Both the position numbers and the translations under genes were made by a program. Of a stretch of DNA of 64,000 bases, positions 1 to 64,000 are shown in pieces. The DNA lies in NCBI GenBank assembly GCA_965248195.1, contig CBDFIQ010000002.1, positions 32,001 to 96,000 of the forward strand, written 5' to 3'. Every line of letters begins with the position of its first letter. The first letter of the stretch is position 1. This DNA is from Longimicrobiales bacterium. Its GTDB lineage: Bacteria > Gemmatimonadota > Gemmatimonadetes > Longimicrobiales > Gaopeijiaceae. Below the pieces are notes generated by a model that was given only the letters and a program-made list of their open reading frames with translations, had not been told where the DNA came from and searched no databases.

Positions 1-1
1 C

Positions 2-415
2 GCCCTCGGCCACCAGGTCGCGTGGAGCCTCAGCGCCCAGGTGCGACCCACGCCGAGTATCTCCACGAGACTCAACCTGAACGCGACCCGGCTGACGATC
101 GGTGGCGTCGAGGAGTTCGCCGTCAAGATCCTGCGTGCCACTACGACGTATCAGGTCACCGAGAAGTTGGGGCTCCGAAACATCACGGAGTTCAACTCGC
201 TGGATAGGGAGCTCGACCTCAACCTGCTCGCCACGTATCGGATCGATGCGGGGACCGTCTTCTTCGTCGGCTACGACGACCATTACCAGCAGGCCAATCT
301 CATCGAAGGAGACCGGGACGGCGACGGATTCAACGAGCAACTTTTTTTCCGGAACCGTCTACAGCGAACCAATCGCGCGTTGTTTGTGAAGCTCCAGTAC
401 TTGCTGCGTTACTGA
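2..415 (+). CDS. C-terminal part of an outer-membrane beta-barrel protein (DUF5916-like), 5'-truncated by the window edge
   Basis: Frame is open from the window start. Alternating beta-strand pattern ending ...NLLATYRIDAGTVFFVGY...NRALFVKLQYLLRY with an aromatic C-terminus. Confidence 0.6.
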   Translation, partial: ALGHQVAWSLSAQVRPTPSISTRLNLNATRLTIGGVEEFAVKILRATTTYQVTEKLGLRNITEFNSLDRELDLNLLATYRIDAGTVFFVGYDDHYQQANLIEGDRDGDGFNEQLFFRNRLQRTNRALFVKLQYLLRY

Positions 416-452
416 GCGCGAGCCCCGACAGACTTTTCGCGCCCGCACTGCG

Positions 453-1289
453 TCACCGGATCCTCGGATTAGGGTACTCCGGCACTCGAACCAGCCCCCC
501 GATCCCGAACACGCGGCTGACTCCCACGACCACTCGGACGTTGGCAACCCCGCGGTTCCACTCGTCGAGCCGGCTCGCGAGCCCCATGTCGATCACCGTG
601 AGGTTGGTGATTTGCACACGTGTACCGAGTTCGGCCCACGTCCGGGTCGGGCCGGTATCAGCCGGAATCTCGGTGTAAAGATCGCCCATGATCAGCCGGC
701 TGCTGAAGCCCACCGGGATGTCGAAGGCGATGCCGCCCCGCCAATAATCATCCCCGTCCACCTCTGATGCCAAGACATACCCGCCGTTGACGTGGATCCG
801 GAATCGGTTGGCAAAGCCTCGTGTGAGGAGCAGATCGACCCCCCAGGCCCAATCTTCTCGGGAGAGATCAGATCCCGTGGGAGCCTCTGCACCGGTTTGA
901 ATGGCGACCGCGGGCCACGTCCACCCCTCGTGTTTGAAGTTGTAGAGCGCCTCGACTTCCAGCGATTCGAGTCCGTTCGAGGTACTCGCCCCGTCGTCCT
1001 CCGTGGCCACCTGCAGGCCTGCGCCGATCTCGAAGTTCCGAAACAGGCCCGTCTCCAAATCCAGGAGACCCTCGAGCGATCTCCGGCCCCCTTCCGTCCA
1101 ACCACCTTGCAGCCCGAACTGAAACTCCCACTCCAGATACTTCTTCGGATATGCGTCCGTGACCTTGAGAGGACGGCCCGCATCCAGGGATCGAAAATCC
1201 TCCTGTGCGGTCGCTTCTCCGCCCGAAAGCACCGCCATCAACGAGACAGCGAACAACGGTAAATCCCGGACTCGTGCCGTGGCACTCAT
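453..1289 (-). CDS. Secreted outer-membrane beta-barrel/transporter-like protein
   Basis: ATG at 1289 overlaps the upstream TGA (ATGA). Signal peptide ending ATA-Q, followed by amphipathic beta strands. Confidence 0.55.
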   Translation of the reverse strand: MSATARVRDLPLFAVSLMAVLSGGEATAQEDFRSLDAGRPLKVTDAYPKKYLEWEFQFGLQGGWTEGGRRSLEGLLDLETGLFRNFEIGAGLQVATEDDGASTSNGLESLEVEALYNFKHEGWTWPAVAIQTGAEAPTGSDLSREDWAWGVDLLLTRGFANRFRIHVNGGYVLASEVDGDDYWRGGIAFDIPVGFSSRLIMGDLYTEIPADTGPTRTWAELGTRVQITNLTVIDMGLASRLDEWNRGVANVRVVVGVSRVFGIGGLVRVPEYPNPRIR

Positions 1290-2425
1290 CTCCCAACCCC
1301 CTCGGGCAGCAAAGGCATCATGAACTGGCCCATGGGAACCATCTGCGACTCGGGGTGGCCTTGCGGCAGCCACGATCCGTCGGGAAGCCGTGTCGGAACG
1401 CGCATCGAGCCCGGGCCCATCGTATGGTCCGCCATGGCCGTTATCCCTGGCGCCACCATTGAGTCCTGCGTGGCATAGATCTGGTTCTCGAGCATCCGGT
1501 CGATCTCTGCCTCCTTCTGCTCCCGGCTGAAGTTCTCGTCCACCATGATGTCATTGGTGATGTCGTGCATCATGTGGAGGTTGTCGAAGATGTGTGCGGC
1601 GGCTGGAAACATCTTGGAAAAACGGGGGGCGGCCTCCGCGGTCAGAGGCATGTACTCAGGGGGATTGACGAGGACCGAATCCACGAACAGGTCGATGACC
1701 CGATCGAGCTCTCGCGCCTGGGCCTCGGGAGTCGGTTCCATGAGCGCCTCGTACACGGCCGCGTGGTGCCAGTGGTATGCCCAGAGGATCCCGTTGATGT
1801 CGGGATACTTGCGGGCAAAAACCCCAGCCCACGTTCCTCCGCCCATCATCCACCGGTGCCCGTATCCTCGGGTGGAAAAGGCCGCCTCGGGGTTCGACAG
1901 GTAATACGCGATAGCGCGCTCGCCGGCGGCCTTCTTCTCGGTTACCGAAGGGTCCGTGAGGATGTCGTAGAGCTGGCTGTGGAGGTGGTGCGTCCAGTCC
2001 ATGTTACGCCCGGTCGGATGAGCCATCCTCATCTAGGCAGGCGCAATGAGCTCCGCAGGTGGCTCGAACCGGGGCGGGGCCGTAACAAACCGGCGAATAC
2101 GCGTCTCCAACTCTGTGAACGCCTCCGTCGCGTCCTCACCCTGCGTGAGTGCGACCTCGTAAATGCCGAAGTGGGCCAAATGGGCGGCGTAGAAAGACTG
2201 AGCCGCTCTCGTGTGGGTGTCGTAGAAAGCGAAGTTGTAATTCCCCGGAAGTTGGAACTGGCTATTCCGGGGAGTCACGCCGGCACAGGAAGTCTCCGCT
2301 AGGGCGATGACAAGAACCGCCATGGGGGTGACTCCCCTACCCCAGACAGGTTTTCGGCGACCGAGCGGACAGAATCGCTTCGGTCCGATGAAAGTCTTGG
2401 CTCCAAGGGGATCGGTGCACTGCAA
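1286..2425 (-). pseudogene. His/Met-rich exported protein (putative metal/copper-binding) split by a single in-frame TAG at 2033-2035
   Basis: ORFs 2033..2425 and 1286..2032 are in the same frame (GCC TAG ATG). Motifs AHLAHFGIYE, DWTHHLHSQLYD, YHWHHAAVYE, DNLHMMHD. Confidence 0.6.
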
Positions 2426-2447
2426 GTTTAGCTCCTCGTGTTAGCCT

Positions 2448-2471
2448 GCTGAAACGGGATTCGTTTCGAGC
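2448..2471 (-). promoter_or_regulatory. Stem-loop between the small His-rich ORF and the downstream RBS
   Basis: GCT-GAAACG-ggatt-CGTTTC-g-AGC abuts the stop codon at 2472-2474. A GAGGAG RBS follows on the minus strand. Confidence 0.45.
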
Positions 2472-2900
2472 TCAGCCTAAACGAGGAGGGGGAGGCACCA
2501 TTTCCGCGTCGGGCGGCATCATTCCGCCGAGGTACGCCACCTGGGCAATAGAAACCCGATCACTCGGCCCCAGGCCGTGTTCGCGGGTAACGGTGATGCC
2601 CGATGCGCAGGCGACCATGGCACACGTGCCCGAGTGATTTCCCCCCGGGGGGCCTGAGTGCTCACCGTGCTGAGACGGACCGTGCTCAGCCATCGAAGCC
2701 GACGCGTGGGCGGCGGGACGGTCCATACCAGCCCCCATGCGGGACTCCACGTGCGACGCATGAAGCACGCAGAGGGCCTGGCCGAGGAATGCCCCAACGT
2801 AAAGCACTAGCACGATCGACGTGGCTCGCTGGAGCACGGTGTCAGGTATTAAGATCATCTGGGCCGGCGCGACAACGCTCTGGGCAATGCCAAGTGGCAA
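2472..2900 (-). CDS. Small His/Met-rich exported protein with a Cys pair and C-terminal polyproline (DUF2946/CruR/CutF-like leader); exact start uncertain
   Basis: Hydrophobic N-terminal segment, His/Met-rich middle, CAMVAC, terminal MVPPPPRLG. Confidence 0.5.
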   Translation of the reverse strand: MPLGIAQSVVAPAQMILIPDTVLQRATSIVLVLYVGAFLGQALCVLHASHVESRMGAGMDRPAAHASASMAEHGPSQHGEHSGPPGGNHSGTCAMVACASGITVTREHGLGPSDRVSIAQVAYLGGMMPPDAEMVPPPPRLG

Positions 2901-3132
2901 CGACGGGGCGGTACTTCCCTGGACTCAGCATGTGCCACCTCGCCCTGGGTGGCAAGAGGGCACCCGCCTTCCCTCAAACACATTTGGCTTGACTACCCGT
3001 TGGTGGGGCCCTAGAAATGACTCCGTCCGAGCGCTGTTCGGTCAACGGCACGCACCGAGCGCTTTTCGATCAACGGCACGCACCGGAGAACAATGTTTCA
3101 AATAGGGCCAAGAAAAGGTTGGGGACGTTGAC

Positions 3133-5436
3133 GTGAGAAATGCCGTCCCATGGACGGGTCTGGGGGCGCTCGGATCCCTTCTCCTCCTATCCGCCTCTTC
3201 CGCCTCCGCCCAGTACCGCCGCCCTGTCGACGCCGAGGCGATACAGGCGGTGATGCCCGCCGCCGACAGCTTCTCGGTGAAGGCGGGCCTCCCACCCGTA
3301 TACACCGCGTACGGCCCCAGCTCGGACGGATCACCGCGCAGCGTGGTCGGCTACGTGTACCTGACATCGAATGTACCGCCCACCGTGTACGGCTATAGCA
3401 GCCGGATCGATGTGTTGGTGGGGATGGATCTGGCGGGCCGCCTCACGGGCATGCACATCGTCAACTACCGCGAATCGCTCAGCAGCTCCCGTGGGGACTT
3501 TATGAGGGGAGCCGGCCTCGAGGAGCAAGTTCCGGGTAAACACATTTCCGAGGCGTTCCAGGTCGGGAGGGACTTGGACGGCGTTAGCGGCGCATCGATA
3601 TCTGCCCGTGCCATGTACCGCGGTATCCGTAACTCCGCCCGGCGGGTGGCGCTCGCATACCTGCAGCCTGATCCAGCGACCGCGCCCGCGACGGCTGGAG
3701 CGCTCGAGGACCTCACGTGGCTGCAGATGATTTCGACCGGCTACATCCGAACGATGCAAATCGACAGATTCAACGCGGGCTTGGAGCTCTCGTTCGCGTA
3801 TATGGGCGACGAGGCGCTTGGAAGTCTTCTGATGGGTTTGGTGAGGTACCAAGACGTAAGCTCGCGTGTGGACGGTTTGCTTGGCGACGATCACGCGATG
3901 TTCGTCGGCATCGACGGGAGCGAGGTCGCGGGATTCCGCAGCAACGCGCTCTCGGTCCACCAGGGCGGGGAGGTCTATCCGGTTCCGAGTAGACGGGTGG
4001 TCTTCCTGGGAACGCCGTATGAGGGCAAGGCGGCTGGGCAGATCGTATACACACTGATCATGCGTATGGACGGCGCCGTCGATCTCGCGCAGCCCTTCGC
4101 GATCGTCTACGACGACGGTACGGGCGTCCCGTCCACCACGGAATACATCGTCCAGGAGGAGGTGCTGACAGCCGTCCGCGAGCGAGCCGCGGTTGCCGAG
4201 CTGGCCGCCGCGGAGCAGGGCGCTGAGGAGGCGGGCGCGGAGGAGGCAGCCGCCGTGGAGCCGGCCGTCTCCGGAGATGAATCGGCCGCCGTCCCCCGAG
4301 ACGAGTCGGCCGCCCTCCCCGAAGAGGAATCGGCTCCCGTCCCCGTGCGAGCCAGCGCGACCGAGCCGGCCTCCACGGAATCAGTCGATTCCGGGACGCC
4401 GGCTGCGGAGCCGGTCGCTGCCGTGCCGGCCGAGGCTTCCTCACCGCCCTCTGAGCTGACCGTACCGGACGGGGCCCTTGATTTTACGTCGGACGGCCCG
4501 CCCGAGGGGTCGGCGGCCGAGGACGCGTCAACCGGGTCGGCGCTCCAGGGCATCCCCGAGATGGATTTTTCGGCCTTCGAAGATTTCGAGGATGAGTCGG
4601 CTCTGTCTCGGTTGTTGGTTCAGACCCGGTGGGCTCCAGTAATTCGCCTCGTTCTGCTCCTGGCTCTGGTTTTGTACGCCTTCTTCGCGAAGAGTAAGCC
4701 GGTACGTGTTGTCACTCTCGCCGTCACGCTCATCTATCTCGGATTCTTCGACGGCGGTTTCCTATCCGTCTCGCATATCACCAGTGGATTCGCCGTGGGC
4801 CCGGGCTTCTACCTCCAGGATATGGCGTTGCTGTTCATGGTTGGGTTCACCGTGGTCACCACGCTGCTCTGGGGCCGAATGTTCTGCGGATTTCTCTGTC
4901 CGTTCGGAGCCCTGCAGGACTTGATCACGCATATCGTGCCGCGCCGTCTGCAGCGAAGATTTCCCCAGTGGATCCACGACCGCGCCCTCTACCTCAAATA
5001 CGGGATTCTGCTCTTGATCGTCGGCTTGGCTGCGGTCCCTGCCCAGATCGGAGTGTACCAGTACTTCGAGCCCTTCGGGACCGTGTTTTACCTGAGTTCG
5101 TCGCCTCTGTTGTGGAGTATCGCCGGTGGGTTTCTCGTGGCGTCGGCCGTGGTGCCGCGGTTCTACTGCCGCTACGCGTGCCCTCTGGGTGCCGCATTGG
5201 GCGTTGCTTCACTCCTGGCGGTCTTCCGGATCCGGCGCGTGGAACAGTGCGTCCCCTGCAAGGTGTGCGAAAACGTATGTCCGACTGGCGCCATCCGCGG
5301 ACCCGAAATCGATTTCAAAGAGTGCGTCCGATGTAACGTCTGCGAGACCAAGTTGTTGACCAAGGCGGGCGTATGCCGACACAGTATGGAGTACGTTCGT
5401 TCCCGGCTGGTTCAGTTGAAAACTCCAGTCCGGTAA
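3133..5436 (+). CDS. NosR/NirI-like membrane protein: extracytosolic FMN-binding domain, TM region and 4Fe-4S ferredoxin domain
   Basis: Signal peptide; DGVSGASIS flavinylation-type motif; GRMFCGFLCPFG and RFYCRYACPLG; CVPCKVCENVCP and CVRCNVC. Confidence 0.8.
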   Translation: MRNAVPWTGLGALGSLLLLSASSASAQYRRPVDAEAIQAVMPAADSFSVKAGLPPVYTAYGPSSDGSPRSVVGYVYLTSNVPPTVYGYSSRIDVLVGMDLAGRLTGMHIVNYRESLSSSRGDFMRGAGLEEQVPGKHISEAFQVGRDLDGVSGASISARAMYRGIRNSARRVALAYLQPDPATAPATAGALEDLTWLQMISTGYIRTMQIDRFNAGLELSFAYMGDEALGSLLMGLVRYQDVSSRVDGLLGDDHAMFVGIDGSEVAGFRSNALSVHQGGEVYPVPSRRVVFLGTPYEGKAAGQIVYTLIMRMDGAVDLAQPFAIVYDDGTGVPSTTEYIVQEEVLTAVRERAAVAELAAAEQGAEEAGAEEAAAVEPAVSGDESAAVPRDESAALPEEESAPVPVRASATEPASTESVDSGTPAAEPVAAVPAEASSPPSELTVPDGALDFTSDGPPEGSAAEDASTGSALQGIPEMDFSAFEDFEDESALSRLLVQTRWAPVIRLVLLLALVLYAFFAKSKPVRVVTLAVTLIYLGFFDGGFLSVSHITSGFAVGPGFYLQDMALLFMVGFTVVTTLLWGRMFCGFLCPFGALQDLITHIVPRRLQRRFPQWIHDRALYLKYGILLLIVGLAAVPAQIGVYQYFEPFGTVFYLSSSPLLWSIAGGFLVASAVVPRFYCRYACPLGAALGVASLLAVFRIRRVEQCVPCKVCENVCPTGAIRGPEIDFKECVRCNVCETKLLTKAGVCRHSMEYVRSRLVQLKTPVR

Positions 5437-5445
5437 GGAGGTCGA

Positions 5446-6480
5446 ATGTCGGAGGCATCCAGTCGCAGCTTGCCGCGGCGCCAGGTTCTGCGGATCACCG
5501 CAGCGGTGGGCGCGTCTGCGATCCTGGGCGGAGGTCTCCTGCGCGCCGCCTTGGAGCGGGCGGGCCTGCACCAAGTGCGCCAGACGCGCACCCAGATGGG
5601 TACGCTGGTCACGATTACGGCTGTGCATCCGGACCCCGAGGCCGCACGAATGATGGTGGCCGCCACGTTCGATGAGATCGAGCGGCTGGAGAGCTTGCTG
5701 AGCCGCCACCGCATGGGCACCCCTGTATGGAGCCTCAACAAGAATGGGGTGGTTCGCGCCCCACCTCGGGAGGTGCTCGAGGTGGTTCAAGGGGGGCTCG
5801 ACTACTCGGCTCTGACCGCAGGGGCGTTCGATATAACGATCGCCCCCCTGCTCAACCTCTACAATTCGAGCTTTTCCGAGACGGGAGCCGCGCCTCCCCA
5901 GGGAGAGGTCCGGCGGGCGCTGGCGCTCGTCGGATTCCGGCATATTCGAGTGAGCGACCGCGAGATCGCCTTCGAGAAGGCCGGGATGGCAGTGACCCTG
6001 GACGGGATCGCCAAGGGATACATCGTGGACCGGGCCGTGGGGGTTCTTCAGGAGCGCGGTGCCACGAGTGTGCTGGTCGACGCCGGAGGCGATATGGCGT
6101 CGGCCGGTGACAGCCTCGGGGGCGACGCGTGGAGGATCGGGCTCCAGGACCCGCGGGTGGCGGATGGAAGCCTCGGAGTCCTTCGGCTGCGAGGCGAGTC
6201 TGTCGCCACCTCCGGTGACTATATGCAGTACCTCACGCCCGACATGAGCCTGCACCATATCATCGACCCCCGGACCGGATCGTCGCCCGGACATACCAGT
6301 GGCGTTTCCGTGGTGGCTCCCTCCGCGATGGCAGCGGATGCCTTGTCGACCGCCGTTCTGGTGCTCGGCCCCGGGGAAGGAATGGAGCTGCTCGACCGCC
6401 TCGACGGAATAGAGGGGATGATCGTCACGAAGGATCAGACGGTTCTGAGGTCGAGAGGGCTGGGCCGGTACACCGCATGA
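5446..6480 (+). CDS. apbE: FAD:protein FMN transferase (ApbE family), Tat-exported
   Basis: RRQVL twin-arginine signal; MGT, GAFDIT, DGIAKGYIVD, DAGGD, ATSGDY, HHIIDPRTG, ADALSTA. Confidence 0.92.
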   Translation: MSEASSRSLPRRQVLRITAAVGASAILGGGLLRAALERAGLHQVRQTRTQMGTLVTITAVHPDPEAARMMVAATFDEIERLESLLSRHRMGTPVWSLNKNGVVRAPPREVLEVVQGGLDYSALTAGAFDITIAPLLNLYNSSFSETGAAPPQGEVRRALALVGFRHIRVSDREIAFEKAGMAVTLDGIAKGYIVDRAVGVLQERGATSVLVDAGGDMASAGDSLGGDAWRIGLQDPRVADGSLGVLRLRGESVATSGDYMQYLTPDMSLHHIIDPRTGSSPGHTSGVSVVAPSAMAADALSTAVLVLGPGEGMELLDRLDGIEGMIVTKDQTVLRSRGLGRYTA

Positions 6481-6487
6481 GGAAGTC

Positions 6488-6514
6488 TCCGCTGCAGCGT
6501 CGGCGGATTTTTTT
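6488..6514 (+). terminator. Rho-independent terminator after apbE
   Basis: TCCGCTG-N6-CGGCGGA stem followed by a T-run. Confidence 0.7.
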
Positions 6515-6602
6515 CTTCTAGTGAACCCGGCGCCGGGAGTCCAATATTCAATAGGGAAATGCACTCTTCATTCATACTCGCGCACCGAGCCCCCGAGGGT
6601 AT

Positions 6603-7508
6603 ATGATCCGGTACGATGAGAAAAAGCCGATGACTGAGGTTGTGATGACTGAGGTTGTAGAGAGCCGCTGGGTCAGGGGCGCTCTTGTGGCGTTCGGGGT
6701 GATGGCCCTGGGTCTCGGGACGGCCCGTGTCTCGGCTGCACAGACCATCGACGAGCGCCTGCGCGCCTCCCGCCAGTCCTCCGGAGGGACTGAGGGTTTT
6801 GTGGACCCGTCGGGGAGGGCCTTCACTTTCTGCCGGGTCGCCTACCGGCAAGTGCGCCGCGAGCCGATGGGTCAGGGTTGGCGCACCGACTATCCGGATG
6901 CCGACCGGAACCTCATGCTCCGGCTCTCGCAACTCACGACGACCCCGATCAGGACGACCCCACAGGGACGCCCCGACCACCTCATCGTGCAACTCACCGA
7001 TGATGAAATCTTTCAGTGCCCCTTCGTTTTCATGTCTGACGTGGGGACGATGGCGCTCGACTCGGAGGAGGCGGAGCGTCTCCGCAAATATCTCCTGCGG
7101 GGAGGGTTTCTATGGGTCGACGATTTCTGGGGTGAGTATGCCTGGGATAGGTGGGTTGAAGAGATCACCAAGGCGCTTCCGCCGGGCGAGTACCCGATCG
7201 AGGACCTCCCCGCCGGCCATATGATATTCAACGCGCTTTACAACGTCTACGACGTGCCCCAGGTGCCGTCCATTCAATATTGGCGTCGGAGCGGCGGGGG
7301 CACCTCGGAGCGCGGCTCCGGCAGTGCCGTCCCGCACCTCAGAAGCATTCGGGACCACAATGGGCGGATCATCGTCCTGATGTCCCACAACACCGACATC
7401 GCCGATGGCTGGGAGAGAGAAGGGGAGGACGAGGCGTTCTTCTTCCGGTTTTCTCCCAAGGCCTACGCGCTCGGGATCAACATCATCCTGTACGCTCTGA
7501 CCCACTAG
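6603..7508 (+). CDS. DUF4159-family exported protein
   Basis: WRTDYPDADRN, YLLRGGFLWVDDFWG, HNTDIADGWE, GINIILYALTH. Confidence 0.75.
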   Translation: MIRYDEKKPMTEVVMTEVVESRWVRGALVAFGVMALGLGTARVSAAQTIDERLRASRQSSGGTEGFVDPSGRAFTFCRVAYRQVRREPMGQGWRTDYPDADRNLMLRLSQLTTTPIRTTPQGRPDHLIVQLTDDEIFQCPFVFMSDVGTMALDSEEAERLRKYLLRGGFLWVDDFWGEYAWDRWVEEITKALPPGEYPIEDLPAGHMIFNALYNVYDVPQVPSIQYWRRSGGGTSERGSGSAVPHLRSIRDHNGRIIVLMSHNTDIADGWEREGEDEAFFFRFSPKAYALGINIILYALTH

Positions 7509-9090
7509 GCGTTTGCCGCGCCTCGGCGTTTGAGTTCCTCGTCGAACGCCACGATCTCGAACTCGTCCTCGAACCCGGCTCGGTCGGGCGAGGGGAGGTA
7601 GGCCGTCAGGTCGACCTCGGCAGCCAACTCGCGGTCGAAGGCGGCCTGATCCCGCTCGGACGCCTCCTCGGCCGAATCCCCGCTCGAGTAGACGACCTCG
7701 CCGAGCTTACGGTCCTCGAGCTTGAGTTGTCGCCGAACCGTCTCGCTGGCTAGGAACTGCTTCCGAATGGCGGGGAAGGAGAAGCGAAGGGGGCCGCCCT
7801 CCCCGGACGACACGTCCGCATCGAACTCGGCGGCGAGCTGGTGAAGGGCGGCTTCGACTTCCGATGGATCCACTGTCCGATCCTTCATTCTCGCCTGCAC
7901 ATGCGCGGTCGCCGCTTCGACCGTGACGGAGCCGCCCCCGGCGAGCGCCTCTCTGTATACGAGTCCGAGGACCAGCCGCCGCACATTACGGGCCTCACGA
8001 GCGCGGTTCTCGCGGCGCACACCAAGGACGCGGAGGAGCGGGACCGAGAAGAACAGGACGCTGAATACCACGGGGATGAGGACCAGGCCCACCAAAGCAG
8101 CGGTGCCCCCTATGCCGAGCTGAGGGAAGATGAACCAGGGTGCGGTGGCACCCGCCACCAGGGTGAACCCATTCATCCCGATGATCACCGCGTCGTGCTT
8201 TTTCTCGTTGCCCGTCAGCTCCAGCGGATACTCCATCCGCATCCATGCCGGGTTCGGCTCTCGGGCCTTCACGGGTCCGTGGGCGCTCGTCATGAGCTCG
8301 GGGAACGCATAGACGAGCTCCCCGTCCGGGGACACGGTGGGCTCCCCAGCGTACGATCCCAGAAGCCGGCCCATCTCCTCTTCCGCGTCGGGCAGCGCGA
8401 GCGCCGTATGCTCGACGAGCTCGGCCGTCGTGAGCGCCCCCCGCCGCGCGCGGATGAGGCGTAGCGTGCTGCGGTCGAGCTGCTTCCGAGTCGGCTTCGG
8501 TCGGTCGGGTCCGAAGACGAACGCGAAGACCTTCTTGTAGAACGGAGGCCGGCTGTCCTTTTCGAGCGTCGCCTCCCAGCGGCGGCCGTAATAGGGATTG
8601 CCCAGCCGCCAGCGCGGGGTCCAGATATAGTACCAGAGCCAGAAGCTCGGAAAGTGGAAGTGCCCGTGATGCCGGCCGACGCCGCGCCCCCAGCTTCCAC
8701 CACTCCGGCGGTCGCCGCCTCTGGACATCATCGCAACGATCGCCGCGACGACCAGCGCCACGAAGACCACGAAATAGACCACGAGCATGGTCACGATCCA
8801 CGCCTTGAACGCCCCGGTGAGCACCCGTTTGGCCGCGCGCTTGAGCCGTTGGATGGTCGGGACCCGATCCCGCCGGATCAGCTTGCGGTCGAAGAGGTAG
8901 ACCAACTCTCCCGACTCGGATACCTCGAGATGCCCCTGGTGGGACTCCAAGAGGGTCTTGAGGGTGCCCTCGACCTGGTCCCGCGGTAGGCCCACGCTGG
9001 ACACCACGTCTCCTACGGTACCCCGCCCGCGAAGGGAACGGAGGGCCTTCAGAACATCGGGTTGTGCTTCGGCGGTCGCGACGCTGTTCA
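7505..9090 (-). CDS. Conserved membrane protein (cyanobacterial/plastid At5g03900-like); start probably the GTG near 9090 rather than 9229
   Basis: TVGDVVSSVGL...GHLEVSESGELVYLF and the repeated motif PTVSPDGELVYAFPEL; TM segments. Confidence 0.6.
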
Positions 9091-9174
9091 CGCTGGCCTC
9101 ACCTGAGGGATGTCGAGGGCCACGCCCTCCTGATGTCATAGATGAAAGCCCCATTCCTGCCGAGGAGATCCACA

Positions 9175-9229
9175 ATGAACCAGGATGTACTGGCCGTCCC
9201 ATGAACCAGGATGGTACTGGCGGTCCCAT
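9175..9229. repeat. Imperfect tandem duplication (26/27 bp) in a divergent intergenic region
   Basis: ATGAACCAGGATGTACTGGCCGTCCC / ATGAACCAGGATGGTACTGGCGGTCCC. Confidence 0.8.
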
Positions 9230-9355
9230 CGGGGTTCAAGGTGACGACGTAAAGACAGGTATCAAGGCTCTACCTTCCCACGCCTCGGTTGCCTGCTACT
9301 TTAGCTCACCTCGGTGCCGAGCCGGGATCCACTTCTTTTTCCTTCGTGAGGGCGA

Positions 9356-9985
9356 ATGAACCTCTGCATCCCCAAACCCCGGCTGGCTCCGTTGGGCCGT
9401 TTCTCGAAGTGTGGCTCCACACGGCTGGCGTTGATCTCTGTGGCCGTCGGACTTTTGGTGTCGGTATCACCCGTCGTTTTAGAGGGTCAAGGCACCGGTC
9501 CCCTGAGCGAAAGCTGGACGGTCGGTCTGTCCGGCGGTGCATTCAGCTACGAGCCGTCAGGCGACGAAGGTTTTCCGATCATCGCGCTGCGGATGGATCG
9601 ACCCGTATCGAGATGGGTTCGCTTCGAGGTGGGAACGACCTACACCAGGCCCGAGATTCAGACCAACGCCGCGATGATGTTCGATCCCACCCTGCCCGCC
9701 GAGCACACGAACCTTTTTACGGTCACATTGGGCGGTCAGGCCAAGTGGACATTGGGTCCGCTGGAGCCCTACGGTGGCTTTTCGGCCGGGTTCTTCGGCC
9801 GCTACGACGGGGGCCCCGGGGACCGTAGGTTTGGGCGTTCGACGCTCCAGTTCCCCTTCGGCATCCGGCTTTGGGTCACAGACCACATCGGTGTACGGGC
9901 TGAATACAGGTTCGACGAAGACAACCACGAGGTAGTGACCCACTCCGACAGCGAATGGACCACAGGAGTGTTTTGGACATTGTGA
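9356..9985 (+). CDS. Small outer-membrane beta-barrel protein
   Basis: Signal peptide, PYGGFSAGF strand motif, GVRAEYRF, C-terminal GVFWTL. Confidence 0.65.
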   Translation: MNLCIPKPRLAPLGRFSKCGSTRLALISVAVGLLVSVSPVVLEGQGTGPLSESWTVGLSGGAFSYEPSGDEGFPIIALRMDRPVSRWVRFEVGTTYTRPEIQTNAAMMFDPTLPAEHTNLFTVTLGGQAKWTLGPLEPYGGFSAGFFGRYDGGPGDRRFGRSTLQFPFGIRLWVTDHIGVRAEYRFDEDNHEVVTHSDSEWTTGVFWTL

Positions 9986-10042
9986 GACTGGTCCGAAGGC
10001 CGTTGTTCTAGGCCACCCATAAAGGTAGACTAAGGGGCATGA

Positions 10043-10423
<381 letters not shown>

Positions 10424-10429
10424 GCCGTT

Positions 10430-10690
<261 letters not shown>

Positions 10691-10809
10691 GAAGTAAAGC
10701 GAGTCTCCGTAAGGCGTTACAGCCATGCGGGGCCTCTGTCGTAAGACTTTATTTTATGGATTGCATCCCGTTTGCATCCGGAAATGAGTACAAAAAAATG
10801 CAGACGGAG

Positions 10810-12599
10810 CTACTCACCGGCCTCGACGACGCCGAGCACGGTCGCTGGGTCAGCCTGCTGGTAGCTTTGCCTGAGGACCTGAGCATCCCGCCAGCCACCG
10901 GCAGCGGCAACGTCCTGATCGGGTAGATGCTGGTCAAGTCCCGATTTGTGTGTAAAAGCGGAGGAAGCTCCTCGCCTTCGGCTAGGCTGCTTGGGCGACC
11001 TCCTGTTTCTGGAGGAGTGAGAGGTCGAGGTAACGCCGGTCGCCCCAGACGTGTGTGGTCCTGAGTGCGACGGCCGTGATGAGCCTGAGGGCGCTGGCCC
11101 GGTCCGGGAAGGCGCCGGCGGCCTTGATCCTGCGTTTGATCTCGCCGTGCAGCCGCTCGAGGCTGTTGGTGGTACGCAGCCGGGGCCAGTGCGCCTCGGG
11201 GAACGCGTAGAACTGCGTCGCTGCCCCGAAGCCCCGCTCCAGGACCTCCACGGCCTCGGGCAGCTCCTTCTTCCAGCGTGCGCCGAACTCGCCCAGGAGC
11301 TTCTTCGCCTCGGCGAGTCCGGATGTCTGGAAGATCACCGAGACCTCACGCGCCATGCGCTTGCGTAGGCGGTGGGGGACCCTCGCCCCCACATTACGCT
11401 GCAGATGGACCGTACACCTCTGACGGCGTGCCTCGGGCAGGAAGCGGCGGACCGCAGCTGCCAGGCCTGCGTGCTCATCGGCGATCACGAGCTCGACACC
11501 GCCGAGGCCGCGGTCCTGGAGTTGCTCGAGGAGCTCCGACCAGCTCTGCTGCGACTCCTCAGCGCCCAGCGTGACGGCCAGGAGCCGTCGGTGACCCTCA
11601 GGGCCCACTGCATACGCCACGAGCGCACTCACGTTCTCGACTTTGCGGGCCCAGCGGGCGTCCAAGAACGTGGCGTCCAGGTACAGATAGGGGTGAGGCC
11701 CCTCGATCGGCGCACGGCGCAGCCCTTCCACGGCCTCGTCGAGCCGTTTTGCCACACGACTCACCGTCGAGCGCCCAACACGCTCGCCCATCAGCGCCTC
11801 GGTGACGTCGCCCATCTTGCGCTGTGACACGCCGCTCACATACGCCTCGACCATCATCTCGTCGAGCTCGGGGCTCCTGCGCTGGTAGCGGCCGATCACG
11901 TCGGCCGGCGAACCGTTGTCCCGGCTCCGGGGCATGGCGACCTCGATCTGCCCCAGGCTCGTCAGCAGCCGCCTCAGGTATGTGCCGTTCCTATGGTCCT
12001 TCCGGCTTCCCACCCGCTCGAAGCGGCGTGCACCTACCATGGCCTTCAGCTCCTCTTCCAGCACCATCTCGAGCGTCAGCCGGATCGCGCCTTGAAACAG
12101 CTCGCGCAAATCATCGCGTAGCTCGTCTTGCGTGGCCCGACCGATCTCCACAATCTCTTGCATCGGAAGCTCCTCTCCGGTTCCGAGCCTGCTCTGCAGA
12201 CCCGGACTCCCGGGTTCATGTGACAGTGAACAACAACAGAGGAGCTTCCGTTTTTCTTTCCCTCCTGTCCAGCTTATCCGCTTTTACACAAATCTAGGGA
12301 CACTACCGTAGATGCTTCCGCTCCGTCGCCCAGAGGCGTCGGTATGGGTGGAAGACACCGCCCTGCAGCTTGGGCAGCTTTGCGAGGCTCTCGGACTTCA
12401 GGAGCCAACGGGCGGTCAGGTCACGACGTATAGGGAGATCGGGTCTCCGTGGGGAGGGGAAGAGCGGCACATCTCCCACCCTGGGATTCCCCAAAAGGTA
12501 AATGTCCAAACCTTGCCGTGTGCGATCGCTGATCGGCGTCACGGTCGCGTAGCCCATTTTGTCTTCGGCCTCACGCCATCTGATGGCGCCGTGCGGCAT
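10810..12599 (-). pseudogene. Tyrosine recombinase/integrase C-terminal half, 5'-truncated and interrupted by IS256
   Basis: Removing the IS and one TSD restores ...GVFHPYRRLWATERKHLPDQDVAAAGGWRDAQVLRQSYQQ..., i.e. HxxR, W and the catalytic Y. Confidence 0.85.
10932..12307 (-). mobile_element. IS256-family element, copy 1 (transposase 10982..12163)
   Basis: Mutator-type DDE transposase (YLDAT, IADEH, QRCTVH, TTNSLER); imperfect terminal IRs; 9-bp TSD GTAGATGCT. Confidence 0.95.
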
Positions 12600-12607
12600 A
12601 TGTTTGG

Positions 12608-13068
12608 CTGAATTGGTGGATCGACGAGTATTGCGTGGATTTTAATTCGGCGGCAGCAGCTCGACGGGCTGGCTATAGTGAAAAAACCGCACACCAGATC
12701 GGCTACGAGAACCTGAGAAAACTTGACTTGAAGCAGGCCATTGGGGAGCGGCTGGATGATCTATCTCTTGGGGCCGCCCAGATTACGCAACTGTTGTCCG
12801 CACAGGCCATAGGCAAAGTCCCATCGAGTGTGAAGGAAGTCGAAGCTCCAGATGGTGAAGTGACACCTACAACAGTCTTGGCGCGTTGGACAAGCTGGCG
12901 AGGGCTCGGGGTCTCTACGAGAAGAGGCTGTTGAAGCAGCGGCAGTTCGGCCTGGAGGAGCTGGGCGTCGTGATCCTACCCGAACTCGACGACGAGCCAG
13001 ATTGGGAACGCATTGAGGACGGCGACCCCCGCTACTCGTTCGTGCGACCACCGCAGGAAAAGGGTTAG
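12608..13068 (+). pseudogene. Phage terminase small subunit remnant (frameshifted, 5'-truncated)
   Basis: DEYCVDFNSAAAARRAGYSEKTAHQIGYENLRK (Terminase_2-type HTH); continues in another frame as ALDKLARARGLY. Confidence 0.75.
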
Positions 13069-13222
13069 AGACGGTTAGTTCGAGCCGACGATCAGCACGC
13101 CTTCCACGAAGACGCGAAGCCAGGGGATCTGAGCCTTCAATTCCCCATCCGGCTTGCTTCAGTTGCTCGAAGAAGTTCACGACGAGAGCCGGGGGTACAG
13201 CGCACCGATGAGAAACTGCAGG

Positions 13223-15061
13223 CTAACCAGGACCGAGTCTAACCCCACAGATAAACCCGTTGCCGTCCCGGTCGGCGTTTCGGTAATCCTGGGTGTCGGG
13301 CATACTTAGACCTTCGTTGTCGGGTTTGAATATGCAGGTCTGGATCAGTCCGCCGAGCTGAGCAACCTGCAGGGGAACCACATTGCCAAGCTGGTTAGCC
13401 GAGAGGTTCAGGTCCTGGAGGTTTGACAGGCTCCCGAGCTCAGCGGGGATCGAGCCGGTCAGCTGATTCCCCTGGAGGCCCAGGATTGTGAGGTTTGACA
13501 GGTTCCCGAGCTCAGCCGGGATCGAGCCGGTCAGCTGATTCCGCCAGAGCTGCAGGTGAGCGAGGCTCGACAACTTCCCGAGCTCAGGAGGGATCGAGCC
13601 GGTCAGCTGGTTGTCACGGAGGTCCACGCTCTGGAGGCTTGACAGGTTCCCGAGCTCAGGGGGGATCGAGCCGGTTAGCTGATTCGCCTGGAGCCACAGG
13701 ACTGAGAGGTTCGACAGGTTCCCGAGCTCAGGAGGGATCGAGCCGGTTAGCTGATTCTCCCAGAGGCCCAGCCTTGTGAGGTTCGAGAGGTTCCCGAGCT
13801 CAGGGGGGATCGAGGTCAACTGGTTTAGACCGAGCGCCATTCGCAGGAGGCCCGACAGGTTCCCGAGCTCAGGGGGGATCGAGCCGGTCAGCTGGTTGTT
13901 AAAGAGGTTCAGGTCCTGGAGGTTTGACAGGTTCCCGAGTTCAGCCGGGATCGAGCCGGCTAGCTGATTCTCCTGGAGCCACAGCTCCTGGAGGTTCGAC
14001 AGGTTTCCGAGCTCAGGGGGGATCGAGCCGGTTAGCTGATTCACCCCGAGGCTCAGGCTTCCAAGGCTTGACAGGTTCCCGAGTTCAGGGGGGATCGAGC
14101 CGGTTAGCAGGTTAGCCGAGAGGTACAGGCCCTGGAGGTTTGACAGGTTCCCGAGCTCAGCGGGGATCGAGGTCAACTGGTTTTGGGCTAGCCCCAGCTC
14201 AAGGAGCTCCGACAGGTTCCCGAGCTCAGCCGGGATCGAGCCGCTCAGCTGGTTACCCGAGAGGTGCAGGCTTGTGAGGTTCGACAGGTTCCCGAGCTCA
14301 GGAGGGATCGAGCCGGTTAGCTGATTCCCCTGGAGCGACAGGACTGAGAGGTTCGACAGGTTTCCGAGCTCAGGGGGGATCGAGCCGGTTAACTGGTTTT
14401 CGATTAGCACCAGCTCAGCGAGCTCCGACAGGTTCCCGAGCTCGGGGGGGATCGCGCCCGTCAGGCTGTTGTCACGCAGGTTCAGGTTCTGGAGGCTTGA
14501 CAGGTTCCCGAGCTCAGGGGGGATCGAGGTCAACCCGTTTTGTGTGAGCTGCAGGCGTGTGAGGCTCGACAGGTTCCCGAGTTCAGGGGGGATCGAGCCC
14601 CTCAGCGAATTGGCGAAAAGGTCCAGGATCTGGAGGTTCGACAGGTTCCCGAGCTCAGGAGGAATCGACCCGTTCAGCCGGTTTCGCCGTAGGGAGAGGC
14701 CGGTAACAGCATCGCCGTTAGCACAGGACACACCGTGCCAACTGCATGGCGTCGTGCTCGTCAACCATCCCGTTATAAGTGTCCATTCTGGCCCGTTCGT
14801 AGCGACGTACAACGCCACTAGCGCGTCACACTCAACTGCGGAGATTGCCGATTGTGCTGAGCAAAGGGCGTTGACGGCAGGGGTCGGCTGGGTTGGGCTG
14901 TCGCTTCTCTTGCATGACGATGTGAGCACCACCGCGAGTCCCAGAAGAGTGAGACCCCAGAATCGACGAATGACGACTCCAAGCCTACAGACAAGAGGGG
15001 CATCGAGCTTCTGTGGCGGCCCCCTTGAGGCTCTACTCAAACGGGGGATGGAATCGGACAT
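13223..15061 (-). CDS. Lipoprotein with about 19 plant-type leucine-rich repeats
   Basis: Lipobox LTSSC; LRR N-cap CSWHGVSC; repeats LxxLxLxxNQLTGSIPPELGNLSN. Confidence 0.9.
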   Translation of the reverse strand: MSDSIPRLSRASRGPPQKLDAPLVCRLGVVIRRFWGLTLLGLAVVLTSSCKRSDSPTQPTPAVNALCSAQSAISAVECDALVALYVATNGPEWTLITGWLTSTTPCSWHGVSCANGDAVTGLSLRRNRLNGSIPPELGNLSNLQILDLFANSLRGSIPPELGNLSSLTRLQLTQNGLTSIPPELGNLSSLQNLNLRDNSLTGAIPPELGNLSELAELVLIENQLTGSIPPELGNLSNLSVLSLQGNQLTGSIPPELGNLSNLTSLHLSGNQLSGSIPAELGNLSELLELGLAQNQLTSIPAELGNLSNLQGLYLSANLLTGSIPPELGNLSSLGSLSLGVNQLTGSIPPELGNLSNLQELWLQENQLAGSIPAELGNLSNLQDLNLFNNQLTGSIPPELGNLSGLLRMALGLNQLTSIPPELGNLSNLTRLGLWENQLTGSIPPELGNLSNLSVLWLQANQLTGSIPPELGNLSSLQSVDLRDNQLTGSIPPELGKLSSLAHLQLWRNQLTGSIPAELGNLSNLTILGLQGNQLTGSIPAELGSLSNLQDLNLSANQLGNVVPLQVAQLGGLIQTCIFKPDNEGLSMPDTQDYRNADRDGNGFICGVRLGPG

Positions 15062-15201
15062 GGGCGCACTCCGGGATCAGACTGTGCTCAACATCCGAGA
15101 GCGGGCCGGTAGGCGCAAGCAGAAGCCTCGCGCTACTCGATCACACTGCCGCCGCTGGAGTCCGAAAACGGCCATGATCCGAGCAGTCGCAACCGCTGGC
15201 G

Positions 15202-15284
15202 AGATGCAAACGGGATGCACGCCGACCGGAAACGCTGTGATTTGGGGGTGAACGGCCCTAGAACGCTTTCCCAATCGGAATGCG
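15202..15284 (+). repeat. Island-end-like repeat, copy 1 (copy 2 at 17176-17259)
   Basis: AGATGCAAACGGGATGCAC...GGAAACGCTGTGAT...GAACG...CGCTTTCC...GAATGCG. Positions 15203-15219 are the exact reverse complement of 10762-10778. Confidence 0.8.
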
Positions 15285-15321
15285 GCCTCAGTCTTCCCTA
15301 GGCGGCATACCCCCCCCTCTC

Positions 15322-16676
15322 TCACCCCCCCTCCCGGAGCGCCTCGGTCGGCTGGATGCGTAGCGCTCTTCTCATGGGCCTCCCGCAAGCGATGAGACCC
15401 ATGATGAGAATGAGGGCTGTAATCCCCACGATGGGTCCGGGTCCCTGAGTGAAGACCCGCCCGTTCGTACCGGCGAACCCGAGCCCGAGTCCTAGAAACG
15501 TGCCTACGGCAAGTTGCAGGATCGCTCGTGAAAAAACTTCACTGACGACCCGTCGCGGGTTTGCACCGAGCGCGGTGCGGATGCCAATCTCCCGGGTGCG
15601 CTGCGAGACCGTGAAGGACATCAACGCATAGAGGCCAGCTGTCGCGAGCCCCAGGGCTGCGAATACCAGCAGGCCGATTCCGAGACCGAGGAGGTGCATC
15701 ACTGTAGCCCCGATGCCGACGATCTCCGCGAGCGGTCTAGGCCGATGCAGCACCAGTGATGGGTCCAATTCCCCTCCGATCGCTCTCAACCGGCCCAGGA
15801 ACTGAGATGGATCCTCCCGAAGATGCACTGCCAAGTGAATCGGACCGGCAGCCGTCACCAGAGGGAAGTAGATTGCGGGCCATTGTCCGGCGCTGCTCCC
15901 GAGGTCCACGGTCAAGTCGGGCACGACGCCTACGATCTCCGCCCACTGTCCAGGCGCGAGTTCTCCCCGGGGGTTGAGCCGGATACGCTGCCCAATCGGC
16001 TCGCCAAATCTCAATATCCGCCGAACAAAGGCATTGTTCACGATGGCGACACGTGCCTCGGAACCCGTGAGGTCCCCGGCATCGAACTCCCGTCCAACCC
16101 GCACCTGAACGCCGAACACGTCGAAGTAGCTCGGCTCGACCCAAGCGACGCGCGCGCGATGACCAGCCGCACCCTCGAAGCGAGGTGGAATCCCCTCTGC
16201 TTGGAAGAATCGCACTGGGTGTTCCATTCCGGGGAGTCGCGAGCCGAGCGTGACGCCCAGCACAGCCGGCTCGAGGGATACTCGTCGACCGAGCTCTCGC
16301 CAGATCTCGGAGTCTCGAGCGAAGTCGGCCACCCGATCTCCGTCCAGGTCTTGAAGAGCATGCGTACGCCGAGCTTCAAGTCTAAGAGTGAGATGCCGAA
16401 CGAAAGACGACGGAGTTTCACGATACCAAATTCAGCCCGCCGATCGGCAACCGCACGCAAACCCGAGGCCTCGCGGAGTCGCTCGGCGAGAAACCGCCCA
16501 GAGAACGTCATCGCCTCTCGCCAATACCAAAGTCGAGCCCGCACGCGACCTCGCCCACGAGATCGGTCCCGGAAGACCTCGTCCAGGTCACCCGTGATGT
16601 CGTCTCGCCGATCCTCGGGAAGCGCCCACCGAATGAGACGGCGTGCGAGTCTGGGAGGGCGCCCTGCCTCGCTCAC
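15322..16676 (-). pseudogene. MacB-like duplicated ABC permease (ADOP type) with a large internal deletion and frameshift near 16350
   Basis: N-terminus PPRLARRLIRW...GDLDE...DLKLGVRMLFK is joined out of frame to the second periplasmic domain and FtsX end (VSQRTREIGIRTALGA...PTEALRE). Confidence 0.75.
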
Positions 16677-17005
16677 TGGACGTCCTCGATCATCAGATCC
16701 AGCCCTTGCCACATTTGCTCCATGAGCCCCCGGGATTCTTGGAGTAATCTCCGCCCTTCGGGCTCCACCCGCACGCATCGCCGAGGCTCTCCACCTCGCC
16801 CCGGGGTGGGATCACTCATCCAGGAGGACAGAAGCCCCTTCTTCTCCAGCCTCCGAAGCGTGACGTAGACCGCCGATCGCGAGACCGAACGCCCGGTGCG
16901 ACGCTCGATTTCATCGACGACCGGGATCCCATACACCTCACCCTCCAGGTGTAGGATCGCCAACAACACCATCTGCTCGAACTCGCCCAGGCCTTTATGC
17001 GACAT
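16673..17005 (-). CDS. PadR-family transcriptional regulator
   Basis: LGEFEQMVLLAIL, YGIPVVDEIE, VYVTLRRLEKKGLL. Stop overlaps the permease start (GTGA). Confidence 0.88.
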   Translation of the reverse strand: MSHKGLGEFEQMVLLAILHLEGEVYGIPVVDEIERRTGRSVSRSAVYVTLRRLEKKGLLSSWMSDPTPGRGGEPRRCVRVEPEGRRLLQESRGLMEQMWQGLDLMIEDVQ

Positions 17006-17175
17006 CGCAGTTTCCTGCCAAGTGGATCCCGACAACGGGTGTATGTTTACATCGTTGTCATAATATACGGGTGGGCCCATTCGAACACCCCCACCGTCGA
17101 GGGGGCGACACATGACAGGAAGTCTACTGCCGTCTGTGTGAACGCCCGGGTCTGAGCGCTTCTAACCCTCAGAAC

Positions 17176-17259
17176 AGATGCAAATGGGATGCACACTGAT
17201 CGGAAACGCTGTGATCTCAGGGGCGAACGCCCGTAGAGCGCTTTCCTAAATAGAATGCG
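17176..17259 (+). repeat. Island-end-like repeat, copy 2
   Basis: Diverged direct copy of 15202-15284. Confidence 0.8.
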
Positions 17260-17507
17260 CCGCCCGATCCTGGGCGAATCTGGATGAGCGCGCCAAGATG
17301 GAGAACATGTCCCTGGTAGTCACCGCCGTGGTCGCTGGAACGGTACTGGTGCGGATGCTTGCCTGCTTGGTGCCGAGAGGCGGGTCGGCGGATCGGGCCG
17401 CGACCCGCTGTGTAGTTCATTGATGGTCGGAGTGTGGCTAGGGATCTGCGAGGGCTTGTCTCCGGGCTGAGCTGGGAGACAGAAACCGCAACAACGGGAG
17501 GCGGCAG

Positions 17508-19952
17508 ATGCGCAGTCCGATCGAGGCCTGGAGAAGAGACTTCATGCACGCGGCTCGCGCTCTTCGCCGCGCGCCGGGTTTCACGGTCGTGACGGTGGCG
17601 ACGCTCGCCCTCGCCATCGGTTCCAACGCAGCGATTTTCAGCGTCGTCGACACCGTCCTGCTCGATCCGCTCAGCTTCCCCGCGGCGGATCGACTGGTCG
17701 TCATCCGAGCGTCCGCCCCCGGCACCGACCAGCCAGATGAATTCGGCCCCGGGGCCGAGTTCTATGTGCAGTACCGCGACAACGCCGGCATGCTCGAGGA
17801 CCTGGGGATGTGGAACCAGGGCCAGACCACGGTGCGGTCGGACGAGCGCACCGAAAGGCTCTTCATAGTACAGGTGACCCCTGACCTATACACCACGCTC
17901 GGTGTGACGCCGGTGCTGGGCCGTCTGTCCACCGCTGAAGATGGCTCAGCTGATGTGGTCGTGATCAGCAACTGGCTTTGGACGACGTGGTTCGATGCCG
18001 ACCCCTCGGTTATCGGCCGCTCGTACGAGATCTCCGGCACCATGCGCACGGTGATTGGTGTTATGGGCCCCGAATTTCGATTTCCCGATGATCGGACGGC
18101 CCTGTGGATTCACGCGATGTTTGAGGAAGAGAACGAGATCCGGCCAGGAAACTTTGGGTTCAATTTCGTTGGGCGGATGACGCCGGGAACCGATCACGCT
18201 TCCCTGGAAGGGCAACTGGCCGTCCTTGCCAGCCGCCTTCCCGAGCTTTACGGCGGCTCAGCCCGCTACGCTGAAATCATCGAACAGCACATCCCCATCG
18301 TGCGCTCGCTGGAGGAAGAATTGGTGGGCGACATCGCGGGCCGGCTCTGGCTGCTATTGGGCGCGGTCGTGATCGTGCTCCTCATCGCATGTGCGAACCT
18401 TGGCAACCTGTTTATCGTCCGGGCGGAGAGCCGGCGGGGCGACCTAGCAGTGCGGCAGGCCCTGGGCGCGGGACGTGCCGGCCTGGTCCGCACCCAGATG
18501 GCGGAGGCCCTGCTTCTAGCGGCAGCGGGTGGTACAGGCGCCGCGCTTCTCGCATGGGCAGCGGTCCCGTTGCTCGTCCGCGCCGCTCCGGAGAACATCC
18601 CCAATCTCGACGCGGCGAGCCTCGACTTCGCCACGCTGATCTTCACTGCGGTCGTCTCGATGCTGGCCGCATTAGCGTTCGGCCTCCTGCCGGCAATCCG
18701 GTTCTCGAGACCGCAACCCGTGGGCGCTTCGAAGCAGGCGGGTCGAGGGTGGGGAGCGGGCGGTCACTGGAGCCGCCACGCTCTGGTGTTGCTGCAGACC
18801 GCAGCTGCCCTCGTGCTTCTCGTGGGCTCGGGTCTGCTCATACGCAGCTTCTGGGCGCTGACTCACGTCGATCCGGGGTATGACACGGACGACATCTTCA
18901 CCTTTCAGGTCGCCCCCCAGCGCGAAGAGTTGAACGACGGGCCATCGTACGCGCGGTTCCACGAGGCATTCATGGAGCGCGTGGCCGGCCTGCCCAGTGT
19001 CGAGTCCGTGGGTCTCACGATTTTACTCCCCTTGGACGAAGGCGCAGCGAGCGGCCGTTTCAACACCGAGCGTACCCTGGCCAGTGGTGAAACACCGCCA
19101 ATCATTAGGTTCACCGCTGTGGGTGGCGAGTACTTCCGGACGATGGGGATCGCCATCACACGCGGTCGACGGCTTGAGCCCAGCGACCACCGCCTAGGTA
19201 TAGTGAACCTCATCGTCAGCGAGTCCACCGCCGAGCTGCTCTGGCCCGGCGAGGATGCCCTCGGCAAGCGGCTCCTGCAGGGCGCCGACACCACCCTTTG
19301 GATGAACGTCGTGGGGGTCGCGGAGGACATCTTTCTGGAAGACTTCCGGCAACAGGCGCGCGATGCCATGCTCTACCTGCCGATGGTGGGCCCCACGGCC
19401 GGGACCTATGCGGTCGGGTCACCGGCGTACGTCGTAAAGACGACGCGAGCCGAGTTGATCGCTCCCGAAATTCGCGCCCTCATGCGGGAGGTCGTGCCCG
19501 AATCCCCGATGTACAGGATCTTCACCATGGAGGGCCTGGCCCAGCGCTCAATGGCCCAACTCTCGTTCACCATGCTCATGCTGGCCATCGCGTCGGGGCT
19601 GGCTTTGATCCTCGCCGCCGTCGGATTATACGGAGTCCTCTCGTACGTAGTAGCTCATCGCGCTCCAGAGATCGCCGTGCGGATGGCGTTGGGTGCGGAA
19701 GCGCCACAGGTTCGTCGGATGGTGGTCCTGCAAGGGGCACGTGTCACGCTCGCCGGAATCGCCCTTGGCCTCTTGACGGCCCTCGCATTGACCCGAGTCC
19801 TGGACTCCTTGCTGTTTGGGGTGGGGACGCTGGACGTGCCCACGTTCTTCGCAACGGCGGGCGTGATGGTGGCGGTTGCCTTACTGGCCAGCTACATCCC
19901 GGCGCGGCGGGCGTCGCTGGTGGATCCGATGCTGTCGCTGAGGGCGGACTGA
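17508..19952 (+). CDS. MacB-like duplicated ABC permease (ADOP type)
   Basis: RALRRAPGFTVVTVATLALAIGSNAAIFSVV, LLIACANLGNL, VRQALGA, EIAVRMALGA, PARRASLVDPMLSLRAD. Confidence 0.9.
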   Translation: MRSPIEAWRRDFMHAARALRRAPGFTVVTVATLALAIGSNAAIFSVVDTVLLDPLSFPAADRLVVIRASAPGTDQPDEFGPGAEFYVQYRDNAGMLEDLGMWNQGQTTVRSDERTERLFIVQVTPDLYTTLGVTPVLGRLSTAEDGSADVVVISNWLWTTWFDADPSVIGRSYEISGTMRTVIGVMGPEFRFPDDRTALWIHAMFEEENEIRPGNFGFNFVGRMTPGTDHASLEGQLAVLASRLPELYGGSARYAEIIEQHIPIVRSLEEELVGDIAGRLWLLLGAVVIVLLIACANLGNLFIVRAESRRGDLAVRQALGAGRAGLVRTQMAEALLLAAAGGTGAALLAWAAVPLLVRAAPENIPNLDAASLDFATLIFTAVVSMLAALAFGLLPAIRFSRPQPVGASKQAGRGWGAGGHWSRHALVLLQTAAALVLLVGSGLLIRSFWALTHVDPGYDTDDIFTFQVAPQREELNDGPSYARFHEAFMERVAGLPSVESVGLTILLPLDEGAASGRFNTERTLASGETPPIIRFTAVGGEYFRTMGIAITRGRRLEPSDHRLGIVNLIVSESTAELLWPGEDALGKRLLQGADTTLWMNVVGVAEDIFLEDFRQQARDAMLYLPMVGPTAGTYAVGSPAYVVKTTRAELIAPEIRALMREVVPESPMYRIFTMEGLAQRSMAQLSFTMLMLAIASGLALILAAVGLYGVLSYVVAHRAPEIAVRMALGAEAPQVRRMVVLQGARVTLAGIALGLLTALALTRVLDSLLFGVGTLDVPTFFATAGVMVAVALLASYIPARRASLVDPMLSLRAD

Positions 19953-19982
19953 GGCGTTAGGCCCGGTCTCGTGGGGTCCAGG

Positions 19983-20775
19983 CCTGGAGTTGCTCGAGGA
20001 GCTCCGACCAGCTCTGCTGCGACTCCTCAGCGCCCAGCGTGACGGCCAGGAGCCGTCGGTGACCCTCAGGGCCCACTGCATACGCCACGAGCGCACTCAC
20101 GTTCTCGACTTTGCGGGCCCAGCGGGCGTCCAAGAACGTGGCGTCCAGGTACAGATAGGGGTGAGGCCCCTCGATCGGCGCACGGCGCAGCCCTTCCACG
20201 GCCTCGTCGAGCCGTTTTGCCACACGACTCACCGTCGAGCGCCCAACACGCTCGCCCATCAGCGCCTCGGTGACGTCGCCCATCTTGCGCTGTGACACGC
20301 CGCTCACATACGCCTCGACCATCATCTCGTCGAGCTCGGGGCTCCTGCGCTGGTAGCGGCCGATCACGTCGGCCGGCGAACCGTTGTCCCGGCTCCGGGG
20401 CATGGCGACCTCGATCTGCCCCAGGCTCGTCAGCAGCCGCCTCAGGTATGTGCCGTTCCTATGGTCCTTCCGGCTTCCCACCCGCTCGAAGCGGCGTGCA
20501 CCTACCATGGCCTTCAGCTCCTCTTCCAGCACCATCTCGAGCGTCAGCCGGATCGCGCCTTGAAACAGCTCGCGCAAATCATCGCGTAGCTCGTCTTGCG
20601 TGGCCCGACCGATCTCCACAATCTCTTGCATCGGAAGCTCCTCTCCGGTTCCGAGCCTGCTCTGCAGACCCGGACTCCCGGGTTCATGTGACAGTGAACA
20701 ACAACAGAGGAGCTTCCGTTTTTCTTTCCCTCCTGTCCAGCTTATCCGCTTTTACACAAATCTAGGGACACTACC
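19983..20775 (-). mobile_element. IS256-family element, copy 2, truncated (3' part of the transposase gene and one IR lost)
   Basis: Identical to copy 1 from the GGTAGTGTCCC IR to ...ELLEQLQ, then diverges. No TSD. Confidence 0.92.
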
Positions 20776-21290
20776 TCGAGGACGCTGCCTCGGCTACCGC
20801 CTGGGTGCTCGAGAACATCGCTCGCTACGGCGGGGATCCGAGACGAGTCTACATCTCCGGCCATTCAGCTGGGGCCTACCTCGCCGCCCTCTTGGCACTC
20901 GACGACTCCTATCTAGCGACGCATGGGCTGAGCTCAGATCAGATCCAAGGCACGATACCGATTAGTCCGTTCCTCTACGTAGAGGAGACAGCGCCAGACC
21001 GGCCCAAGGACGTCTGGGGAGACGATCCTTCCGACTGGCTCGCCGCGTCAGTCACTCCGCACATCACATCGGGGAAGGGTCCGATGTTGTTGATCTACGC
21101 AGACGGCGACGACGAGTGGCGTCGGCACCAGAACGATAGGTTCGGCGAGGCTATGCGGGCCGCGGGAAACAGCGCGGTCCACGTCGTCGAGGTGCCGGAT
21201 CGGTCACATCTTTCCATACGATCGGACATGGCGGCTGCGGATGACAAGGTAGGCGATCTGATCCTGCGATTTATTGAGGGCCGCCACTAG
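20776..21290 (+). pseudogene. Alpha/beta hydrolase (carboxylesterase), N-terminus removed at the IS256 junction
   Basis: EDAASATAWVLENIARYGGDPRRVYISGHSAGAYL (GxSxG) begins directly at the IS end. Confidence 0.8.
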
Positions 21291-21415
21291 GCCCTCCGGT
21301 GCCCCTCTTCCGTGTCCCGAACCCTCTTCCTCAGACCGGGTAGTTGTGGATCGTCACCGGGAGAGCAACTGGGCGAAATTGGGATGAGCCGGGCCGTGGC
21401 CGTTGGGAGGTTGTG

Positions 21416-21883
21416 ATGGGTCGTCAGAGGAACCGTGCCACAGGGAAGGGGAAGGGCAGCCGAGCCCGGACCCTCATGGTGCCACTCATCCTTCTCGTAT
21501 TGCTGGCGCCTGCTGCGTGCAACTCCGATCCCACCGCCACGGACGAAGACGAGCTGTTCCAAGCTCTTTTCGGGACCTGGTCGTGGATCCAGGCCACGGG
21601 TGGGATCGCCGGTACGACCCGAACGCCGGACAGTGAGGGATACACGCGGACCCTCACCTTCACACGCCCAAACCAGGTAGAGATGCTCCGGAACGGAGTC
21701 CCGGAAGTGACGACCACCTTTGAGTTCGTCCCCCTGATAGACAGCGGCTCGGCGCAGCTGCTCTACGCCCAACCCCTCACTGGCTTCGACGCACAAGGGG
21801 TGGAGATCACCGAGGCCGGTGACCTGGTTCTCTCCGATCCGTGCTGCGACGGCTTCGTATACGAGTGGCGTCGGGAGCAGTAA
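21416..21883 (+). CDS. Hypothetical lipoprotein with a C-terminal PCCDG motif
   Basis: LLVLLAPAAC lipobox-like segment; GTWSWIQATGGIAG; LSDPCCDGF. Confidence 0.6.
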   Translation: MGRQRNRATGKGKGSRARTLMVPLILLVLLAPAACNSDPTATDEDELFQALFGTWSWIQATGGIAGTTRTPDSEGYTRTLTFTRPNQVEMLRNGVPEVTTTFEFVPLIDSGSAQLLYAQPLTGFDAQGVEITEAGDLVLSDPCCDGFVYEWRREQ

Positions 21884-21894
21884 ACCCTAGCTAG

Positions 21895-21930
21895 GACGGC
21901 CACCCTCATCGTTCGGAGGTGGCCGTCTTC
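21895..21930 (+). repeat. Dispersed hairpin repeat, copy 1 of 4 (others near 39003, 40879, 51555)
   Basis: GACGGCCACCCTCATCGTTCGGAGGTGGCCGTC. Confidence 0.85.
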
Positions 21931-22019
21931 GCGTTCAGAGGTGCGGGTATGATGGCGCAGAAGGTGCGCGCCATCTAAGATCAGATCTTGGACAAATGGG
22001 CCGTCAGGAGGGCTCAGGG

Positions 22020-22367
22020 ATGAACCGTCTTGTACTGCCGTTCATTATCGGCTCGCTTCTTTTCCCGATGGGCTGCGGCGACTCGACTGGGCCGAAGCTT
22101 GCTAGCGTCGATGTCAGTCCGGCAACGACGACCTTGGCGGTGATCGGCGGCACGGTCCAGTTTACCGCCATTGGCCGGGATTTGAATGGGAATGCGATCA
22201 TAAGCGGGGGATTTGTCTGGTCGTCCTCCAACCCGCAGGTGGCGACCGTGGGCGAATCCAGCGGTCTGGCCACGGCGGTGGCAAACGGGAGCACCATGAT
22301 CTCCGCTGACAGCCCGTCGCTTCTTGGCCAGTCGGGGTCCGCTACGTTGACTGTGGCTGCACCGTAG
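22020..22367 (+). CDS. Lipoprotein with a bacterial Ig-like (Big_2) domain
   Basis: PMGC lipobox; VSPATTTL...WSSSNPQVATV...GLATAVANGSTMISA. Confidence 0.8.
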   Translation: MNRLVLPFIIGSLLFPMGCGDSTGPKLASVDVSPATTTLAVIGGTVQFTAIGRDLNGNAIISGGFVWSSSNPQVATVGESSGLATAVANGSTMISADSPSLLGQSGSATLTVAAP

Positions 22368-23583
22368 CTGGCCCGCGAGACGCCATCGGTCGGTTCGGCC
22401 GCGTCCGGGACGGAGCCATGCACACGATCAAAGGCCGCAGGGTATGAAGCACCTCGATGGTGTCGCCTTGGGCCTCAAGTACATCCGGAAGCCGGCGGTA
22501 CGCCTGGGGGGCTTCGTCTAGGTCGCCGCCGCGGAGCACGACGCCCTTGTCGTCCAGCCACGTTTGCATCTCTTCATGGCTGATTTTGCCCGGCCTCACC
22601 ATCCGCCCCTTCTTCCATTTGCCAGCGGCCTCCATCCTGCCCATCACGCGGCCCGCTCCGTGGACGGTGGAGAATAGAGCGTTCCCCTTCATCGCCCAGT
22701 CGTCGGGATCCGGGGAGTGTTGCCCCTGGAGGATCACCGAGTCGTCCCCCATCGAGCCGCCGACGAAACCCTTCTGGCCGGGGAACGCGGGTGTCGCTCC
22801 CTTACGTACAACGACCAACTCCTCGCCGTCGTGCTCCTCTTTCCACGCGAAATTGTGGTGATTGTGGACCAACTCCATTTCTTGCCCGCCGATGATCTCG
22901 ACGACCTTGCGTGTCACCCACTCGCGACCAGCGTAGGCGTACTCTCCGGCCAGGCTCATCGCTTCCCAATAGTCATGTCCCAGCGGGGTGGAGAGATCCA
23001 GCAACACTTCCGCGTTCATGTCGGGCCGGTCGCCCCAATAGAGACCTTGAGCTAGTGCGACGAAGTTGTGAGCGAGGTTGAAGCCGAGCGCCCGGCTCCC
23101 AAAGTGGACGCCCACCCATACCGCTCCCACCTCATCGGAGAACACGTCCACGTAGTGATTGCCACCACCCATCGTACCGAGTTGCGCCCGAGACTTCCCC
23201 TGAAGGTTACCTCGGTGCTTCCTCGGGATGACGGCCCACCTGGGGTCCTCGAACAGCGGATCGTCTTTCGGTGCGTCGTCGCAGGAGTTCGACATCCCCG
23301 GCCCGAACGCGATCGTATCGAAGATTTCGTCAGCCAGGTCGGGCAGGTCGTCCACCAGAGCTTCGGCAATCAGATCGGTGCGGATCGCCGCGTTCCCGCA
23401 GCCGATGTCCACCCCCACGCCGATCGGTGAGACCCTGTTCCGATACGCGGCTACGCCTCCGATCGGCATGACGTACCCCAAGTGCCCGTCGGCCATCAAC
23501 GCCGCCCGGTCTGCTCTTGAGGCAACATCGTTGAATTGCTCCAGGGTCTTGTCGTCATGAACTCCAAATACGTGTGAAATCAT
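22342..23583 (-). CDS. rtcB: RtcB-family RNA ligase
   Basis: MADGHLGY, GVDIGCG, QLGTMGGGNHY, HFGSR, HNHHN, RKGATP, HGAGR, DEAPQAYR. Confidence 0.92.
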   Translation of the reverse strand: MISHVFGVHDDKTLEQFNDVASRADRAALMADGHLGYVMPIGGVAAYRNRVSPIGVGVDIGCGNAAIRTDLIAEALVDDLPDLADEIFDTIAFGPGMSNSCDDAPKDDPLFEDPRWAVIPRKHRGNLQGKSRAQLGTMGGGNHYVDVFSDEVGAVWVGVHFGSRALGFNLAHNFVALAQGLYWGDRPDMNAEVLLDLSTPLGHDYWEAMSLAGEYAYAGREWVTRKVVEIIGGQEMELVHNHHNFAWKEEHDGEELVVVRKGATPAFPGQKGFVGGSMGDDSVILQGQHSPDPDDWAMKGNALFSTVHGAGRVMGRMEAAGKWKKGRMVRPGKISHEEMQTWLDDKGVVLRGGDLDEAPQAYRRLPDVLEAQGDTIEVLHTLRPLIVCMAPSRTRPNRPMASRGPATVQPQST

Positions 23584-23790
23584 TCGCTCGTCAGCCCTCA
23601 GCCAGACGTCTCCCACCCAATACGAAAGGGAGCACGCTCGAGTCGCTTGAGTCTCTAGTCCTAAACTGTCCACTGTACGGGGGCAACTCCAAACGCCTCT
23701 CTAGGCCACGAGGATGGAGCCATACCCCGGCGCGTAAGCTGCGCAGGATGTTGCTTGGCGTAGCGGTCGCCCTCGACCCGCGGGATGACC

Positions 23791-25503
23791 TCACAGCACC
23801 TTGAGGTACTCCAGGAGCGCGGTCTTCTGCTCTTCCGTGAGCGACCTGAACTCGGTCTCATGGCCTGACCGGCCCCTTCCCGGCGAGCCGGTATCGTAGA
23901 GGGTCGGGCTGGACCAGGGGGTGTAGCCGGCTGGATAGCCGTACACGCCCGCATCGTCCCGCTCGCCGGCAATGCCCACGTGCTCGAAGTCGAGCATGTG
24001 CCCACCGACCATGAAACGGTCGGGCCGCATCTCGGGGTGCATCAAGTGCCAAAGCGTCGGGACCGAGCCGTTGTGCAGATAAGGCGCGGTCGCCCAGAGG
24101 GCCGTCAGAGGCTGCGCGACGTATCCGCCGGTGGTCGTCACGTCCAGGTATCGTCCGTACGGTGTGGCGTGGACCTCGTCGGCGAACTCTGCGGTCGCCA
24201 GCTCCCACCGGTGCGGGTCAGTGCCCATCGAGTCCTGCGGTACGAGTCGATTGGGGAAGCTGACCAGGACCACGTCCTCGAGGCCCTCCGAGAACTTGCC
24301 GTGACAGGCGGCGCAGTCCTGTTGGTAGATTCGCCGTCCATCCATCGCGAGAGCCGAATCGATCGAGCTCGGGAACGGCGGTGCGCGGAGCACCTCCAGA
24401 ATTTCCATGAAGTACCGAACGCCGTCGTAACCGTCACGCGCCTTGTTCGGCGGGACCCCCAGGGTCGGCACGACGAAGAAGGTCGTGATGTCGGCAAGTC
24501 CGTCGAGGTGCGTGTTGGTGACCTGCGCGAGCTGCATCTCCGCGAAGCGAGGTCGATGGGGTAGTCCGTACGTGCCGTCGTACAGCAAGGAACTCCGCAG
24601 GACTGTGCCACCGAGATCCGGGATGGACGTGAACGCCACCTCGGTGGCAGTCTCGTCCTCTCCCAACATGCCGAGGATGTTCTTGATCGACGCCACCCCG
24701 TTCGTGAGGCCCGCGCTCCCGTTGATGAACGGGAGCGGTGAGGCTCGCCCTCGCCACTCCTCTGCGAAGCGATCCCGGAGAAGGGGAAGCGCGTGATCAC
24801 GGATCGTGTCGCGCTCGCGGATCGACATATCCCCGAAAAGTGTGTCCATCGCTTCCCAGAACCGCTCCTCCTGGCCCTGGAAGTGGGCGAGGCTCCGAAA
24901 CAGTGTGGTCACATAAGCCTCGAGGTCGAGCGACGTGTTCGGGAGGCCGATCCAGGCGTCTCGAGTCGCGCGGCCGGTCTTGTCGTAGAGCACGCCGGTA
25001 TGGCACGCGGCGCATCCCACGTTTGCTCCCTCCAGCTCCACGGACGGGAACCCACGCGACATCGTGCCGCGCACGAGGCCGATGGGTCCGTCGAGCGCGG
25101 GCGGCGGGCCCCGCCAGTTGAGGATCGAGTCGGCTTGAATGAAGCCCATCTCGGCGAGCAGACGGGTGAGCGTCGCGAGCTCGAGCGGCAGACCCCCCTC
25201 GTCGTGGGCCTCGAGCACCATAGCCGTGGCGGCGACCTTCCACGGTACCGTGTGCCGGTCCAGGCCGTCCGTGTTGAGGCTGCCCCAGTCGTCATAGAAG
25301 AAGTGCGCCACTCCGAGCGCCGCCGGGTCACCACCGGCTTCTTCGATCGAAGAGACGGCGGGGTCGAGCCCGATCGGGCGACCCGAGGCGTACCCGCGGA
25401 GCAGCCTACCCGGCCATGCGCATCCGATAGCGAGGCCACAGAGAAGGACGACCGACGAGAAGCGAAGGACGACCAACGAAAAGCGGAAGACGTTCATAAT
25501 CAC
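23791..25503 (-). CDS. Exported di-haem c-type cytochrome, RoxA/MauG-like
   Basis: Two CAACH motifs; WATAPYLHNGSVPTL; C-terminal YDTGSPGRGRSGH...ALLEYLKVL; N-terminal signal. Confidence 0.8.
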   Translation of the reverse strand: MIMNVFRFSLVVLRFSSVVLLCGLAIGCAWPGRLLRGYASGRPIGLDPAVSSIEEAGGDPAALGVAHFFYDDWGSLNTDGLDRHTVPWKVAATAMVLEAHDEGGLPLELATLTRLLAEMGFIQADSILNWRGPPPALDGPIGLVRGTMSRGFPSVELEGANVGCAACHTGVLYDKTGRATRDAWIGLPNTSLDLEAYVTTLFRSLAHFQGQEERFWEAMDTLFGDMSIRERDTIRDHALPLLRDRFAEEWRGRASPLPFINGSAGLTNGVASIKNILGMLGEDETATEVAFTSIPDLGGTVLRSSLLYDGTYGLPHRPRFAEMQLAQVTNTHLDGLADITTFFVVPTLGVPPNKARDGYDGVRYFMEILEVLRAPPFPSSIDSALAMDGRRIYQQDCAACHGKFSEGLEDVVLVSFPNRLVPQDSMGTDPHRWELATAEFADEVHATPYGRYLDVTTTGGYVAQPLTALWATAPYLHNGSVPTLWHLMHPEMRPDRFMVGGHMLDFEHVGIAGERDDAGVYGYPAGYTPWSSPTLYDTGSPGRGRSGHETEFRSLTEEQKTALLEYLKVL

Positions 25504-26705
25504 CCCGGGCTCAGTAGCCTGGCATACTTCTGCAGCAACGCCATCTCCAGCATGGGATTATACGTACTCGTGAACTGCGGAAGATTTAGTAGTAGGAATG
25601 CGTACGGTTTCTGCGAGAGGAGCGCGACGTGTGTCATGCCGTTCTGCTCGAGAAGCCCGATGAGCTGCTCCGTCCCTTCACGATCGTCCTGACGCTTGCC
25701 GAGACCGGCCCTGAGGCTCGATAGCGTGCACACCGCATCTGCCCCGTCCAACACGTCCGCCATCTCCGCCGGCTCGTAAAGGTCCAGGTCCGATCCACGA
25801 ACGACTAAGTGCTCCCGAGCGAGGGGGAGGCGATAAAGCGAGTCGATGAAGTCGTTGATCGACCCGGTTCGTGCATCCAGGAGCCACCGGAAGAAGGAAG
25901 TGCTCTGGCTGTCGCGCCGCAGGCTCCTCAACCGCTCGAGAATGATGAAGAGCAAGACGAAGGAGAAGGACACGAAGAACATCGCGAAGTACAGGTCCGT
26001 GGCCCCGCCCGGGGCGAGGACCGCTAAGGTGCTGGTGACCACCAAAGCCCCGGCACCGACCCAGAACAGTTCTCGAACCACGAACACCCATGACTCATCC
26101 GGGTCCGTGAACCGCACGCAGACGTAGACGAAGATCAGGCCGCCGATCCCGCCGAGCCGGAAGTGCAGCCAGCTCGGAGCGATCTGGAGATCGGTCAGCG
26201 CGAGCACGAACGCGATGGCCAGGGCGGTCGTCACTCCCGTGATGAGGCGGTTCTCCATGGGAGCGTGTCCCCTCCGGTCCCGGAAGGCGACAACGAGAGC
26301 GAGCCCTGCGAAAGTTCCGAGCGTGACCACCTTGGAGATCGTCCAGAGGTCGTCCCGACTGACGAGAGGGACCAGGTTCAAAACGACGCAGGCCAGGGTG
26401 CCGACCGCCATGAACACCTTGAAAGAGGGACGTAGGTGTCGTCGCGTGAGCGCCTCCACAAACAGCCCCAGGGCCAGTGGGAGAAGTGTGGCCGGCACAA
26501 ACGAAGTCACCTGGAGGCGCTCGTCTTCCGTGAGCCAATAGAATCCTCTGCTGATGAAGAGCGCGGCCAGGCAATACAGCAGCACCAGCATCATCAGTTC
26601 GAGGTAGCTCCGGCTGCGATCTCGGTGGATATGCGCGATGTAGGCGATGGCTCCCGCGGCACCGACGAAGCTGAGGATCGGATCGGTCCAGGTCTCAAAT
26701 CCCAT
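25500..26705 (-). CDS. Polytopic membrane protein (about 8 TM) with a soluble C-terminal domain, function unknown
   Basis: Hydrophobic helices over roughly the first 255 aa; overlaps both neighbours. Confidence 0.7.
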   Translation of the reverse strand: MGFETWTDPILSFVGAAGAIAYIAHIHRDRSRSYLELMMLVLLYCLAALFISRGFYWLTEDERLQVTSFVPATLLPLALGLFVEALTRRHLRPSFKVFMAVGTLACVVLNLVPLVSRDDLWTISKVVTLGTFAGLALVVAFRDRRGHAPMENRLITGVTTALAIAFVLALTDLQIAPSWLHFRLGGIGGLIFVYVCVRFTDPDESWVFVVRELFWVGAGALVVTSTLAVLAPGGATDLYFAMFFVSFSFVLLFIILERLRSLRRDSQSTSFFRWLLDARTGSINDFIDSLYRLPLAREHLVVRGSDLDLYEPAEMADVLDGADAVCTLSSLRAGLGKRQDDREGTEQLIGLLEQNGMTHVALLSQKPYAFLLLNLPQFTSTYNPMLEMALLQKYARLLSPG

Positions 26706-27597
26706 CGGTCAGCCTCCGCATGAACCGTCGTACCAACCAGCCGAGTACCCAGGCTGTTGGCCGGCCTCTCGGCCGCTCGACACGCGCCGTCCATGGATTG
26801 AAGAAGTAGCCGCGATGATCGGTACCGGATCGCCTACCGAGGATGAGATTGATCGCCTCGAAGCACATGAGATTTCCGGCCGTGATCACCATGGGGGCGA
26901 ACGACATCCGGCTCCGCTCCCCGGTCAGCATCTCGGCGGCGATCTCTAGATCGAGATGGTGGCGGGAGGTAGAGTGGACGAGGACGTGCTCGATCTCCCG
27001 ACGCAGGCAGGTGTCTTCGTCCTCCGAAGAGACCTCGGTCCACGCCTTGTCCAACGTCGGGAAACGGAGTCGCTCCTCCGGCCGAGGGTCGCTTGGCCCG
27101 ACGACGTAGACCGACGGGAGAGGCGACGCATAGGCGTCGATCACCGTGGCTCCGTGCTCGCGGGCCTTCCGGTACAGCTGCACGCCGCTCGGGATGTGAT
27201 CCATGCCGTTGATCACGATCGGGTGCTCCGGAAGTAGGTCGTCGAGCTGCTCGATCCATTCCCCTGCCCGGGTCGTGACGTCCAGCTCGGGATTGATCGT
27301 GAGGAGCTGTCCGCGGACGGCCTCCACCTTGTTCTCACCCACCGTATCCATCGAGGCGAACACCTGGCGGTTCAGGTTGGACAGCTCGAAGCGATCGATA
27401 TCGGCGATCGTGAGCTTGGAGACGCCCGCTCGGGCGAGCGAGAGCGCACAGGCACCACCCATGCCCCCCACGCCACAGACGAATACTTCCGCACCTCGGA
27501 TCCGCTCCTGCTCCGCCTCGGTGACGAAGCCGATGTTGCGTTGCACGAACTCGGCGTAGTCGAAGGCCGAAGCTGGCGGCGGGTTCATTTCTTCCAT
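26695..27597 (-). CDS. ThiF/MoeB/E1-superfamily adenylyltransferase
   Basis: FDYAEFVQRNIGFVTEAEQ, GVGGMGG, DIDRFELSNLNRQ, INGMD; lacks Zn-binding CxxC pairs. Confidence 0.88.
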   Translation of the reverse strand: MEEMNPPPASAFDYAEFVQRNIGFVTEAEQERIRGAEVFVCGVGGMGGACALSLARAGVSKLTIADIDRFELSNLNRQVFASMDTVGENKVEAVRGQLLTINPELDVTTRAGEWIEQLDDLLPEHPIVINGMDHIPSGVQLYRKAREHGATVIDAYASPLPSVYVVGPSDPRPEERLRFPTLDKAWTEVSSEDEDTCLRREIEHVLVHSTSRHHLDLEIAAEMLTGERSRMSFAPMVITAGNLMCFEAINLILGRRSGTDHRGYFFNPWTARVERPRGRPTAWVLGWLVRRFMRRLTDGI

Positions 27598-28529
27598 GGT
27601 CTCAAATCGCGGAATTGGGTGCCGGCGCTGAACCAGTGGAGCATCGGGAGGAGGACGGAGCCTCCGAGTAGGAAGAGCGCCTGATAGAGGATGGACCCGA
27701 GCGATCGGCGAGGCACGGAGCGCAGGAGGTACCGCCTGGCGGTGGGAAGCCTGAACTGACCGATCTGGAGGAAGTCGTCTCCCCGATCGTAGTCGAGCTC
27801 GGTAGCGCAGACTTCGTTGTGCGAGTCCTGTCGATGTTTGGGAGCCGCGTCGAACGTTTTCTTGAGATTGTCGGAACCACCTGTGTAAGAGTCGGTGATG
27901 ACGAAGCGCTCGACGTCGAAGCCCGCTTCGTCGGCCACGCCGAAAACGTGTCGATGATCGGCCATGATTTGGCGGGCGATCGTAAGATGATTGTACGACC
28001 TCCGTGTCTCCCCGGAGCCTGACGGGAAGACATCGTCGAAGCTCTCAGATACCATGCCGAACACGGCTGGGACCTGGGTGACACTGCTGATCCAGAGAGG
28101 TCTCAGCTGCCGGTGGAAGAAGGTGAGCATCACGCTCAGTCCGTAGAGCACCCACGAGAGCCGCTTGCTCCGGAAGTCCGGATCGACCATGACCAGGCCC
28201 ATGTGGAGCAAATCCTCCTGGACGCCTCGAACATCCAGTGTGATGAGGGACAACGCGTTGAACGCAACCGGTCGGTTGGCCCCACATTCGTAGAGCACGG
28301 TCAGGACTGCGCGGTCGAGACAATCGGAGTTGCCGGTCAGGACGCCGTATTCGAGGGGCCCTCCCTCGAGCGAGCTCGCCGCGACCGTGCGCAAGTCTTC
28401 GACGAGGTCCTGAAGCTCATCAGGGGACATCCACAGACCCGGGCACTCCACGACACGTGCCCGCTGGTTGTTCGCGACGGAAAGCTCGACGTCGAGATAC
28501 CTGGCGCTCAGCTTGCGAATGCGCACCAT
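27585..28529 (-). CDS. GNAT-fold putative acyltransferase
   Basis: HMGLVMVDPDFRSKRLS resembles GNAT motif A; translationally coupled on both sides. Confidence 0.6.
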   Translation of the reverse strand: MVRIRKLSARYLDVELSVANNQRARVVECPGLWMSPDELQDLVEDLRTVAASSLEGGPLEYGVLTGNSDCLDRAVLTVLYECGANRPVAFNALSLITLDVRGVQEDLLHMGLVMVDPDFRSKRLSWVLYGLSVMLTFFHRQLRPLWISSVTQVPAVFGMVSESFDDVFPSGSGETRRSYNHLTIARQIMADHRHVFGVADEAGFDVERFVITDSYTGGSDNLKKTFDAAPKHRQDSHNEVCATELDYDRGDDFLQIGQFRLPTARRYLLRSVPRRSLGSILYQALFLLGGSVLLPMLHWFSAGTQFRDLRPWKK

Positions 28530-29567
28530 CTAGACCAGCAACTCGTCGGGTGGAAGGCGCGGGCTCTTAGGGGCGCCGTCCGGTGGGGCCTTCCCTACTC
28601 GGAACACGTTGATCACGGAAGCGTCTGGTTCGAGTCCACACCGTGTGCGCAAGCTCGCGCACTCGTCGAGATCGTCGGCCAACGCCGACATAGGGCATGC
28701 GCTCAACCCGCGGCGTGTGAGCTCGAGCCAGATCCGGTAGAAACTCCGGCCGGCCTCGAACCAGCCAGCGCTCTGACCCTGGTGGAGAACCAGCAGCGCA
28801 GCGGCAGAGCGGGTCGCACCGGCCTCGGCAGTGGCGAGTCGACCGAGGCCCGTGAGCTTCAAAACTCTGAACATGCCTGGCCTGAAGAGCATGACGGCTG
28901 CCCGAGCTTCGAGGGACGACATCGCCATACAGTCGGCGGTCAGGCCATCGCGTTGCCAGTCGGGGTGCGCCGGTGTGAAGCGGAGCCATGCATAAAGCTC
29001 GGCCTGCAACTCGGGGATCTCGAGGAACCGATAGGAGCTCCGGTCGTGGGCGCACGCCAGGTCGGCGATCTCTGTCGGAGCATCGATGACGGAGAGGCCC
29101 TCCTGAGTGTCGGCGAGACTTCGGACGCTCTTGAGCGCACTCGGGTCCGCCTGGAACCGGCTGCGGTAGCTTCGCCGGAGGGTGACAAACTCGGCGAGCG
29201 GTTCGCGGGCTCCTATCTCCGCGAGGGTGGTGCTGGCGACCAAGCGATATGGCCCTCCGTCGGTAGCCCCGCCCTCCGTTGGGTCCCCGAGGTCGAGGTC
29301 CGCCAGGTCAGGGGCACTGAGGCCGAGCCCGCGACAGGATAGAGCCAGGCTCATGCCCTCGAAGGCCGCTCCCAGGCTGACCATCGCGTCCTTTCCGGTC
29401 GGGTCCGCGAAAGGGACGCGCCTGCTCACGTCCACCAGCAAAAGCACACGCCCTCCCGGCAGAAACCGCCACCTGGCCGGCTGCGTATTGTGCGCGCTCG
29501 GAGACCGGTTCGCCTCGGCTACAAGGGCCAGAGCGTCCTCGCGGGTGAGGTCGACCATCGGGCTCAT
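28530..29567 (-). CDS. Nitroreductase-fold FMN protein (Acg-like, duplicated domain)
   Basis: ANRSPSAHNTQPARWRF, SLGAAFEG, RRSYR, AGRSFYRIWLELTRRGL, FRVG...KSPRLP. ATG overlaps the upstream TGA (TGATG). Confidence 0.85.
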   Translation of the reverse strand: MSPMVDLTREDALALVAEANRSPSAHNTQPARWRFLPGGRVLLLVDVSRRVPFADPTGKDAMVSLGAAFEGMSLALSCRGLGLSAPDLADLDLGDPTEGGATDGGPYRLVASTTLAEIGAREPLAEFVTLRRSYRSRFQADPSALKSVRSLADTQEGLSVIDAPTEIADLACAHDRSSYRFLEIPELQAELYAWLRFTPAHPDWQRDGLTADCMAMSSLEARAAVMLFRPGMFRVLKLTGLGRLATAEAGATRSAAALLVLHQGQSAGWFEAGRSFYRIWLELTRRGLSACPMSALADDLDECASLRTRCGLEPDASVINVFRVGKAPPDGAPKSPRLPPDELLV

Positions 29568-30673
29568 CAGAGGGGTCTCCGGAAGAGATGAAGCCGATGG
29601 AGCGGCCGACCCCCCAGCTTCTCCACCTGGCGGAGGCTGGCCTTGTTCTCGTCCGCGATCCACGTCAAGCCGAGGTGCGTGTAGCCAGCACCCTTGAGAG
29701 CCGTCGTGACACAATGGAGCATGGCCGGGTTCAGTCCCTGTCCCCACATCGACGGATGTACGGCCCAAAAGATGATCACCGCGCGACGGCGGTTCCCCAA
29801 ATACTTCAGGTAGCGGAAGGGGAAGGAGGGGCCGAACCGGGAGCCCGCGCTCTTCAGCAGGGGATTCAGGTCGGGAATACAGACCACTACGCCGACCGGT
29901 TCGTCCTCTCGGTACACGAGGTGGGACAGCCGCCCGTCGATGATCCACATCATCTCCTCGGCCTGGAAGAAGAACTCCTTCCTTGTGGGGGGCACGAACA
30001 TCGGGTTCCGGTCGAAGCTCACGTTCAGAACCGTGCGCATGTCCTCCAGCTGCCTACGGAAGCCGCGCCGCCGTATCGGGACCCAGCGCAGTTCGCTGCG
30101 GTCGAGCAACTCCTGGACCTTTGGATTCACCATTCGCTCGGCGGCGAACCCATCTAGCTCGAGCTCATGCGTAGTCATGGGGAAGAACGGCTCGAAGCCG
30201 CATTCAACAAGAAGACGCGGGATGTGTTGGGGGTTGTAGTGCATGTCGGTGTAGGCCGGGTTCCCGAAGCCCTCGGTCACGATGCCGATCTGTTGCATCG
30301 CTGTGAGATTGAAGTTGCCGGCAAGCTCCTCACACCCTTTCTGCCTACTCCACTCGGCTGCAGCTCCGAGCAACTCGCCTGCCACCTCCACGTCGTCCAC
30401 GCAATCGAAGAAGCCGAAGTAGGCTCGCCTGAGGCCATGGCGCTCGTTGGAATCGTGGTGGACATGTGCTACGACGCGCCCGAGCGACTGGCCATTACGA
30501 CGGACGCTGAAGTAGGTGAAGTCCCCGTGGTCTCTGAAAAGCGGATTCTTCCGGCCGTCCAGGAGCCGGGCGAGATCCGAGCGCATGAGGGACGTGAACA
30601 CGGGGTCGTCCCCGTACGAGTCGAAGGGGGCGGCGAAGAAGCTGTCGAAGTCGCGTTCGCAGAGTTCGTTCAC
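29567..30673 (-). CDS. Tandem-GNAT N-acyltransferase (YghO / bacterial ceramide synthase-like)
   Basis: GRVVAH...AYFGFFDCVDD.EVAGELL..AAEW, GNFNLT, YNPQH, IPDLN, AVHPSMWGQGL, TWIADEN. Confidence 0.75.
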   Translation of the reverse strand: MNELCERDFDSFFAAPFDSYGDDPVFTSLMRSDLARLLDGRKNPLFRDHGDFTYFSVRRNGQSLGRVVAHVHHDSNERHGLRRAYFGFFDCVDDVEVAGELLGAAAEWSRQKGCEELAGNFNLTAMQQIGIVTEGFGNPAYTDMHYNPQHIPRLLVECGFEPFFPMTTHELELDGFAAERMVNPKVQELLDRSELRWVPIRRRGFRRQLEDMRTVLNVSFDRNPMFVPPTRKEFFFQAEEMMWIIDGRLSHLVYREDEPVGVVVCIPDLNPLLKSAGSRFGPSFPFRYLKYLGNRRRAVIIFWAVHPSMWGQGLNPAMLHCVTTALKGAGYTHLGLTWIADENKASLRQVEKLGGRPLHRLHLFRRPL

Positions 30674-30682
30674 GGATCCGTC

Positions 30683-31885
30683 CTAAAAGAACAGGGTGAA
30701 ACTGAGCGACAGGTACTTGTCGAGCCGCCGAACGAACGTCGGCTCGTCCGAGGAATTGCCACCGAAGAGACGGCCGTCGAGCTCCACCGTCGCCCGGTCG
30801 CTTATCCTCCGGGATGCCGTGGCGGACGTGATCACGTTGCCACTCCGATAGTCGACCAAGGTGCGGCCCGAGACGGTCCAATCCTGCGTGAGGAGCCGGG
30901 CTCCGACGAAGAAATCGTTCTCCGTAGATGCCGTCGCGTCCTCTCCCCTGCCGTCGTACAGGTACTCGACGAAGACGCTCAGGTATGGGGCGAGCGCGTA
31001 CTCGAGGCCGCCAACGACTGCATAGAACTCCTCGAAGTCCGAAGCGCGGCGGAGCAACTCGACCTTCAGAAGTAGGGCGTCGCGCGTCCACTGTGCGTCG
31101 AGACTGGTCTGATTGATCTGGTCGTAGAACGGGATCCAACCCCGACCACCCCCGACCTGGGGTGATGGCTCGAAGCGCGGGTCGCGGTTGGTCCCCGAGA
31201 AGTGGGCCACGCCGAGGTCGAAGCCCCCCACGAAGTGGCTCCAGCGGAGGGCCCAGTCTATGTGTTCACGGCCCCGCTCGTGCTCGAACTCAACCGCGTC
31301 CTCATCGACCGGCAGCGAGGACCAGAGTGCTCCCCCTCGTCCCGCGAAACTCCGCTCCCGAAAGTACGGAAGCACGTAGCCCTCGAAGCTCCCCAGCGAC
31401 GTGAACGTCTTGAGGTTGAGGAGCGGCTGACCGAGCCGGCCCGGCGCCGGCGCGTCTTCCCCGAAGTCCCGCTGGTTGATCACGTCTACGAGCGCGACCG
31501 ACTCCGCCACGCCCCAGTTGAGCTGTCTCATGCCGACCGCAACTTCCCAGTCGTCCCAGATCTTCTCCCACACCAGATCGCGGAAGTCGAGGCGAGTTCG
31601 CGACTCGTTGTTCGGGTCGATGCGGATGAAGGGTGCGACGGTCAGGATCTGGGACCGGTCGTCCCATGTGAGTGAGCCTTCGACTTGCACGGTGAGGCTC
31701 AGCTCGTGGCGCGGGGCTTCCCCCGGGGCACTGTCGGAATAACCACGGGTGCCGATGGCTGCGCTTCCCGACCACTGCGCGGAGGCGGATGCTGGAGCGA
31801 CACCCCAGCAGGTGATCACGAATGCCAGCGTGCGCGTGAGGGAAGGATGTCGGACGCCTTCACCGGGTCGTCGAGGTAGTTGCAC
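30683..31885 (-). CDS. Outer-membrane beta-barrel protein of the MMPL/LolA-like transport trio
   Basis: Signal peptide ending ASA-Q; WGVAES..LVDVINQ, LPYFRER; C-terminal LSFTLFF. Confidence 0.72.
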   Translation of the reverse strand: MQLPRRPGEGVRHPSLTRTLAFVITCWGVAPASASAQWSGSAAIGTRGYSDSAPGEAPRHELSLTVQVEGSLTWDDRSQILTVAPFIRIDPNNESRTRLDFRDLVWEKIWDDWEVAVGMRQLNWGVAESVALVDVINQRDFGEDAPAPGRLGQPLLNLKTFTSLGSFEGYVLPYFRERSFAGRGGALWSSLPVDEDAVEFEHERGREHIDWALRWSHFVGGFDLGVAHFSGTNRDPRFEPSPQVGGGRGWIPFYDQINQTSLDAQWTRDALLLKVELLRRASDFEEFYAVVGGLEYALAPYLSVFVEYLYDGRGEDATASTENDFFVGARLLTQDWTVSGRTLVDYRSGNVITSATASRRISDRATVELDGRLFGGNSSDEPTFVRRLDKYLSLSFTLFF

Positions 31886-31892
31886 GGGGCGG

Positions 31893-32669
31893 CTACCTGC
31901 GTCCCAGGCGCCGAGGATCGAAAACCCCGTCGCTCAGATCGGTCGCGAAGGCGTACTCGCTCCACTCCAAGGTGGTGGACTTCCCCGACGCGAGCTCGTT
32001 CATGACCATACGGTCGAGACGCCACTGTCCGCCCTTGTACTGCTGGTATCCTTCGACCCTCAGCGACTTCACGTGTGTGTCTTCGCGATCGTAGTAGTCC
32101 ACCCGAAGGAGCCTGTACTCTTCCGTGTCCATCCAGAGTACCTGCCGCGCGTATGCCGACCCGTCGTCGAGCGGAAATCGCTCCAGGACGTGCGAGGCAG
32201 TCCCATCCAGCGTCTCCTCTCTTAAGTACCGATATCGGTACTGCCGCAGATCCTGCGATCCGATGTCCTCGAATGTGAACTCGCTGCCCATGAACGAGCT
32301 GGACCGGTTGCTGGTCGCGATTCTCCGAGTACGTCGGATGGCCGGGAGATACAGCCATTGATCACTGGGCGAGTCGGGGTGCGAGACGGTGAGGATCGAC
32401 GTCCCCTGCAGGTCCCGGGGAAGATCGAAGACGACGAGCGTCTTGTCCCCGTCCTCGGGGACCTCGAGCCCGAGGATGTGCATCTCGCGGACCCGCTCCG
32501 AGCCGTCGGACCCCCTGAGAGTCATCGTCATCGCGGCGGTGAAGTCGGCATATCCCGACACACGGCGATCCGCTTCGTCGACGACCGCCCCTGCGCACGG
32601 GTCGGGGGCCTGCGCCCACGCGGGCGTGCCGATCAACAGGAGTGCTACAGGAAGGGTGAACTTGTTCAT
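31893..32669 (-). CDS. Outer-membrane lipoprotein-sorting (LolA-like, DUF1329-type) periplasmic protein
   Basis: PRDLQGTSIL, DQWLYLPAIRRTRRI, SFMGSEFTFEDI, VDYYDR. Confidence 0.85.
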   Translation of the reverse strand: MNKFTLPVALLLIGTPAWAQAPDPCAGAVVDEADRRVSGYADFTAAMTMTLRGSDGSERVREMHILGLEVPEDGDKTLVVFDLPRDLQGTSILTVSHPDSPSDQWLYLPAIRRTRRIATSNRSSSFMGSEFTFEDIGSQDLRQYRYRYLREETLDGTASHVLERFPLDDGSAYARQVLWMDTEEYRLLRVDYYDREDTHVKSLRVEGYQQYKGGQWRLDRMVMNELASGKSTTLEWSEYAFATDLSDGVFDPRRLGRR

Positions 32670-32684
32670 GAGCAGTATCCTCGT

Positions 32685-34991
32685 TCAGGTCCGAGTCGGA
32701 CCGATTCCGTTACGACTGGATGCCACCTCGATCAGCGAGGGAAGCGCGAACAGGTCGGCGAATACGGCGGCAACCACGCTGACCGCCGTCATCGTCCCGA
32801 CCAGTACCAAGACCTGGAATTGCGACATCAGAAGCAGGGAGAACCCGGCGCCCATCGCCAAGCTGGTCATCAGGATCGGCGGGCCGGTCTCGCGTAGCGT
32901 GTCCTCTACGGCATCTCGAACGCTCAGATTGGCCGCCAGATGGTCTCGCAGCTTGGACAGGAAGTGGAGCGTGTCGTCCACCGCCAACCCGAATGCGATG
33001 GAGAAGACCAGTATGGTGGAGGGCTTCAGGTCGACGCCCAGAACCTTCATCGCGGCCATCAGCATCAGGAGCGGGAAAACGTTCGGGACGAGGCCGAGGA
33101 GCCCGAGCTTGAACGAGCCGAACATGCGCACCATCGCCGCGAAGACGAGCACGAGCGCGATGAGCAGGCTCGGCCCGAACGTCTTCACGAGGCTGGACTG
33201 GTAGGTCTGCGCCATTTGCGCCGTCCCCGTGGGTGCAGCCGTCCCGATCGGTGGCGGATCGTTCGTGAGGAAGGCCTCGATGCGCTCGAGGAGGGGCAGC
33301 ATCAATACCGAGCCCTCGTCACGCACGGAGAGGACGATCTGTGCCACGCCCGCGTCCCGCAGGTACACGTCCTCCACCCTGCTCTGCTCGTTCATTTCGG
33401 CGAGGAAGAGCAGCTGCGCGGCTTCCTCCTCGCTCTGAGGCAGACCGGTCTCTTCGTCTCCGACGATCCCCCGGCGGAGCTCGGCCATGAGGTCCGGGAG
33501 ACCCAGGGCCTTGAGGACCAGCGGCTCGTTCCGCGCGAAGTCCTCGAACCGCGCCATCCAGGCCAGCATCTCGGGATCGTGGAGGACGCCGTCACCTTCG
33601 CCGCGGATGAACAGATTGACCTGAAAGACGCCGAAGCCGTGCGCCTCGATCCAGTCCAGGTCCTGCACGGGAGCACTCTCGGGCCCCATGTCGTCCATGA
33701 TGAACGTGTTCACCCTGAGGGTGGATCCCATGGTAAGACCGACAGCGCTGATGATCGCGAAGGAGAGGACCGCCCAGGACGCGTGCCCACCAGACAGTGA
33801 CAGCGCGCCTCTCAACGTCGCACGGATCCAACCGGGACTCAGGCCGCGATCGTTGAACTTCAGCCTGGCGGTGAAGCCCAGAAGCGCCGGCAGGAGCGTC
33901 ATGCTGAAGACGTACGTCAGCAGGATCGCCACCGCCGTGAAGAACCCAAATTCCATGATGATGCCGATTCGTGTTCCGACCAGGCTGAGGAACCCGATGG
34001 CGGTCGTGGCCGACGTATAGAAGCACGCGATCGAAAGCGCGGAGAACGTGCGGGCGATCGCTTCCTCGTTATCCTTGAGCTCGCTCCGGTCGTGGCGATA
34101 GCGAGCGAGCAGGTGGATCGCATCGCTGACCCCGACCACCAGCACGATGATCGGAATGAAGCTGGTGAGGATGCTGATGCTACGACCGCTCAGCCCGAGC
34201 AGGGCAACTGCGCACAGGTACGCGGGGAGCACTGAGGTCAGGCAGAGCATGACGTGGCCAAGGTGCCGGAAGAAGTAGAAGAGGATACCGCAGAAGACGA
34301 GGAAGCCGCCGCCGAGGAAAAGTGCCTGATCCACCTCGAGCATCTTCGGGATGCGAGAACGGAATACCGGCACTCCTGCCAGGGTGGCTCTCGTCGCAGC
34401 GTCGTCTATGTTCTCCAGCGCCTCCGTGATTGCCCCTTCTATCTCGGTGCGACGCGCATGCGTGTTGAGCTCGGGCTCGAGATATCCGGAGACCGTGAAT
34501 ACGGATTGGTCCTCATTCCACAACAGACCACTGAAGAGCTCGTTGGCCCGGTGGCGGTCCAACATCCCGCGGATCATCGCGTCGGAGAGCTCGGGCTCTT
34601 CGACGAGGCGATAGAGGTGGGTCGCCACCTCACCGTCCAGATCGACGGTCTCGGTGACCTCCGTGTTGCCGAACCACTGGACGTCTATGAGCCCGGCGTC
34701 CTCGAAGACTTCGGCCACACGCTCGAGGTCGTGGAACATCGGTAGCCCGGGGGCACGCTCGTCCTCCCAGAACATCGTGAACTGGGCGTCCTCTTTCTCG
34801 AAGTAGCGCTTGTAGTCGTCGTACGTCTCGCGCTCGACTCCGAACGAGGGGAAGAACTGCTCCATGCCGTAGTTGATCGGCACACGGCCACCGTAGACGG
34901 CTGCGGCCCCGGTCACCACCGCCGCGATCGCGGTCACCGAGCGTCGGTGCGCAACGATCCAGCGGAAGTACGCCTCTTTGTCGACGCTCAT
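32685..34991 (-). CDS. MMPL/RND-family transporter
   Basis: Two repeats with VGVSDAIHLL and GLAVDDTLHFL; TSATTAIGFLSL; AGGAGG RBS before the ATG at 34991. Confidence 0.9.
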   Translation of the reverse strand: MSVDKEAYFRWIVAHRRSVTAIAAVVTGAAAVYGGRVPINYGMEQFFPSFGVERETYDDYKRYFEKEDAQFTMFWEDERAPGLPMFHDLERVAEVFEDAGLIDVQWFGNTEVTETVDLDGEVATHLYRLVEEPELSDAMIRGMLDRHRANELFSGLLWNEDQSVFTVSGYLEPELNTHARRTEIEGAITEALENIDDAATRATLAGVPVFRSRIPKMLEVDQALFLGGGFLVFCGILFYFFRHLGHVMLCLTSVLPAYLCAVALLGLSGRSISILTSFIPIIVLVVGVSDAIHLLARYRHDRSELKDNEEAIARTFSALSIACFYTSATTAIGFLSLVGTRIGIIMEFGFFTAVAILLTYVFSMTLLPALLGFTARLKFNDRGLSPGWIRATLRGALSLSGGHASWAVLSFAIISAVGLTMGSTLRVNTFIMDDMGPESAPVQDLDWIEAHGFGVFQVNLFIRGEGDGVLHDPEMLAWMARFEDFARNEPLVLKALGLPDLMAELRRGIVGDEETGLPQSEEEAAQLLFLAEMNEQSRVEDVYLRDAGVAQIVLSVRDEGSVLMLPLLERIEAFLTNDPPPIGTAAPTGTAQMAQTYQSSLVKTFGPSLLIALVLVFAAMVRMFGSFKLGLLGLVPNVFPLLMLMAAMKVLGVDLKPSTILVFSIAFGLAVDDTLHFLSKLRDHLAANLSVRDAVEDTLRETGPPILMTSLAMGAGFSLLLMSQFQVLVLVGTMTAVSVVAAVFADLFALPSLIEVASSRNGIGPTRT

Positions 34992-35058
34992 TCTCCGTAT
35001 CCTCCTGGGCTTGATCCTGTTCACGCCTAGAGGATACGTCACCGGGCACCCCATTACC

Positions 35059-35096
35059 CTACGTCAAATTACGTAGTCTGGAACCGTGATTACGTA
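35059..35096 (-). promoter_or_regulatory. Putative operator upstream of the MMPL operon
   Basis: Minus strand TACGTAATC-N11-CTACGTAATTTGACGTAG; near-identical motif at 39079-39117. Confidence 0.6.
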
Positions 35097-35202
35097 TACT
35101 TCTGCTTGCGCCCACCGGCCTGCTCTCGGATGTTGATCTTGGTCCGATCACGTTGACCCGATCCGGCAATGGGCCTTTGTTTTTCCTATCCCTGGCGCAC
35201 TG

Positions 35203-38200
35203 ATGACAGAGCTCACACGCCACCTCGCCGCGGTGATGTTCACCGACGTGGTGGGCTATACAACCATCATTGCGGAGGACGAGAAGGCTGGGCTCGCCGC
35301 CCGCAAGAGGCACCGGGATGCCCTGGAGACGGCCATCGCCCACAGCAATGGTCGGCTCATTCAGTACTTCGGCGACGGTAGCCTGAGCATTTTCCCCAGT
35401 GCCGTTGTGGGCGTCACCGCGGCAATCGCGGTCCAAAGGCACCTCCACTCGGCTCCGAGCCTCCCCGTTCGAATCGGCCTGCACGTCGGCGACATCGCCT
35501 ACGATGAGCAAGGGGCGTACGGCGATGCCGTCAACATTGCCTCGCGGATCGAGAGCCTAGCCGTTCCGGGTGGGATCCTGATCTCGCGTAAGGTCGTCGA
35601 CGAGATCAGGAATCATCCGGAGCTCCCGACCGTACGGCTCGGCACGGTCGAGCTCAAGAACGTGCGTGACCCGGTAGAGGTGTATGCGATCTACACTGAA
35701 GGCGTCGAGGTCCCCAGACCCACTGAACTGGCAAGAGAGGGAGACGGGTCCGCCGCCGAACATGCGTCCCCTCTTCCGGAATCTCTGCGGGCCCACCTCG
35801 ACCGAATGCAACCACGCCTCGTTTATCGTGAGCGCGGGACCGGAGCGTTCCCACGAACTCTGCCCTTCGTGGGCCGTGCGGCGGAAATGGATGCACTCCG
35901 AACGCTATTGGAGACCACTCAGTCGGGTCGGGGCGGAACCGCCCTGATCTGTGGCGATCGCGGGGTCGGAAAGTCTCGACTCGCTGAGGCTGTGGCACAG
36001 CACGCTCGCGAACGCGGCTGGTTGGTCGCACTCGGTCGTGCCTACCCGGCAGAAAGGCTGGTCTCGTTCGCGCCGCTGTCGGATGCGCTTGTTCCGATCC
36101 TTCGAGGGATCGATGCGACGACCCTCCAAGCGTTAATAGGGGACGAGAACCTCATCTATAACCTGTTCCCAGCATTGGGGCCCAGCTCGCCGAGCCTCGG
36201 TCTCAGATACGCAGACCCGACCGAACTGCAGGCACGGCTCTTCGACCGCCTTACGGCCCTCCTGATCCGCCTAGCCGAACATCAGCCCATACTGATCATC
36301 TTGGAGGATCTCCAGTGGTCGGACGAGTCGTCAATCGAGTTCCTGCATTTTGTCGCCCGCCAGACTGCAAACGAGCCTATATTCTTCATCTGCCAGTACA
36401 GCGAGCACTACCTTGCACACGACCACCCCCTGCGCACGGTTGAGCAGTCGCTTCTCAGGATCAACGTCGCGACACGCTTCCAGCTCGACCCGCTGACCAT
36501 GCGCCAGACTGAGGACCTCGTCCGAGAGGCTTTCGAGGCAAAAGATCCCGCGGTTTCGCAGTTTGCCAGCAAGCTATTCCATTGGACCGGCGGCAATCCC
36601 TTGTTCCTCGAGGGCACGCTGCGCGCTCTAGTCGAGACACGGCATCTTTTTCAGGAAGACGGAGCTTGGCGTGGCTGGCAAGTCGAAGAGTTCGACGTGC
36701 CGCGATCGGTGCGGGATCACCTGCTCGCACTTGCCGGAGAACTCTCGCCAACCGCCCGCCAAGTCGCTGACCTCGCCTCAGTGATCGGCGTACGCTCATC
36801 ACATGACGTCCTCGAGTCCGTGTGTCAACTGAATGAAGACCAGCTGGGAGAAGCCCTGGACGAGCTTCAACGGGCCCAGATTCTGGCCGAGGTGGATCTG
36901 GATCGGGCGATCGGGTACGACTTCTGCCATCCACTGATTCGGGAGACGCTTCAGTTCCACCTTTCGGCCACACGTCGCCGCGCTTTACATGGTCACGTGG
37001 CCCACGCCCTTGAGCAATTCTACGCGGACCGGGCAAGGGCTCATGCGGCCGAGTTGGCCCACCACTTTGCACGCGCGCATAGGCGAGGGGCCGGTGCGAA
37101 GGCCGTGCTCTACCTGGCGCTGGCGGGTAAGGATGCGTTGTCACGGCAAGCGAATCCGGAAGCGGTCAAGCATCTGCGTGCGGCTCTCGACCAGATCGAT
37201 GGCACGGGGTGGAAAGCCGGAAGCGAAGGATTCGATCAGCTGATCGATTTCGACACCGACGACATCGTGAAGGCCCTCGCCCGCGCCGAGACCAGGCTCG
37301 GCAACTATGAGGCAAGTATAGACCTCTGGAGGCGGGCGCTGGCGGGCGCACACACCAGGGACGACAGCCGCCAGTTGGCCGGCATCCACCGCGAGATCGG
37401 GCTCGCTTTCTTCTGGGATGCTCGTCTGGAAGAGGCGCAAGATGAGTTCCAGGAAGGTCTGCGCGTGGCCCGAGCCATAGGCGAAGATCTGATGGTCGCG
37501 AGCATCGACCTCTCATCGAGCTTGTGCTATCAGCATGTGGGACGACAACAAGAGGCACGCCAGGCGGCTGAAGAATCACTGAGCCTGGGAGAGAAACATG
37601 GCAATGTACCTCTCCTGGCGCGGGCTCACATTTCGATGGCTCGCCTGCATCTGTGGCTGGGCGAGCCAGACGCGGCGAAGATCCACAGCGAAAAAGCGCT
37701 CGAGCTCGCCACGGAGTGTGGTGATCCGGGCGTGGTTTACTGGAGTCACTGGGCGACCGGGGTCATGGAGGGTATGCGAGGCAACACTCGCGAGATCGCT
37801 CTCCGCATCGAGGCGATGAACCAGATCGTCGACGACGTGCGCTCGCCAACCTTGAAGCTCTGGACCGCCGAACTCTCCATCGAGCACGCCTACTGCTATG
37901 GAGATTGGGACGCCGGAATGGAGCTGGGGGAGTCGGCTGTCGATCTCGCTCGCTCGCTGAACCAGAAGACCCTCCTGCCTCGACTTCTCGTGTGGCTTTC
38001 CCTGATTTACATCGGCCGTGGTGACTTCGACCGGGTGAAAGAGCTCACGGACGAGGCGTGGGAGGTATCCGGCGCCGATCTTGCCGCCGATCAGAGCGGG
38101 TTCATTGACGTCCACACGGTGGTTCCGGCGCACATCGGACGAGCGGCGTACCACCTCGGCGTCGAAGAATGGCAAGAGGCGATTCGTGTGGGTGAGGCCG

Positions 38201-38721
38201 GTCTCGCCATCGCCGAGAGGACGGGGTACGCAATGTGGAGCATCCATCGTCTGCTTCCGCTCGTGGGCGAAGCCTACCTGCAGTCCCGCAACCTCGAGCA
38301 GGCCAAGAGAATCAGCGAGCGACTCCGAAGCCTGTCCGCACCGCTGGGACACCCACTAGGTTTGGCCTGGGCCGATGCCTTAGACTCGATCATCGCATGG
38401 TTGGAAGGTGACAGCGAGCGCGGTGCCGACCTGCTTCGCAAGGCCGCGGACCTGCTCGACGCGTTTCCGATGAGGCTAGACGCCACGCGCCTCCGCCGGC
38501 AACTCGCGGGGCGCCTGGCTGAGATCGGAGACCGCGATGGTGCGCTTCCGGAGCTCCGTTCCGTGCACGCGACCTTTGCATGGCTCGGTTGCGCAGGCGA
38601 GTTGCAAAAGACGCGTGTGCAGTTCGGCGAATTGAACGCAGAGCCACCGCCGCTGGTTCACACTGACAGCCGCGGTGGTGCATGGCTCGTAGCTGAGGAC
38701 GGATCCGCCGCCGCCCAATAG
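35203..38721 (+). CDS. Class III nucleotide cyclase-like domain + STAND/AAA ATPase + TPR repeats
   Basis: AVMFTDVVGYT, GDG, RIGLHVGD, GDAVNIASRIE; FVGR, GDRGVGKSRL, LEDLQWSD, TGGNPLF, FCHPLIRE; helical repeats. Confidence 0.88.
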   Translation: MTELTRHLAAVMFTDVVGYTTIIAEDEKAGLAARKRHRDALETAIAHSNGRLIQYFGDGSLSIFPSAVVGVTAAIAVQRHLHSAPSLPVRIGLHVGDIAYDEQGAYGDAVNIASRIESLAVPGGILISRKVVDEIRNHPELPTVRLGTVELKNVRDPVEVYAIYTEGVEVPRPTELAREGDGSAAEHASPLPESLRAHLDRMQPRLVYRERGTGAFPRTLPFVGRAAEMDALRTLLETTQSGRGGTALICGDRGVGKSRLAEAVAQHARERGWLVALGRAYPAERLVSFAPLSDALVPILRGIDATTLQALIGDENLIYNLFPALGPSSPSLGLRYADPTELQARLFDRLTALLIRLAEHQPILIILEDLQWSDESSIEFLHFVARQTANEPIFFICQYSEHYLAHDHPLRTVEQSLLRINVATRFQLDPLTMRQTEDLVREAFEAKDPAVSQFASKLFHWTGGNPLFLEGTLRALVETRHLFQEDGAWRGWQVEEFDVPRSVRDHLLALAGELSPTARQVADLASVIGVRSSHDVLESVCQLNEDQLGEALDELQRAQILAEVDLDRAIGYDFCHPLIRETLQFHLSATRRRALHGHVAHALEQFYADRARAHAAELAHHFARAHRRGAGAKAVLYLALAGKDALSRQANPEAVKHLRAALDQIDGTGWKAGSEGFDQLIDFDTDDIVKALARAETRLGNYEASIDLWRRALAGAHTRDDSRQLAGIHREIGLAFFWDARLEEAQDEFQEGLRVARAIGEDLMVASIDLSSSLCYQHVGRQQEARQAAEESLSLGEKHGNVPLLARAHISMARLHLWLGEPDAAKIHSEKALELATECGDPGVVYWSHWATGVMEGMRGNTREIALRIEAMNQIVDDVRSPTLKLWTAELSIEHAYCYGDWDAGMELGESAVDLARSLNQKTLLPRLLVWLSLIYIGRGDFDRVKELTDEAWEVSGADLAADQSGFIDVHTVVPAHIGRAAYHLGVEEWQEAIRVGEAGLAIAERTGYAMWSIHRLLPLVGEAYLQSRNLEQAKRISERLRSLSAPLGHPLGLAWADALDSIIAWLEGDSERGADLLRKAADLLDAFPMRLDATRLRRQLAGRLAEIGDRDGALPELRSVHATFAWLGCAGELQKTRVQFGELNAEPPPLVHTDSRGGAWLVAEDGSAAAQ

Positions 38722-39002
38722 GGGGATCACTCCGAGCGGTAGCTGTCGGGCATTCCGAGACGGAGACGCTCTCGGCCTCCCATCAGTCCCATCCAGCCAT
38801 TGCACCGCCCCGTAGTGGTACAGTTTCTTTCACAACCCGACGATCCCAGACTTGACCGAAAGCATGAGCTTCACCTTGCTAAGGGGTGAATCCGCAAAGG
38901 GGGGAAATCTCGAAATACCGGAACATATGTTTTCCGGCGCAACCCTTTTGGGAAACGTTCGGGCGTTCTGATTCGAGGACCTATGAGTCCACGTCGTGGG
39001 AG

Positions 39003-39040
39003 AGACGGCCACCTCCATCGTTCGGAGGTGGACGTCTTTT
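39003..39040 (+). repeat. Dispersed hairpin repeat, copy 2
   Basis: AGACGGCCACCTCCATCGTTCGGAGGTGGACGTCTTTT. Confidence 0.85.
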
Positions 39041-39078
39041 TCGTTCGGGGCGTGATGGGTGGAGTAGAGCCGTTCCCC

Positions 39079-39117
39079 TACGTAATCTGCGCTTCGCTGC
39101 TACGTAGTTTGACCTAT
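39079..39117 (+). promoter_or_regulatory. Second copy of the putative operator
   Basis: TACGTAATC-N12-CTACGTAGTTTGACCTAT, about 66 bp before the ATG at 39183. Confidence 0.55.
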
Positions 39118-39182
39118 CCTGTCGTAACCCGACTGAGCGCATCTTCCCCGTACACTCACATCGTAAATGGAGGAAGATCAAA

Positions 39183-39281
39183 ATGAAGAAGCGCACACTG
39201 CAACTCGTCTGCATCATGATGCTTTGGTCGATGACCGCCTGTGTCGTCCATTCCCACCATCCCGAACCCTGGTGGTGGTAG
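39183..39281 (+). CDS. 32-codon ORF with a lipoprotein-like signal (small peptide, or decayed gene next to IS3)
   Basis: GGAGG RBS; MKKRTLQLVCIMMLWSMTACVVHSHHPEPWWW*. Confidence 0.4.
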   Translation: MKKRTLQLVCIMMLWSMTACVVHSHHPEPWWW

Positions 39282-39297
39282 ACATCCAGCCGGAACC

Positions 39298-40850
39298 TGT
39301 CAACGACAATGGGACACTCTACGGGATTAATTAGAGAGCAATATCCTGTGTGGTGAGGGAAGGGATGGGAGGATTGATGTAGACGGCCTCCGGGAGCGGT
39401 TTGGGCTTCGGCACACCTGTGACGAAGCGTTCGGGATGAGCGGCCCATGCTTCGCGGAGCACGGATTTCCTGCCGGCAATGACCTGATCGGCGTTCCCGA
39501 AGTGGACCTGCTCGGGGGTTAGCATCGAGATACCGCCATGGCGGTGCTCGGCATTGTACCAGCGGAAGAACGATCGACACAACGTCTTGGCCTGGCCCTG
39601 ATCCCCGAACCGCCCGGGAAACGAGGGATGGTACTTCAAGGTTTTGAACTGAGCCTCGGAAAACGGGTTGTCATCCGACACCTGAGGCCGGCTCAACGAG
39701 CGAGTCACGCCGAGGTCAGCGAGAAGTTGAGCGGTGCATTGGCTCGTCATTGGAGCTCCCCGATCCGAGTGCAGGGTCAGGACCCGGGGCTGGACGCCAT
39801 GCTTCAGGCAGCTCTGCTGGATCAACCGGCCGGCCAGGGCCGAGTTCTCCCGGTCCGCCACCATCCAGCCCACGACGTAGCGGCTGTAGATGTCCATGAT
39901 GACGTAGAGGTAGTAATAGCTCCACTTCTTCGGCCCGAGTAGCCGCGTGATATCCCAGGACCACACCTGGTTCGGCGCCGTGGCCATCAACTCGGGCTTC
40001 TTGTACTCGGGATGGGTGCGCTGCGCCCGGCGTTCCTGAACCGGCACCTCGGAGGCCAGAACACGATACATCGTGCGTTCGCTGCACAGGTAGACCTCTT
40101 CGTCGAGCAGCGTGGCCACCACCTCGGCGGGTGAGCGGTCCACGAACCGCTCCGAACACAGCGTGTCGAAGACCTCGCCTCGTTCCGTCTCGCTCAATGC
40201 CCGGGCGGGCGTCGGGCGGGGCTGCCGTTGCCCGGTCGATGGGCCTCGACGACGGTAGAACGTCGATCGGGAGACCTCGAGAGCCGCGCACGCCGGTTTT
40301 ACACCGACGTGCTTAGCCAGCTCATCGGCCGCCTTCAAGAGTTCGTCCCGTCGTCGAGGCTTATCCCCAGCAGCCCCGCAACTTTTCCCTGCACGTCGAT
40401 GATCAGGTGTGCCTTCCTGAGCTCATTCTCGAGCCGTGCGTTTTGCCGCTCCAGCTTGCGTACCTTCTCATCCAGCGGATTCCGCTCCGGCTTGCGGCCG
40501 CGTTTCTTCGACAGGGCCTTCAGCGACCCGCTATGCGCCGCCTTGCGCCACGTCGTCAGGTGCGACGAGTACAGGCCCTCGCGCCGCAGGAGCTGACCCA
40601 CCTCGCCGGGCTCGGTGCACCGGTCCGCTTCTTCGACGATCCGCAGCTTGTACGATGGACTGAACCGCCGGCGTAGCGGCCTATCTACTACCTCCGGGTC
40701 CGCAGGAGCTGCCGCGCTTCGCTTGGCCTCCCCGATTCCAGGGGCACTACCATTCTCTTCCATTCTCTCTCGCAGTCCCAACATGTTCGTTTTCTCTGCC
40801 TTCGCCCTACTCTAATTCTTTGCGTGCTCCGTGTCTCACGTACGTTGGCA
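39298..40850 (-). mobile_element. IS3-family element (orfA 40335..40784, orfB 39331..40338)
   Basis: HTH orfA; rve-type orfB (WSWDIT, HSDRG, DNPFSEAQFKTLK); imperfect IRs TGTCAACG..GGGACAC / TGCCAACG..GAGACAC; no TSD seen. Confidence 0.92.
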
Positions 40851-40878
40851 GAGAGGGAGCCGCTCGGCCTCCCCACAT

Positions 40879-40913
40879 ACGGCCACCCCCATCGTTCGGA
40901 GGTGGCCGTCTTC
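40879..40913 (+). repeat. Dispersed hairpin repeat, copy 3
   Basis: ACGGCCACCCCCATCGTTCGGAGGTGGCCGTCTTC. Confidence 0.85.
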
Positions 40914-41135
40914 TCGTTCAGGATACTGTGTCCCGATTGTGTCCCAAGAGGCGGCGAAAGGTGGCGGATGGAAAATGGCCCACTTTCACATTTCCCGGTT
41001 GGAGACATAGCCCACGGTCTCTTTAGAGGGGGCCCACGTCGCCAGCGTCTTGCCAGATCGCGCCGGCCAGTTGCGGATCTGCGGGGGGCAGGGGAGAATG
41101 AGGTAGACGCTACCGGACTTGAGGAGGATCATCCC

Positions 41136-42152
41136 ATGAAGACACCGACGGTCATCGGCACCTTCACGATTGGCATGTTGTGGCTGGTCGCCGCCGCAGC
41201 ACACGCGCAAGACTGCGAGTCGGATGGTGAGGTCCAGTTTCTGTGTGGACCGGTCAGCCCGGAAGATCTCGCACCCGTCCCCCAGTCCCCCTGGGTCATC
41301 GTCTCCAGCATGGTCGATGAAGGACACCTCTATCTGGCGGACACCCGTGACTACACGTCGACCATCCTCTTTCCCACGAGCACGTCGCGACCTCGACACG
41401 ACACCGCGACGTATGGCGCGTGCCCGGGCCCCGTGTCGAGGCAATTCAGGCCACACGGCCTCAACCTTCGCCCCGGGGAAAACGGGCGCCACACCTTGTA
41501 TGTCGTTGGCCACGGGGATCGGGAAGCGATCGAAGTCTTCGAGCTCGATGTGGGCGGTGCGGTCCCCACCCTCAACTGGGTGGGATGCGCTGTGGCACCC
41601 GAGGCGCTTGCCCTGAATTCCGTGGTGGCTCTTCCGGAGGGCGGCTTCGCGGCGACGAGTCCACGAACGGGCGACGTGTGGGAATGGAGTACAGACGCTG
41701 AGTGGAGCCGCGTGCCCGGCAGCGAGGGCATCGGTCCAAACGGGCTGGAGATCTCTCGAGACGGTCGCTGGTTTTACGTCGGTGGCTATGGAAGCCAGTC
41801 GTTGATCCGCTTGTCACGTGGACGGACACCGGTCCAGACGGACGCCGTGGAGGTCGGGTTTCATATCGACAACGTCCGGTGGGGCCCCGGCGAGACGTTG
41901 TTCGCCGCCGGTCATGTCGGGCCAACCCGGGCGGCGATCGGGGAATGCATCAGGCAGAGGCAGTGCGACGGGGTGACGTCGCGGGTTGCGCAGGTTGCTC
42001 TGCAGGGCCTCACGGCCAATGAAGTAGTCCGCTACCCTTCGAACGACCTCCTGATACTTGGCACCGTCGCCATTCAGGTTGGGGACGAGATATGGGTCGG
42101 CGGCGTCGCCGGCGGCGACAGGATTGCCCGTTTCCCAACTCCGTCTCGATAG
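41136..42152 (+). CDS. Secreted six-bladed beta-propeller lactonase (SMP-30/paraoxonase-like)
   Basis: GAGGAGG RBS; signal ending AHA-Q; SPEDL, FRPHGL, REAIEVF, GPNGLEIS, IDNVRW. Confidence 0.75.
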   Translation: MKTPTVIGTFTIGMLWLVAAAAHAQDCESDGEVQFLCGPVSPEDLAPVPQSPWVIVSSMVDEGHLYLADTRDYTSTILFPTSTSRPRHDTATYGACPGPVSRQFRPHGLNLRPGENGRHTLYVVGHGDREAIEVFELDVGGAVPTLNWVGCAVAPEALALNSVVALPEGGFAATSPRTGDVWEWSTDAEWSRVPGSEGIGPNGLEISRDGRWFYVGGYGSQSLIRLSRGRTPVQTDAVEVGFHIDNVRWGPGETLFAAGHVGPTRAAIGECIRQRQCDGVTSRVAQVALQGLTANEVVRYPSNDLLILGTVAIQVGDEIWVGGVAGGDRIARFPTPSR

Positions 42153-42164
42153 AACCATGCCCGG

Positions 42165-42449
42165 TTATGGGATCCGCGCTGTTATGGTGGCCACCGACGG
42201 CACTCCGTGTGCCCGGCAGGCCATCGCTTCCGCGCCGACGTTCTCTCCGGTCACGTCCTCACCGTTCACCAGGACGGTGGGTGACCCGAAGCGGTGGAAG
42301 TCAGCCGGTGTTGACTCCTCCATGAGGTCCCATTCCGACCAAGTCAGGTGCTGACTGGACGCCTCGACGGCCTCTCTCAGGTTGTCTCGTGCTTGCGACG
42401 TGTTGGGGCATCCTTCGAGGTAGACCAACTCGATTCGCGGCGTCTTCAT
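42165..42449 (-). CDS. Small thioredoxin-fold protein of the kind seen in mer clusters
   Basis: IELVYLEGCPN, FGSPTVLVNGED, ACR. Confidence 0.65.
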   Translation of the reverse strand: MKTPRIELVYLEGCPNTSQARDNLREAVEASSQHLTWSEWDLMEESTPADFHRFGSPTVLVNGEDVTGENVGAEAMACRAHGVPSVATITARIP

Positions 42450-42590
42450 CCTTGTGTTCTCCTCTCTATGTTCTCCATGGGCCAAGAGATGGCTACCCGC
42501 CTTCGTCGGCCCGCTCTGTCGCACTGAAGCCAGTCATCCCTTCGAGTTCGCTCACGATCTCTGCAATGGTGGTCACCGTCGTGTCGAACG

Positions 42591-43283
42591 TCACGAGACG
42601 TGCCCCGCTGGGCTGGAATTCGCCAACACGGCACCCCAATTCCTGGCGTTCAATCGTTTGGCGAGGTCGGCAGCTTCATCGAGCGTAAGAAGGAACGTGC
42701 CTTCGTGCCTGGTGGCCCAAGCTTCGCCCGACTCCCGGGACTCAAAGAAGAAGACGAAATGGCAGAAGCTCGCCATCACGTTGTCCGCTGAAGAGCTGAA
42801 CAGCTCGGCGTCTGGCGCGACAAAGGACACCACGATGGTCTCGGGCTCCTGAGACCGGACACCCTCGGGCGTGACCGTGAGTCGGATGGTGCCGGTATGG
42901 GGGTCTCGACTCTCGATCCGGGCCTGCTCTCCGAGGATCTCAGGGATGAAGAGTCTGTCCCAGGCGCACCACGTCCACAGGGTGCGCCCGTCGAGATCGA
43001 GCTTGTGAGACATCGGTGCGGCAGCGAGACCTCCGAAACCCAACACCTGGCCCTCTTCATCCGGGTAGACGAATGATCGAATGGAATCCCTGCCTAGCAG
43101 ATCCTCGGCACTCGCGACCGGCACGTCCAATGCTGCGGCAAGTTGCGTGGCGGATACCGGACTGCCTTTGGCTAGTTCTCGGTAAAGTGTGACGGCCGCA
43201 CGTTGCTCGTCTTCCGCAAACGTCGGAAGCACCGCTTCGAGTGCCTGCCAATACTGATCGATGTCGGGTGTTTCGTTCTTCAT
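42591..43283 (-). CDS. merB: Alkylmercury (organomercurial) lyase
   Basis: N-terminal HTH-like region; WTWCAWD (Cys/Asp pair); SFCHFVFFF (second Cys). Confidence 0.85.
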   Translation of the reverse strand: MKNETPDIDQYWQALEAVLPTFAEDEQRAAVTLYRELAKGSPVSATQLAAALDVPVASAEDLLGRDSIRSFVYPDEEGQVLGFGGLAAAPMSHKLDLDGRTLWTWCAWDRLFIPEILGEQARIESRDPHTGTIRLTVTPEGVRSQEPETIVVSFVAPDAELFSSSADNVMASFCHFVFFFESRESGEAWATRHEGTFLLTLDEAADLAKRLNARNWGAVLANSSPAGHVS

Positions 43284-43350
43284 CGGTCTACTTCCCTGTC
43301 GTCATCGTCCCTGAGCCGCTGATCTGTCGTGGACGCGCCTCGATCCATAC

Positions 43351-43382
43351 AACCTAAACCCTGTACCACGGTACGGAGTCAA
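43351..43382 (-). promoter_or_regulatory. MerR-type operator/promoter for merB
   Basis: TTGACT-CCGTACCGTGGTACAGGGT(19)-TTAGGT closely matches the Tn21/Tn501 mer operator layout. Confidence 0.85.
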
Positions 43383-43428
43383 GGGCGGGCGGGGGGAGGG
43401 GTCGGACATCAGCCCGGGCACAACGGCG

Positions 43429-43854
43429 TCAGCCGTCTGGCCAGTCCGCTTGGTCGAGTTCTTCGAGGATCGGGCACGCACCCGTCGGCTCCCGCGCCTC
43501 ACATGCTTCCACCAGACCCCGGAGTGCGGTCTCCATCCGCCGGAGAGCCTCTATCTTACCGGCGACTTGCTCTAGTTTCTCTCGCGCCTGTGCCTCGACC
43601 GGACCACACGCGGCGACCTCATCCACCCGCAGATCGAGCAGTTCCGAAGTCTCCCGGAGCGCGAAGCCGAGTCCCTGCGCCCGCCGGATGAACTTCACGC
43701 GGTCCACAGTGTCACGGGGGTACTGGCGGTACCCCGCCGGTGTCCGTGGCGGCTCCGGTAGCAGACCCGTGCGCTCGTAGAAACGGACGGTTTCGACTCC
43801 GACTCCAGCCGCTTGGGCCAAGGCACCGATTGTCAGCGTGGCGGTCTCAGACAT
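43429..43854 (-). CDS. merR: Hg(II)-responsive MerR-family regulator
   Basis: LTIGALAQAAGVGVETVRFYER; three Cys (AACG, EAC, ACPIL). Confidence 0.85.
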   Translation of the reverse strand: MSETATLTIGALAQAAGVGVETVRFYERTGLLPEPPRTPAGYRQYPRDTVDRVKFIRRAQGLGFALRETSELLDLRVDEVAACGPVEAQAREKLEQVAGKIEALRRMETALRGLVEACEAREPTGACPILEELDQADWPDG

Positions 43855-43860
43855 GACCAC

Positions 43861-43891
43861 ACGGTAACCCCGTAGTCCGGTACGGGGTCAA
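43861..43891 (-). promoter_or_regulatory. Second MerR-type operator/promoter directly upstream of merR
   Basis: TTGACC-CCGTACCGGACTACGGGGT(19)-TACCGT. Confidence 0.8.
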
Positions 43892-43950
43892 GCTCTAAGT
43901 CTAGACGGCTGGTCGAGGCGGATGTCCCGCAACGCCCGACGGAAACCCCT

Positions 43951-44373
43951 TCAGCGGCGGCCCCTCATCGTCACTTCGATGGCCCCGCCGGGATAGCCCG
44001 TGCCGTACTTTATGGTGGCGTCCGGGGCGGAGAGGAAACGTATGGATTCGATCTGGGAAGCACTCATTCGGTGCAGTGCACTTGGCGGGCCATAGGGCGT
44101 CCCATCGACCACGACCCGCGCAAATATGGGTCCACCGCCAAAAGTGCGGCCTCGGCGGTCGTCTTGTAACCATTGCCGGTTAAGCGATTCGACCACCTGG
44201 TAAGCGGTGTCGCCCGCGCGTTGGTCAAGCTCGGCCCGGACGATCAGCCTCGAGTTCCCCCGGGTGTCCCCTGCGGCTGTTTGCCCCCCCTCTCCCAGGG
44301 ATGTGTTTCCAGACGAAACACAGGCCGAGACTACGAGCGCCAAAACGAGTGATTCACAGCGGTGGAAAGACAT
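43951..44373 (-). CDS. Small lipoprotein with a TonB-plug-like domain
   Basis: VVSAC lipobox; VVVDG, IESIRFLSAPDATIKYGTGYPGGAIEV. Confidence 0.65.
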   Translation of the reverse strand: MSFHRCESLVLALVVSACVSSGNTSLGEGGQTAAGDTRGNSRLIVRAELDQRAGDTAYQVVESLNRQWLQDDRRGRTFGGGPIFARVVVDGTPYGPPSALHRMSASQIESIRFLSAPDATIKYGTGYPGGAIEVTMRGRR

Positions 44374-44595
44374 TACGGCCCTCACTCTCGGATGTAACTT
44401 CCAATGCCGCACCTAAAACGGTGGTCGAACCGGGCCTTGTCAAGAAGCTCCCCCTCAAACCTTGACCTTGCTCGCTCGCTGACCCACCCTCTCAGTGACA
44501 CTCTCAGTGACAAACCCCACGATTTCTGGCAGTTTCCGACGGCTTAAGAAAAACCGAAAACCCAATGAAATGGCGGGTTTCTGTTGCTGGTGGTT

Positions 44596-44695
44596 GGCCC
44601 TCGCTATGGGGACGTGGTGCGGACTCGTGACTTTAGGTTCGAGCCGAGGCAGGAAGGTGAACCTCCGCGACGCGGACCTGAATGCTGACCGCCGA
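44596..44695 (+). repeat. Orphan partial copy of the tRNA-linked repeat (matches 10539-10637)
   Basis: GGCCCTCGCTAT..GGAC.TGGTGCGGACTCG...GGTTCGAGCCGAGGC...ACCTCCGCGA.GCGGACCTG.ATGC.GACCGCCGA. Confidence 0.85.
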
Positions 44696-44715
44696 CCCAG
44701 CACGCCGCTAGCTAG

Positions 44716-45526
44716 GGCCTGTTAACACTATCTGAGGGCTTCGACGATGAGCGCGAAGTGGATGAAGGCGGTAAACATCACGTCGAGCTTGTCAAAGCGG
44801 GAGAAGATTCTTCTGAAGCCTTTGAGTCGCCGAAATAACCGCTCTATTTCGTTACGACGGCGATACATGACTCGGTCATACTGCCACGGGTTAACACGGC
44901 CCTGCTTGGGTGGCACGACCGGCGTAAACCCCAGCTCCAACACCAATTGCCGTGTTTCGCCCCCCTCGTACGCCCGGTCCATGATCATGGACACTGTGGA
45001 ATGTACCGGCTTCAACGTGCGTAGCAGTTCCCGTCCTTCCGGCGCGTCGTGCTTGTGGCCTGGCGATAGCGAGAAGGTTATCGCGGTTCGAGCATCTGCG
45101 GCAACCATATGAATCTTGGTGGTCCAGCCTCCACGCGACTTGCCGATGGCCTGCGGGCCGTTTTTTTTAGAGCGCCGGTGCCATCAGGGTGCACCTTGAC
45201 GATGGTACTGTCGATCGACAGAGCTTGGATCTTGATCCGGATAATTTGCTCGTCTTGCAGGGCCGCAAAGACACGATCCAGCACACCTGCCCTGGCCCAG
45301 CGATTCATTCGGGTGTAGATCGTATGCCAGTTACCGAAACGCGGAGGCAACCCCCGCCATTTGCAGCCGTGTTCGGCCACATACAGGATCGCGTTAAGCA
45401 CTTCGAGATTGGAGATGCTCTCATTGCCGCGCTGATGCGGAAAGCAAGCCTCTATCCGACGATATTGGGACTCTGTGATTTTCATAGCCCCAATATACTA
45501 CAAATTGCCCTTAGTGTTAACAGACC
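44716..45526 (-). mobile_element. IS5-family element (IS427-group-like), two ORFs joined by a -1 frameshift at A8
   Basis: IRs GGCCTGTTAACACTA / GGTCTGTTAACACTA; flanked by CTAG on both sides; IDST, DRAYE, YRRRNEIERLF. Confidence 0.92.
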
Positions 45527-45557
45527 CTAGTATGAGCACCAACACGAGCCGACGACG

Positions 45558-46865
45558 ATGATCATCATGAAGTTCGGTGGAACTTCGCTAGCAACCGCGG
45601 AATCCATCCAGAACGTATTCCGTATCGTCCGCGACCGCCTTGACCAAGACCCTGTGCTCGTGGTTTCGGCGCATGCAGGTGTGACGAATTCCCTCGTTGA
45701 GATCGCTCGAAGCGCCCCCGGTGGTGACGCCGACGTCTCCCAGATCGAGGATTTCCACCACCGACTCCTGGAGGATCTCGACCTGCCTGTCGACCTCCTA
45801 GACGAGCAGCTCGGCGAAATGGCCGGCCTGGCGCGAGGGATGAAGCTCGTGTCCGAGGCCAGTCCCAGGGCCCGGGATGTCCTCCTGAGTTTTGGAGAGC
45901 GGTGTTCAGTGCGGGTTCTCGCGGCCACCTTCAACCGGCAAGGTCTGCGGGCCCAGGCGGTCGATGCGTTCGACGTCGGCTTGCGCACCGACGGCAACTT
46001 CGGCCGCGCACGACCGGTTGCGGACGACGGCCGGATTGCCGAGAACATGAGCACGCTGGAGGGTATCCCGATCCTGACGGGCTTCCTGGGACGCGACGCC
46101 GATGGCAACATCACCACGCTAGGCCGAAACGGTTCCGACTTCTCAGCGGCTCTGTTCGGCAACGCGCTCGCTGCCTCGGAGATCCAGATCTGGACCGACG
46201 TCGATGGAGTGATGACCGCGGATCCGCGATTGGTCGAGGGCGCCCAGCCGATCCCGGTCATGAGCTTTGGCGAAGCGAGCGAGCTCGCCTACTACGGCGG
46301 TAAGGTGCTCCACCCAGCGACGATCCTGCCGGCGATCGAGAAGTCCATCCCAGTGCGGGTTCTGAACACCAACAACGCCGACAACCCCGGGACGGTCATC
46401 CTTCCGGTGTACGAGGAGCCCAATGCCCCCGTGCGGGCCGTGGTGCACAAGAACGACATTCATCTGATCAACCTCGTGTCCCCACCGATGCTGCAACAGC
46501 ACGGATTCCTCGCCAAGGTGTTCCGGATCGCCGAGGCCCATGAGGTCGACGTCGACCTGGTCGCCACCTCCGAGGTGTCGATCACGATGACCGCGGATCG
46601 CGCCGACCATCTACCGGTGTTCTGCGAGGAGCTTGGCGAGTTGGGTGATGTGACAGTCGAGCCTGACCATGCGTTGATCTGCGTTGTCGGCCAAGGGATC
46701 GCACACACCCATGGCATCGCGGCTCAAGTGCTGGGTACGCTCGCTGAGGCGGGGGTACATGTTCGAGTGATCAGTCAGGGGGCGATCAAGGTCAACATCG
46801 GTCTCGTGATCCAACAGGCCGACCTCCAGAACGCCGTCACTGCCTTGCACTCCCACTTCTTTTAG
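45558..46865 (+). CDS. lysC: Aspartate kinase
   Basis: MKFGGTS, VVSA, SFGE, TTLGRNGSDFSA, WTDVDGVMTADPR, GGKVLHP, two ACT domains. Confidence 0.93.
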   Translation: MIIMKFGGTSLATAESIQNVFRIVRDRLDQDPVLVVSAHAGVTNSLVEIARSAPGGDADVSQIEDFHHRLLEDLDLPVDLLDEQLGEMAGLARGMKLVSEASPRARDVLLSFGERCSVRVLAATFNRQGLRAQAVDAFDVGLRTDGNFGRARPVADDGRIAENMSTLEGIPILTGFLGRDADGNITTLGRNGSDFSAALFGNALAASEIQIWTDVDGVMTADPRLVEGAQPIPVMSFGEASELAYYGGKVLHPATILPAIEKSIPVRVLNTNNADNPGTVILPVYEEPNAPVRAVVHKNDIHLINLVSPPMLQQHGFLAKVFRIAEAHEVDVDLVATSEVSITMTADRADHLPVFCEELGELGDVTVEPDHALICVVGQGIAHTHGIAAQVLGTLAEAGVHVRVISQGAIKVNIGLVIQQADLQNAVTALHSHFF

Positions 46866-47070
46866 CCAGCCCTTCTCGATGCCCCTCCAGCCGCCGGCCC
46901 CCGAGGCCCACACCGGAGACACAAATACCAACGAGAGACGGCCTCGGCCAGGTCTTGAAAAGGAAAATTGCAACTTCTGCGGATATCGTGTACGGTGTTC
47001 ATGTTTGCGCTGGTGGTAGGGTCGGGAGAGGTGGGCTGCGTGCGATCGCAACTCTGAGCGAGGAGGTATC

Positions 47071-47928
47071 ATGGCCCGAACGGCATGGATTCTGATGACG
47101 GTGGCTCTCTGCCTGTCAGGTGGGCAGACGTTGGATGCACAGGGCGGTTACGAGACGACACGCATCGCTGAAGGGGTGTATCAGTTCCGGTGGCAGGCCC
47201 ACAACGGATTCTTCGTGGTGACACCCGCGGGCGTGCTGGCTGTCGACCCCATCTCCGTGGAGGCCGCGGCACAGTACGCTGAGGAGATCAAGAAGGTCGC
47301 CCCGAACGCTCCGCTCCGGGCCATCGTCTACAGCCATGAGGATGCCGATCACGCGACGGGCGCCCCGGCACTCATGAGTGCCATGGGCGTGAGCGTGCCG
47401 ATCATCGCCCAGCGTAACGCCGTGCCGAACCTCGCTCGGGCGGCGAGCGCCGATCTTCCCGTGCCGACGCTCACCTACCAGGAGTTCATGAGCTTGACGT
47501 TGGGCGGCCGCGTGATCGAGCTGCACTACCTCGGGGCCAATCACAGTGACAACTCGACGGTCGTGTACGTGCCCGACGTCAAGGTGGCCTTCGCGGTGGA
47601 TTTCGTGTCGAACGATCGCGTCGGCTTCCAGGAGCTTCCCGGTTGGCGTTTTCCCGACGTCTTCGCGTCTGTCGCACGCCTCCTCGACCTCGACTTCGAG
47701 GTCATGGTCTTCGGTCACGGGCCGGCCGGAGATCGTGACACGATCCATCGGCAGATCCGCTACTACGACGCCCTCAGGGCCGGAGTGCGTAGGGCCGTAG
47801 AGGCGGGTTGGTCGGAGGATCGCGCGGCGGCGGAGGTCAGGCTTCCGGAGTACGGGGATTGGGGCCAGTACGACGCCTGGTTCCCCTTGAACGTACGGGG
47901 CGTGTACCGGTGGATGAGCAGCCGGTAG
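47071..47928 (+). CDS. Secreted metallo-beta-lactamase-fold hydrolase
   Basis: YSHEDADHATG (variant HxHxDH), NHSDN, FAVD, FGHG. Confidence 0.8.
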   Translation: MARTAWILMTVALCLSGGQTLDAQGGYETTRIAEGVYQFRWQAHNGFFVVTPAGVLAVDPISVEAAAQYAEEIKKVAPNAPLRAIVYSHEDADHATGAPALMSAMGVSVPIIAQRNAVPNLARAASADLPVPTLTYQEFMSLTLGGRVIELHYLGANHSDNSTVVYVPDVKVAFAVDFVSNDRVGFQELPGWRFPDVFASVARLLDLDFEVMVFGHGPAGDRDTIHRQIRYYDALRAGVRRAVEAGWSEDRAAAEVRLPEYGDWGQYDAWFPLNVRGVYRWMSSR

Positions 47929-49199
47929 CTTCCCTACTCCGGCTGTGGCTTCTCCTATTGGGTCCAGCTTGGCTGGGCTGCGACAGCGGGACGGATCCGC
48001 GCCATGCGGCCCGGATCGACTTCGACTTTCCGGGCGCGAGTCTCGCCTATGCACAGTCGCTGGGTGGGGACACCTACCGGATCGGTCTCAAGGACGATAC
48101 CAATGCCACCGCCAAACTCTGGTTCTCCTTTCGGGTCCAGGAGGCCCAAGGCCGCACGCTGACCTTCCGCCTGGAAAACGCCGCGACCGCTACCGACCAG
48201 TGGGAGTACCGCCAACCCGTGCTGAGTACCGATCAGGGGCAGAGTTGGACGCGCATCACCGACACCGCATTCGATAGCCCCACGTTCAGCTTCACCTTCA
48301 CCGCCCACTCCAACGCCGATTGGGTGGCGCTCAGCCCTGCCTACTCCTTCGCCCGATACCTGGCGCTGGTTCAGGAGTTGGGGACACATCCCGAGGTCGC
48401 AGCCGTCACCGAGGTGGGACGGACCCTCGGGGGCCAGCCGCTCCATCACCTGGAGATCCGGAGCCAGCCGGGGGGAAACCTGCCGGCCGTTTGGGCCGTG
48501 GGGCGTCAACACCCTGGAGAACCCGGCGGATCCTACATGATCGAGGGCTTCCTCCGCTGGGCCGTGAGCGGGGATCCCGCCGCGGTGGCCCTACGGGAAC
48601 GGGCCGAGATCCACGCGATCCCCTTCCTGAACCCGGACGGGGTGCTCGCAGGGAACCAGCGGATGAACCTGGCAGGACTCGATCTGAACCGGCAGTGGAT
48701 GAATCCGACACTTTCCGAGTCACCGGCCATCTTCTGGGCGCAGAAGGCGATCACGGACTACCGGGACGGAGGGGGCGAGACCCGTATCCTCGTGGACTTC
48801 CATTCCGCCCCCACGGGCCGAAGCAACTTCTTCATCTACAGCGAGGAGTTCAGCACGACCACGGCCCTCTACACCGAGATACGCGCCCTCCTCGCTGACA
48901 TTCAGTCACTGAATGGAGACTTCGTTCCGCTGGACGACAATGTGGCCCGCACTGTTCAGGGGGAGCGAGGGCGAGGATGGGGATTCACGGCGCTCCAGAC
49001 CCACGGCCTTACGGTGGAGTCTTCCGGAAACGACGTGACTTACGGTCCGCACACCGGAGAGCAGATGACTCCGGAACGACTCGTTGCGTTGGGAGAGGCG
49101 GTCGGGCGGGGAATCCAGCGCCAACTGTTCGGCGGTTCGAACCGTAGCGCCTACTGCAGTCGCTGCGGGTTGTTTGCCCCTAGGCTGACAGCGCGATAA
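47910..49199 (+). CDS. M14 zinc carboxypeptidase (CCP/Nna1-like) lipoprotein
   Basis: WFSFRV N-domain, GRQHPGE, NPDG, DLNRQW, DFHS, LTVE. Confidence 0.82.
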   Translation: MDEQPVASLLRLWLLLLGPAWLGCDSGTDPRHAARIDFDFPGASLAYAQSLGGDTYRIGLKDDTNATAKLWFSFRVQEAQGRTLTFRLENAATATDQWEYRQPVLSTDQGQSWTRITDTAFDSPTFSFTFTAHSNADWVALSPAYSFARYLALVQELGTHPEVAAVTEVGRTLGGQPLHHLEIRSQPGGNLPAVWAVGRQHPGEPGGSYMIEGFLRWAVSGDPAAVALRERAEIHAIPFLNPDGVLAGNQRMNLAGLDLNRQWMNPTLSESPAIFWAQKAITDYRDGGGETRILVDFHSAPTGRSNFFIYSEEFSTTTALYTEIRALLADIQSLNGDFVPLDDNVARTVQGERGRGWGFTALQTHGLTVESSGNDVTYGPHTGEQMTPERLVALGEAVGRGIQRQLFGGSNRSAYCSRCGLFAPRLTAR

Positions 49200-49453
49200 C
49201 CTCAGCGGCTCGACGCTGAGGTACGATCGGATGGTGGGAATCAACCCGAACGCGGTCCTGCCCGAGAACCAGCCCCGAGTGCGGCGGGTAGAGAATCTGA
49301 CCTCAAATCGCCTGGAAACCAGCGCAACCAACGCCAACGGTGTGAAGGTCATACTGAAGTATACGCGGGTCGAGTGAGTTGGAGGAATCCCCCGGAACAA
49401 CACAAGTAATGCCCCGTAACATTATGAGTTAGGTGCAGCCGGAGGATCGGACA

Positions 49454-50482
49454 ATGAAACGCGTCGTGCTAATCTCCCTGGCAAGTGTGGTTTTCGTCGG
49501 TTGCAAGGACGCCACGCAACCGGTCGACGGCGAGGTGGTGGTCCATGAGCTCAGAGCCTCGCCGTCGACTACCCACATTTCTTTCTTCGACGCTTCGCTC
49601 GAGCCGGTTCTGCGGATTGAATCGGGTGATGTGGTAAGATTGGAAACGGCAACAGGAAATCCGCGCTGGTTCGAGAACGCGGGCGTGCCCCGGGATCAGA
49701 TTCCGCCCGAGCTGTACGAAGTCTATGAAGCGTATGAGTCGACCGGTCGAGGAGACCATACCCTGAATGGTCCCATCTTCGTGAACGGAGCCGAGCCGGG
49801 CGACGTGTTGGAGATCCGCATCCTGTCGGTTGACGTCAGGTTGCCGATAGCGGGCCAGGGTATCGGCAGCAGGCTTTTCCCCGGGGAGATGGATGCCAAC
49901 GTGTCCCGAGTCCACTGGATTGACCTGGTAAACCGGACGGTCGAATTTGCGCCCGGGGTGGTGGTTCCCATCAAGCCATTTTGGGGGGTGATCGGAGTTG
50001 CGCCGCCTCCGGAAATGGGGCGAGTGAGGAGCGGCGCGCCGAACTTCTTCGGTGGCAACATGGACAATCGCGACCTCGGGGGGGGCAGTATCTTGTACCT
50101 GCCGGTCCATAATCCTGGTGCGCTGCTCTCTGTCGGAGACGGTCACGCAGTACAGGGGTATGGTGAGATCTCCGGTTCGGCCGTGGAAACTTCTCTCAGG
50201 GGTGCGATCCAGGTGTTTCTGCATAAGAACCAGGAACTGGAGTGGCCTCGCGCTGAGACCCCCACCCATTACATGACCATGGGTCTCAACGCTGATCTTG
50301 ACGAGGCCGCACGAATGGCCGCCGTCGAGATGATCGACTTTCTGGTCGAGACGAAGGGTATCGACCGTGAGACGGCAATCCTCCTGTGCAGCGTGGCCAT
50401 GGACATGATGGTGACTCAGGTCGTGGATGGGACCAAGGGCATTCACGCCATGATCGCGAAGGAAGTGTTTAGAGACTACTGA
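49454..50482 (+). CDS. Acetamidase/formamidase family lipoprotein
   Basis: HTLNGPIFVNGAEPGDVL, GGNMD, GDGHAVQGYGEI, AVE. Confidence 0.88.
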   Translation: MKRVVLISLASVVFVGCKDATQPVDGEVVVHELRASPSTTHISFFDASLEPVLRIESGDVVRLETATGNPRWFENAGVPRDQIPPELYEVYEAYESTGRGDHTLNGPIFVNGAEPGDVLEIRILSVDVRLPIAGQGIGSRLFPGEMDANVSRVHWIDLVNRTVEFAPGVVVPIKPFWGVIGVAPPPEMGRVRSGAPNFFGGNMDNRDLGGGSILYLPVHNPGALLSVGDGHAVQGYGEISGSAVETSLRGAIQVFLHKNQELEWPRAETPTHYMTMGLNADLDEAARMAAVEMIDFLVETKGIDRETAILLCSVAMDMMVTQVVDGTKGIHAMIAKEVFRDY

Positions 50483-50532
50483 GCCCCCCACGACCTCAAA
50501 CACGAGCGCAAGGTCCCGCTGAAGGAGGCAAC

Positions 50533-51546
50533 ATGAAGCGAACGTCCCTCCTCGTGGTTGTCTTTTCGAGCCTTCTGGCGGGTCCGCTCGCAGACAACCT
50601 CCGGGCCATGGATCAGGCGGTCGGCCTGGCGGACGACGGATTCCCGAGGTCCGGCCAGGTCGCGGATGCGGAGACGCGAGCTCCGCTCAGTGAGGCGATC
50701 GTGGAGTTGCCCGAGCTCGGAATTCGGGTGATCTCGGACGAGTTGGGTCGGGTCGACCTCGGTCGTCTCCCGACTGGGCGACATCGCATAACAGCAGAGC
50801 GGGTCGGCTACGACGGCATCGGAGTAGGCGAATTGCCGGTTCCCTGGAACGAAGATTTCCTGATTCTGCTGGACCGTGACCCGACCTACGACCCGCTGGT
50901 TCCGGGGCGCATCGTCGGTCGGGTCACAGAGGAGGGCAGAGACCGTGGGGTTTCAGACGTGGAGGTCACGGTACTGGGCCCTGCACGCGCTGGTACAGTG
51001 ACGGATGGACGTGGCCGTTTCGATTTGAGAGACCTGGAGCCGGGGTTGATGGAGGTCCAGTTCACGCACCTGGGTTACGCCTCCCGCACGACCACACTGA
51101 TCGTGCAACCCGGAGGAACGGTCGAAATCAACGCCTCGATGTCCGCCCAGCCGATCGAGCTCGAGCCGATCGAGGTCACGGTCCGCTCCGCGTACCTCGA
51201 ACGGAACGGGTTCTACCGGCGGTCCCGCCTCTGGGGTAAGCAGTTCACACGGACAGACCTGGACGAAATCAACCCGACGTACCTATCGGACGTCTTTTGG
51301 CGGGTTCCGGGCGTGACGGTGGAGCGTCGGGGGTTCGACGCGGTAGCCGTGAGCGGGCGGGTCACCAGTCTGAGCTTTGGCAGCTGTGTTCTGCCGGTGT
51401 ACGTGGACGGGGTTCGGTCGTTCGATGCGGATCTCGACCGATTCCCACCAGAGTGGATCGGTGCGATGGAGGTCTACCACGGAATCAGCACGCCCATCGA
51501 GTACGGCTTTCAATCCTGCGGCGTGGTCCTCATCTGGACGCGGTGA
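50533..51546 (+). CDS. Carboxypeptidase-regulatory-like domains plus a TonB-plug-like domain
   Basis: Repeated G.V.D...TD..GRF...GY; VYVDG, MEVY, CGVVLIWTR. Confidence 0.7.
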   Translation: MKRTSLLVVVFSSLLAGPLADNLRAMDQAVGLADDGFPRSGQVADAETRAPLSEAIVELPELGIRVISDELGRVDLGRLPTGRHRITAERVGYDGIGVGELPVPWNEDFLILLDRDPTYDPLVPGRIVGRVTEEGRDRGVSDVEVTVLGPARAGTVTDGRGRFDLRDLEPGLMEVQFTHLGYASRTTTLIVQPGGTVEINASMSAQPIELEPIEVTVRSAYLERNGFYRRSRLWGKQFTRTDLDEINPTYLSDVFWRVPGVTVERRGFDAVAVSGRVTSLSFGSCVLPVYVDGVRSFDADLDRFPPEWIGAMEVYHGISTPIEYGFQSCGVVLIWTR

Positions 51547-51554
51547 AGTGGCTC

Positions 51555-51585
51555 CGGCCACCCCCATCGTTCGGAGGTGGCCCTT
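51555..51585 (+). repeat. Dispersed hairpin repeat, copy 4
   Basis: CGGCCACCCCCATCGTTCGGAGGTGGCCCTT. Confidence 0.8.
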
Positions 51586-51666
51586 TACCAGGCTCTCGCA
51601 AACGGACTGAGCCCCGCTTAGGATATATGTGAAGCATGGCTTGAAGGTTCTCTCTCAGGATTCGGA

Positions 51667-52830
51667 ATGATGGTGGGTCGCGACGGCGCGTTTGGTTTAT
51701 TGATAGGCGCAGCAGTTGCAGCGCTCTTCCTCGTACCAGCGCACGGTTTGGCACAAAGGGGGGTTGTTCGCACGGACCCGTGCAGCTCGGGGGTCGTCTA
51801 CCTGTCACCGGTGGACGGCCTGATTGGTTGCGCAGCGGAAGGATATGCTCCAGACCAGTACACCCTTGGAGTGCTGTACGCCAATGGTATCCGCGTGGCG
51901 GAGGACGATGAGGAAGCCGTCCGATGGTTTCGGATGGCCGCCGAGCAAGGACATGCTTCAGCCCAGCACAACCTGGGACTGATGTACGCCGAGGGTGACG
52001 GCGTCCCCGAGGACGATGCGGAGGCCGTACGGTGGTATCGGCTAGCAGCCGAGCAAGGATATGCTCCAGCCCAGGGAGCCCTTGGGGTGATGTACGACAA
52101 TGGTAACGGCGTCCCAGAGGACGATGCGGAGGCCGTACGCTGGTATCGGCTTTCCGCCGAGCAGGAGTTTGCTGCCGCCCAGTACAACCTTGGACTGATG
52201 TACGACGATGGTAACGGCGTCCCAGAGGACGATGCGGAAGCCGTACGCTGGTTTCGGCTTTCCGCCGAGCAGGGGTTTGCTGCCGCCCAGTACAACCTTG
52301 GAGTGATGTACGGCAATGGTGACGGCGTCCCCGAAGATGCTGGGGAGGCCGTACGCTTGTATCGGCTTTCCGCCGAGCAGGGGTATGCTTCAGGCGAATA
52401 CAACCTTGGAGTGATGTACGCCCATGGTTACGGCGTCCCCGAAGACGATGCGGAGGCCGTACGCTGGTATCGGCTAGCGGCCGAGCAAGAGTATGCTAGT
52501 GCCCAGTTCAACCTTGGAGTGATGTATAGCCGGGGTGAAGGCGTCCCCGAGGACGATGCCGAAGCCGTACGCTGGTATCGGTTAGCGGCTGAGCAGGGGG
52601 ATGCTCTAGCCCAGACGAACCTTGGATTGATGTACGCCAATGGAGACGGCGTCCTACAGGATCCGGTCTTCGCCTATATGTGGTTCGATCTCTCGGCGGC
52701 CCAAGGAAACGAGACTGCGCAAAGCAACAAAGACGTAATCGAGCAGTGGCTGAGTCGCGAGCAGATCGCCGAGGCCCGAAGGCTGTCCCGTGAATGGACA
52801 GATACGCATCCCCAGGACGGGGGCAACTGA
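51667..52830 (+). CDS. Secreted Sel1-like repeat protein
   Basis: About eight 36-aa repeats AQYNLGVMY..G.GVPEDDAEAVRWYRLAAEQG. Confidence 0.92.
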   Translation: MMVGRDGAFGLLIGAAVAALFLVPAHGLAQRGVVRTDPCSSGVVYLSPVDGLIGCAAEGYAPDQYTLGVLYANGIRVAEDDEEAVRWFRMAAEQGHASAQHNLGLMYAEGDGVPEDDAEAVRWYRLAAEQGYAPAQGALGVMYDNGNGVPEDDAEAVRWYRLSAEQEFAAAQYNLGLMYDDGNGVPEDDAEAVRWFRLSAEQGFAAAQYNLGVMYGNGDGVPEDAGEAVRLYRLSAEQGYASGEYNLGVMYAHGYGVPEDDAEAVRWYRLAAEQEYASAQFNLGVMYSRGEGVPEDDAEAVRWYRLAAEQGDALAQTNLGLMYANGDGVLQDPVFAYMWFDLSAAQGNETAQSNKDVIEQWLSREQIAEARRLSREWTDTHPQDGGN

Positions 52831-52988
52831 GGGCCTAACGGCGTTGTCGCCGTTCTGGAGCGGGGTGGAGGGGGTGGCTTTGAAGTTCCTGAGCCGGAAT
52901 GGCGAGATTATCCTGCCCATTCAGCACCCTGGTTCTCGTCTTGACGTGACCGGCAGGGCGATCGTCGTAAAGTCTACGAGGTGACGAC

Positions 52989-53912
52989 ATGAAGATCTCG
53001 CGTCGAGAGATGCTCAAGATCAGCGCGGGGACCGGGGCCGCGCTGCTCCTGGGTGAGCTGCCCGCCGTAGCCCAGCAGCAACCGGTGCTCATGCGTTCGA
53101 TCCCGTCCTCGGGAGAGGAAATCCCCGCCGTGGGTCTCGGTAGTGCGCGCACGTTCAGTGTGGGCCCGCCGAACCCGGAGTGGGTGCCCTTGAGTGACGT
53201 GCTGGAGCTCTTCCATGAGATGGGGGGTCGCTTCTTCGATACGGCTCCCTCCTACGGGACCTCGGAGAGAGTGGCCGGCCAGCTCGTTCAGGAGCTCGGA
53301 ATCCAGAACGATCTCTTCTTCGCGACCAAGATCTCGACGGGTGGAGGGCGGGAGGCCGGGATCGATCAGGAGCAGGGGTCGCATGAGAGCTGGGGGCGCG
53401 ACACCATCGACCTGAACCAGGTGCACAACTTGCGGGATGTCGACATTCACCTGAGGACGATCCGACAGGCGAAGGAGGAGGGTCGAACGCGGTACGTGGG
53501 CGTGACCACCTCTTTCTCGCGGCAGTACCAGCGGATGGAGCAGGTGCTCCGGACCGAAGAACTCGATTTCGTCCAGGTCAACTACTCGCTCGGGGAACGC
53601 GAGGCCGCTGAGCGGCTCCTACCCCTGGCGCAGGATCGAGGGATCGCGGTAATCGTAAACGAGCCGTACAACGTCGGCCGACTTTTTAGCGCGACGGGCG
53701 GCCGCGAGCTTCCGGACTGGGCGGCCGAGTTCGATTGTCAAAGCTGGGGGCATTTCTTCCTCAAGTACATCCTGGCGCATCCGGCGGTGACGGTCGTCAT
53801 TCCGGCAACCTCGGATCCGGAGCACCTCGTCGACAACATGGGCGCGGGCGTGGGGCGGTTACCCGACGAGCGGACCCGGAGGCGCATGGAAGAGTTGTTC
53901 GATGAGTTGTAG
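52989..53912 (+). CDS. Aldo/keto reductase, Tat signal
   Basis: SRREML; VGLG, FDTAPSYG, ATK, IDLNQVHN, QVNYS, VIPATS. Confidence 0.9.
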   Translation: MKISRREMLKISAGTGAALLLGELPAVAQQQPVLMRSIPSSGEEIPAVGLGSARTFSVGPPNPEWVPLSDVLELFHEMGGRFFDTAPSYGTSERVAGQLVQELGIQNDLFFATKISTGGGREAGIDQEQGSHESWGRDTIDLNQVHNLRDVDIHLRTIRQAKEEGRTRYVGVTTSFSRQYQRMEQVLRTEELDFVQVNYSLGEREAAERLLPLAQDRGIAVIVNEPYNVGRLFSATGGRELPDWAAEFDCQSWGHFFLKYILAHPAVTVVIPATSDPEHLVDNMGAGVGRLPDERTRRRMEELFDEL

Positions 53913-53957
53913 TCCCCCTCCAAGACATCCACGACTTAAGCGTCACGGGAGCCTGTC

Positions 53958-55343
53958 ATGCCAACGGTGAAGACCGCAAACGCACCCTCGTCGTACGAGT
54001 CACGCACACGGGTGCTCAGCCCGTCTCTTTGTGTTGGTGTCGGGCTCCTGCTCTGCGTGGGGCTGAACTCCGCCGGGGCGCAGGATCTGCCCGTACAGCT
54101 TCCCCCGCGCGTGCCCGCGCAGTTCATGAGTTATCAGGGAGCCGGCTGGCTCGAACGCCCCGAGCGTGTCGCGGAAGAGATGCCCGACGACATGCTGGCG
54201 ATGATGGGCCTCGAGGACGGTGACGTTGTCGCGGACATCGGGGCCGGCTCCGGATTCTTCACCCGGAGGATGGCCAGGCTCGTGGCTCCATCGGGCACGG
54301 TCTACGCCGTCGACATTCAACCCGAGATGCTGGAGATCTTACAGGGCTACGTTGAAGAAGAAGGCCTCACCGGCATCGTGCCCGTCCTGAGCGAGTTCGA
54401 TGACCCGAAGCTTCCCGAGGGCGAGATCGATTGGATCCTGCTCGTCGACGTGTATCACGAGTTCGGGAACCACGAGGCCATGCTCGCCAAGATGCGGCAG
54501 GCGCTGAAGCGCAACGGAAGGGTGGCTCTGCTCGAGTATAGGGTCGAGGACGGCACGGGCGACCACATCAAGGGCGATCACCGGATGTCGGTCCGCCAGG
54601 TCCTCAGCGAGTGGAAACCGGCGGGTTTCGACCTCGTCGAGCTGCACGAGTTCCTGCCGAGTCAGCACCTGTTCATCTTTCAGCCCGCTCGCCAGGATCG
54701 CACGGTCGGGATCGAGCCCCGGCCGGCCATCGCGAATTACGACGTCCTCGAGGCGATCAGAGAGGGCCTTATCGAGGTGAGCGGCGCGAATCCGGGACCC
54801 GAGACCGTCAACATGACGATAAGGAGAACCCGGCCCGAACCGATGGTAATTACGCTTCCTGTCGGAACGTACTTTGGGACTCAGGGACGAGCGATCGACA
54901 TGATCGCGCGTAGAGACGGGGCCGTCGTGCTCTTCGAGGACGGCCCCCAGGCTTGGCCGGTGCTGGCCCGCAGCATGCCTCCGACCCGGTCCGCCTCCCA
55001 GCCCCGGGACCGATTCGAAATCCGATCGGCCGACGAAAACATCGCCATGCGCAATGTCATGTGGCTGTTTCAGGGGCTGAACCTTCACCCCATGGTCGCC
55101 CCGATCGTCCAGCAGCTCGCCCTATGGATTGCCTCGGAGAACGCCGGTTACGATGATCTCGCCGAGCATGCGTCGGGCGCGCCGATCCCGGCCGAGGAAG
55201 CCGTGGCGCTCGCCGTGGCCTACCTGGACTCGAGCGGGACCGACGTCACCCAGAAGCGAATTTGGGCCGACCGCGAGAGGTTCGTCCCCGCACTCAGCGA
55301 CCCGGGTCTGAAGAGATTCTTCGAGACTCGAGATGGGAGATGA
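53958..55343 (+). CDS. Class I SAM-dependent methyltransferase with a signal peptide and extra C-terminal domain
   Basis: VADIGAGSGFFT, YAVDIQ, VDVYHEF. Confidence 0.82.
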   Translation: MPTVKTANAPSSYESRTRVLSPSLCVGVGLLLCVGLNSAGAQDLPVQLPPRVPAQFMSYQGAGWLERPERVAEEMPDDMLAMMGLEDGDVVADIGAGSGFFTRRMARLVAPSGTVYAVDIQPEMLEILQGYVEEEGLTGIVPVLSEFDDPKLPEGEIDWILLVDVYHEFGNHEAMLAKMRQALKRNGRVALLEYRVEDGTGDHIKGDHRMSVRQVLSEWKPAGFDLVELHEFLPSQHLFIFQPARQDRTVGIEPRPAIANYDVLEAIREGLIEVSGANPGPETVNMTIRRTRPEPMVITLPVGTYFGTQGRAIDMIARRDGAVVLFEDGPQAWPVLARSMPPTRSASQPRDRFEIRSADENIAMRNVMWLFQGLNLHPMVAPIVQQLALWIASENAGYDDLAEHASGAPIPAEEAVALAVAYLDSSGTDVTQKRIWADRERFVPALSDPGLKRFFETRDGR

Positions 55344-55379
55344 TCTGCGCCTGATCATCCGGGCGCAGCGAGAATCCCG

Positions 55380-58092
55380 ATGAAACGCTCCGACAGGAGA
55401 TGGCTTCAGACCCGGCTCGACGCGTGGGTGGCCCGGGACCTGATCCGTACGGACCAGGCCGAAGCCATTCGCAAGTATCAGGAGCAAAATCCTGAAAAGC
55501 AGCTCTTCACGGTCTTCGGGCTCCTGGTCGGCGTGGGCGCCCTGAGTGTCGGCATCGGAATCATCCTGGTCGTGAGCTACAACTGGGAAAGGATCCCACC
55601 TGTCGTCCGACAGTCGGCGTTCCTGCTTGCCATCGTGGGCCTCGCGGAGGCCAGGCTTCGTTTGGCCGGGAGGACCCTCGTGGAGAAGGGCCTGGACGTC
55701 ATTTGGGTGGTCCTGCCGCTGGCCGGGATCGGCCTGTGGGGGCAGATCTACCAACTTTCTGGCGATGCCTTCACCCCGCTTGCCATGACGCTTGGCCTCG
55801 CCCTGCCCATCGTCTGGCTGGGTGGCCATGGGGGAGCCGCCACGACCCACGCCTTCATCTTCGTATGGGCGATGTTCACGGGGGTCTTCGAGGCCGGCAG
55901 TTGGATTTCCATGCTCGACCTGGCACCGCTCCGCGCTTGGTTGACACTAGGCGTCTGCGTTGCGCTGTGGATGGGCATGCTGTACCAAACACGACGTTTC
56001 GGCGGCCCGAGGGCGGCACTGACGCGGTAGTGTCCCTAGATTTGTGTAAAAGCGGATAAGCTGGACAGGAGGGAAAGAAAAACGGAAGCTCCTCTGTTGT
56101 TGTTCACTGTCACATGAACCCGGGAGTCCGGGTCTGCAGAGCAGGCTCGGAACCGGAGAGGAGCTTCCGATGCAAGAGATTGTGGAGATCGGTCGGGCCA
56201 CGCAAGACGAGCTACGCGATGATTTGCGCGAGCTGTTTCAAGGCGCGATCCGGCTGACGCTCGAGATGGTGCTGGAAGAGGAGCTGAAGGCCATGGTAGG
56301 TGCACGCCGCTTCGAGCGGGTGGGAAGCCGGAAGGACCATAGGAACGGCACATACCTGAGGCGGCTGCTGACGAGCCTGGGGCAGATCGAGGTCGCCATG
56401 CCCCGGAGCCGGGACAACGGTTCGCCGGCCGACGTGATCGGCCGCTACCAGCGCAGGAGCCCCGAGCTCGACGAGATGATGGTCGAGGCGTATGTGAGCG
56501 GCGTGTCACAGCGCAAGATGGGCGACGTCACCGAGGCGCTGATGGGCGAGCGTGTTGGGCGCTCGACGGTGAGTCGTGTGGCAAAACGGCTCGACGAGGC
56601 CGTGGAAGGGCTGCGCCGTGCGCCGATCGAGGGGCCTCACCCCTATCTGTACCTGGACGCCACGTTCTTGGACGCCCGCTGGGCCCGCAAAGTCGAGAAC
56701 GTGAGTGCGCTCGTGGCGTATGCAGTGGGCCCTGAGGGTCACCGACGGCTCCTGGCCGTCACGCTGGGCGCTGAGGAGTCGCAGCAGAGCTGGTCGGAGC
56801 TCCTCGAGCAACTCCAGGACCGCGGCCTCGGCGGTGTCGAGCTCGTGATCGCCGATGAGCACGCAGGCCTGGCAGCTGCGGTCCGCCGCTTCCTGCCCGA
56901 GGCACGCCGTCAGAGGTGTACGGTCCATCTGCAGCGTAATGTGGGGGCGAGGGTCCCCCACCGCCTACGCAAGCGCGTGGCGCGTGAGGTCTCGGTGATC
57001 TTCCAGACATCCGGACTCGCCGAGGCGAAGAAGCTCCTGGGCGAGTTCGGCGCACGCTGGAAGAAGGAGCTGCCCGAGGCCGTGGAGGTCCTGGAGCGGG
57101 GCTTCGGGGCAGCGACGCAGTTCTACGCGTTCCCCGAGGCGCACTGGCCCCGGCTGCGTACCACCAACAGCCTCGAGCGGCTGCACGGCGAGATCAAACG
57201 CAGGATCAAGGCCGCCGGCGCCTTCCCGGACCGGGCCAGCGCCCTCAGGCTCATCACGGCCGTCGCACTCAGGACCACACACGTCTGGGGCGACCGGCGT
57301 TACCTCGACCTCTCACTCCTCCAGAAACAGGAGGTCGCCCAAGCAGCCTAGCCGAAGGCGAGGAGCTTCCTCCGCTTTTACACACAAATCGGGACTTGAC
57401 CACTGACGCTCTGGGTCGCGTTCCTCGTCTTCATGTTTTCCGTAGTCGTGGCAGGAGGCACCCTCGAGGTGGACCATGGTGGGGTGTACTTCTTGATCGC
57501 CAGTGCCTTGGGGATGCTCTTCTGGGCCGGCCGGGGACTGCTCCGCCTCGAGATGCAGCAAAGTGGTGATCTCGGCTGGGCCACGGCGGCGATGCTCCTG
57601 TATGCGCTTTCCTACCTACACAATGACTTCGGTCTCGAAGGAAGCGTATCTACGCCCGGCCTTTACTACGGCCTTCTCATGAGCGTGATCGCCGTAGCCG
57701 GCCTTGCCTCGGCCGATGTCGAGGAGAAGGCGGGCGTGGGCGGCGGGGGCGGCTTCAAGTTGCTCCTGGGGTTGCCGCTGGCCCTGAGCGCTCTGTTGGT
57801 GTTCACGAGCCAGGAGGTGTTGGTCGGCTACCTCGCCAACGTCGCGCTCCTCGGGTTCTGCCTCTATACGATGCACGTGGGGGTGCTCAGGGCCGACAAG
57901 CGTCTGATCAATCAGGGGGTCGCTGTGGTCGGACTTCTCATGGTGACCCGCTTTATCGACTATTTCGGGAGCCTGCTGACGAGCGGGAGCGCGTTCATCG
58001 TCATGGGTCTTCTGTTCCTGGGGTTGGCCTACGGCCTGGATCGAGGGCGCCGGCATCTTCTGGAACGAGTGCTGGGAGGGAGCGCCGCATGA
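55380..58092 (+). pseudogene. DUF2157-family membrane protein interrupted by IS256
   Basis: WVARDLI, GIILVVSYNW, GQIYQL. Removing the IS and one TSD restores the frame (AALTLWVAFLVFMF). Confidence 0.85.
56026..57401 (+). mobile_element. IS256-family element, copy 3 (transposase 56170..57351)
   Basis: Same IRs as copy 1; 8-bp TSD ACTGACGC. Confidence 0.95.
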
Positions 58093-58607
58093 ACGTGAAC
58101 TGGATGCGATGGACCATGGCCATGCAGGTGCTTGTCTTCGTGGGTTGGGCGGGCGTGGAGGAGTATGGCCGTGTCGATGCCGTAGAATTCGTCTTGGAGA
58201 CCCGGCCAGTCGACCCCCGCGACTTTCTGAGCGGGCTCTACATGACGCTGGGTTACCGCTTCATGGATCCCGAAGGATCGGTTCCGGGGAGGGAAGCTCT
58301 GGTGAGGTTGGAGTTCGAGAGGGAGGTCACCGTCAACGGCGCAACGTGGCCGGTGTGGCGGGCGGCCTTGAAGTCGGAGCCCTCTCTGGTCCAGGATCGG
58401 CGACTAACCGCGAGGAGCGGATGGGCCAGAGCGAGCGTCGAAGGCGGGCGGCTCGACTACGGAATCGACCGCTACTACTTCAGTGAGGCTCGCCAGGAAG
58501 AGCTCAACCAACTTCGGGGGGGTCAGTTTTACGTGCTGGTAAGCCTGGGGCGGGACGGGACTCTGCGGGTGCAGGATCTGATCTGGGAGGCGGAAGCGGG
58601 TAACTAG
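58089..58607 (+). CDS. GDYXXLXY-domain membrane-anchored protein
   Basis: TRPVDPRDFLSGLYMTLGY, YGIDRYYFSE; typical partner of DUF2157. Confidence 0.8.
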   Translation: MNVNWMRWTMAMQVLVFVGWAGVEEYGRVDAVEFVLETRPVDPRDFLSGLYMTLGYRFMDPEGSVPGREALVRLEFEREVTVNGATWPVWRAALKSEPSLVQDRRLTARSGWARASVEGGRLDYGIDRYYFSEARQEELNQLRGGQFYVLVSLGRDGTLRVQDLIWEAEAGN

Positions 58608-60804
58608 GGCCTGTTAACACTATCTGAGGGCTTCGACGATGAGCGCGAAGTGGATGAAGGCGGTAAACATCACGTCGAGCTTGTCAAAGCGGGAGAAGAT
58701 TCTTCTGAAGCCTTTGAGTCGCCGAAATAAGGTAGTGTCCCTAGATTTGTGTAAAAACGGATAAGCTGGACAGGAGGGAAAGAAAAACGGAAGCTCCTCT
58801 GTTGTTGTTCACTGTCACATGAACCCGGGAGTCCGGGTCTGCAGAGCAGGCTCGGAACCGGAGAGGAGCTTCCGATGCAAGAGATTGTGGAGATCGGTCG
58901 GGCCACGCAAGACGAGCTACGCGATGATTTGCGCGAGCTGTTTCAAGGCGCGATCCGGCTGACGCTCGAGATGGTGCTGGAAGAGGAGCTGAAGGCCATG
59001 GTAGGTGCACGCCGCTTCGAGCGGGTGGGAAGCCGGAAGGACCATAGGAACGGCACATACCTGAGGCGGCTGCTGACGAGCCTGGGGCAGATCGAGGTCG
59101 CCATGCCCCGGAGCCGGGACAACGGTTCGCCGGCCGACGTGATCGGCCGCTACCAGCGCAGGAGCCCCGAGCTCGACGAGATGATGGTCGAGGCGTATGT
59201 GAGCGGCGTGTCACAGCGCAAGATGGGCGACGTCACCGAGGCGCTGATGGGCGAGCGTGTTGGGCGCTCGACGGTGAGTCGTGTGGCAAAACGGCTCGAC
59301 GAGGCCGTGGAAGGGCTGCGCCGTGCGCCGATCGAGGGGCCTCACCCCTATCTGTACCTGGACGCCACGTTCTTGGACGCCCGCTGGGCCCGCAAAGTCG
59401 AGAACGTGAGTGCGCTCGTGGCGTATGCAGTGGGCCCTGAGGGTCACCGACGGCTCCTGGCCGTCACGCTGGGCGCTGAGGAGTCGCAGCAGAGCTGGTC
59501 GGAGCTCCTCGAGCAACTCCAGGACCGCGGCCTCGGCGGTGTCGAGCTCGTGATCGCCGATGAGCACGCAGGCCTGGCAGCTGCGGTCCGCCGCTTCCTG
59601 CCCGAGGCACGCCGTCAGAGGTGTACGGTCCATCTGCAGCGTAATGTGGGGGCGAGGGTCCCCCACCGCCTACGCAAGCGCGTGGCGCGTGAGGTCTCGG
59701 TGATCTTCCAGACATCCGGACTCGCCGAGGCGAAGAAGCTCCTGGGCGAGTTCGGCGCACGCTGGAAGAAGGAGCTGCCCGAGGCCGTGGAGGTCCTGGA
59801 GCGGGGCTTCGGGGCAGCGACGCAGTTCTACGCGTTCCCCGAGGCGCACTGGCCCCGGCTGCGTACCACCAACAGCCTCGAGCGGCTGCACGGCGAGATC
59901 AAACGCAGGATCAAGGCCGCCGGCGCCTTCCCGGACCGGGCCAGCGCCCTCAGGCTCATCACGGCCGTCGCACTCAGGACCACACACGTCTGGGGCGACC
60001 GGCGTTACCTCGACCTCTCACTCCTCCAGAAACAGGAGGTCGCCCAAGCAGCCTAGCCGAAGGCGAGGAGCTTCCTCCGCTTTTACACACAAATCGGGAC
60101 TTGACCCCGAAATAACCGCTCTATTTCGTTACGACGGCGATACATGACTCGGTCATACTGCCACGGGTTAACACGGCCCTGCTTGGGTGGCACGACCGGC
60201 GTAAACCCCAGCTCCAACACCAATTGCCGTGTTTCGCCCCCCTCGTACGCCCGGTCCATGATCATGGACACTGTGGAATGTACCGGCTTCAACGTGCGTA
60301 GCAGTTCCCGTCCTTCCGGCGCGTCGTGCTTGTGGCCTGGCGATAGCGAGAAGGTTATCGCGGTTCGAGCATCTGCGGCAACCATATGAATCTTGGTGGT
60401 CCAGCCTCCACGCGACTTGCCGATGGCCTGCGGGCCGTTTTTTTTTAGAGCGCCGGTGCCATCAGGGTGCACCTTGACGATGGTACTGTCGATCGACAGA
60501 GCTTGGATCTTGATCCGGATAATTTGCTCGTCTTGCAGGGCCGCAAAGACACGATCCAGCACACCTGCCCTGGCCCAGCGATTCATTCGGGTGTAGATCG
60601 TATGCCAGTTACCGAAACGCGGAGGCAACCCCCGCCATTTGCAGCCGTGTTCGGCCACATACAGGATCGCGTTAAGCACTTCGAGATTGGAGATGCTCAC
60701 ATTGCCGCGCTGATGCGGAAAGCAAGCCTCTATCCGACGATATTGGGACTCTGTGATTTTCATAGCCCCAATATACTACAAATTGCCCTTAGTGTTAACA
60801 GACC
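58608..60804 (-). mobile_element. IS5-family element, copy 2, carrying a nested IS256
   Basis: Same IRs and CTAG flanks as the copy at 44716; A9 tract fuses the two ORFs. Confidence 0.92.
58731..60106 (+). mobile_element. IS256-family element, copy 4 (transposase 58875..60056)
   Basis: 9-bp TSD CCGAAATAA inside the IS5 transposase. Confidence 0.95.
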
Positions 60805-61665
60805 CTAGTCGAGAGTCTCCGCGAGACGACGCTCCGCGATGGCCTGAAACCGGGGGTCGGGCGGCTCCAGGACCGGCAGCTCCAGCACTCGCTGAAATTG
60901 GCTTCGGGCCTCTTCCTTCCGATCCCGATTCAGGTACATCCTCCCGAGGTCCAGACGGAATAGGATGTACTCGGGCCTCAGCTCCACGGCCCGTGTAAGG
61001 TACCGCTCGGCGTCCTCCCAACTGGTCGAGTTCATGACGTCGCCCCCGAGGAAATTCCTCGCCACCCAACGCTCGAGGCCGGAGAGCCTGCGGACCCTGT
61101 AGTTGAGAACCCCAAGGGCGTGGTAAGCGCCGGCATGCAGGGAATCCATTTCCAAGACCTGGTGGGCCAGGTCGTATACCTCCCCACCGAGTGCCGACGC
61201 TTCTCGGCCCCCCGACTGGACGGCTCGGAGACCCTTAGCGCTCAACAACCAGTACAGCCCTACGAGATTTTCCGGCTCGATCTCGGTGGCCCGACGAGCG
61301 TAGGACTCCGCGATCTTGTACCACTGATTTTGTATCCTTCTCCCCCGGGAGAGGAGCCCCTGAGCGATGGCAGAGCGGGCCGCGCCCCACAACGCTTCGT
61401 AGTTCTCCGGAAACTCGTCGATGACGTCCTCGAAGAGTTGAAGGGACTCCATGACCCGATGGTCGAGGAAGAGGTCGTGCGCCTCTGAGATCCGGGGGTC
61501 GGCGCCGGCTCGGGCTGGGTCCGTGATCACCTGTGAGCGCGGCCCGGAGATCGGCCCGGAATCTGCGGCGGTCCGCAGTCCAGTCTGAGCCGCAGCGACG
61601 GGCGGCACCACCAACAGGGTGGCGCCGAGTATCGCGAGAAGGGGTCGTCTGGACGAGACGTTCAC
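60805..61665 (-). CDS. Secreted TPR-repeat protein
   Basis: Signal ending AAA-Q; helical repeats such as AERYLTRAVELRP...LDLGRMY...ARSQFQRVLEL. Confidence 0.7.
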   Translation of the reverse strand: MNVSSRRPLLAILGATLLVVPPVAAAQTGLRTAADSGPISGPRSQVITDPARAGADPRISEAHDLFLDHRVMESLQLFEDVIDEFPENYEALWGAARSAIAQGLLSRGRRIQNQWYKIAESYARRATEIEPENLVGLYWLLSAKGLRAVQSGGREASALGGEVYDLAHQVLEMDSLHAGAYHALGVLNYRVRRLSGLERWVARNFLGGDVMNSTSWEDAERYLTRAVELRPEYILFRLDLGRMYLNRDRKEEARSQFQRVLELPVLEPPDPRFQAIAERRLAETLD

Positions 61666-61811
61666 AGTATCGCGCTGCCTACAGTTCGTGAGAGATTCAG
61701 GGATTCAGGTGGGCATCGACCATGCCAGTGGCTCGTACCCCCGCGGCCCGAAAAAGTCATGGGAAGTCTCGTTACCTGTGTAGCTGGCCGCAACCCGTGC
61801 TCCGCAGATGG

Positions 61812-62753
61812 TCAGCCCATGCGCAAACACCGCTTACAACGGAGGCCTCGACCTCCGGCGTACTTTAATACGCGCCCCAGACCCACGTCGTCGAAGTAGC
61901 TGCCCAAGCAGAGCGTAAGACTGTCGGGCTCTGCGAGGAACGCCTTTACAGCCCAAGGCCGGCCCATGATGCCGCATAGGAGCAGCAGGGTCCGCGGTCC
62001 GGTGGGTCCGTCGGTCGTGTTCACCCCCCATCCGATCTCGTCGGCCCACACATCGAACACCTCGGCTGTTTCGTGCGCTCGGAAGCGATCGACTCTCAGT
62101 ACCGCACGGAAAGAGACTCCGAGCAGACGCTCGATGGCGTCGACATCGTGTTCCGTACTGCACACGAGGAATGCCTCACCGCCCCTTTTGGCCAGGGCGG
62201 CCGCCAGCCGCGGCCGACTCCAACGCATCGCGTGATGGAAGACCGTCGCGGGCAAGCGGTGGAAATGCCGGAGGTCGGGAAACCCTCGCAGCACGTCCTC
62301 CGCCTGAACTCCATGGCAGCGCGAACGGGGTAGGCCCACGAGAAACCTCTCGCGGATCCTCGGATCGGATGAGGCGGTCAACCGCTCGAGGCAGTCCTCG
62401 AGAAGATGTCTGACATGCGCAGAACAGATCTCGACGCCATCCCTGTTGGAATGTGCCCCCTCGATCAAACAACGGCACTCACCGTCGTTGAAGTGTGCGA
62501 ATCCGAACCCCCGACCCTGGTCCAGCTCTCGGAGCACGACGTGAATGGGCCATGCGTCGCACCCAGGCGATTTTCCGTGCTCGGAAGACTCCGTGCGCCC
62601 GACGTCGGATCCCTGTCCGACGCCGGATTTCTGCACGCCCCAGATCGACCGCGAGTAGACCCGGCGTTGTGGCAAAATGCCTCGTCGTGCGAGCCAGCCT
62701 CGCAGAACCCGTAGAGGCGGAGTGTCCATCCAAGCTCCTACCCGTCGTATCAT
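61812..62753 (-). CDS. Hypothetical protein, possibly GT-D/DUF1792-like
   Basis: FAHFNDGE resembles the RFGDGE motif; coupled to sulfotransferase genes. Confidence 0.4.
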   Translation of the reverse strand: MIRRVGAWMDTPPLRVLRGWLARRGILPQRRVYSRSIWGVQKSGVGQGSDVGRTESSEHGKSPGCDAWPIHVVLRELDQGRGFGFAHFNDGECRCLIEGAHSNRDGVEICSAHVRHLLEDCLERLTASSDPRIRERFLVGLPRSRCHGVQAEDVLRGFPDLRHFHRLPATVFHHAMRWSRPRLAAALAKRGGEAFLVCSTEHDVDAIERLLGVSFRAVLRVDRFRAHETAEVFDVWADEIGWGVNTTDGPTGPRTLLLLCGIMGRPWAVKAFLAEPDSLTLCLGSYFDDVGLGRVLKYAGGRGLRCKRCLRMG

Positions 62754-63715
62754 GCTTTGCTAAAGGGCGCCCTCAGGGCGCGCAAACGCCAGAGTTGGGA
62801 CCGGATGATCATGGTGGTGGCGGCCCTCGCCAGGGGGTGACTGCTCTTTGGGACCTGAAGTGTGGGGGCATATCCCCCCGCTGAGAGGACCCGGGCTAGA
62901 AGGGCCTCGGTCTTCTCCAGTTGAGACCGCGAGAGGACGTCGTGGTAACGGCCTACGGCCGCCTTCGAGACGCCATGTAGAGCAGAGTCGAATCTCGAGT
63001 TTCCGAAATACTCGGCCCCGAGAACGGTCGGCATGGCAACGACGGGGTCGTAGGGAACGTCCAGAAACCGACAGACCTCCCGCATGACACGAACAGGGTC
63101 TTCTACGAGTCGTTCATAGGAAACTACGAGGAAGCGCGTGTCCTGCTCGTGTTGGGTCACGACCTGATGTGCGAGTCGCCCCGTGAGTGCCAGCTGAAAA
63201 ATGGAGCGCGACGGTTTCTGTTTCAGGGCGGAAGCGATCACGTCGCGAGGATCCCGGCGCATCACCAGAATTCGCGCGTCTGCCGGAAACCACCTCAGGA
63301 GTAGGTCGCACTCGTAGAGATGGCGTGGGGTCTTTTCCACCCACCGGGCTTCCTGAGACGACCGTGTAAGCTCCCGCCATGCCTCTACCAGGGCGAGCAA
63401 TCGCGCCCGCGGCCCCCGTGTCCGGTTGAATGCACGCTCGAGGGCCTCCTCGACATCCTCCCTCGACATGGATGGCCGGTGCCGGTGAATGGTGGTCCAA
63501 AGGTAAGTTCGGTCGAGCACGGCGGTGACCGGGTCTCCAGATCTAGCCCAGTCGAACAGGTGTGTCTCGAACGGGATGACGAGGAGTTGCGGATGATTAT
63601 CCAGCAGTGCCCGCAGCAGATTCGTGCCCGATCGCGGATGGCCGACGATGAAGGTCGCGGAGGCAGCGCTCCGGGCGTCCCTCGATCGGGGTACACCAGC
63701 ATCAGAACCGTTCAA
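62750..63715 (-). CDS. Sulfotransferase (Sulfotransfer_3-like)
   Basis: FIVGHPRSGTNLL (5'-PSB), WVEKTP, RDPRDVIAS (3'-PB), SYERLVEDP. Confidence 0.9.
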   Translation of the reverse strand: MNGSDAGVPRSRDARSAASATFIVGHPRSGTNLLRALLDNHPQLLVIPFETHLFDWARSGDPVTAVLDRTYLWTTIHRHRPSMSREDVEEALERAFNRTRGPRARLLALVEAWRELTRSSQEARWVEKTPRHLYECDLLLRWFPADARILVMRRDPRDVIASALKQKPSRSIFQLALTGRLAHQVVTQHEQDTRFLVVSYERLVEDPVRVMREVCRFLDVPYDPVVAMPTVLGAEYFGNSRFDSALHGVSKAAVGRYHDVLSRSQLEKTEALLARVLSAGGYAPTLQVPKSSHPLARAATTMIIRSQLWRLRALRAPFSKA

Positions 63716-64000
63716 GGTTCTTCAAATCGGTAACCGAAGTGATCGACGTGACGATGATACGCCTTGGCTACGATCTCTCGTGTTCGATCATCGTAGTACG
63801 CCGAATAGTGTTGCCGCTCGGGCCTGCTCTTCGACTTCAATGACGGAAGGTTGGATTGGGCTACTCCGATCCGTTCGCAGACCGACCTGTAGTCGTCCTG
63901 GAGATTCTCGTAGCGGATCACGAAGTCGAGCCCCATCGAGCCCGAACGGTCGAAGTAGAAACGATCGTTTGACGGATAAAAACGCAACATGTAAGTCACG
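63712..64000 (-). CDS. C-terminus of a Sulfotransfer_2-like protein (truncated by the window edge)
   Basis: DFVIRYENLQDD...HYSAYYDDRTREIV...FGYRF. Confidence 0.7.
   Translation of the reverse strand, partial: VTYMLRFYPSNDRFYFDRSGSMGLDFVIRYENLQDDYRSVCERIGVAQSNLPSLKSKSRPERQHYSAYYDDRTREIVAKAYHRHVDHFGYRFEEP

Follow-up and report, generated by a model that had tools for sequence, protein, structure and literature searches.

What is made by a run of nine tightly packed genes in a member of the Gemmatimonadota, and which of these genes form its fixed core? An ORF check of the window (i.e., the whole 64-kb stretch of DNA that was analyzed) identified nine co-oriented ORFs on the minus strand at 23791..34991, in the order first described, and confirmed that the gaps between them do not exceed 15 bp (15, 7, 9, -1, 0, -4, -11, and 2 bp along the operon with the starts used here). 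The next gene, RtcB, lies 207 bp off the operon. The nine genes are:

32685..34991, minus strand: MMPL/RND lipid transporter, 768 aa (PF03176, 108 bits); clade-specific addition
31893..32669, minus strand: LolA-like periplasmic carrier, 258 aa (LolA_like PF17131, 193 bits); clade-specific addition
30683..31885, minus strand: predicted outer-membrane beta-barrel, about 400 aa (DUF2490, E 0.026; C-terminal Phe); clade-specific addition
29567..30673, minus strand: G1, GNAT of the YghO/bCerS superfamily, 368 aa (GNAT PF00583, residues 242-354)
28530..29567, minus strand: Acg-type flavin-dependent oxidase (FDO subgroup of nitroreductases), 345 aa (PF00881)
27585..28529, minus strand: G2, unannotated single GNAT-fold protein, 314 aa (AlphaFold model); core gene
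26695..27588, minus strand: ThiF/E1-family adenylating enzyme without zinc cysteines, 297 aa (ThiF PF00899, 126 bits)
25500..26705, minus strand: TM, 401-aa membrane protein (AF2 model); core gene
23791..25497, minus strand: RoxA-like di-haem c-type protein with a predicted lipoprotein signal, 568 aa (PF21419, 71 bits)

The nine-gene order was found again in G005/L084 (80-91% identity), L180 (87% identity for G2), and L188 (64% identity for G2), and because the identical order recurs, the grouping is not due to chance. Six of the genes (G2, TM, ThiF, FDO, G1, and the cytochrome) make up a cassette that occurs in Alpha-, Beta-, and Gammaproteobacteria, Gemmatimonadota, Acidobacteriota, and other taxa. 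The nine-gene operon is thus the version of an unnamed, multi-phylum cassette that a single lineage has extended, and we found no paper that describes it.

The G2 family comprises at least 570 matches among GTDB species genomes, and the genome loci considered here derive from the best 80 of these, a set that includes much close kin. G2 and TM occurred together in 81 of 82 such loci, and TM was present in 51/51 metagenome loci whose downstream sequence spans 1.5 kb or more. Among the 70 genome loci in which 6.5 kb or more of sequence follows G2 (hereafter, long loci; again from the best 80 of 570 matches), TM was detected in 69, ThiF in 56, FDO in 53, G1 in 51, and the cytochrome in 37. All six genes were present in 34 long loci, which bears out the view that the gene set is conserved together, and in 32 the genes ran G2-ThiF-TM-G1-FDO, with the cytochrome convergent; 13 encoded G2 and TM with no other cassette gene. 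On the G2 tree (82 rows), ThiF changed state seven times and TM once, and no cassette-type ThiF was detected elsewhere in three genomes with G2-TM only. Independent-pair tests of co-loss were below significance in the results listed (median p 0.06-0.25, 5-8 pairs). The cassette enzymes are tied together by fusions of G2 to ThiF (P0121, P0123, and L006) and of ThiF to G1 (P0122). Collectively, G2 and TM are the fixed core, whereas ThiF, the Acg-type flavoprotein, G1, and the RoxA-like di-haem protein are layers that have been lost repeatedly. The preliminary description had instead placed ThiF, the nitroreductase, both GNATs, and the cytochrome at the core and had left TM as a passenger; neither assignment agrees with the synteny.

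The MMPL, LolA-like, and barrel genes had been taken for the pathway's own export route. They are rather an addition confined to the window's clade, with trio genes present in 3/82 genome loci (L004, L005, and L084; best 80 of 570 matches) and MMPL counted in two; L013 encodes a distant LolA-like gene. The MMPL protein scored below cut-off against the HAE3/MMPL NCBIfam models. A second, paralogous trio is encoded elsewhere in the genome, comprising an MMPL paralogue (G000:C2:572417), an adjacent LolA-like paralogue (45% identical), and, beside the latter, a barrel paralogue (37%). The barrel assignment is a prediction from the C-terminal Phe, the position by the LolA-like gene, and the weak Pfam match.

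The ThiF enzyme keeps all eight residues that align with the MoeB ATP site (R17, G42, D63, D65, N71, R74, K87, and D130), and all five MoeB cysteines (C172/C175/C187/C244/C247) are missing. In a quick tree the cassette enzymes formed their own clade (support 100), apart from the MoeB/ThiF and TcdA clades, as had been anticipated. They also fell outside the OxzB-like clade (98), with support of only 70 for a joint branch, the references being homologues rather than characterized enzymes. BLAST scores were 71-107 bits to 22 ThiF-FDO fusion proteins, versus 75 to MoeB and 57 to TcdA; similarity to OxzB-like proteins lay mainly in the N-terminal half, and the single TrzS-like protein scored only 40 bits. 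Length, an N-terminal motif, and absent zinc cysteines are common to the cassette ThiF and the ThiF domains of these fusions. All NCBIfam scores were below cut-off (best PRK08223, 114 bits; cut-off 266). Assignment as a MoeB/ThiF sulfur-carrier activator or TcdA was not supported, as the zinc CxxC pairs are lacking and the E. coli MoeB, ThiF, and TcdA proteins fell elsewhere in the tree. The nitroreductase had been likened to those of oxazolone pathways, and it is indeed of the Acg/FDO type: it scored 154 bits against NF047509 (cut-off 199), its sole PDB match was Acg (2YMV), and its profile matches the FDO domains of ThiF-FDO fusions.

For Kleetz et al. (PMC12856293), ThiF beside FDO and an acyltransferase is the mark of oxazolone pathways; producers of stieleriacine, kyonggic acid, and thalassotalic acid have such clusters without observed oxazolones (PMC12479983). 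Our preferred reading, with a probability of roughly 45%, is that the cassette makes and modifies a membrane-bound fatty-acid amide lipid by oxazolone-type activation. G2, likely docked on TM, would make the initial N-acyl amide, which the other enzymes would modify in optional layers. ThiF may adenylate the carboxylate of this product and close the ring to an oxazolone (azlactone), and the flavoprotein may then desaturate the ring product, as in the oxz, tyz, and trz pathways. G1 might add a second acyl or amide linkage, and the RoxA-like lipoprotein could oxidize the product on the periplasmic side. The MMPL protein, LolA-like carrier, and barrel would move the lipid outward, only in this Gemmatimonadota clade.

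The GNATs had been set in a pathway likened to that of OxzA, and a relationship of either to the FeeM/OxzA-type acyltransferases was not detected. PF21926 and PF13444 had no match in G1 or G2, and both were present in 6/6 tested neighbours of OxzB-like genes. Comparison of G1 and G2 with FeeM-like acyltransferases beside ThiF-FDO fusions yielded no HMM match and an hhalign probability of 0.2%. Because neither GNAT is detectably FeeM/OxzA-like, the cassette is not a member of the oxz/tyz/trz group; OxzA, OxzB, TyzA/B/C, TrzA/S, FeeM, and bCerS were represented in these comparisons by homologues rather than by the characterized enzymes.

The identification of a di-haem, RoxA-like cytochrome was upheld. 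CxxCH motifs occur at 162 and 395, and RoxA is the closest solved relative (4B2N; collinear, profile E 2e-24). The PYxHNGSVP motif, distal His, and C-terminal GH motif are kept. The protein scored 144.6 bits against NF040606 (cut-off 150) and 53-73 bits against the RoxA/B/C family models (cut-offs 900-1000). Of the F301/F317 pair that lines the O2 site in RoxA, F317 may correspond to near-invariant F341, as placed by an ungapped 17-residue extension, and the F301 region is unaligned.

Membrane-lipid remodelling without an oxazolone is a credible, if unlikely, alternative. G2 would acylate a head group with TM as scaffold or translocase, and a ThiF-activated carboxylate would be joined to an amine via G1, giving a diacyl amino lipid. 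The bCerS-like character of G1 and the ThiF-G1 fusion are consistent with this scheme, as they are with the preferred one; the substrate that bCerS acylates, at the inner membrane, is a long-chain amine (PMC11087976). The YghO/bCerS likeness, previously noted, holds at the superfamily level: full-length profile matches extend to E. coli YghO (167 bits; 23% identity) and to the GNAT encoded in the spt-like locus of the same genome (154 bits; 25%). The latter is encoded separately, some 40 kb distant (G000:C2:103000-107400), and resembles YghO more closely (31%) than G1 does. Neither spt nor cerR was detected in the operon or sampled flanks. G1 also tends to co-travel with the cytochrome. Several of the 13 G2-TM-only loci adjoin Aas, PlsC, PAP2, or PspA genes. 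The phospholipid genes near such loci (PAP2 and PlsC in L057, Aas in L086 and L044, and a CDP-alcohol transferase with a cytidylyltransferase in L008) would suit the preferred reading as well, and predicted hydrophobic or basic helices in G2, ThiF, and G1 would suit membrane docking. However, the lipid genes flank only a few groups of related loci, and in the 52 neighbours sampled the majority of adjoining genes have no link to lipids. Moreover, FDO was accompanied by ThiF in 52/53 long loci (best 80 of 570 matches), and cyclization with desaturation therefore fits better than remodelling.

A signalling pair is an unlikely reading, in which TM would be a 7TM-type receptor without its own output domain, G2 a ligand synthase or switched enzyme, and the remaining proteins would tailor or destroy the signal. 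TM had been described as an 8-TM protein; it is a membrane protein, but the count does not hold. Its AF2 model (pLDDT 86.5) begins with nine helices, including a short one, in a GPCR-like bundle followed by a cytoplasmic alpha/beta domain of 140 aa, and hydropathy alone yields 7 segments. The top 50 rows of a structure search were all GPCR or GPCR-like (Z 11.9-15.0; best match rmsd 4.3 over 207 aligned residues, the same in a repeat search). However, helical models typically score Z near 14 against the library used, such that the best match is close to helical background and the fold shows no function. Foldseek matches had E values of 0.07 or worse. Weak 7TMR-DISM_7TM Pfam matches in 12/119 TM members (best E 1e-5) point toward a receptor, as does the predicted topology: from model and alignment, invariant R53 and near-invariant D172 would lie on the outer face and E84/H90/K96/E151 on the inner face (R53, E84, H90, and K96 are invariant in 119 sequences). 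Against this, kinase/cyclase or other output-domain fusions were absent from the top 150 of the 619 relatives (clusters at 50% identity) and from a weak search for longer relatives, and a conserved regulator was absent from sampled flanking genes. Similarity to the PrsK N-terminal region (hhalign probability 0.6-2.7%; reversed control 1.6%) was not above reversed or shuffled controls, and a PrsK-type sensor was not supported.

G2 has no Pfam or NCBIfam match, including to PF17327, and has 2780 relatives. Its AlphaFold model (pLDDT 86.6) has a GNAT fold (structural GNAT matches with Z up to 11.1, rmsd 3.2, 173 aligned), and alignment motif columns show His109 to be invariant; the protein also has a hydrophobic helix at its C-terminus. 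AHL synthases are among the fold matches (Z 8.8-9.8), as a ligand synthase would lead one to expect, but are not set apart from the remaining GNATs. A LuxM/LuxN locus was not found in 300 gammaproteobacterial genomes searched. The predicted G2-TM complex scored 0.43, versus 0.00 for the best control, with runs agreeing in at least 97% of contacts and partner pLDDT of at least 77. Few solved complexes (18/157) score 0.60 or below, and both of the 2 mismatches (of 215) that passed do so; the score thus weakly supports G2-TM binding. Distinctly doubtful is a version in which TM would be a GPCR-fold protein without kinase or cyclase and the bound GNAT acyltransferase its effector, such that a membrane signal controls the making of lipid amides of a new class and the optional ThiF, FDO, G1, and RoxA-like enzymes diversify the product.

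A catabolic operon, in which the trio would import a hydrophobic compound, the RoxA-like enzyme cleave it, and the rest activate the pieces, is very improbable. In Thalassolituus, a long-chain alkane induces an MMPL-LolA fusion together with the porin beside it (PMC6304351), and the cytochrome retains RoxA haem motifs, but the trio and cytochrome are the most dispensable genes, the core is a GNAT and a membrane protein, and conserved beta-oxidation genes are absent from sampled flanks. Least probable of all is a ThiF substrate of another kind (a sulfur carrier, ubiquitin-like protein, tRNA, or precursor peptide), with only a superficial likeness to oxazolone enzymes: most characterized ThiF enzymes have protein, peptide, or tRNA substrates (PMC12596934) and MoeB is the top PDB sequence match, but the missing cysteines and separate clade argue against it, as does the lack of room for an internal carrier gene among six abutting genes (flank ORFs of at least 90 aa were screened).

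The cassette stands close to several known systems. The tyzACB tyrazolone pathway likewise has a separate ThiF cyclase, an Acg-type FDO, and a GNAT-fold N-acyltransferase, with MMPL adjoining, and the 'split' ThiF and oxidase genes are thus not new (PMC10404671). TyzA is structurally FeeM/AHL-synthase-like, whereas G2 is not detectably so, and tyzACB as described there comprises no TM, bCerS-like GNAT, or di-haem protein. The oxzAB (bioRxiv 10.1101/2020.06.11.147165) and trzAS (PMC12856293) systems share with the cassette an N-acyltransferase, ThiF, and FDO, the ThiF ATP-site Asp, and Acg as closest solved FDO. They differ in being two-gene operons with ThiF fused to FDO and in their acyltransferase family; the cassette ThiF is a separate clade that fuses with GNATs. 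The NasY/ThiF/nitroreductase clusters for stieleriacines, kyonggic acids, and thalassotalic acids follow the same split three-enzyme logic in Gram-negatives, but employ NAS enzymes and yield N-acyl dehydrotyrosines, and TM, G1, and the cytochrome are not part of that description (PMC12479983).

The bacterial ceramide pathway (spt-bCerS-cerR) shares a bCerS-like GNAT with the cassette, where spt and cerR are not linked. The cytochrome resembles RoxA (PDB 4B2N; PMC6797691) in its two CxxCH, PYxHNGSVP, and C-terminal GH motifs and in collinearity, but is about 100 aa shorter and membrane-anchored.

A GPCR-type helical bundle precedes a cytoplasmic domain in bacterial 7TM sensors such as 7TMR-DISM, and in LuxN and PrsK. 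The TM model suggests a similar arrangement, in a stand-alone protein of 400 aa without kinase or cyclase.

Natural versions of 2, 4, 5, and 6 genes occur, and since cultured, easily handled bacteria host the cassette (Shinella, Ensifer, Mesorhizobium, Cupriavidus, and Arenimonas), the pathway could be dissected stepwise. Such work could uncover lipids of a new class, show what a RoxA-like protein acts on when rubber is not its substrate, assign a role to a bCerS relative outside ceramide synthesis, and perhaps reveal an unfamiliar use of the 7TM fold in bacteria. Relative to all of these systems, the ThiF and flavoprotein chemistry is known and is here joined to the uncharacterized G2 and TM families, a bCerS-like GNAT, and a RoxA-like enzyme.

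The nine co-oriented genes reported in the preliminary description were borne out as open reading frames on the minus strand within the window, and successive genes are separated by 15, 7, 9, -1, 0, -4, -11, and 2 bp. In order, these encode an MMPL protein, a LolA-like carrier, and a barrel (collectively, the export trio), followed by G1 (a YghO/bCerS-like GNAT), FDO (an Acg-type flavoprotein), G2 (a GNAT-fold protein), ThiF, TM (a 401-aa membrane protein), and a RoxA-like cytochrome; the last six are referred to as the cassette. The G+C content of the operon region (63–65%) is similar to that of the remainder of the window, and the genome comprises 4.86 Mb on two contigs. Pfam and NCBIfam agreed on MMPL, LolA-like, GNAT (G1), Acg-like nitroreductase, ThiF, and RoxA-like assignments, with every NCBIfam match falling below its cut-off, and neither returned a confident family for G2, TM, or the barrel. 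No sigma-70 promoter or terminator at the operon scored above shuffle level. The operon and its surroundings in the window are as follows:

34991 to 23791, minus strand: nine-gene operon
22342–23583, minus strand: RtcB-family RNA ligase (PF01139), 207 bp after the operon
35203–38721, plus strand: 1172-aa guanylate/adenylate cyclase-AAA ATPase-TPR protein, divergent, upstream of the operon
35099–35140, upstream of the operon: start or end point of many unrelated contigs, with a jump in depth
19957–20631, minus strand: open reading frame that we take to be a truncated IS256-type transposase
39331–40784, minus strand: open reading frame presumably belonging to an IS3-type element

The two candidate insertion sequence frames, read from translations, flank the operon region on either side, and the pattern at the contig end points is as for a small repeated element; the contigs aligned to the region are short, and none covers the whole operon. 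Linkage of RtcB to the cassette was detected at one other locus only (L061), and the cyclase-AAA-TPR protein was not seen as a conserved cassette neighbor.

A protein search identified 2780 relatives of G2, and a scan of GTDB genomes confirmed at least 570, of which the best 80 loci were analyzed together with two loci added from relatives. This sample of 82 loci is biased towards close relatives and contains kin groups; its hosts belong to the Pseudomonadota (63), Gemmatimonadota (10), Acidobacteriota (2), Myxococcota (1), and Bdellovibrionota (1), with five unassigned. The nearest named relatives of G2 come from Gemmatimonadota MAGs, which points to a host in that phylum. TM adjoins G2 in 81 of the 82 loci. 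Once 12 loci with less than 6.5 kb downstream were removed, the remaining 70 encoded TM (69), ThiF (56), FDO (53), G1 (51), and the cytochrome (37); all six genes were present in 34 and only G2 and TM in 13. The most common order was G2-ThiF-TM-G1-FDO with a convergent cytochrome. Among 80 metagenome loci, TM was present in all 51 that extend 1.5 kb or more downstream, and the complete set of six genes was carried by 10 of the 22 long loci. The distribution is patchy: G2 was found in 3 of 41 related genomes, and a TM search of 151 genomes from the phylum gave strong matches in two (four weak partial matches were left uncounted).

The full cassette occurs in most main branches of the G2 tree, on which TM changed state once, ThiF and the cytochrome seven times each, and G1 and FDO ten times each. 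No cassette-type ThiF was found elsewhere in three genomes with a locus of G2 and TM only. Of the 53 loci with FDO, one lacked ThiF, and of the 37 with the cytochrome, one lacked G1. G1 and the cytochrome also travel as a pair: in a Mesorhizobium genome (L179) they sit together on a different contig, and in L085 they are adjacent to one another. Sign tests on independent pairs (5–8 pairs) yielded nothing significant among the results listed. Because TM is near-constant and the other genes were repeatedly lost, G2 and TM are the unit that selection keeps, with ThiF, FDO, G1, and the cytochrome as add-ons.

The sole locus without TM, L085 (G030:C210:11013-15604), holds G2-ThiF-G1-cytochrome, and its G2 is shortened and long-branched. 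Locus L005 also appears to lack FDO; a true loss was rejected, as the contig ends there and L181–L187, from the same population, show FDO. In Rhizobiaceae and some other Alphaproteobacteria, genes for Aas (acyl-ACP phospholipid acyltransferase) and/or YiaAB, PspA/IM30, and TetR abut the cassette (Aas/PspA-type neighbors in L015, L026, L029, L042, L060, L081, L086, and their kin), hinting at a link to membrane stress.

We propose that the cassette encodes a membrane-bound lipid-amide pathway, and assign the whole scheme, taken jointly, a probability of roughly 0.45. G2, sited on TM, would make an amide, which ThiF and FDO would convert to an oxazolone or dehydro-amino-acid form; G1 would add a second linkage, the cytochrome would perform an oxidation outside the inner membrane, and in the window's clade the trio would carry the product outward. 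The main reading and its rivals overlap and are not fully exclusive.

Remodeling of lipids without an oxazolone is a somewhat unlikely alternative that bears on the role of G1. The G1 profile matched E. coli YghO (167 bits) and a paralog in the same genome (154 bits) over their full lengths, and no PDB match was obtained under E 0.38. The paralog adjoins Spt-like and epimerase-like genes and is therefore likelier than G1 to be the ceramide synthase; judging from these sequences, G1 probably has another role with similar chemistry. A likely sphingolipid locus, as judged by gene content, lies just outside the window in this Gemmatimonadota genome (G000:C2:102967-107400; L158:7967-12366). Its Spt-like aminotransferase scored 444 bits against NF047600 (cut-off 640), and the other genes encode a YghO/bCerS-like GNAT, a DXD glycosyltransferase, and an epimerase-like protein; genes for a sulfotransferase, a Stealth protein, and two ketosynthases lie close by. 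Another Gemmatimonadota genome (G428:C10:285593-288900; L159) has an Spt-like gene directly followed by a G1-like GNAT (30% identity); an apparent GNAT-Spt fusion there was rejected as a shadow reading frame, the two genes being adjacent.

The nature of TM bears on a second alternative. In the TM model (pLDDT 86.5), nine helices at the N terminus precede an alpha/beta domain of 140 residues. The top 50 rows of a structure search were all GPCRs or GPCR-like (Z 11.9–15.0; a second search gave a similar picture), values to be read with the caveat that Z near 14 is common for helical models. The G2 model (pLDDT 86.6) is a single GNAT domain with insertions whose fold matches are generic (best Z 11.1, rmsd 3.2, 173 aligned), with AHL synthases at 8.8–9.8. 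A synthase-receptor or receptor-effector pair, for which such matches are relevant, is a rather improbable reading. No bacterial sensor was found among the structural matches of TM, in searches that barely reached its cytoplasmic domain; Foldseek gave no match under E 0.07, and profile searches of PDB sequences with TM and with G2 gave none under E 0.5. The only Pfam family matched by more than two TM members was 7TMR-DISM_7TM (12 of 119, best E 1e-5). At E 0.001, TM forms a self-contained family of 619 clusters; of the best 150, nearly all are about 400 aa, none has a C-terminal extension, and no longer, kinase-fused forms were found among them, which is a weak test. Homology of TM to PrsK was rejected since the collinear-looking alignment was no better than reversed or shuffled controls. 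No LuxM/LuxN locus that could serve for comparison turned up in 300 gammaproteobacterial genomes.

Under the lipid-amide reading, TM would serve as the seat of G2. Residues R53, E84, H90, and K96 are invariant across 119 TM sequences with a mean column identity of 31%. From the basic loops we infer that the N terminus is outside, which would gather E84, H90, K96, and E151 at the predicted cytoplasmic face, the expected docking site of a conserved partner. The predicted G2-TM complex scored 0.43 (best control, 0.00), with contact agreement of at least 97% and partner pLDDT of at least 77. Of 157 solved complexes, 116 reached the mark used for such scores, as did 2 of 215 mismatches; since scores of 0.60 or less included only 18 solved complexes together with both mismatches, the score is weak, and the model suggests only weakly that G2 may bind TM. 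Invariant features of G2 are His109, Gln152, and a YTGGS motif, and the position of His109 at the start of strand 4 in the model points to it as the putative base. The acyl-CoA loop V-D-P-x-x-R-x-x-G is present in most of 44 sequences, with Arg replacing Gly in the window's copy. Fusions of G2 to ThiF (proteins P0121 and P0123, locus L006) and of ThiF to G1 (P0122) were detected in small clusters, some of which may reflect sequence errors.

The trio accompanies the cassette in L084, L004 (cut), L005, L180, L188, and L181–L187, in every one of which G2 is at least 64% identical to that of the window. In L006 (G2 58% identical), the six genes are ordered as in the window but the trio is absent; the MMPL of L227 is unrelated (25%), and the LolA-like gene of L013 is distant. 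Retention of the trio despite rearrangement in the L005 population suggests that it is truly linked to the cassette in the window's clade. That population (L005 and L181–L187) is mosaic: an upstream G1 (91%) and FDO (82%) are window-like, LolA, barrel, G2, ThiF, and TM are more distant (53–77%), and a second G1-cytochrome pair (46–48% identical) precedes MMPL on the opposite strand, which, from these identities, suggests recombination between cassette copies. A second trio is encoded at G000:C2:572417-575680 (MMPL 28%, LolA-like 45%, barrel 37% identity). In Thalassolituus, long-chain alkane induces a comparable module (PMC6304351), so the trio families do not fix the direction of transport. 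Catabolism is a very unlikely function of the operon.

Two CxxCH motifs were present in all 36 full-length cytochromes (38 copies examined), and the N terminus carries a lipobox or signal anchor (a crude pattern scored a lipobox in 21 of 38). The closest solved structure is RoxA, whose PDB numbering agrees with the literature at His195. By ungapped extension, the near-invariant F341 falls on RoxA F317 and, by extrapolation, would be its equivalent; RoxA requires F317 for holding O2 (PMC6797691). A second RoxA-like protein in the genome (C2:2848578-2849195) is 34% identical over the C-terminal 213 aa.

All ThiF residues aligned with MoeB R14, G41, D62, D64, N70, R73, K86, and D130 are kept, and all five MoeB cysteines checked are absent. 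In a quick tree of 59 rows, 22 cassette ThiFs formed a single clade (SH-aLRT 100) apart from the OxzB-like/PRK08223-like, MoeB/ThiF, and TcdA groups. Grouping with TcdA or MoeB, which the preliminary description named as refuting its interpretation, was thus not seen. A protein or tRNA substrate for ThiF is a very unlikely reading. A further clade comprised 22 OxzB-like or PRK08223-like proteins and one long-branch row (support 98), and the branch uniting it with the cassette clade had a support of 70; the OxzB-like references are homologs that matched NF011424 in a set of 300 gammaproteobacterial genomes, not characterized enzymes.

Searches of main texts, mostly open-access, brought up the oxz, tyz, trz, and stieleriacine papers but no paper on the cassette, and none of the papers returned by one of these searches mentions RoxA or di-heme; sequences of cassette ThiF or FDO may be listed in the supplementary network tables of PMC12856293 and PMC10404671. 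RefSeq labels G2, TM, and FDO in Shinella as hypothetical. The two core families, G2 and TM, are uncharacterized, and the ThiF/FDO kind is already known. The FDO profile matched the FDO regions of all eight fusions as well as other FDOs (E 2e-9 to 7e-28), and the only PDB match of FDO was Acg, which PMC12856293 also gives as the solved structure nearest to the oxidase domain of TrzS. The acyltransferases adjoining OxzB-like genes are FeeM-like, and neither G2 nor G1 matched them; as far as these sequence comparisons go, the likeness of ThiF and FDO is not enough to place the cassette in the oxazolone family. The split of ThiF from FDO is not new: PMC10404671 describes tyzACB as already split, with separate ThiF and FDO as in the cassette. 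Stieleriacine-type clusters likewise have split ThiF and FDO, and PMC12479983 records no oxazolone there.
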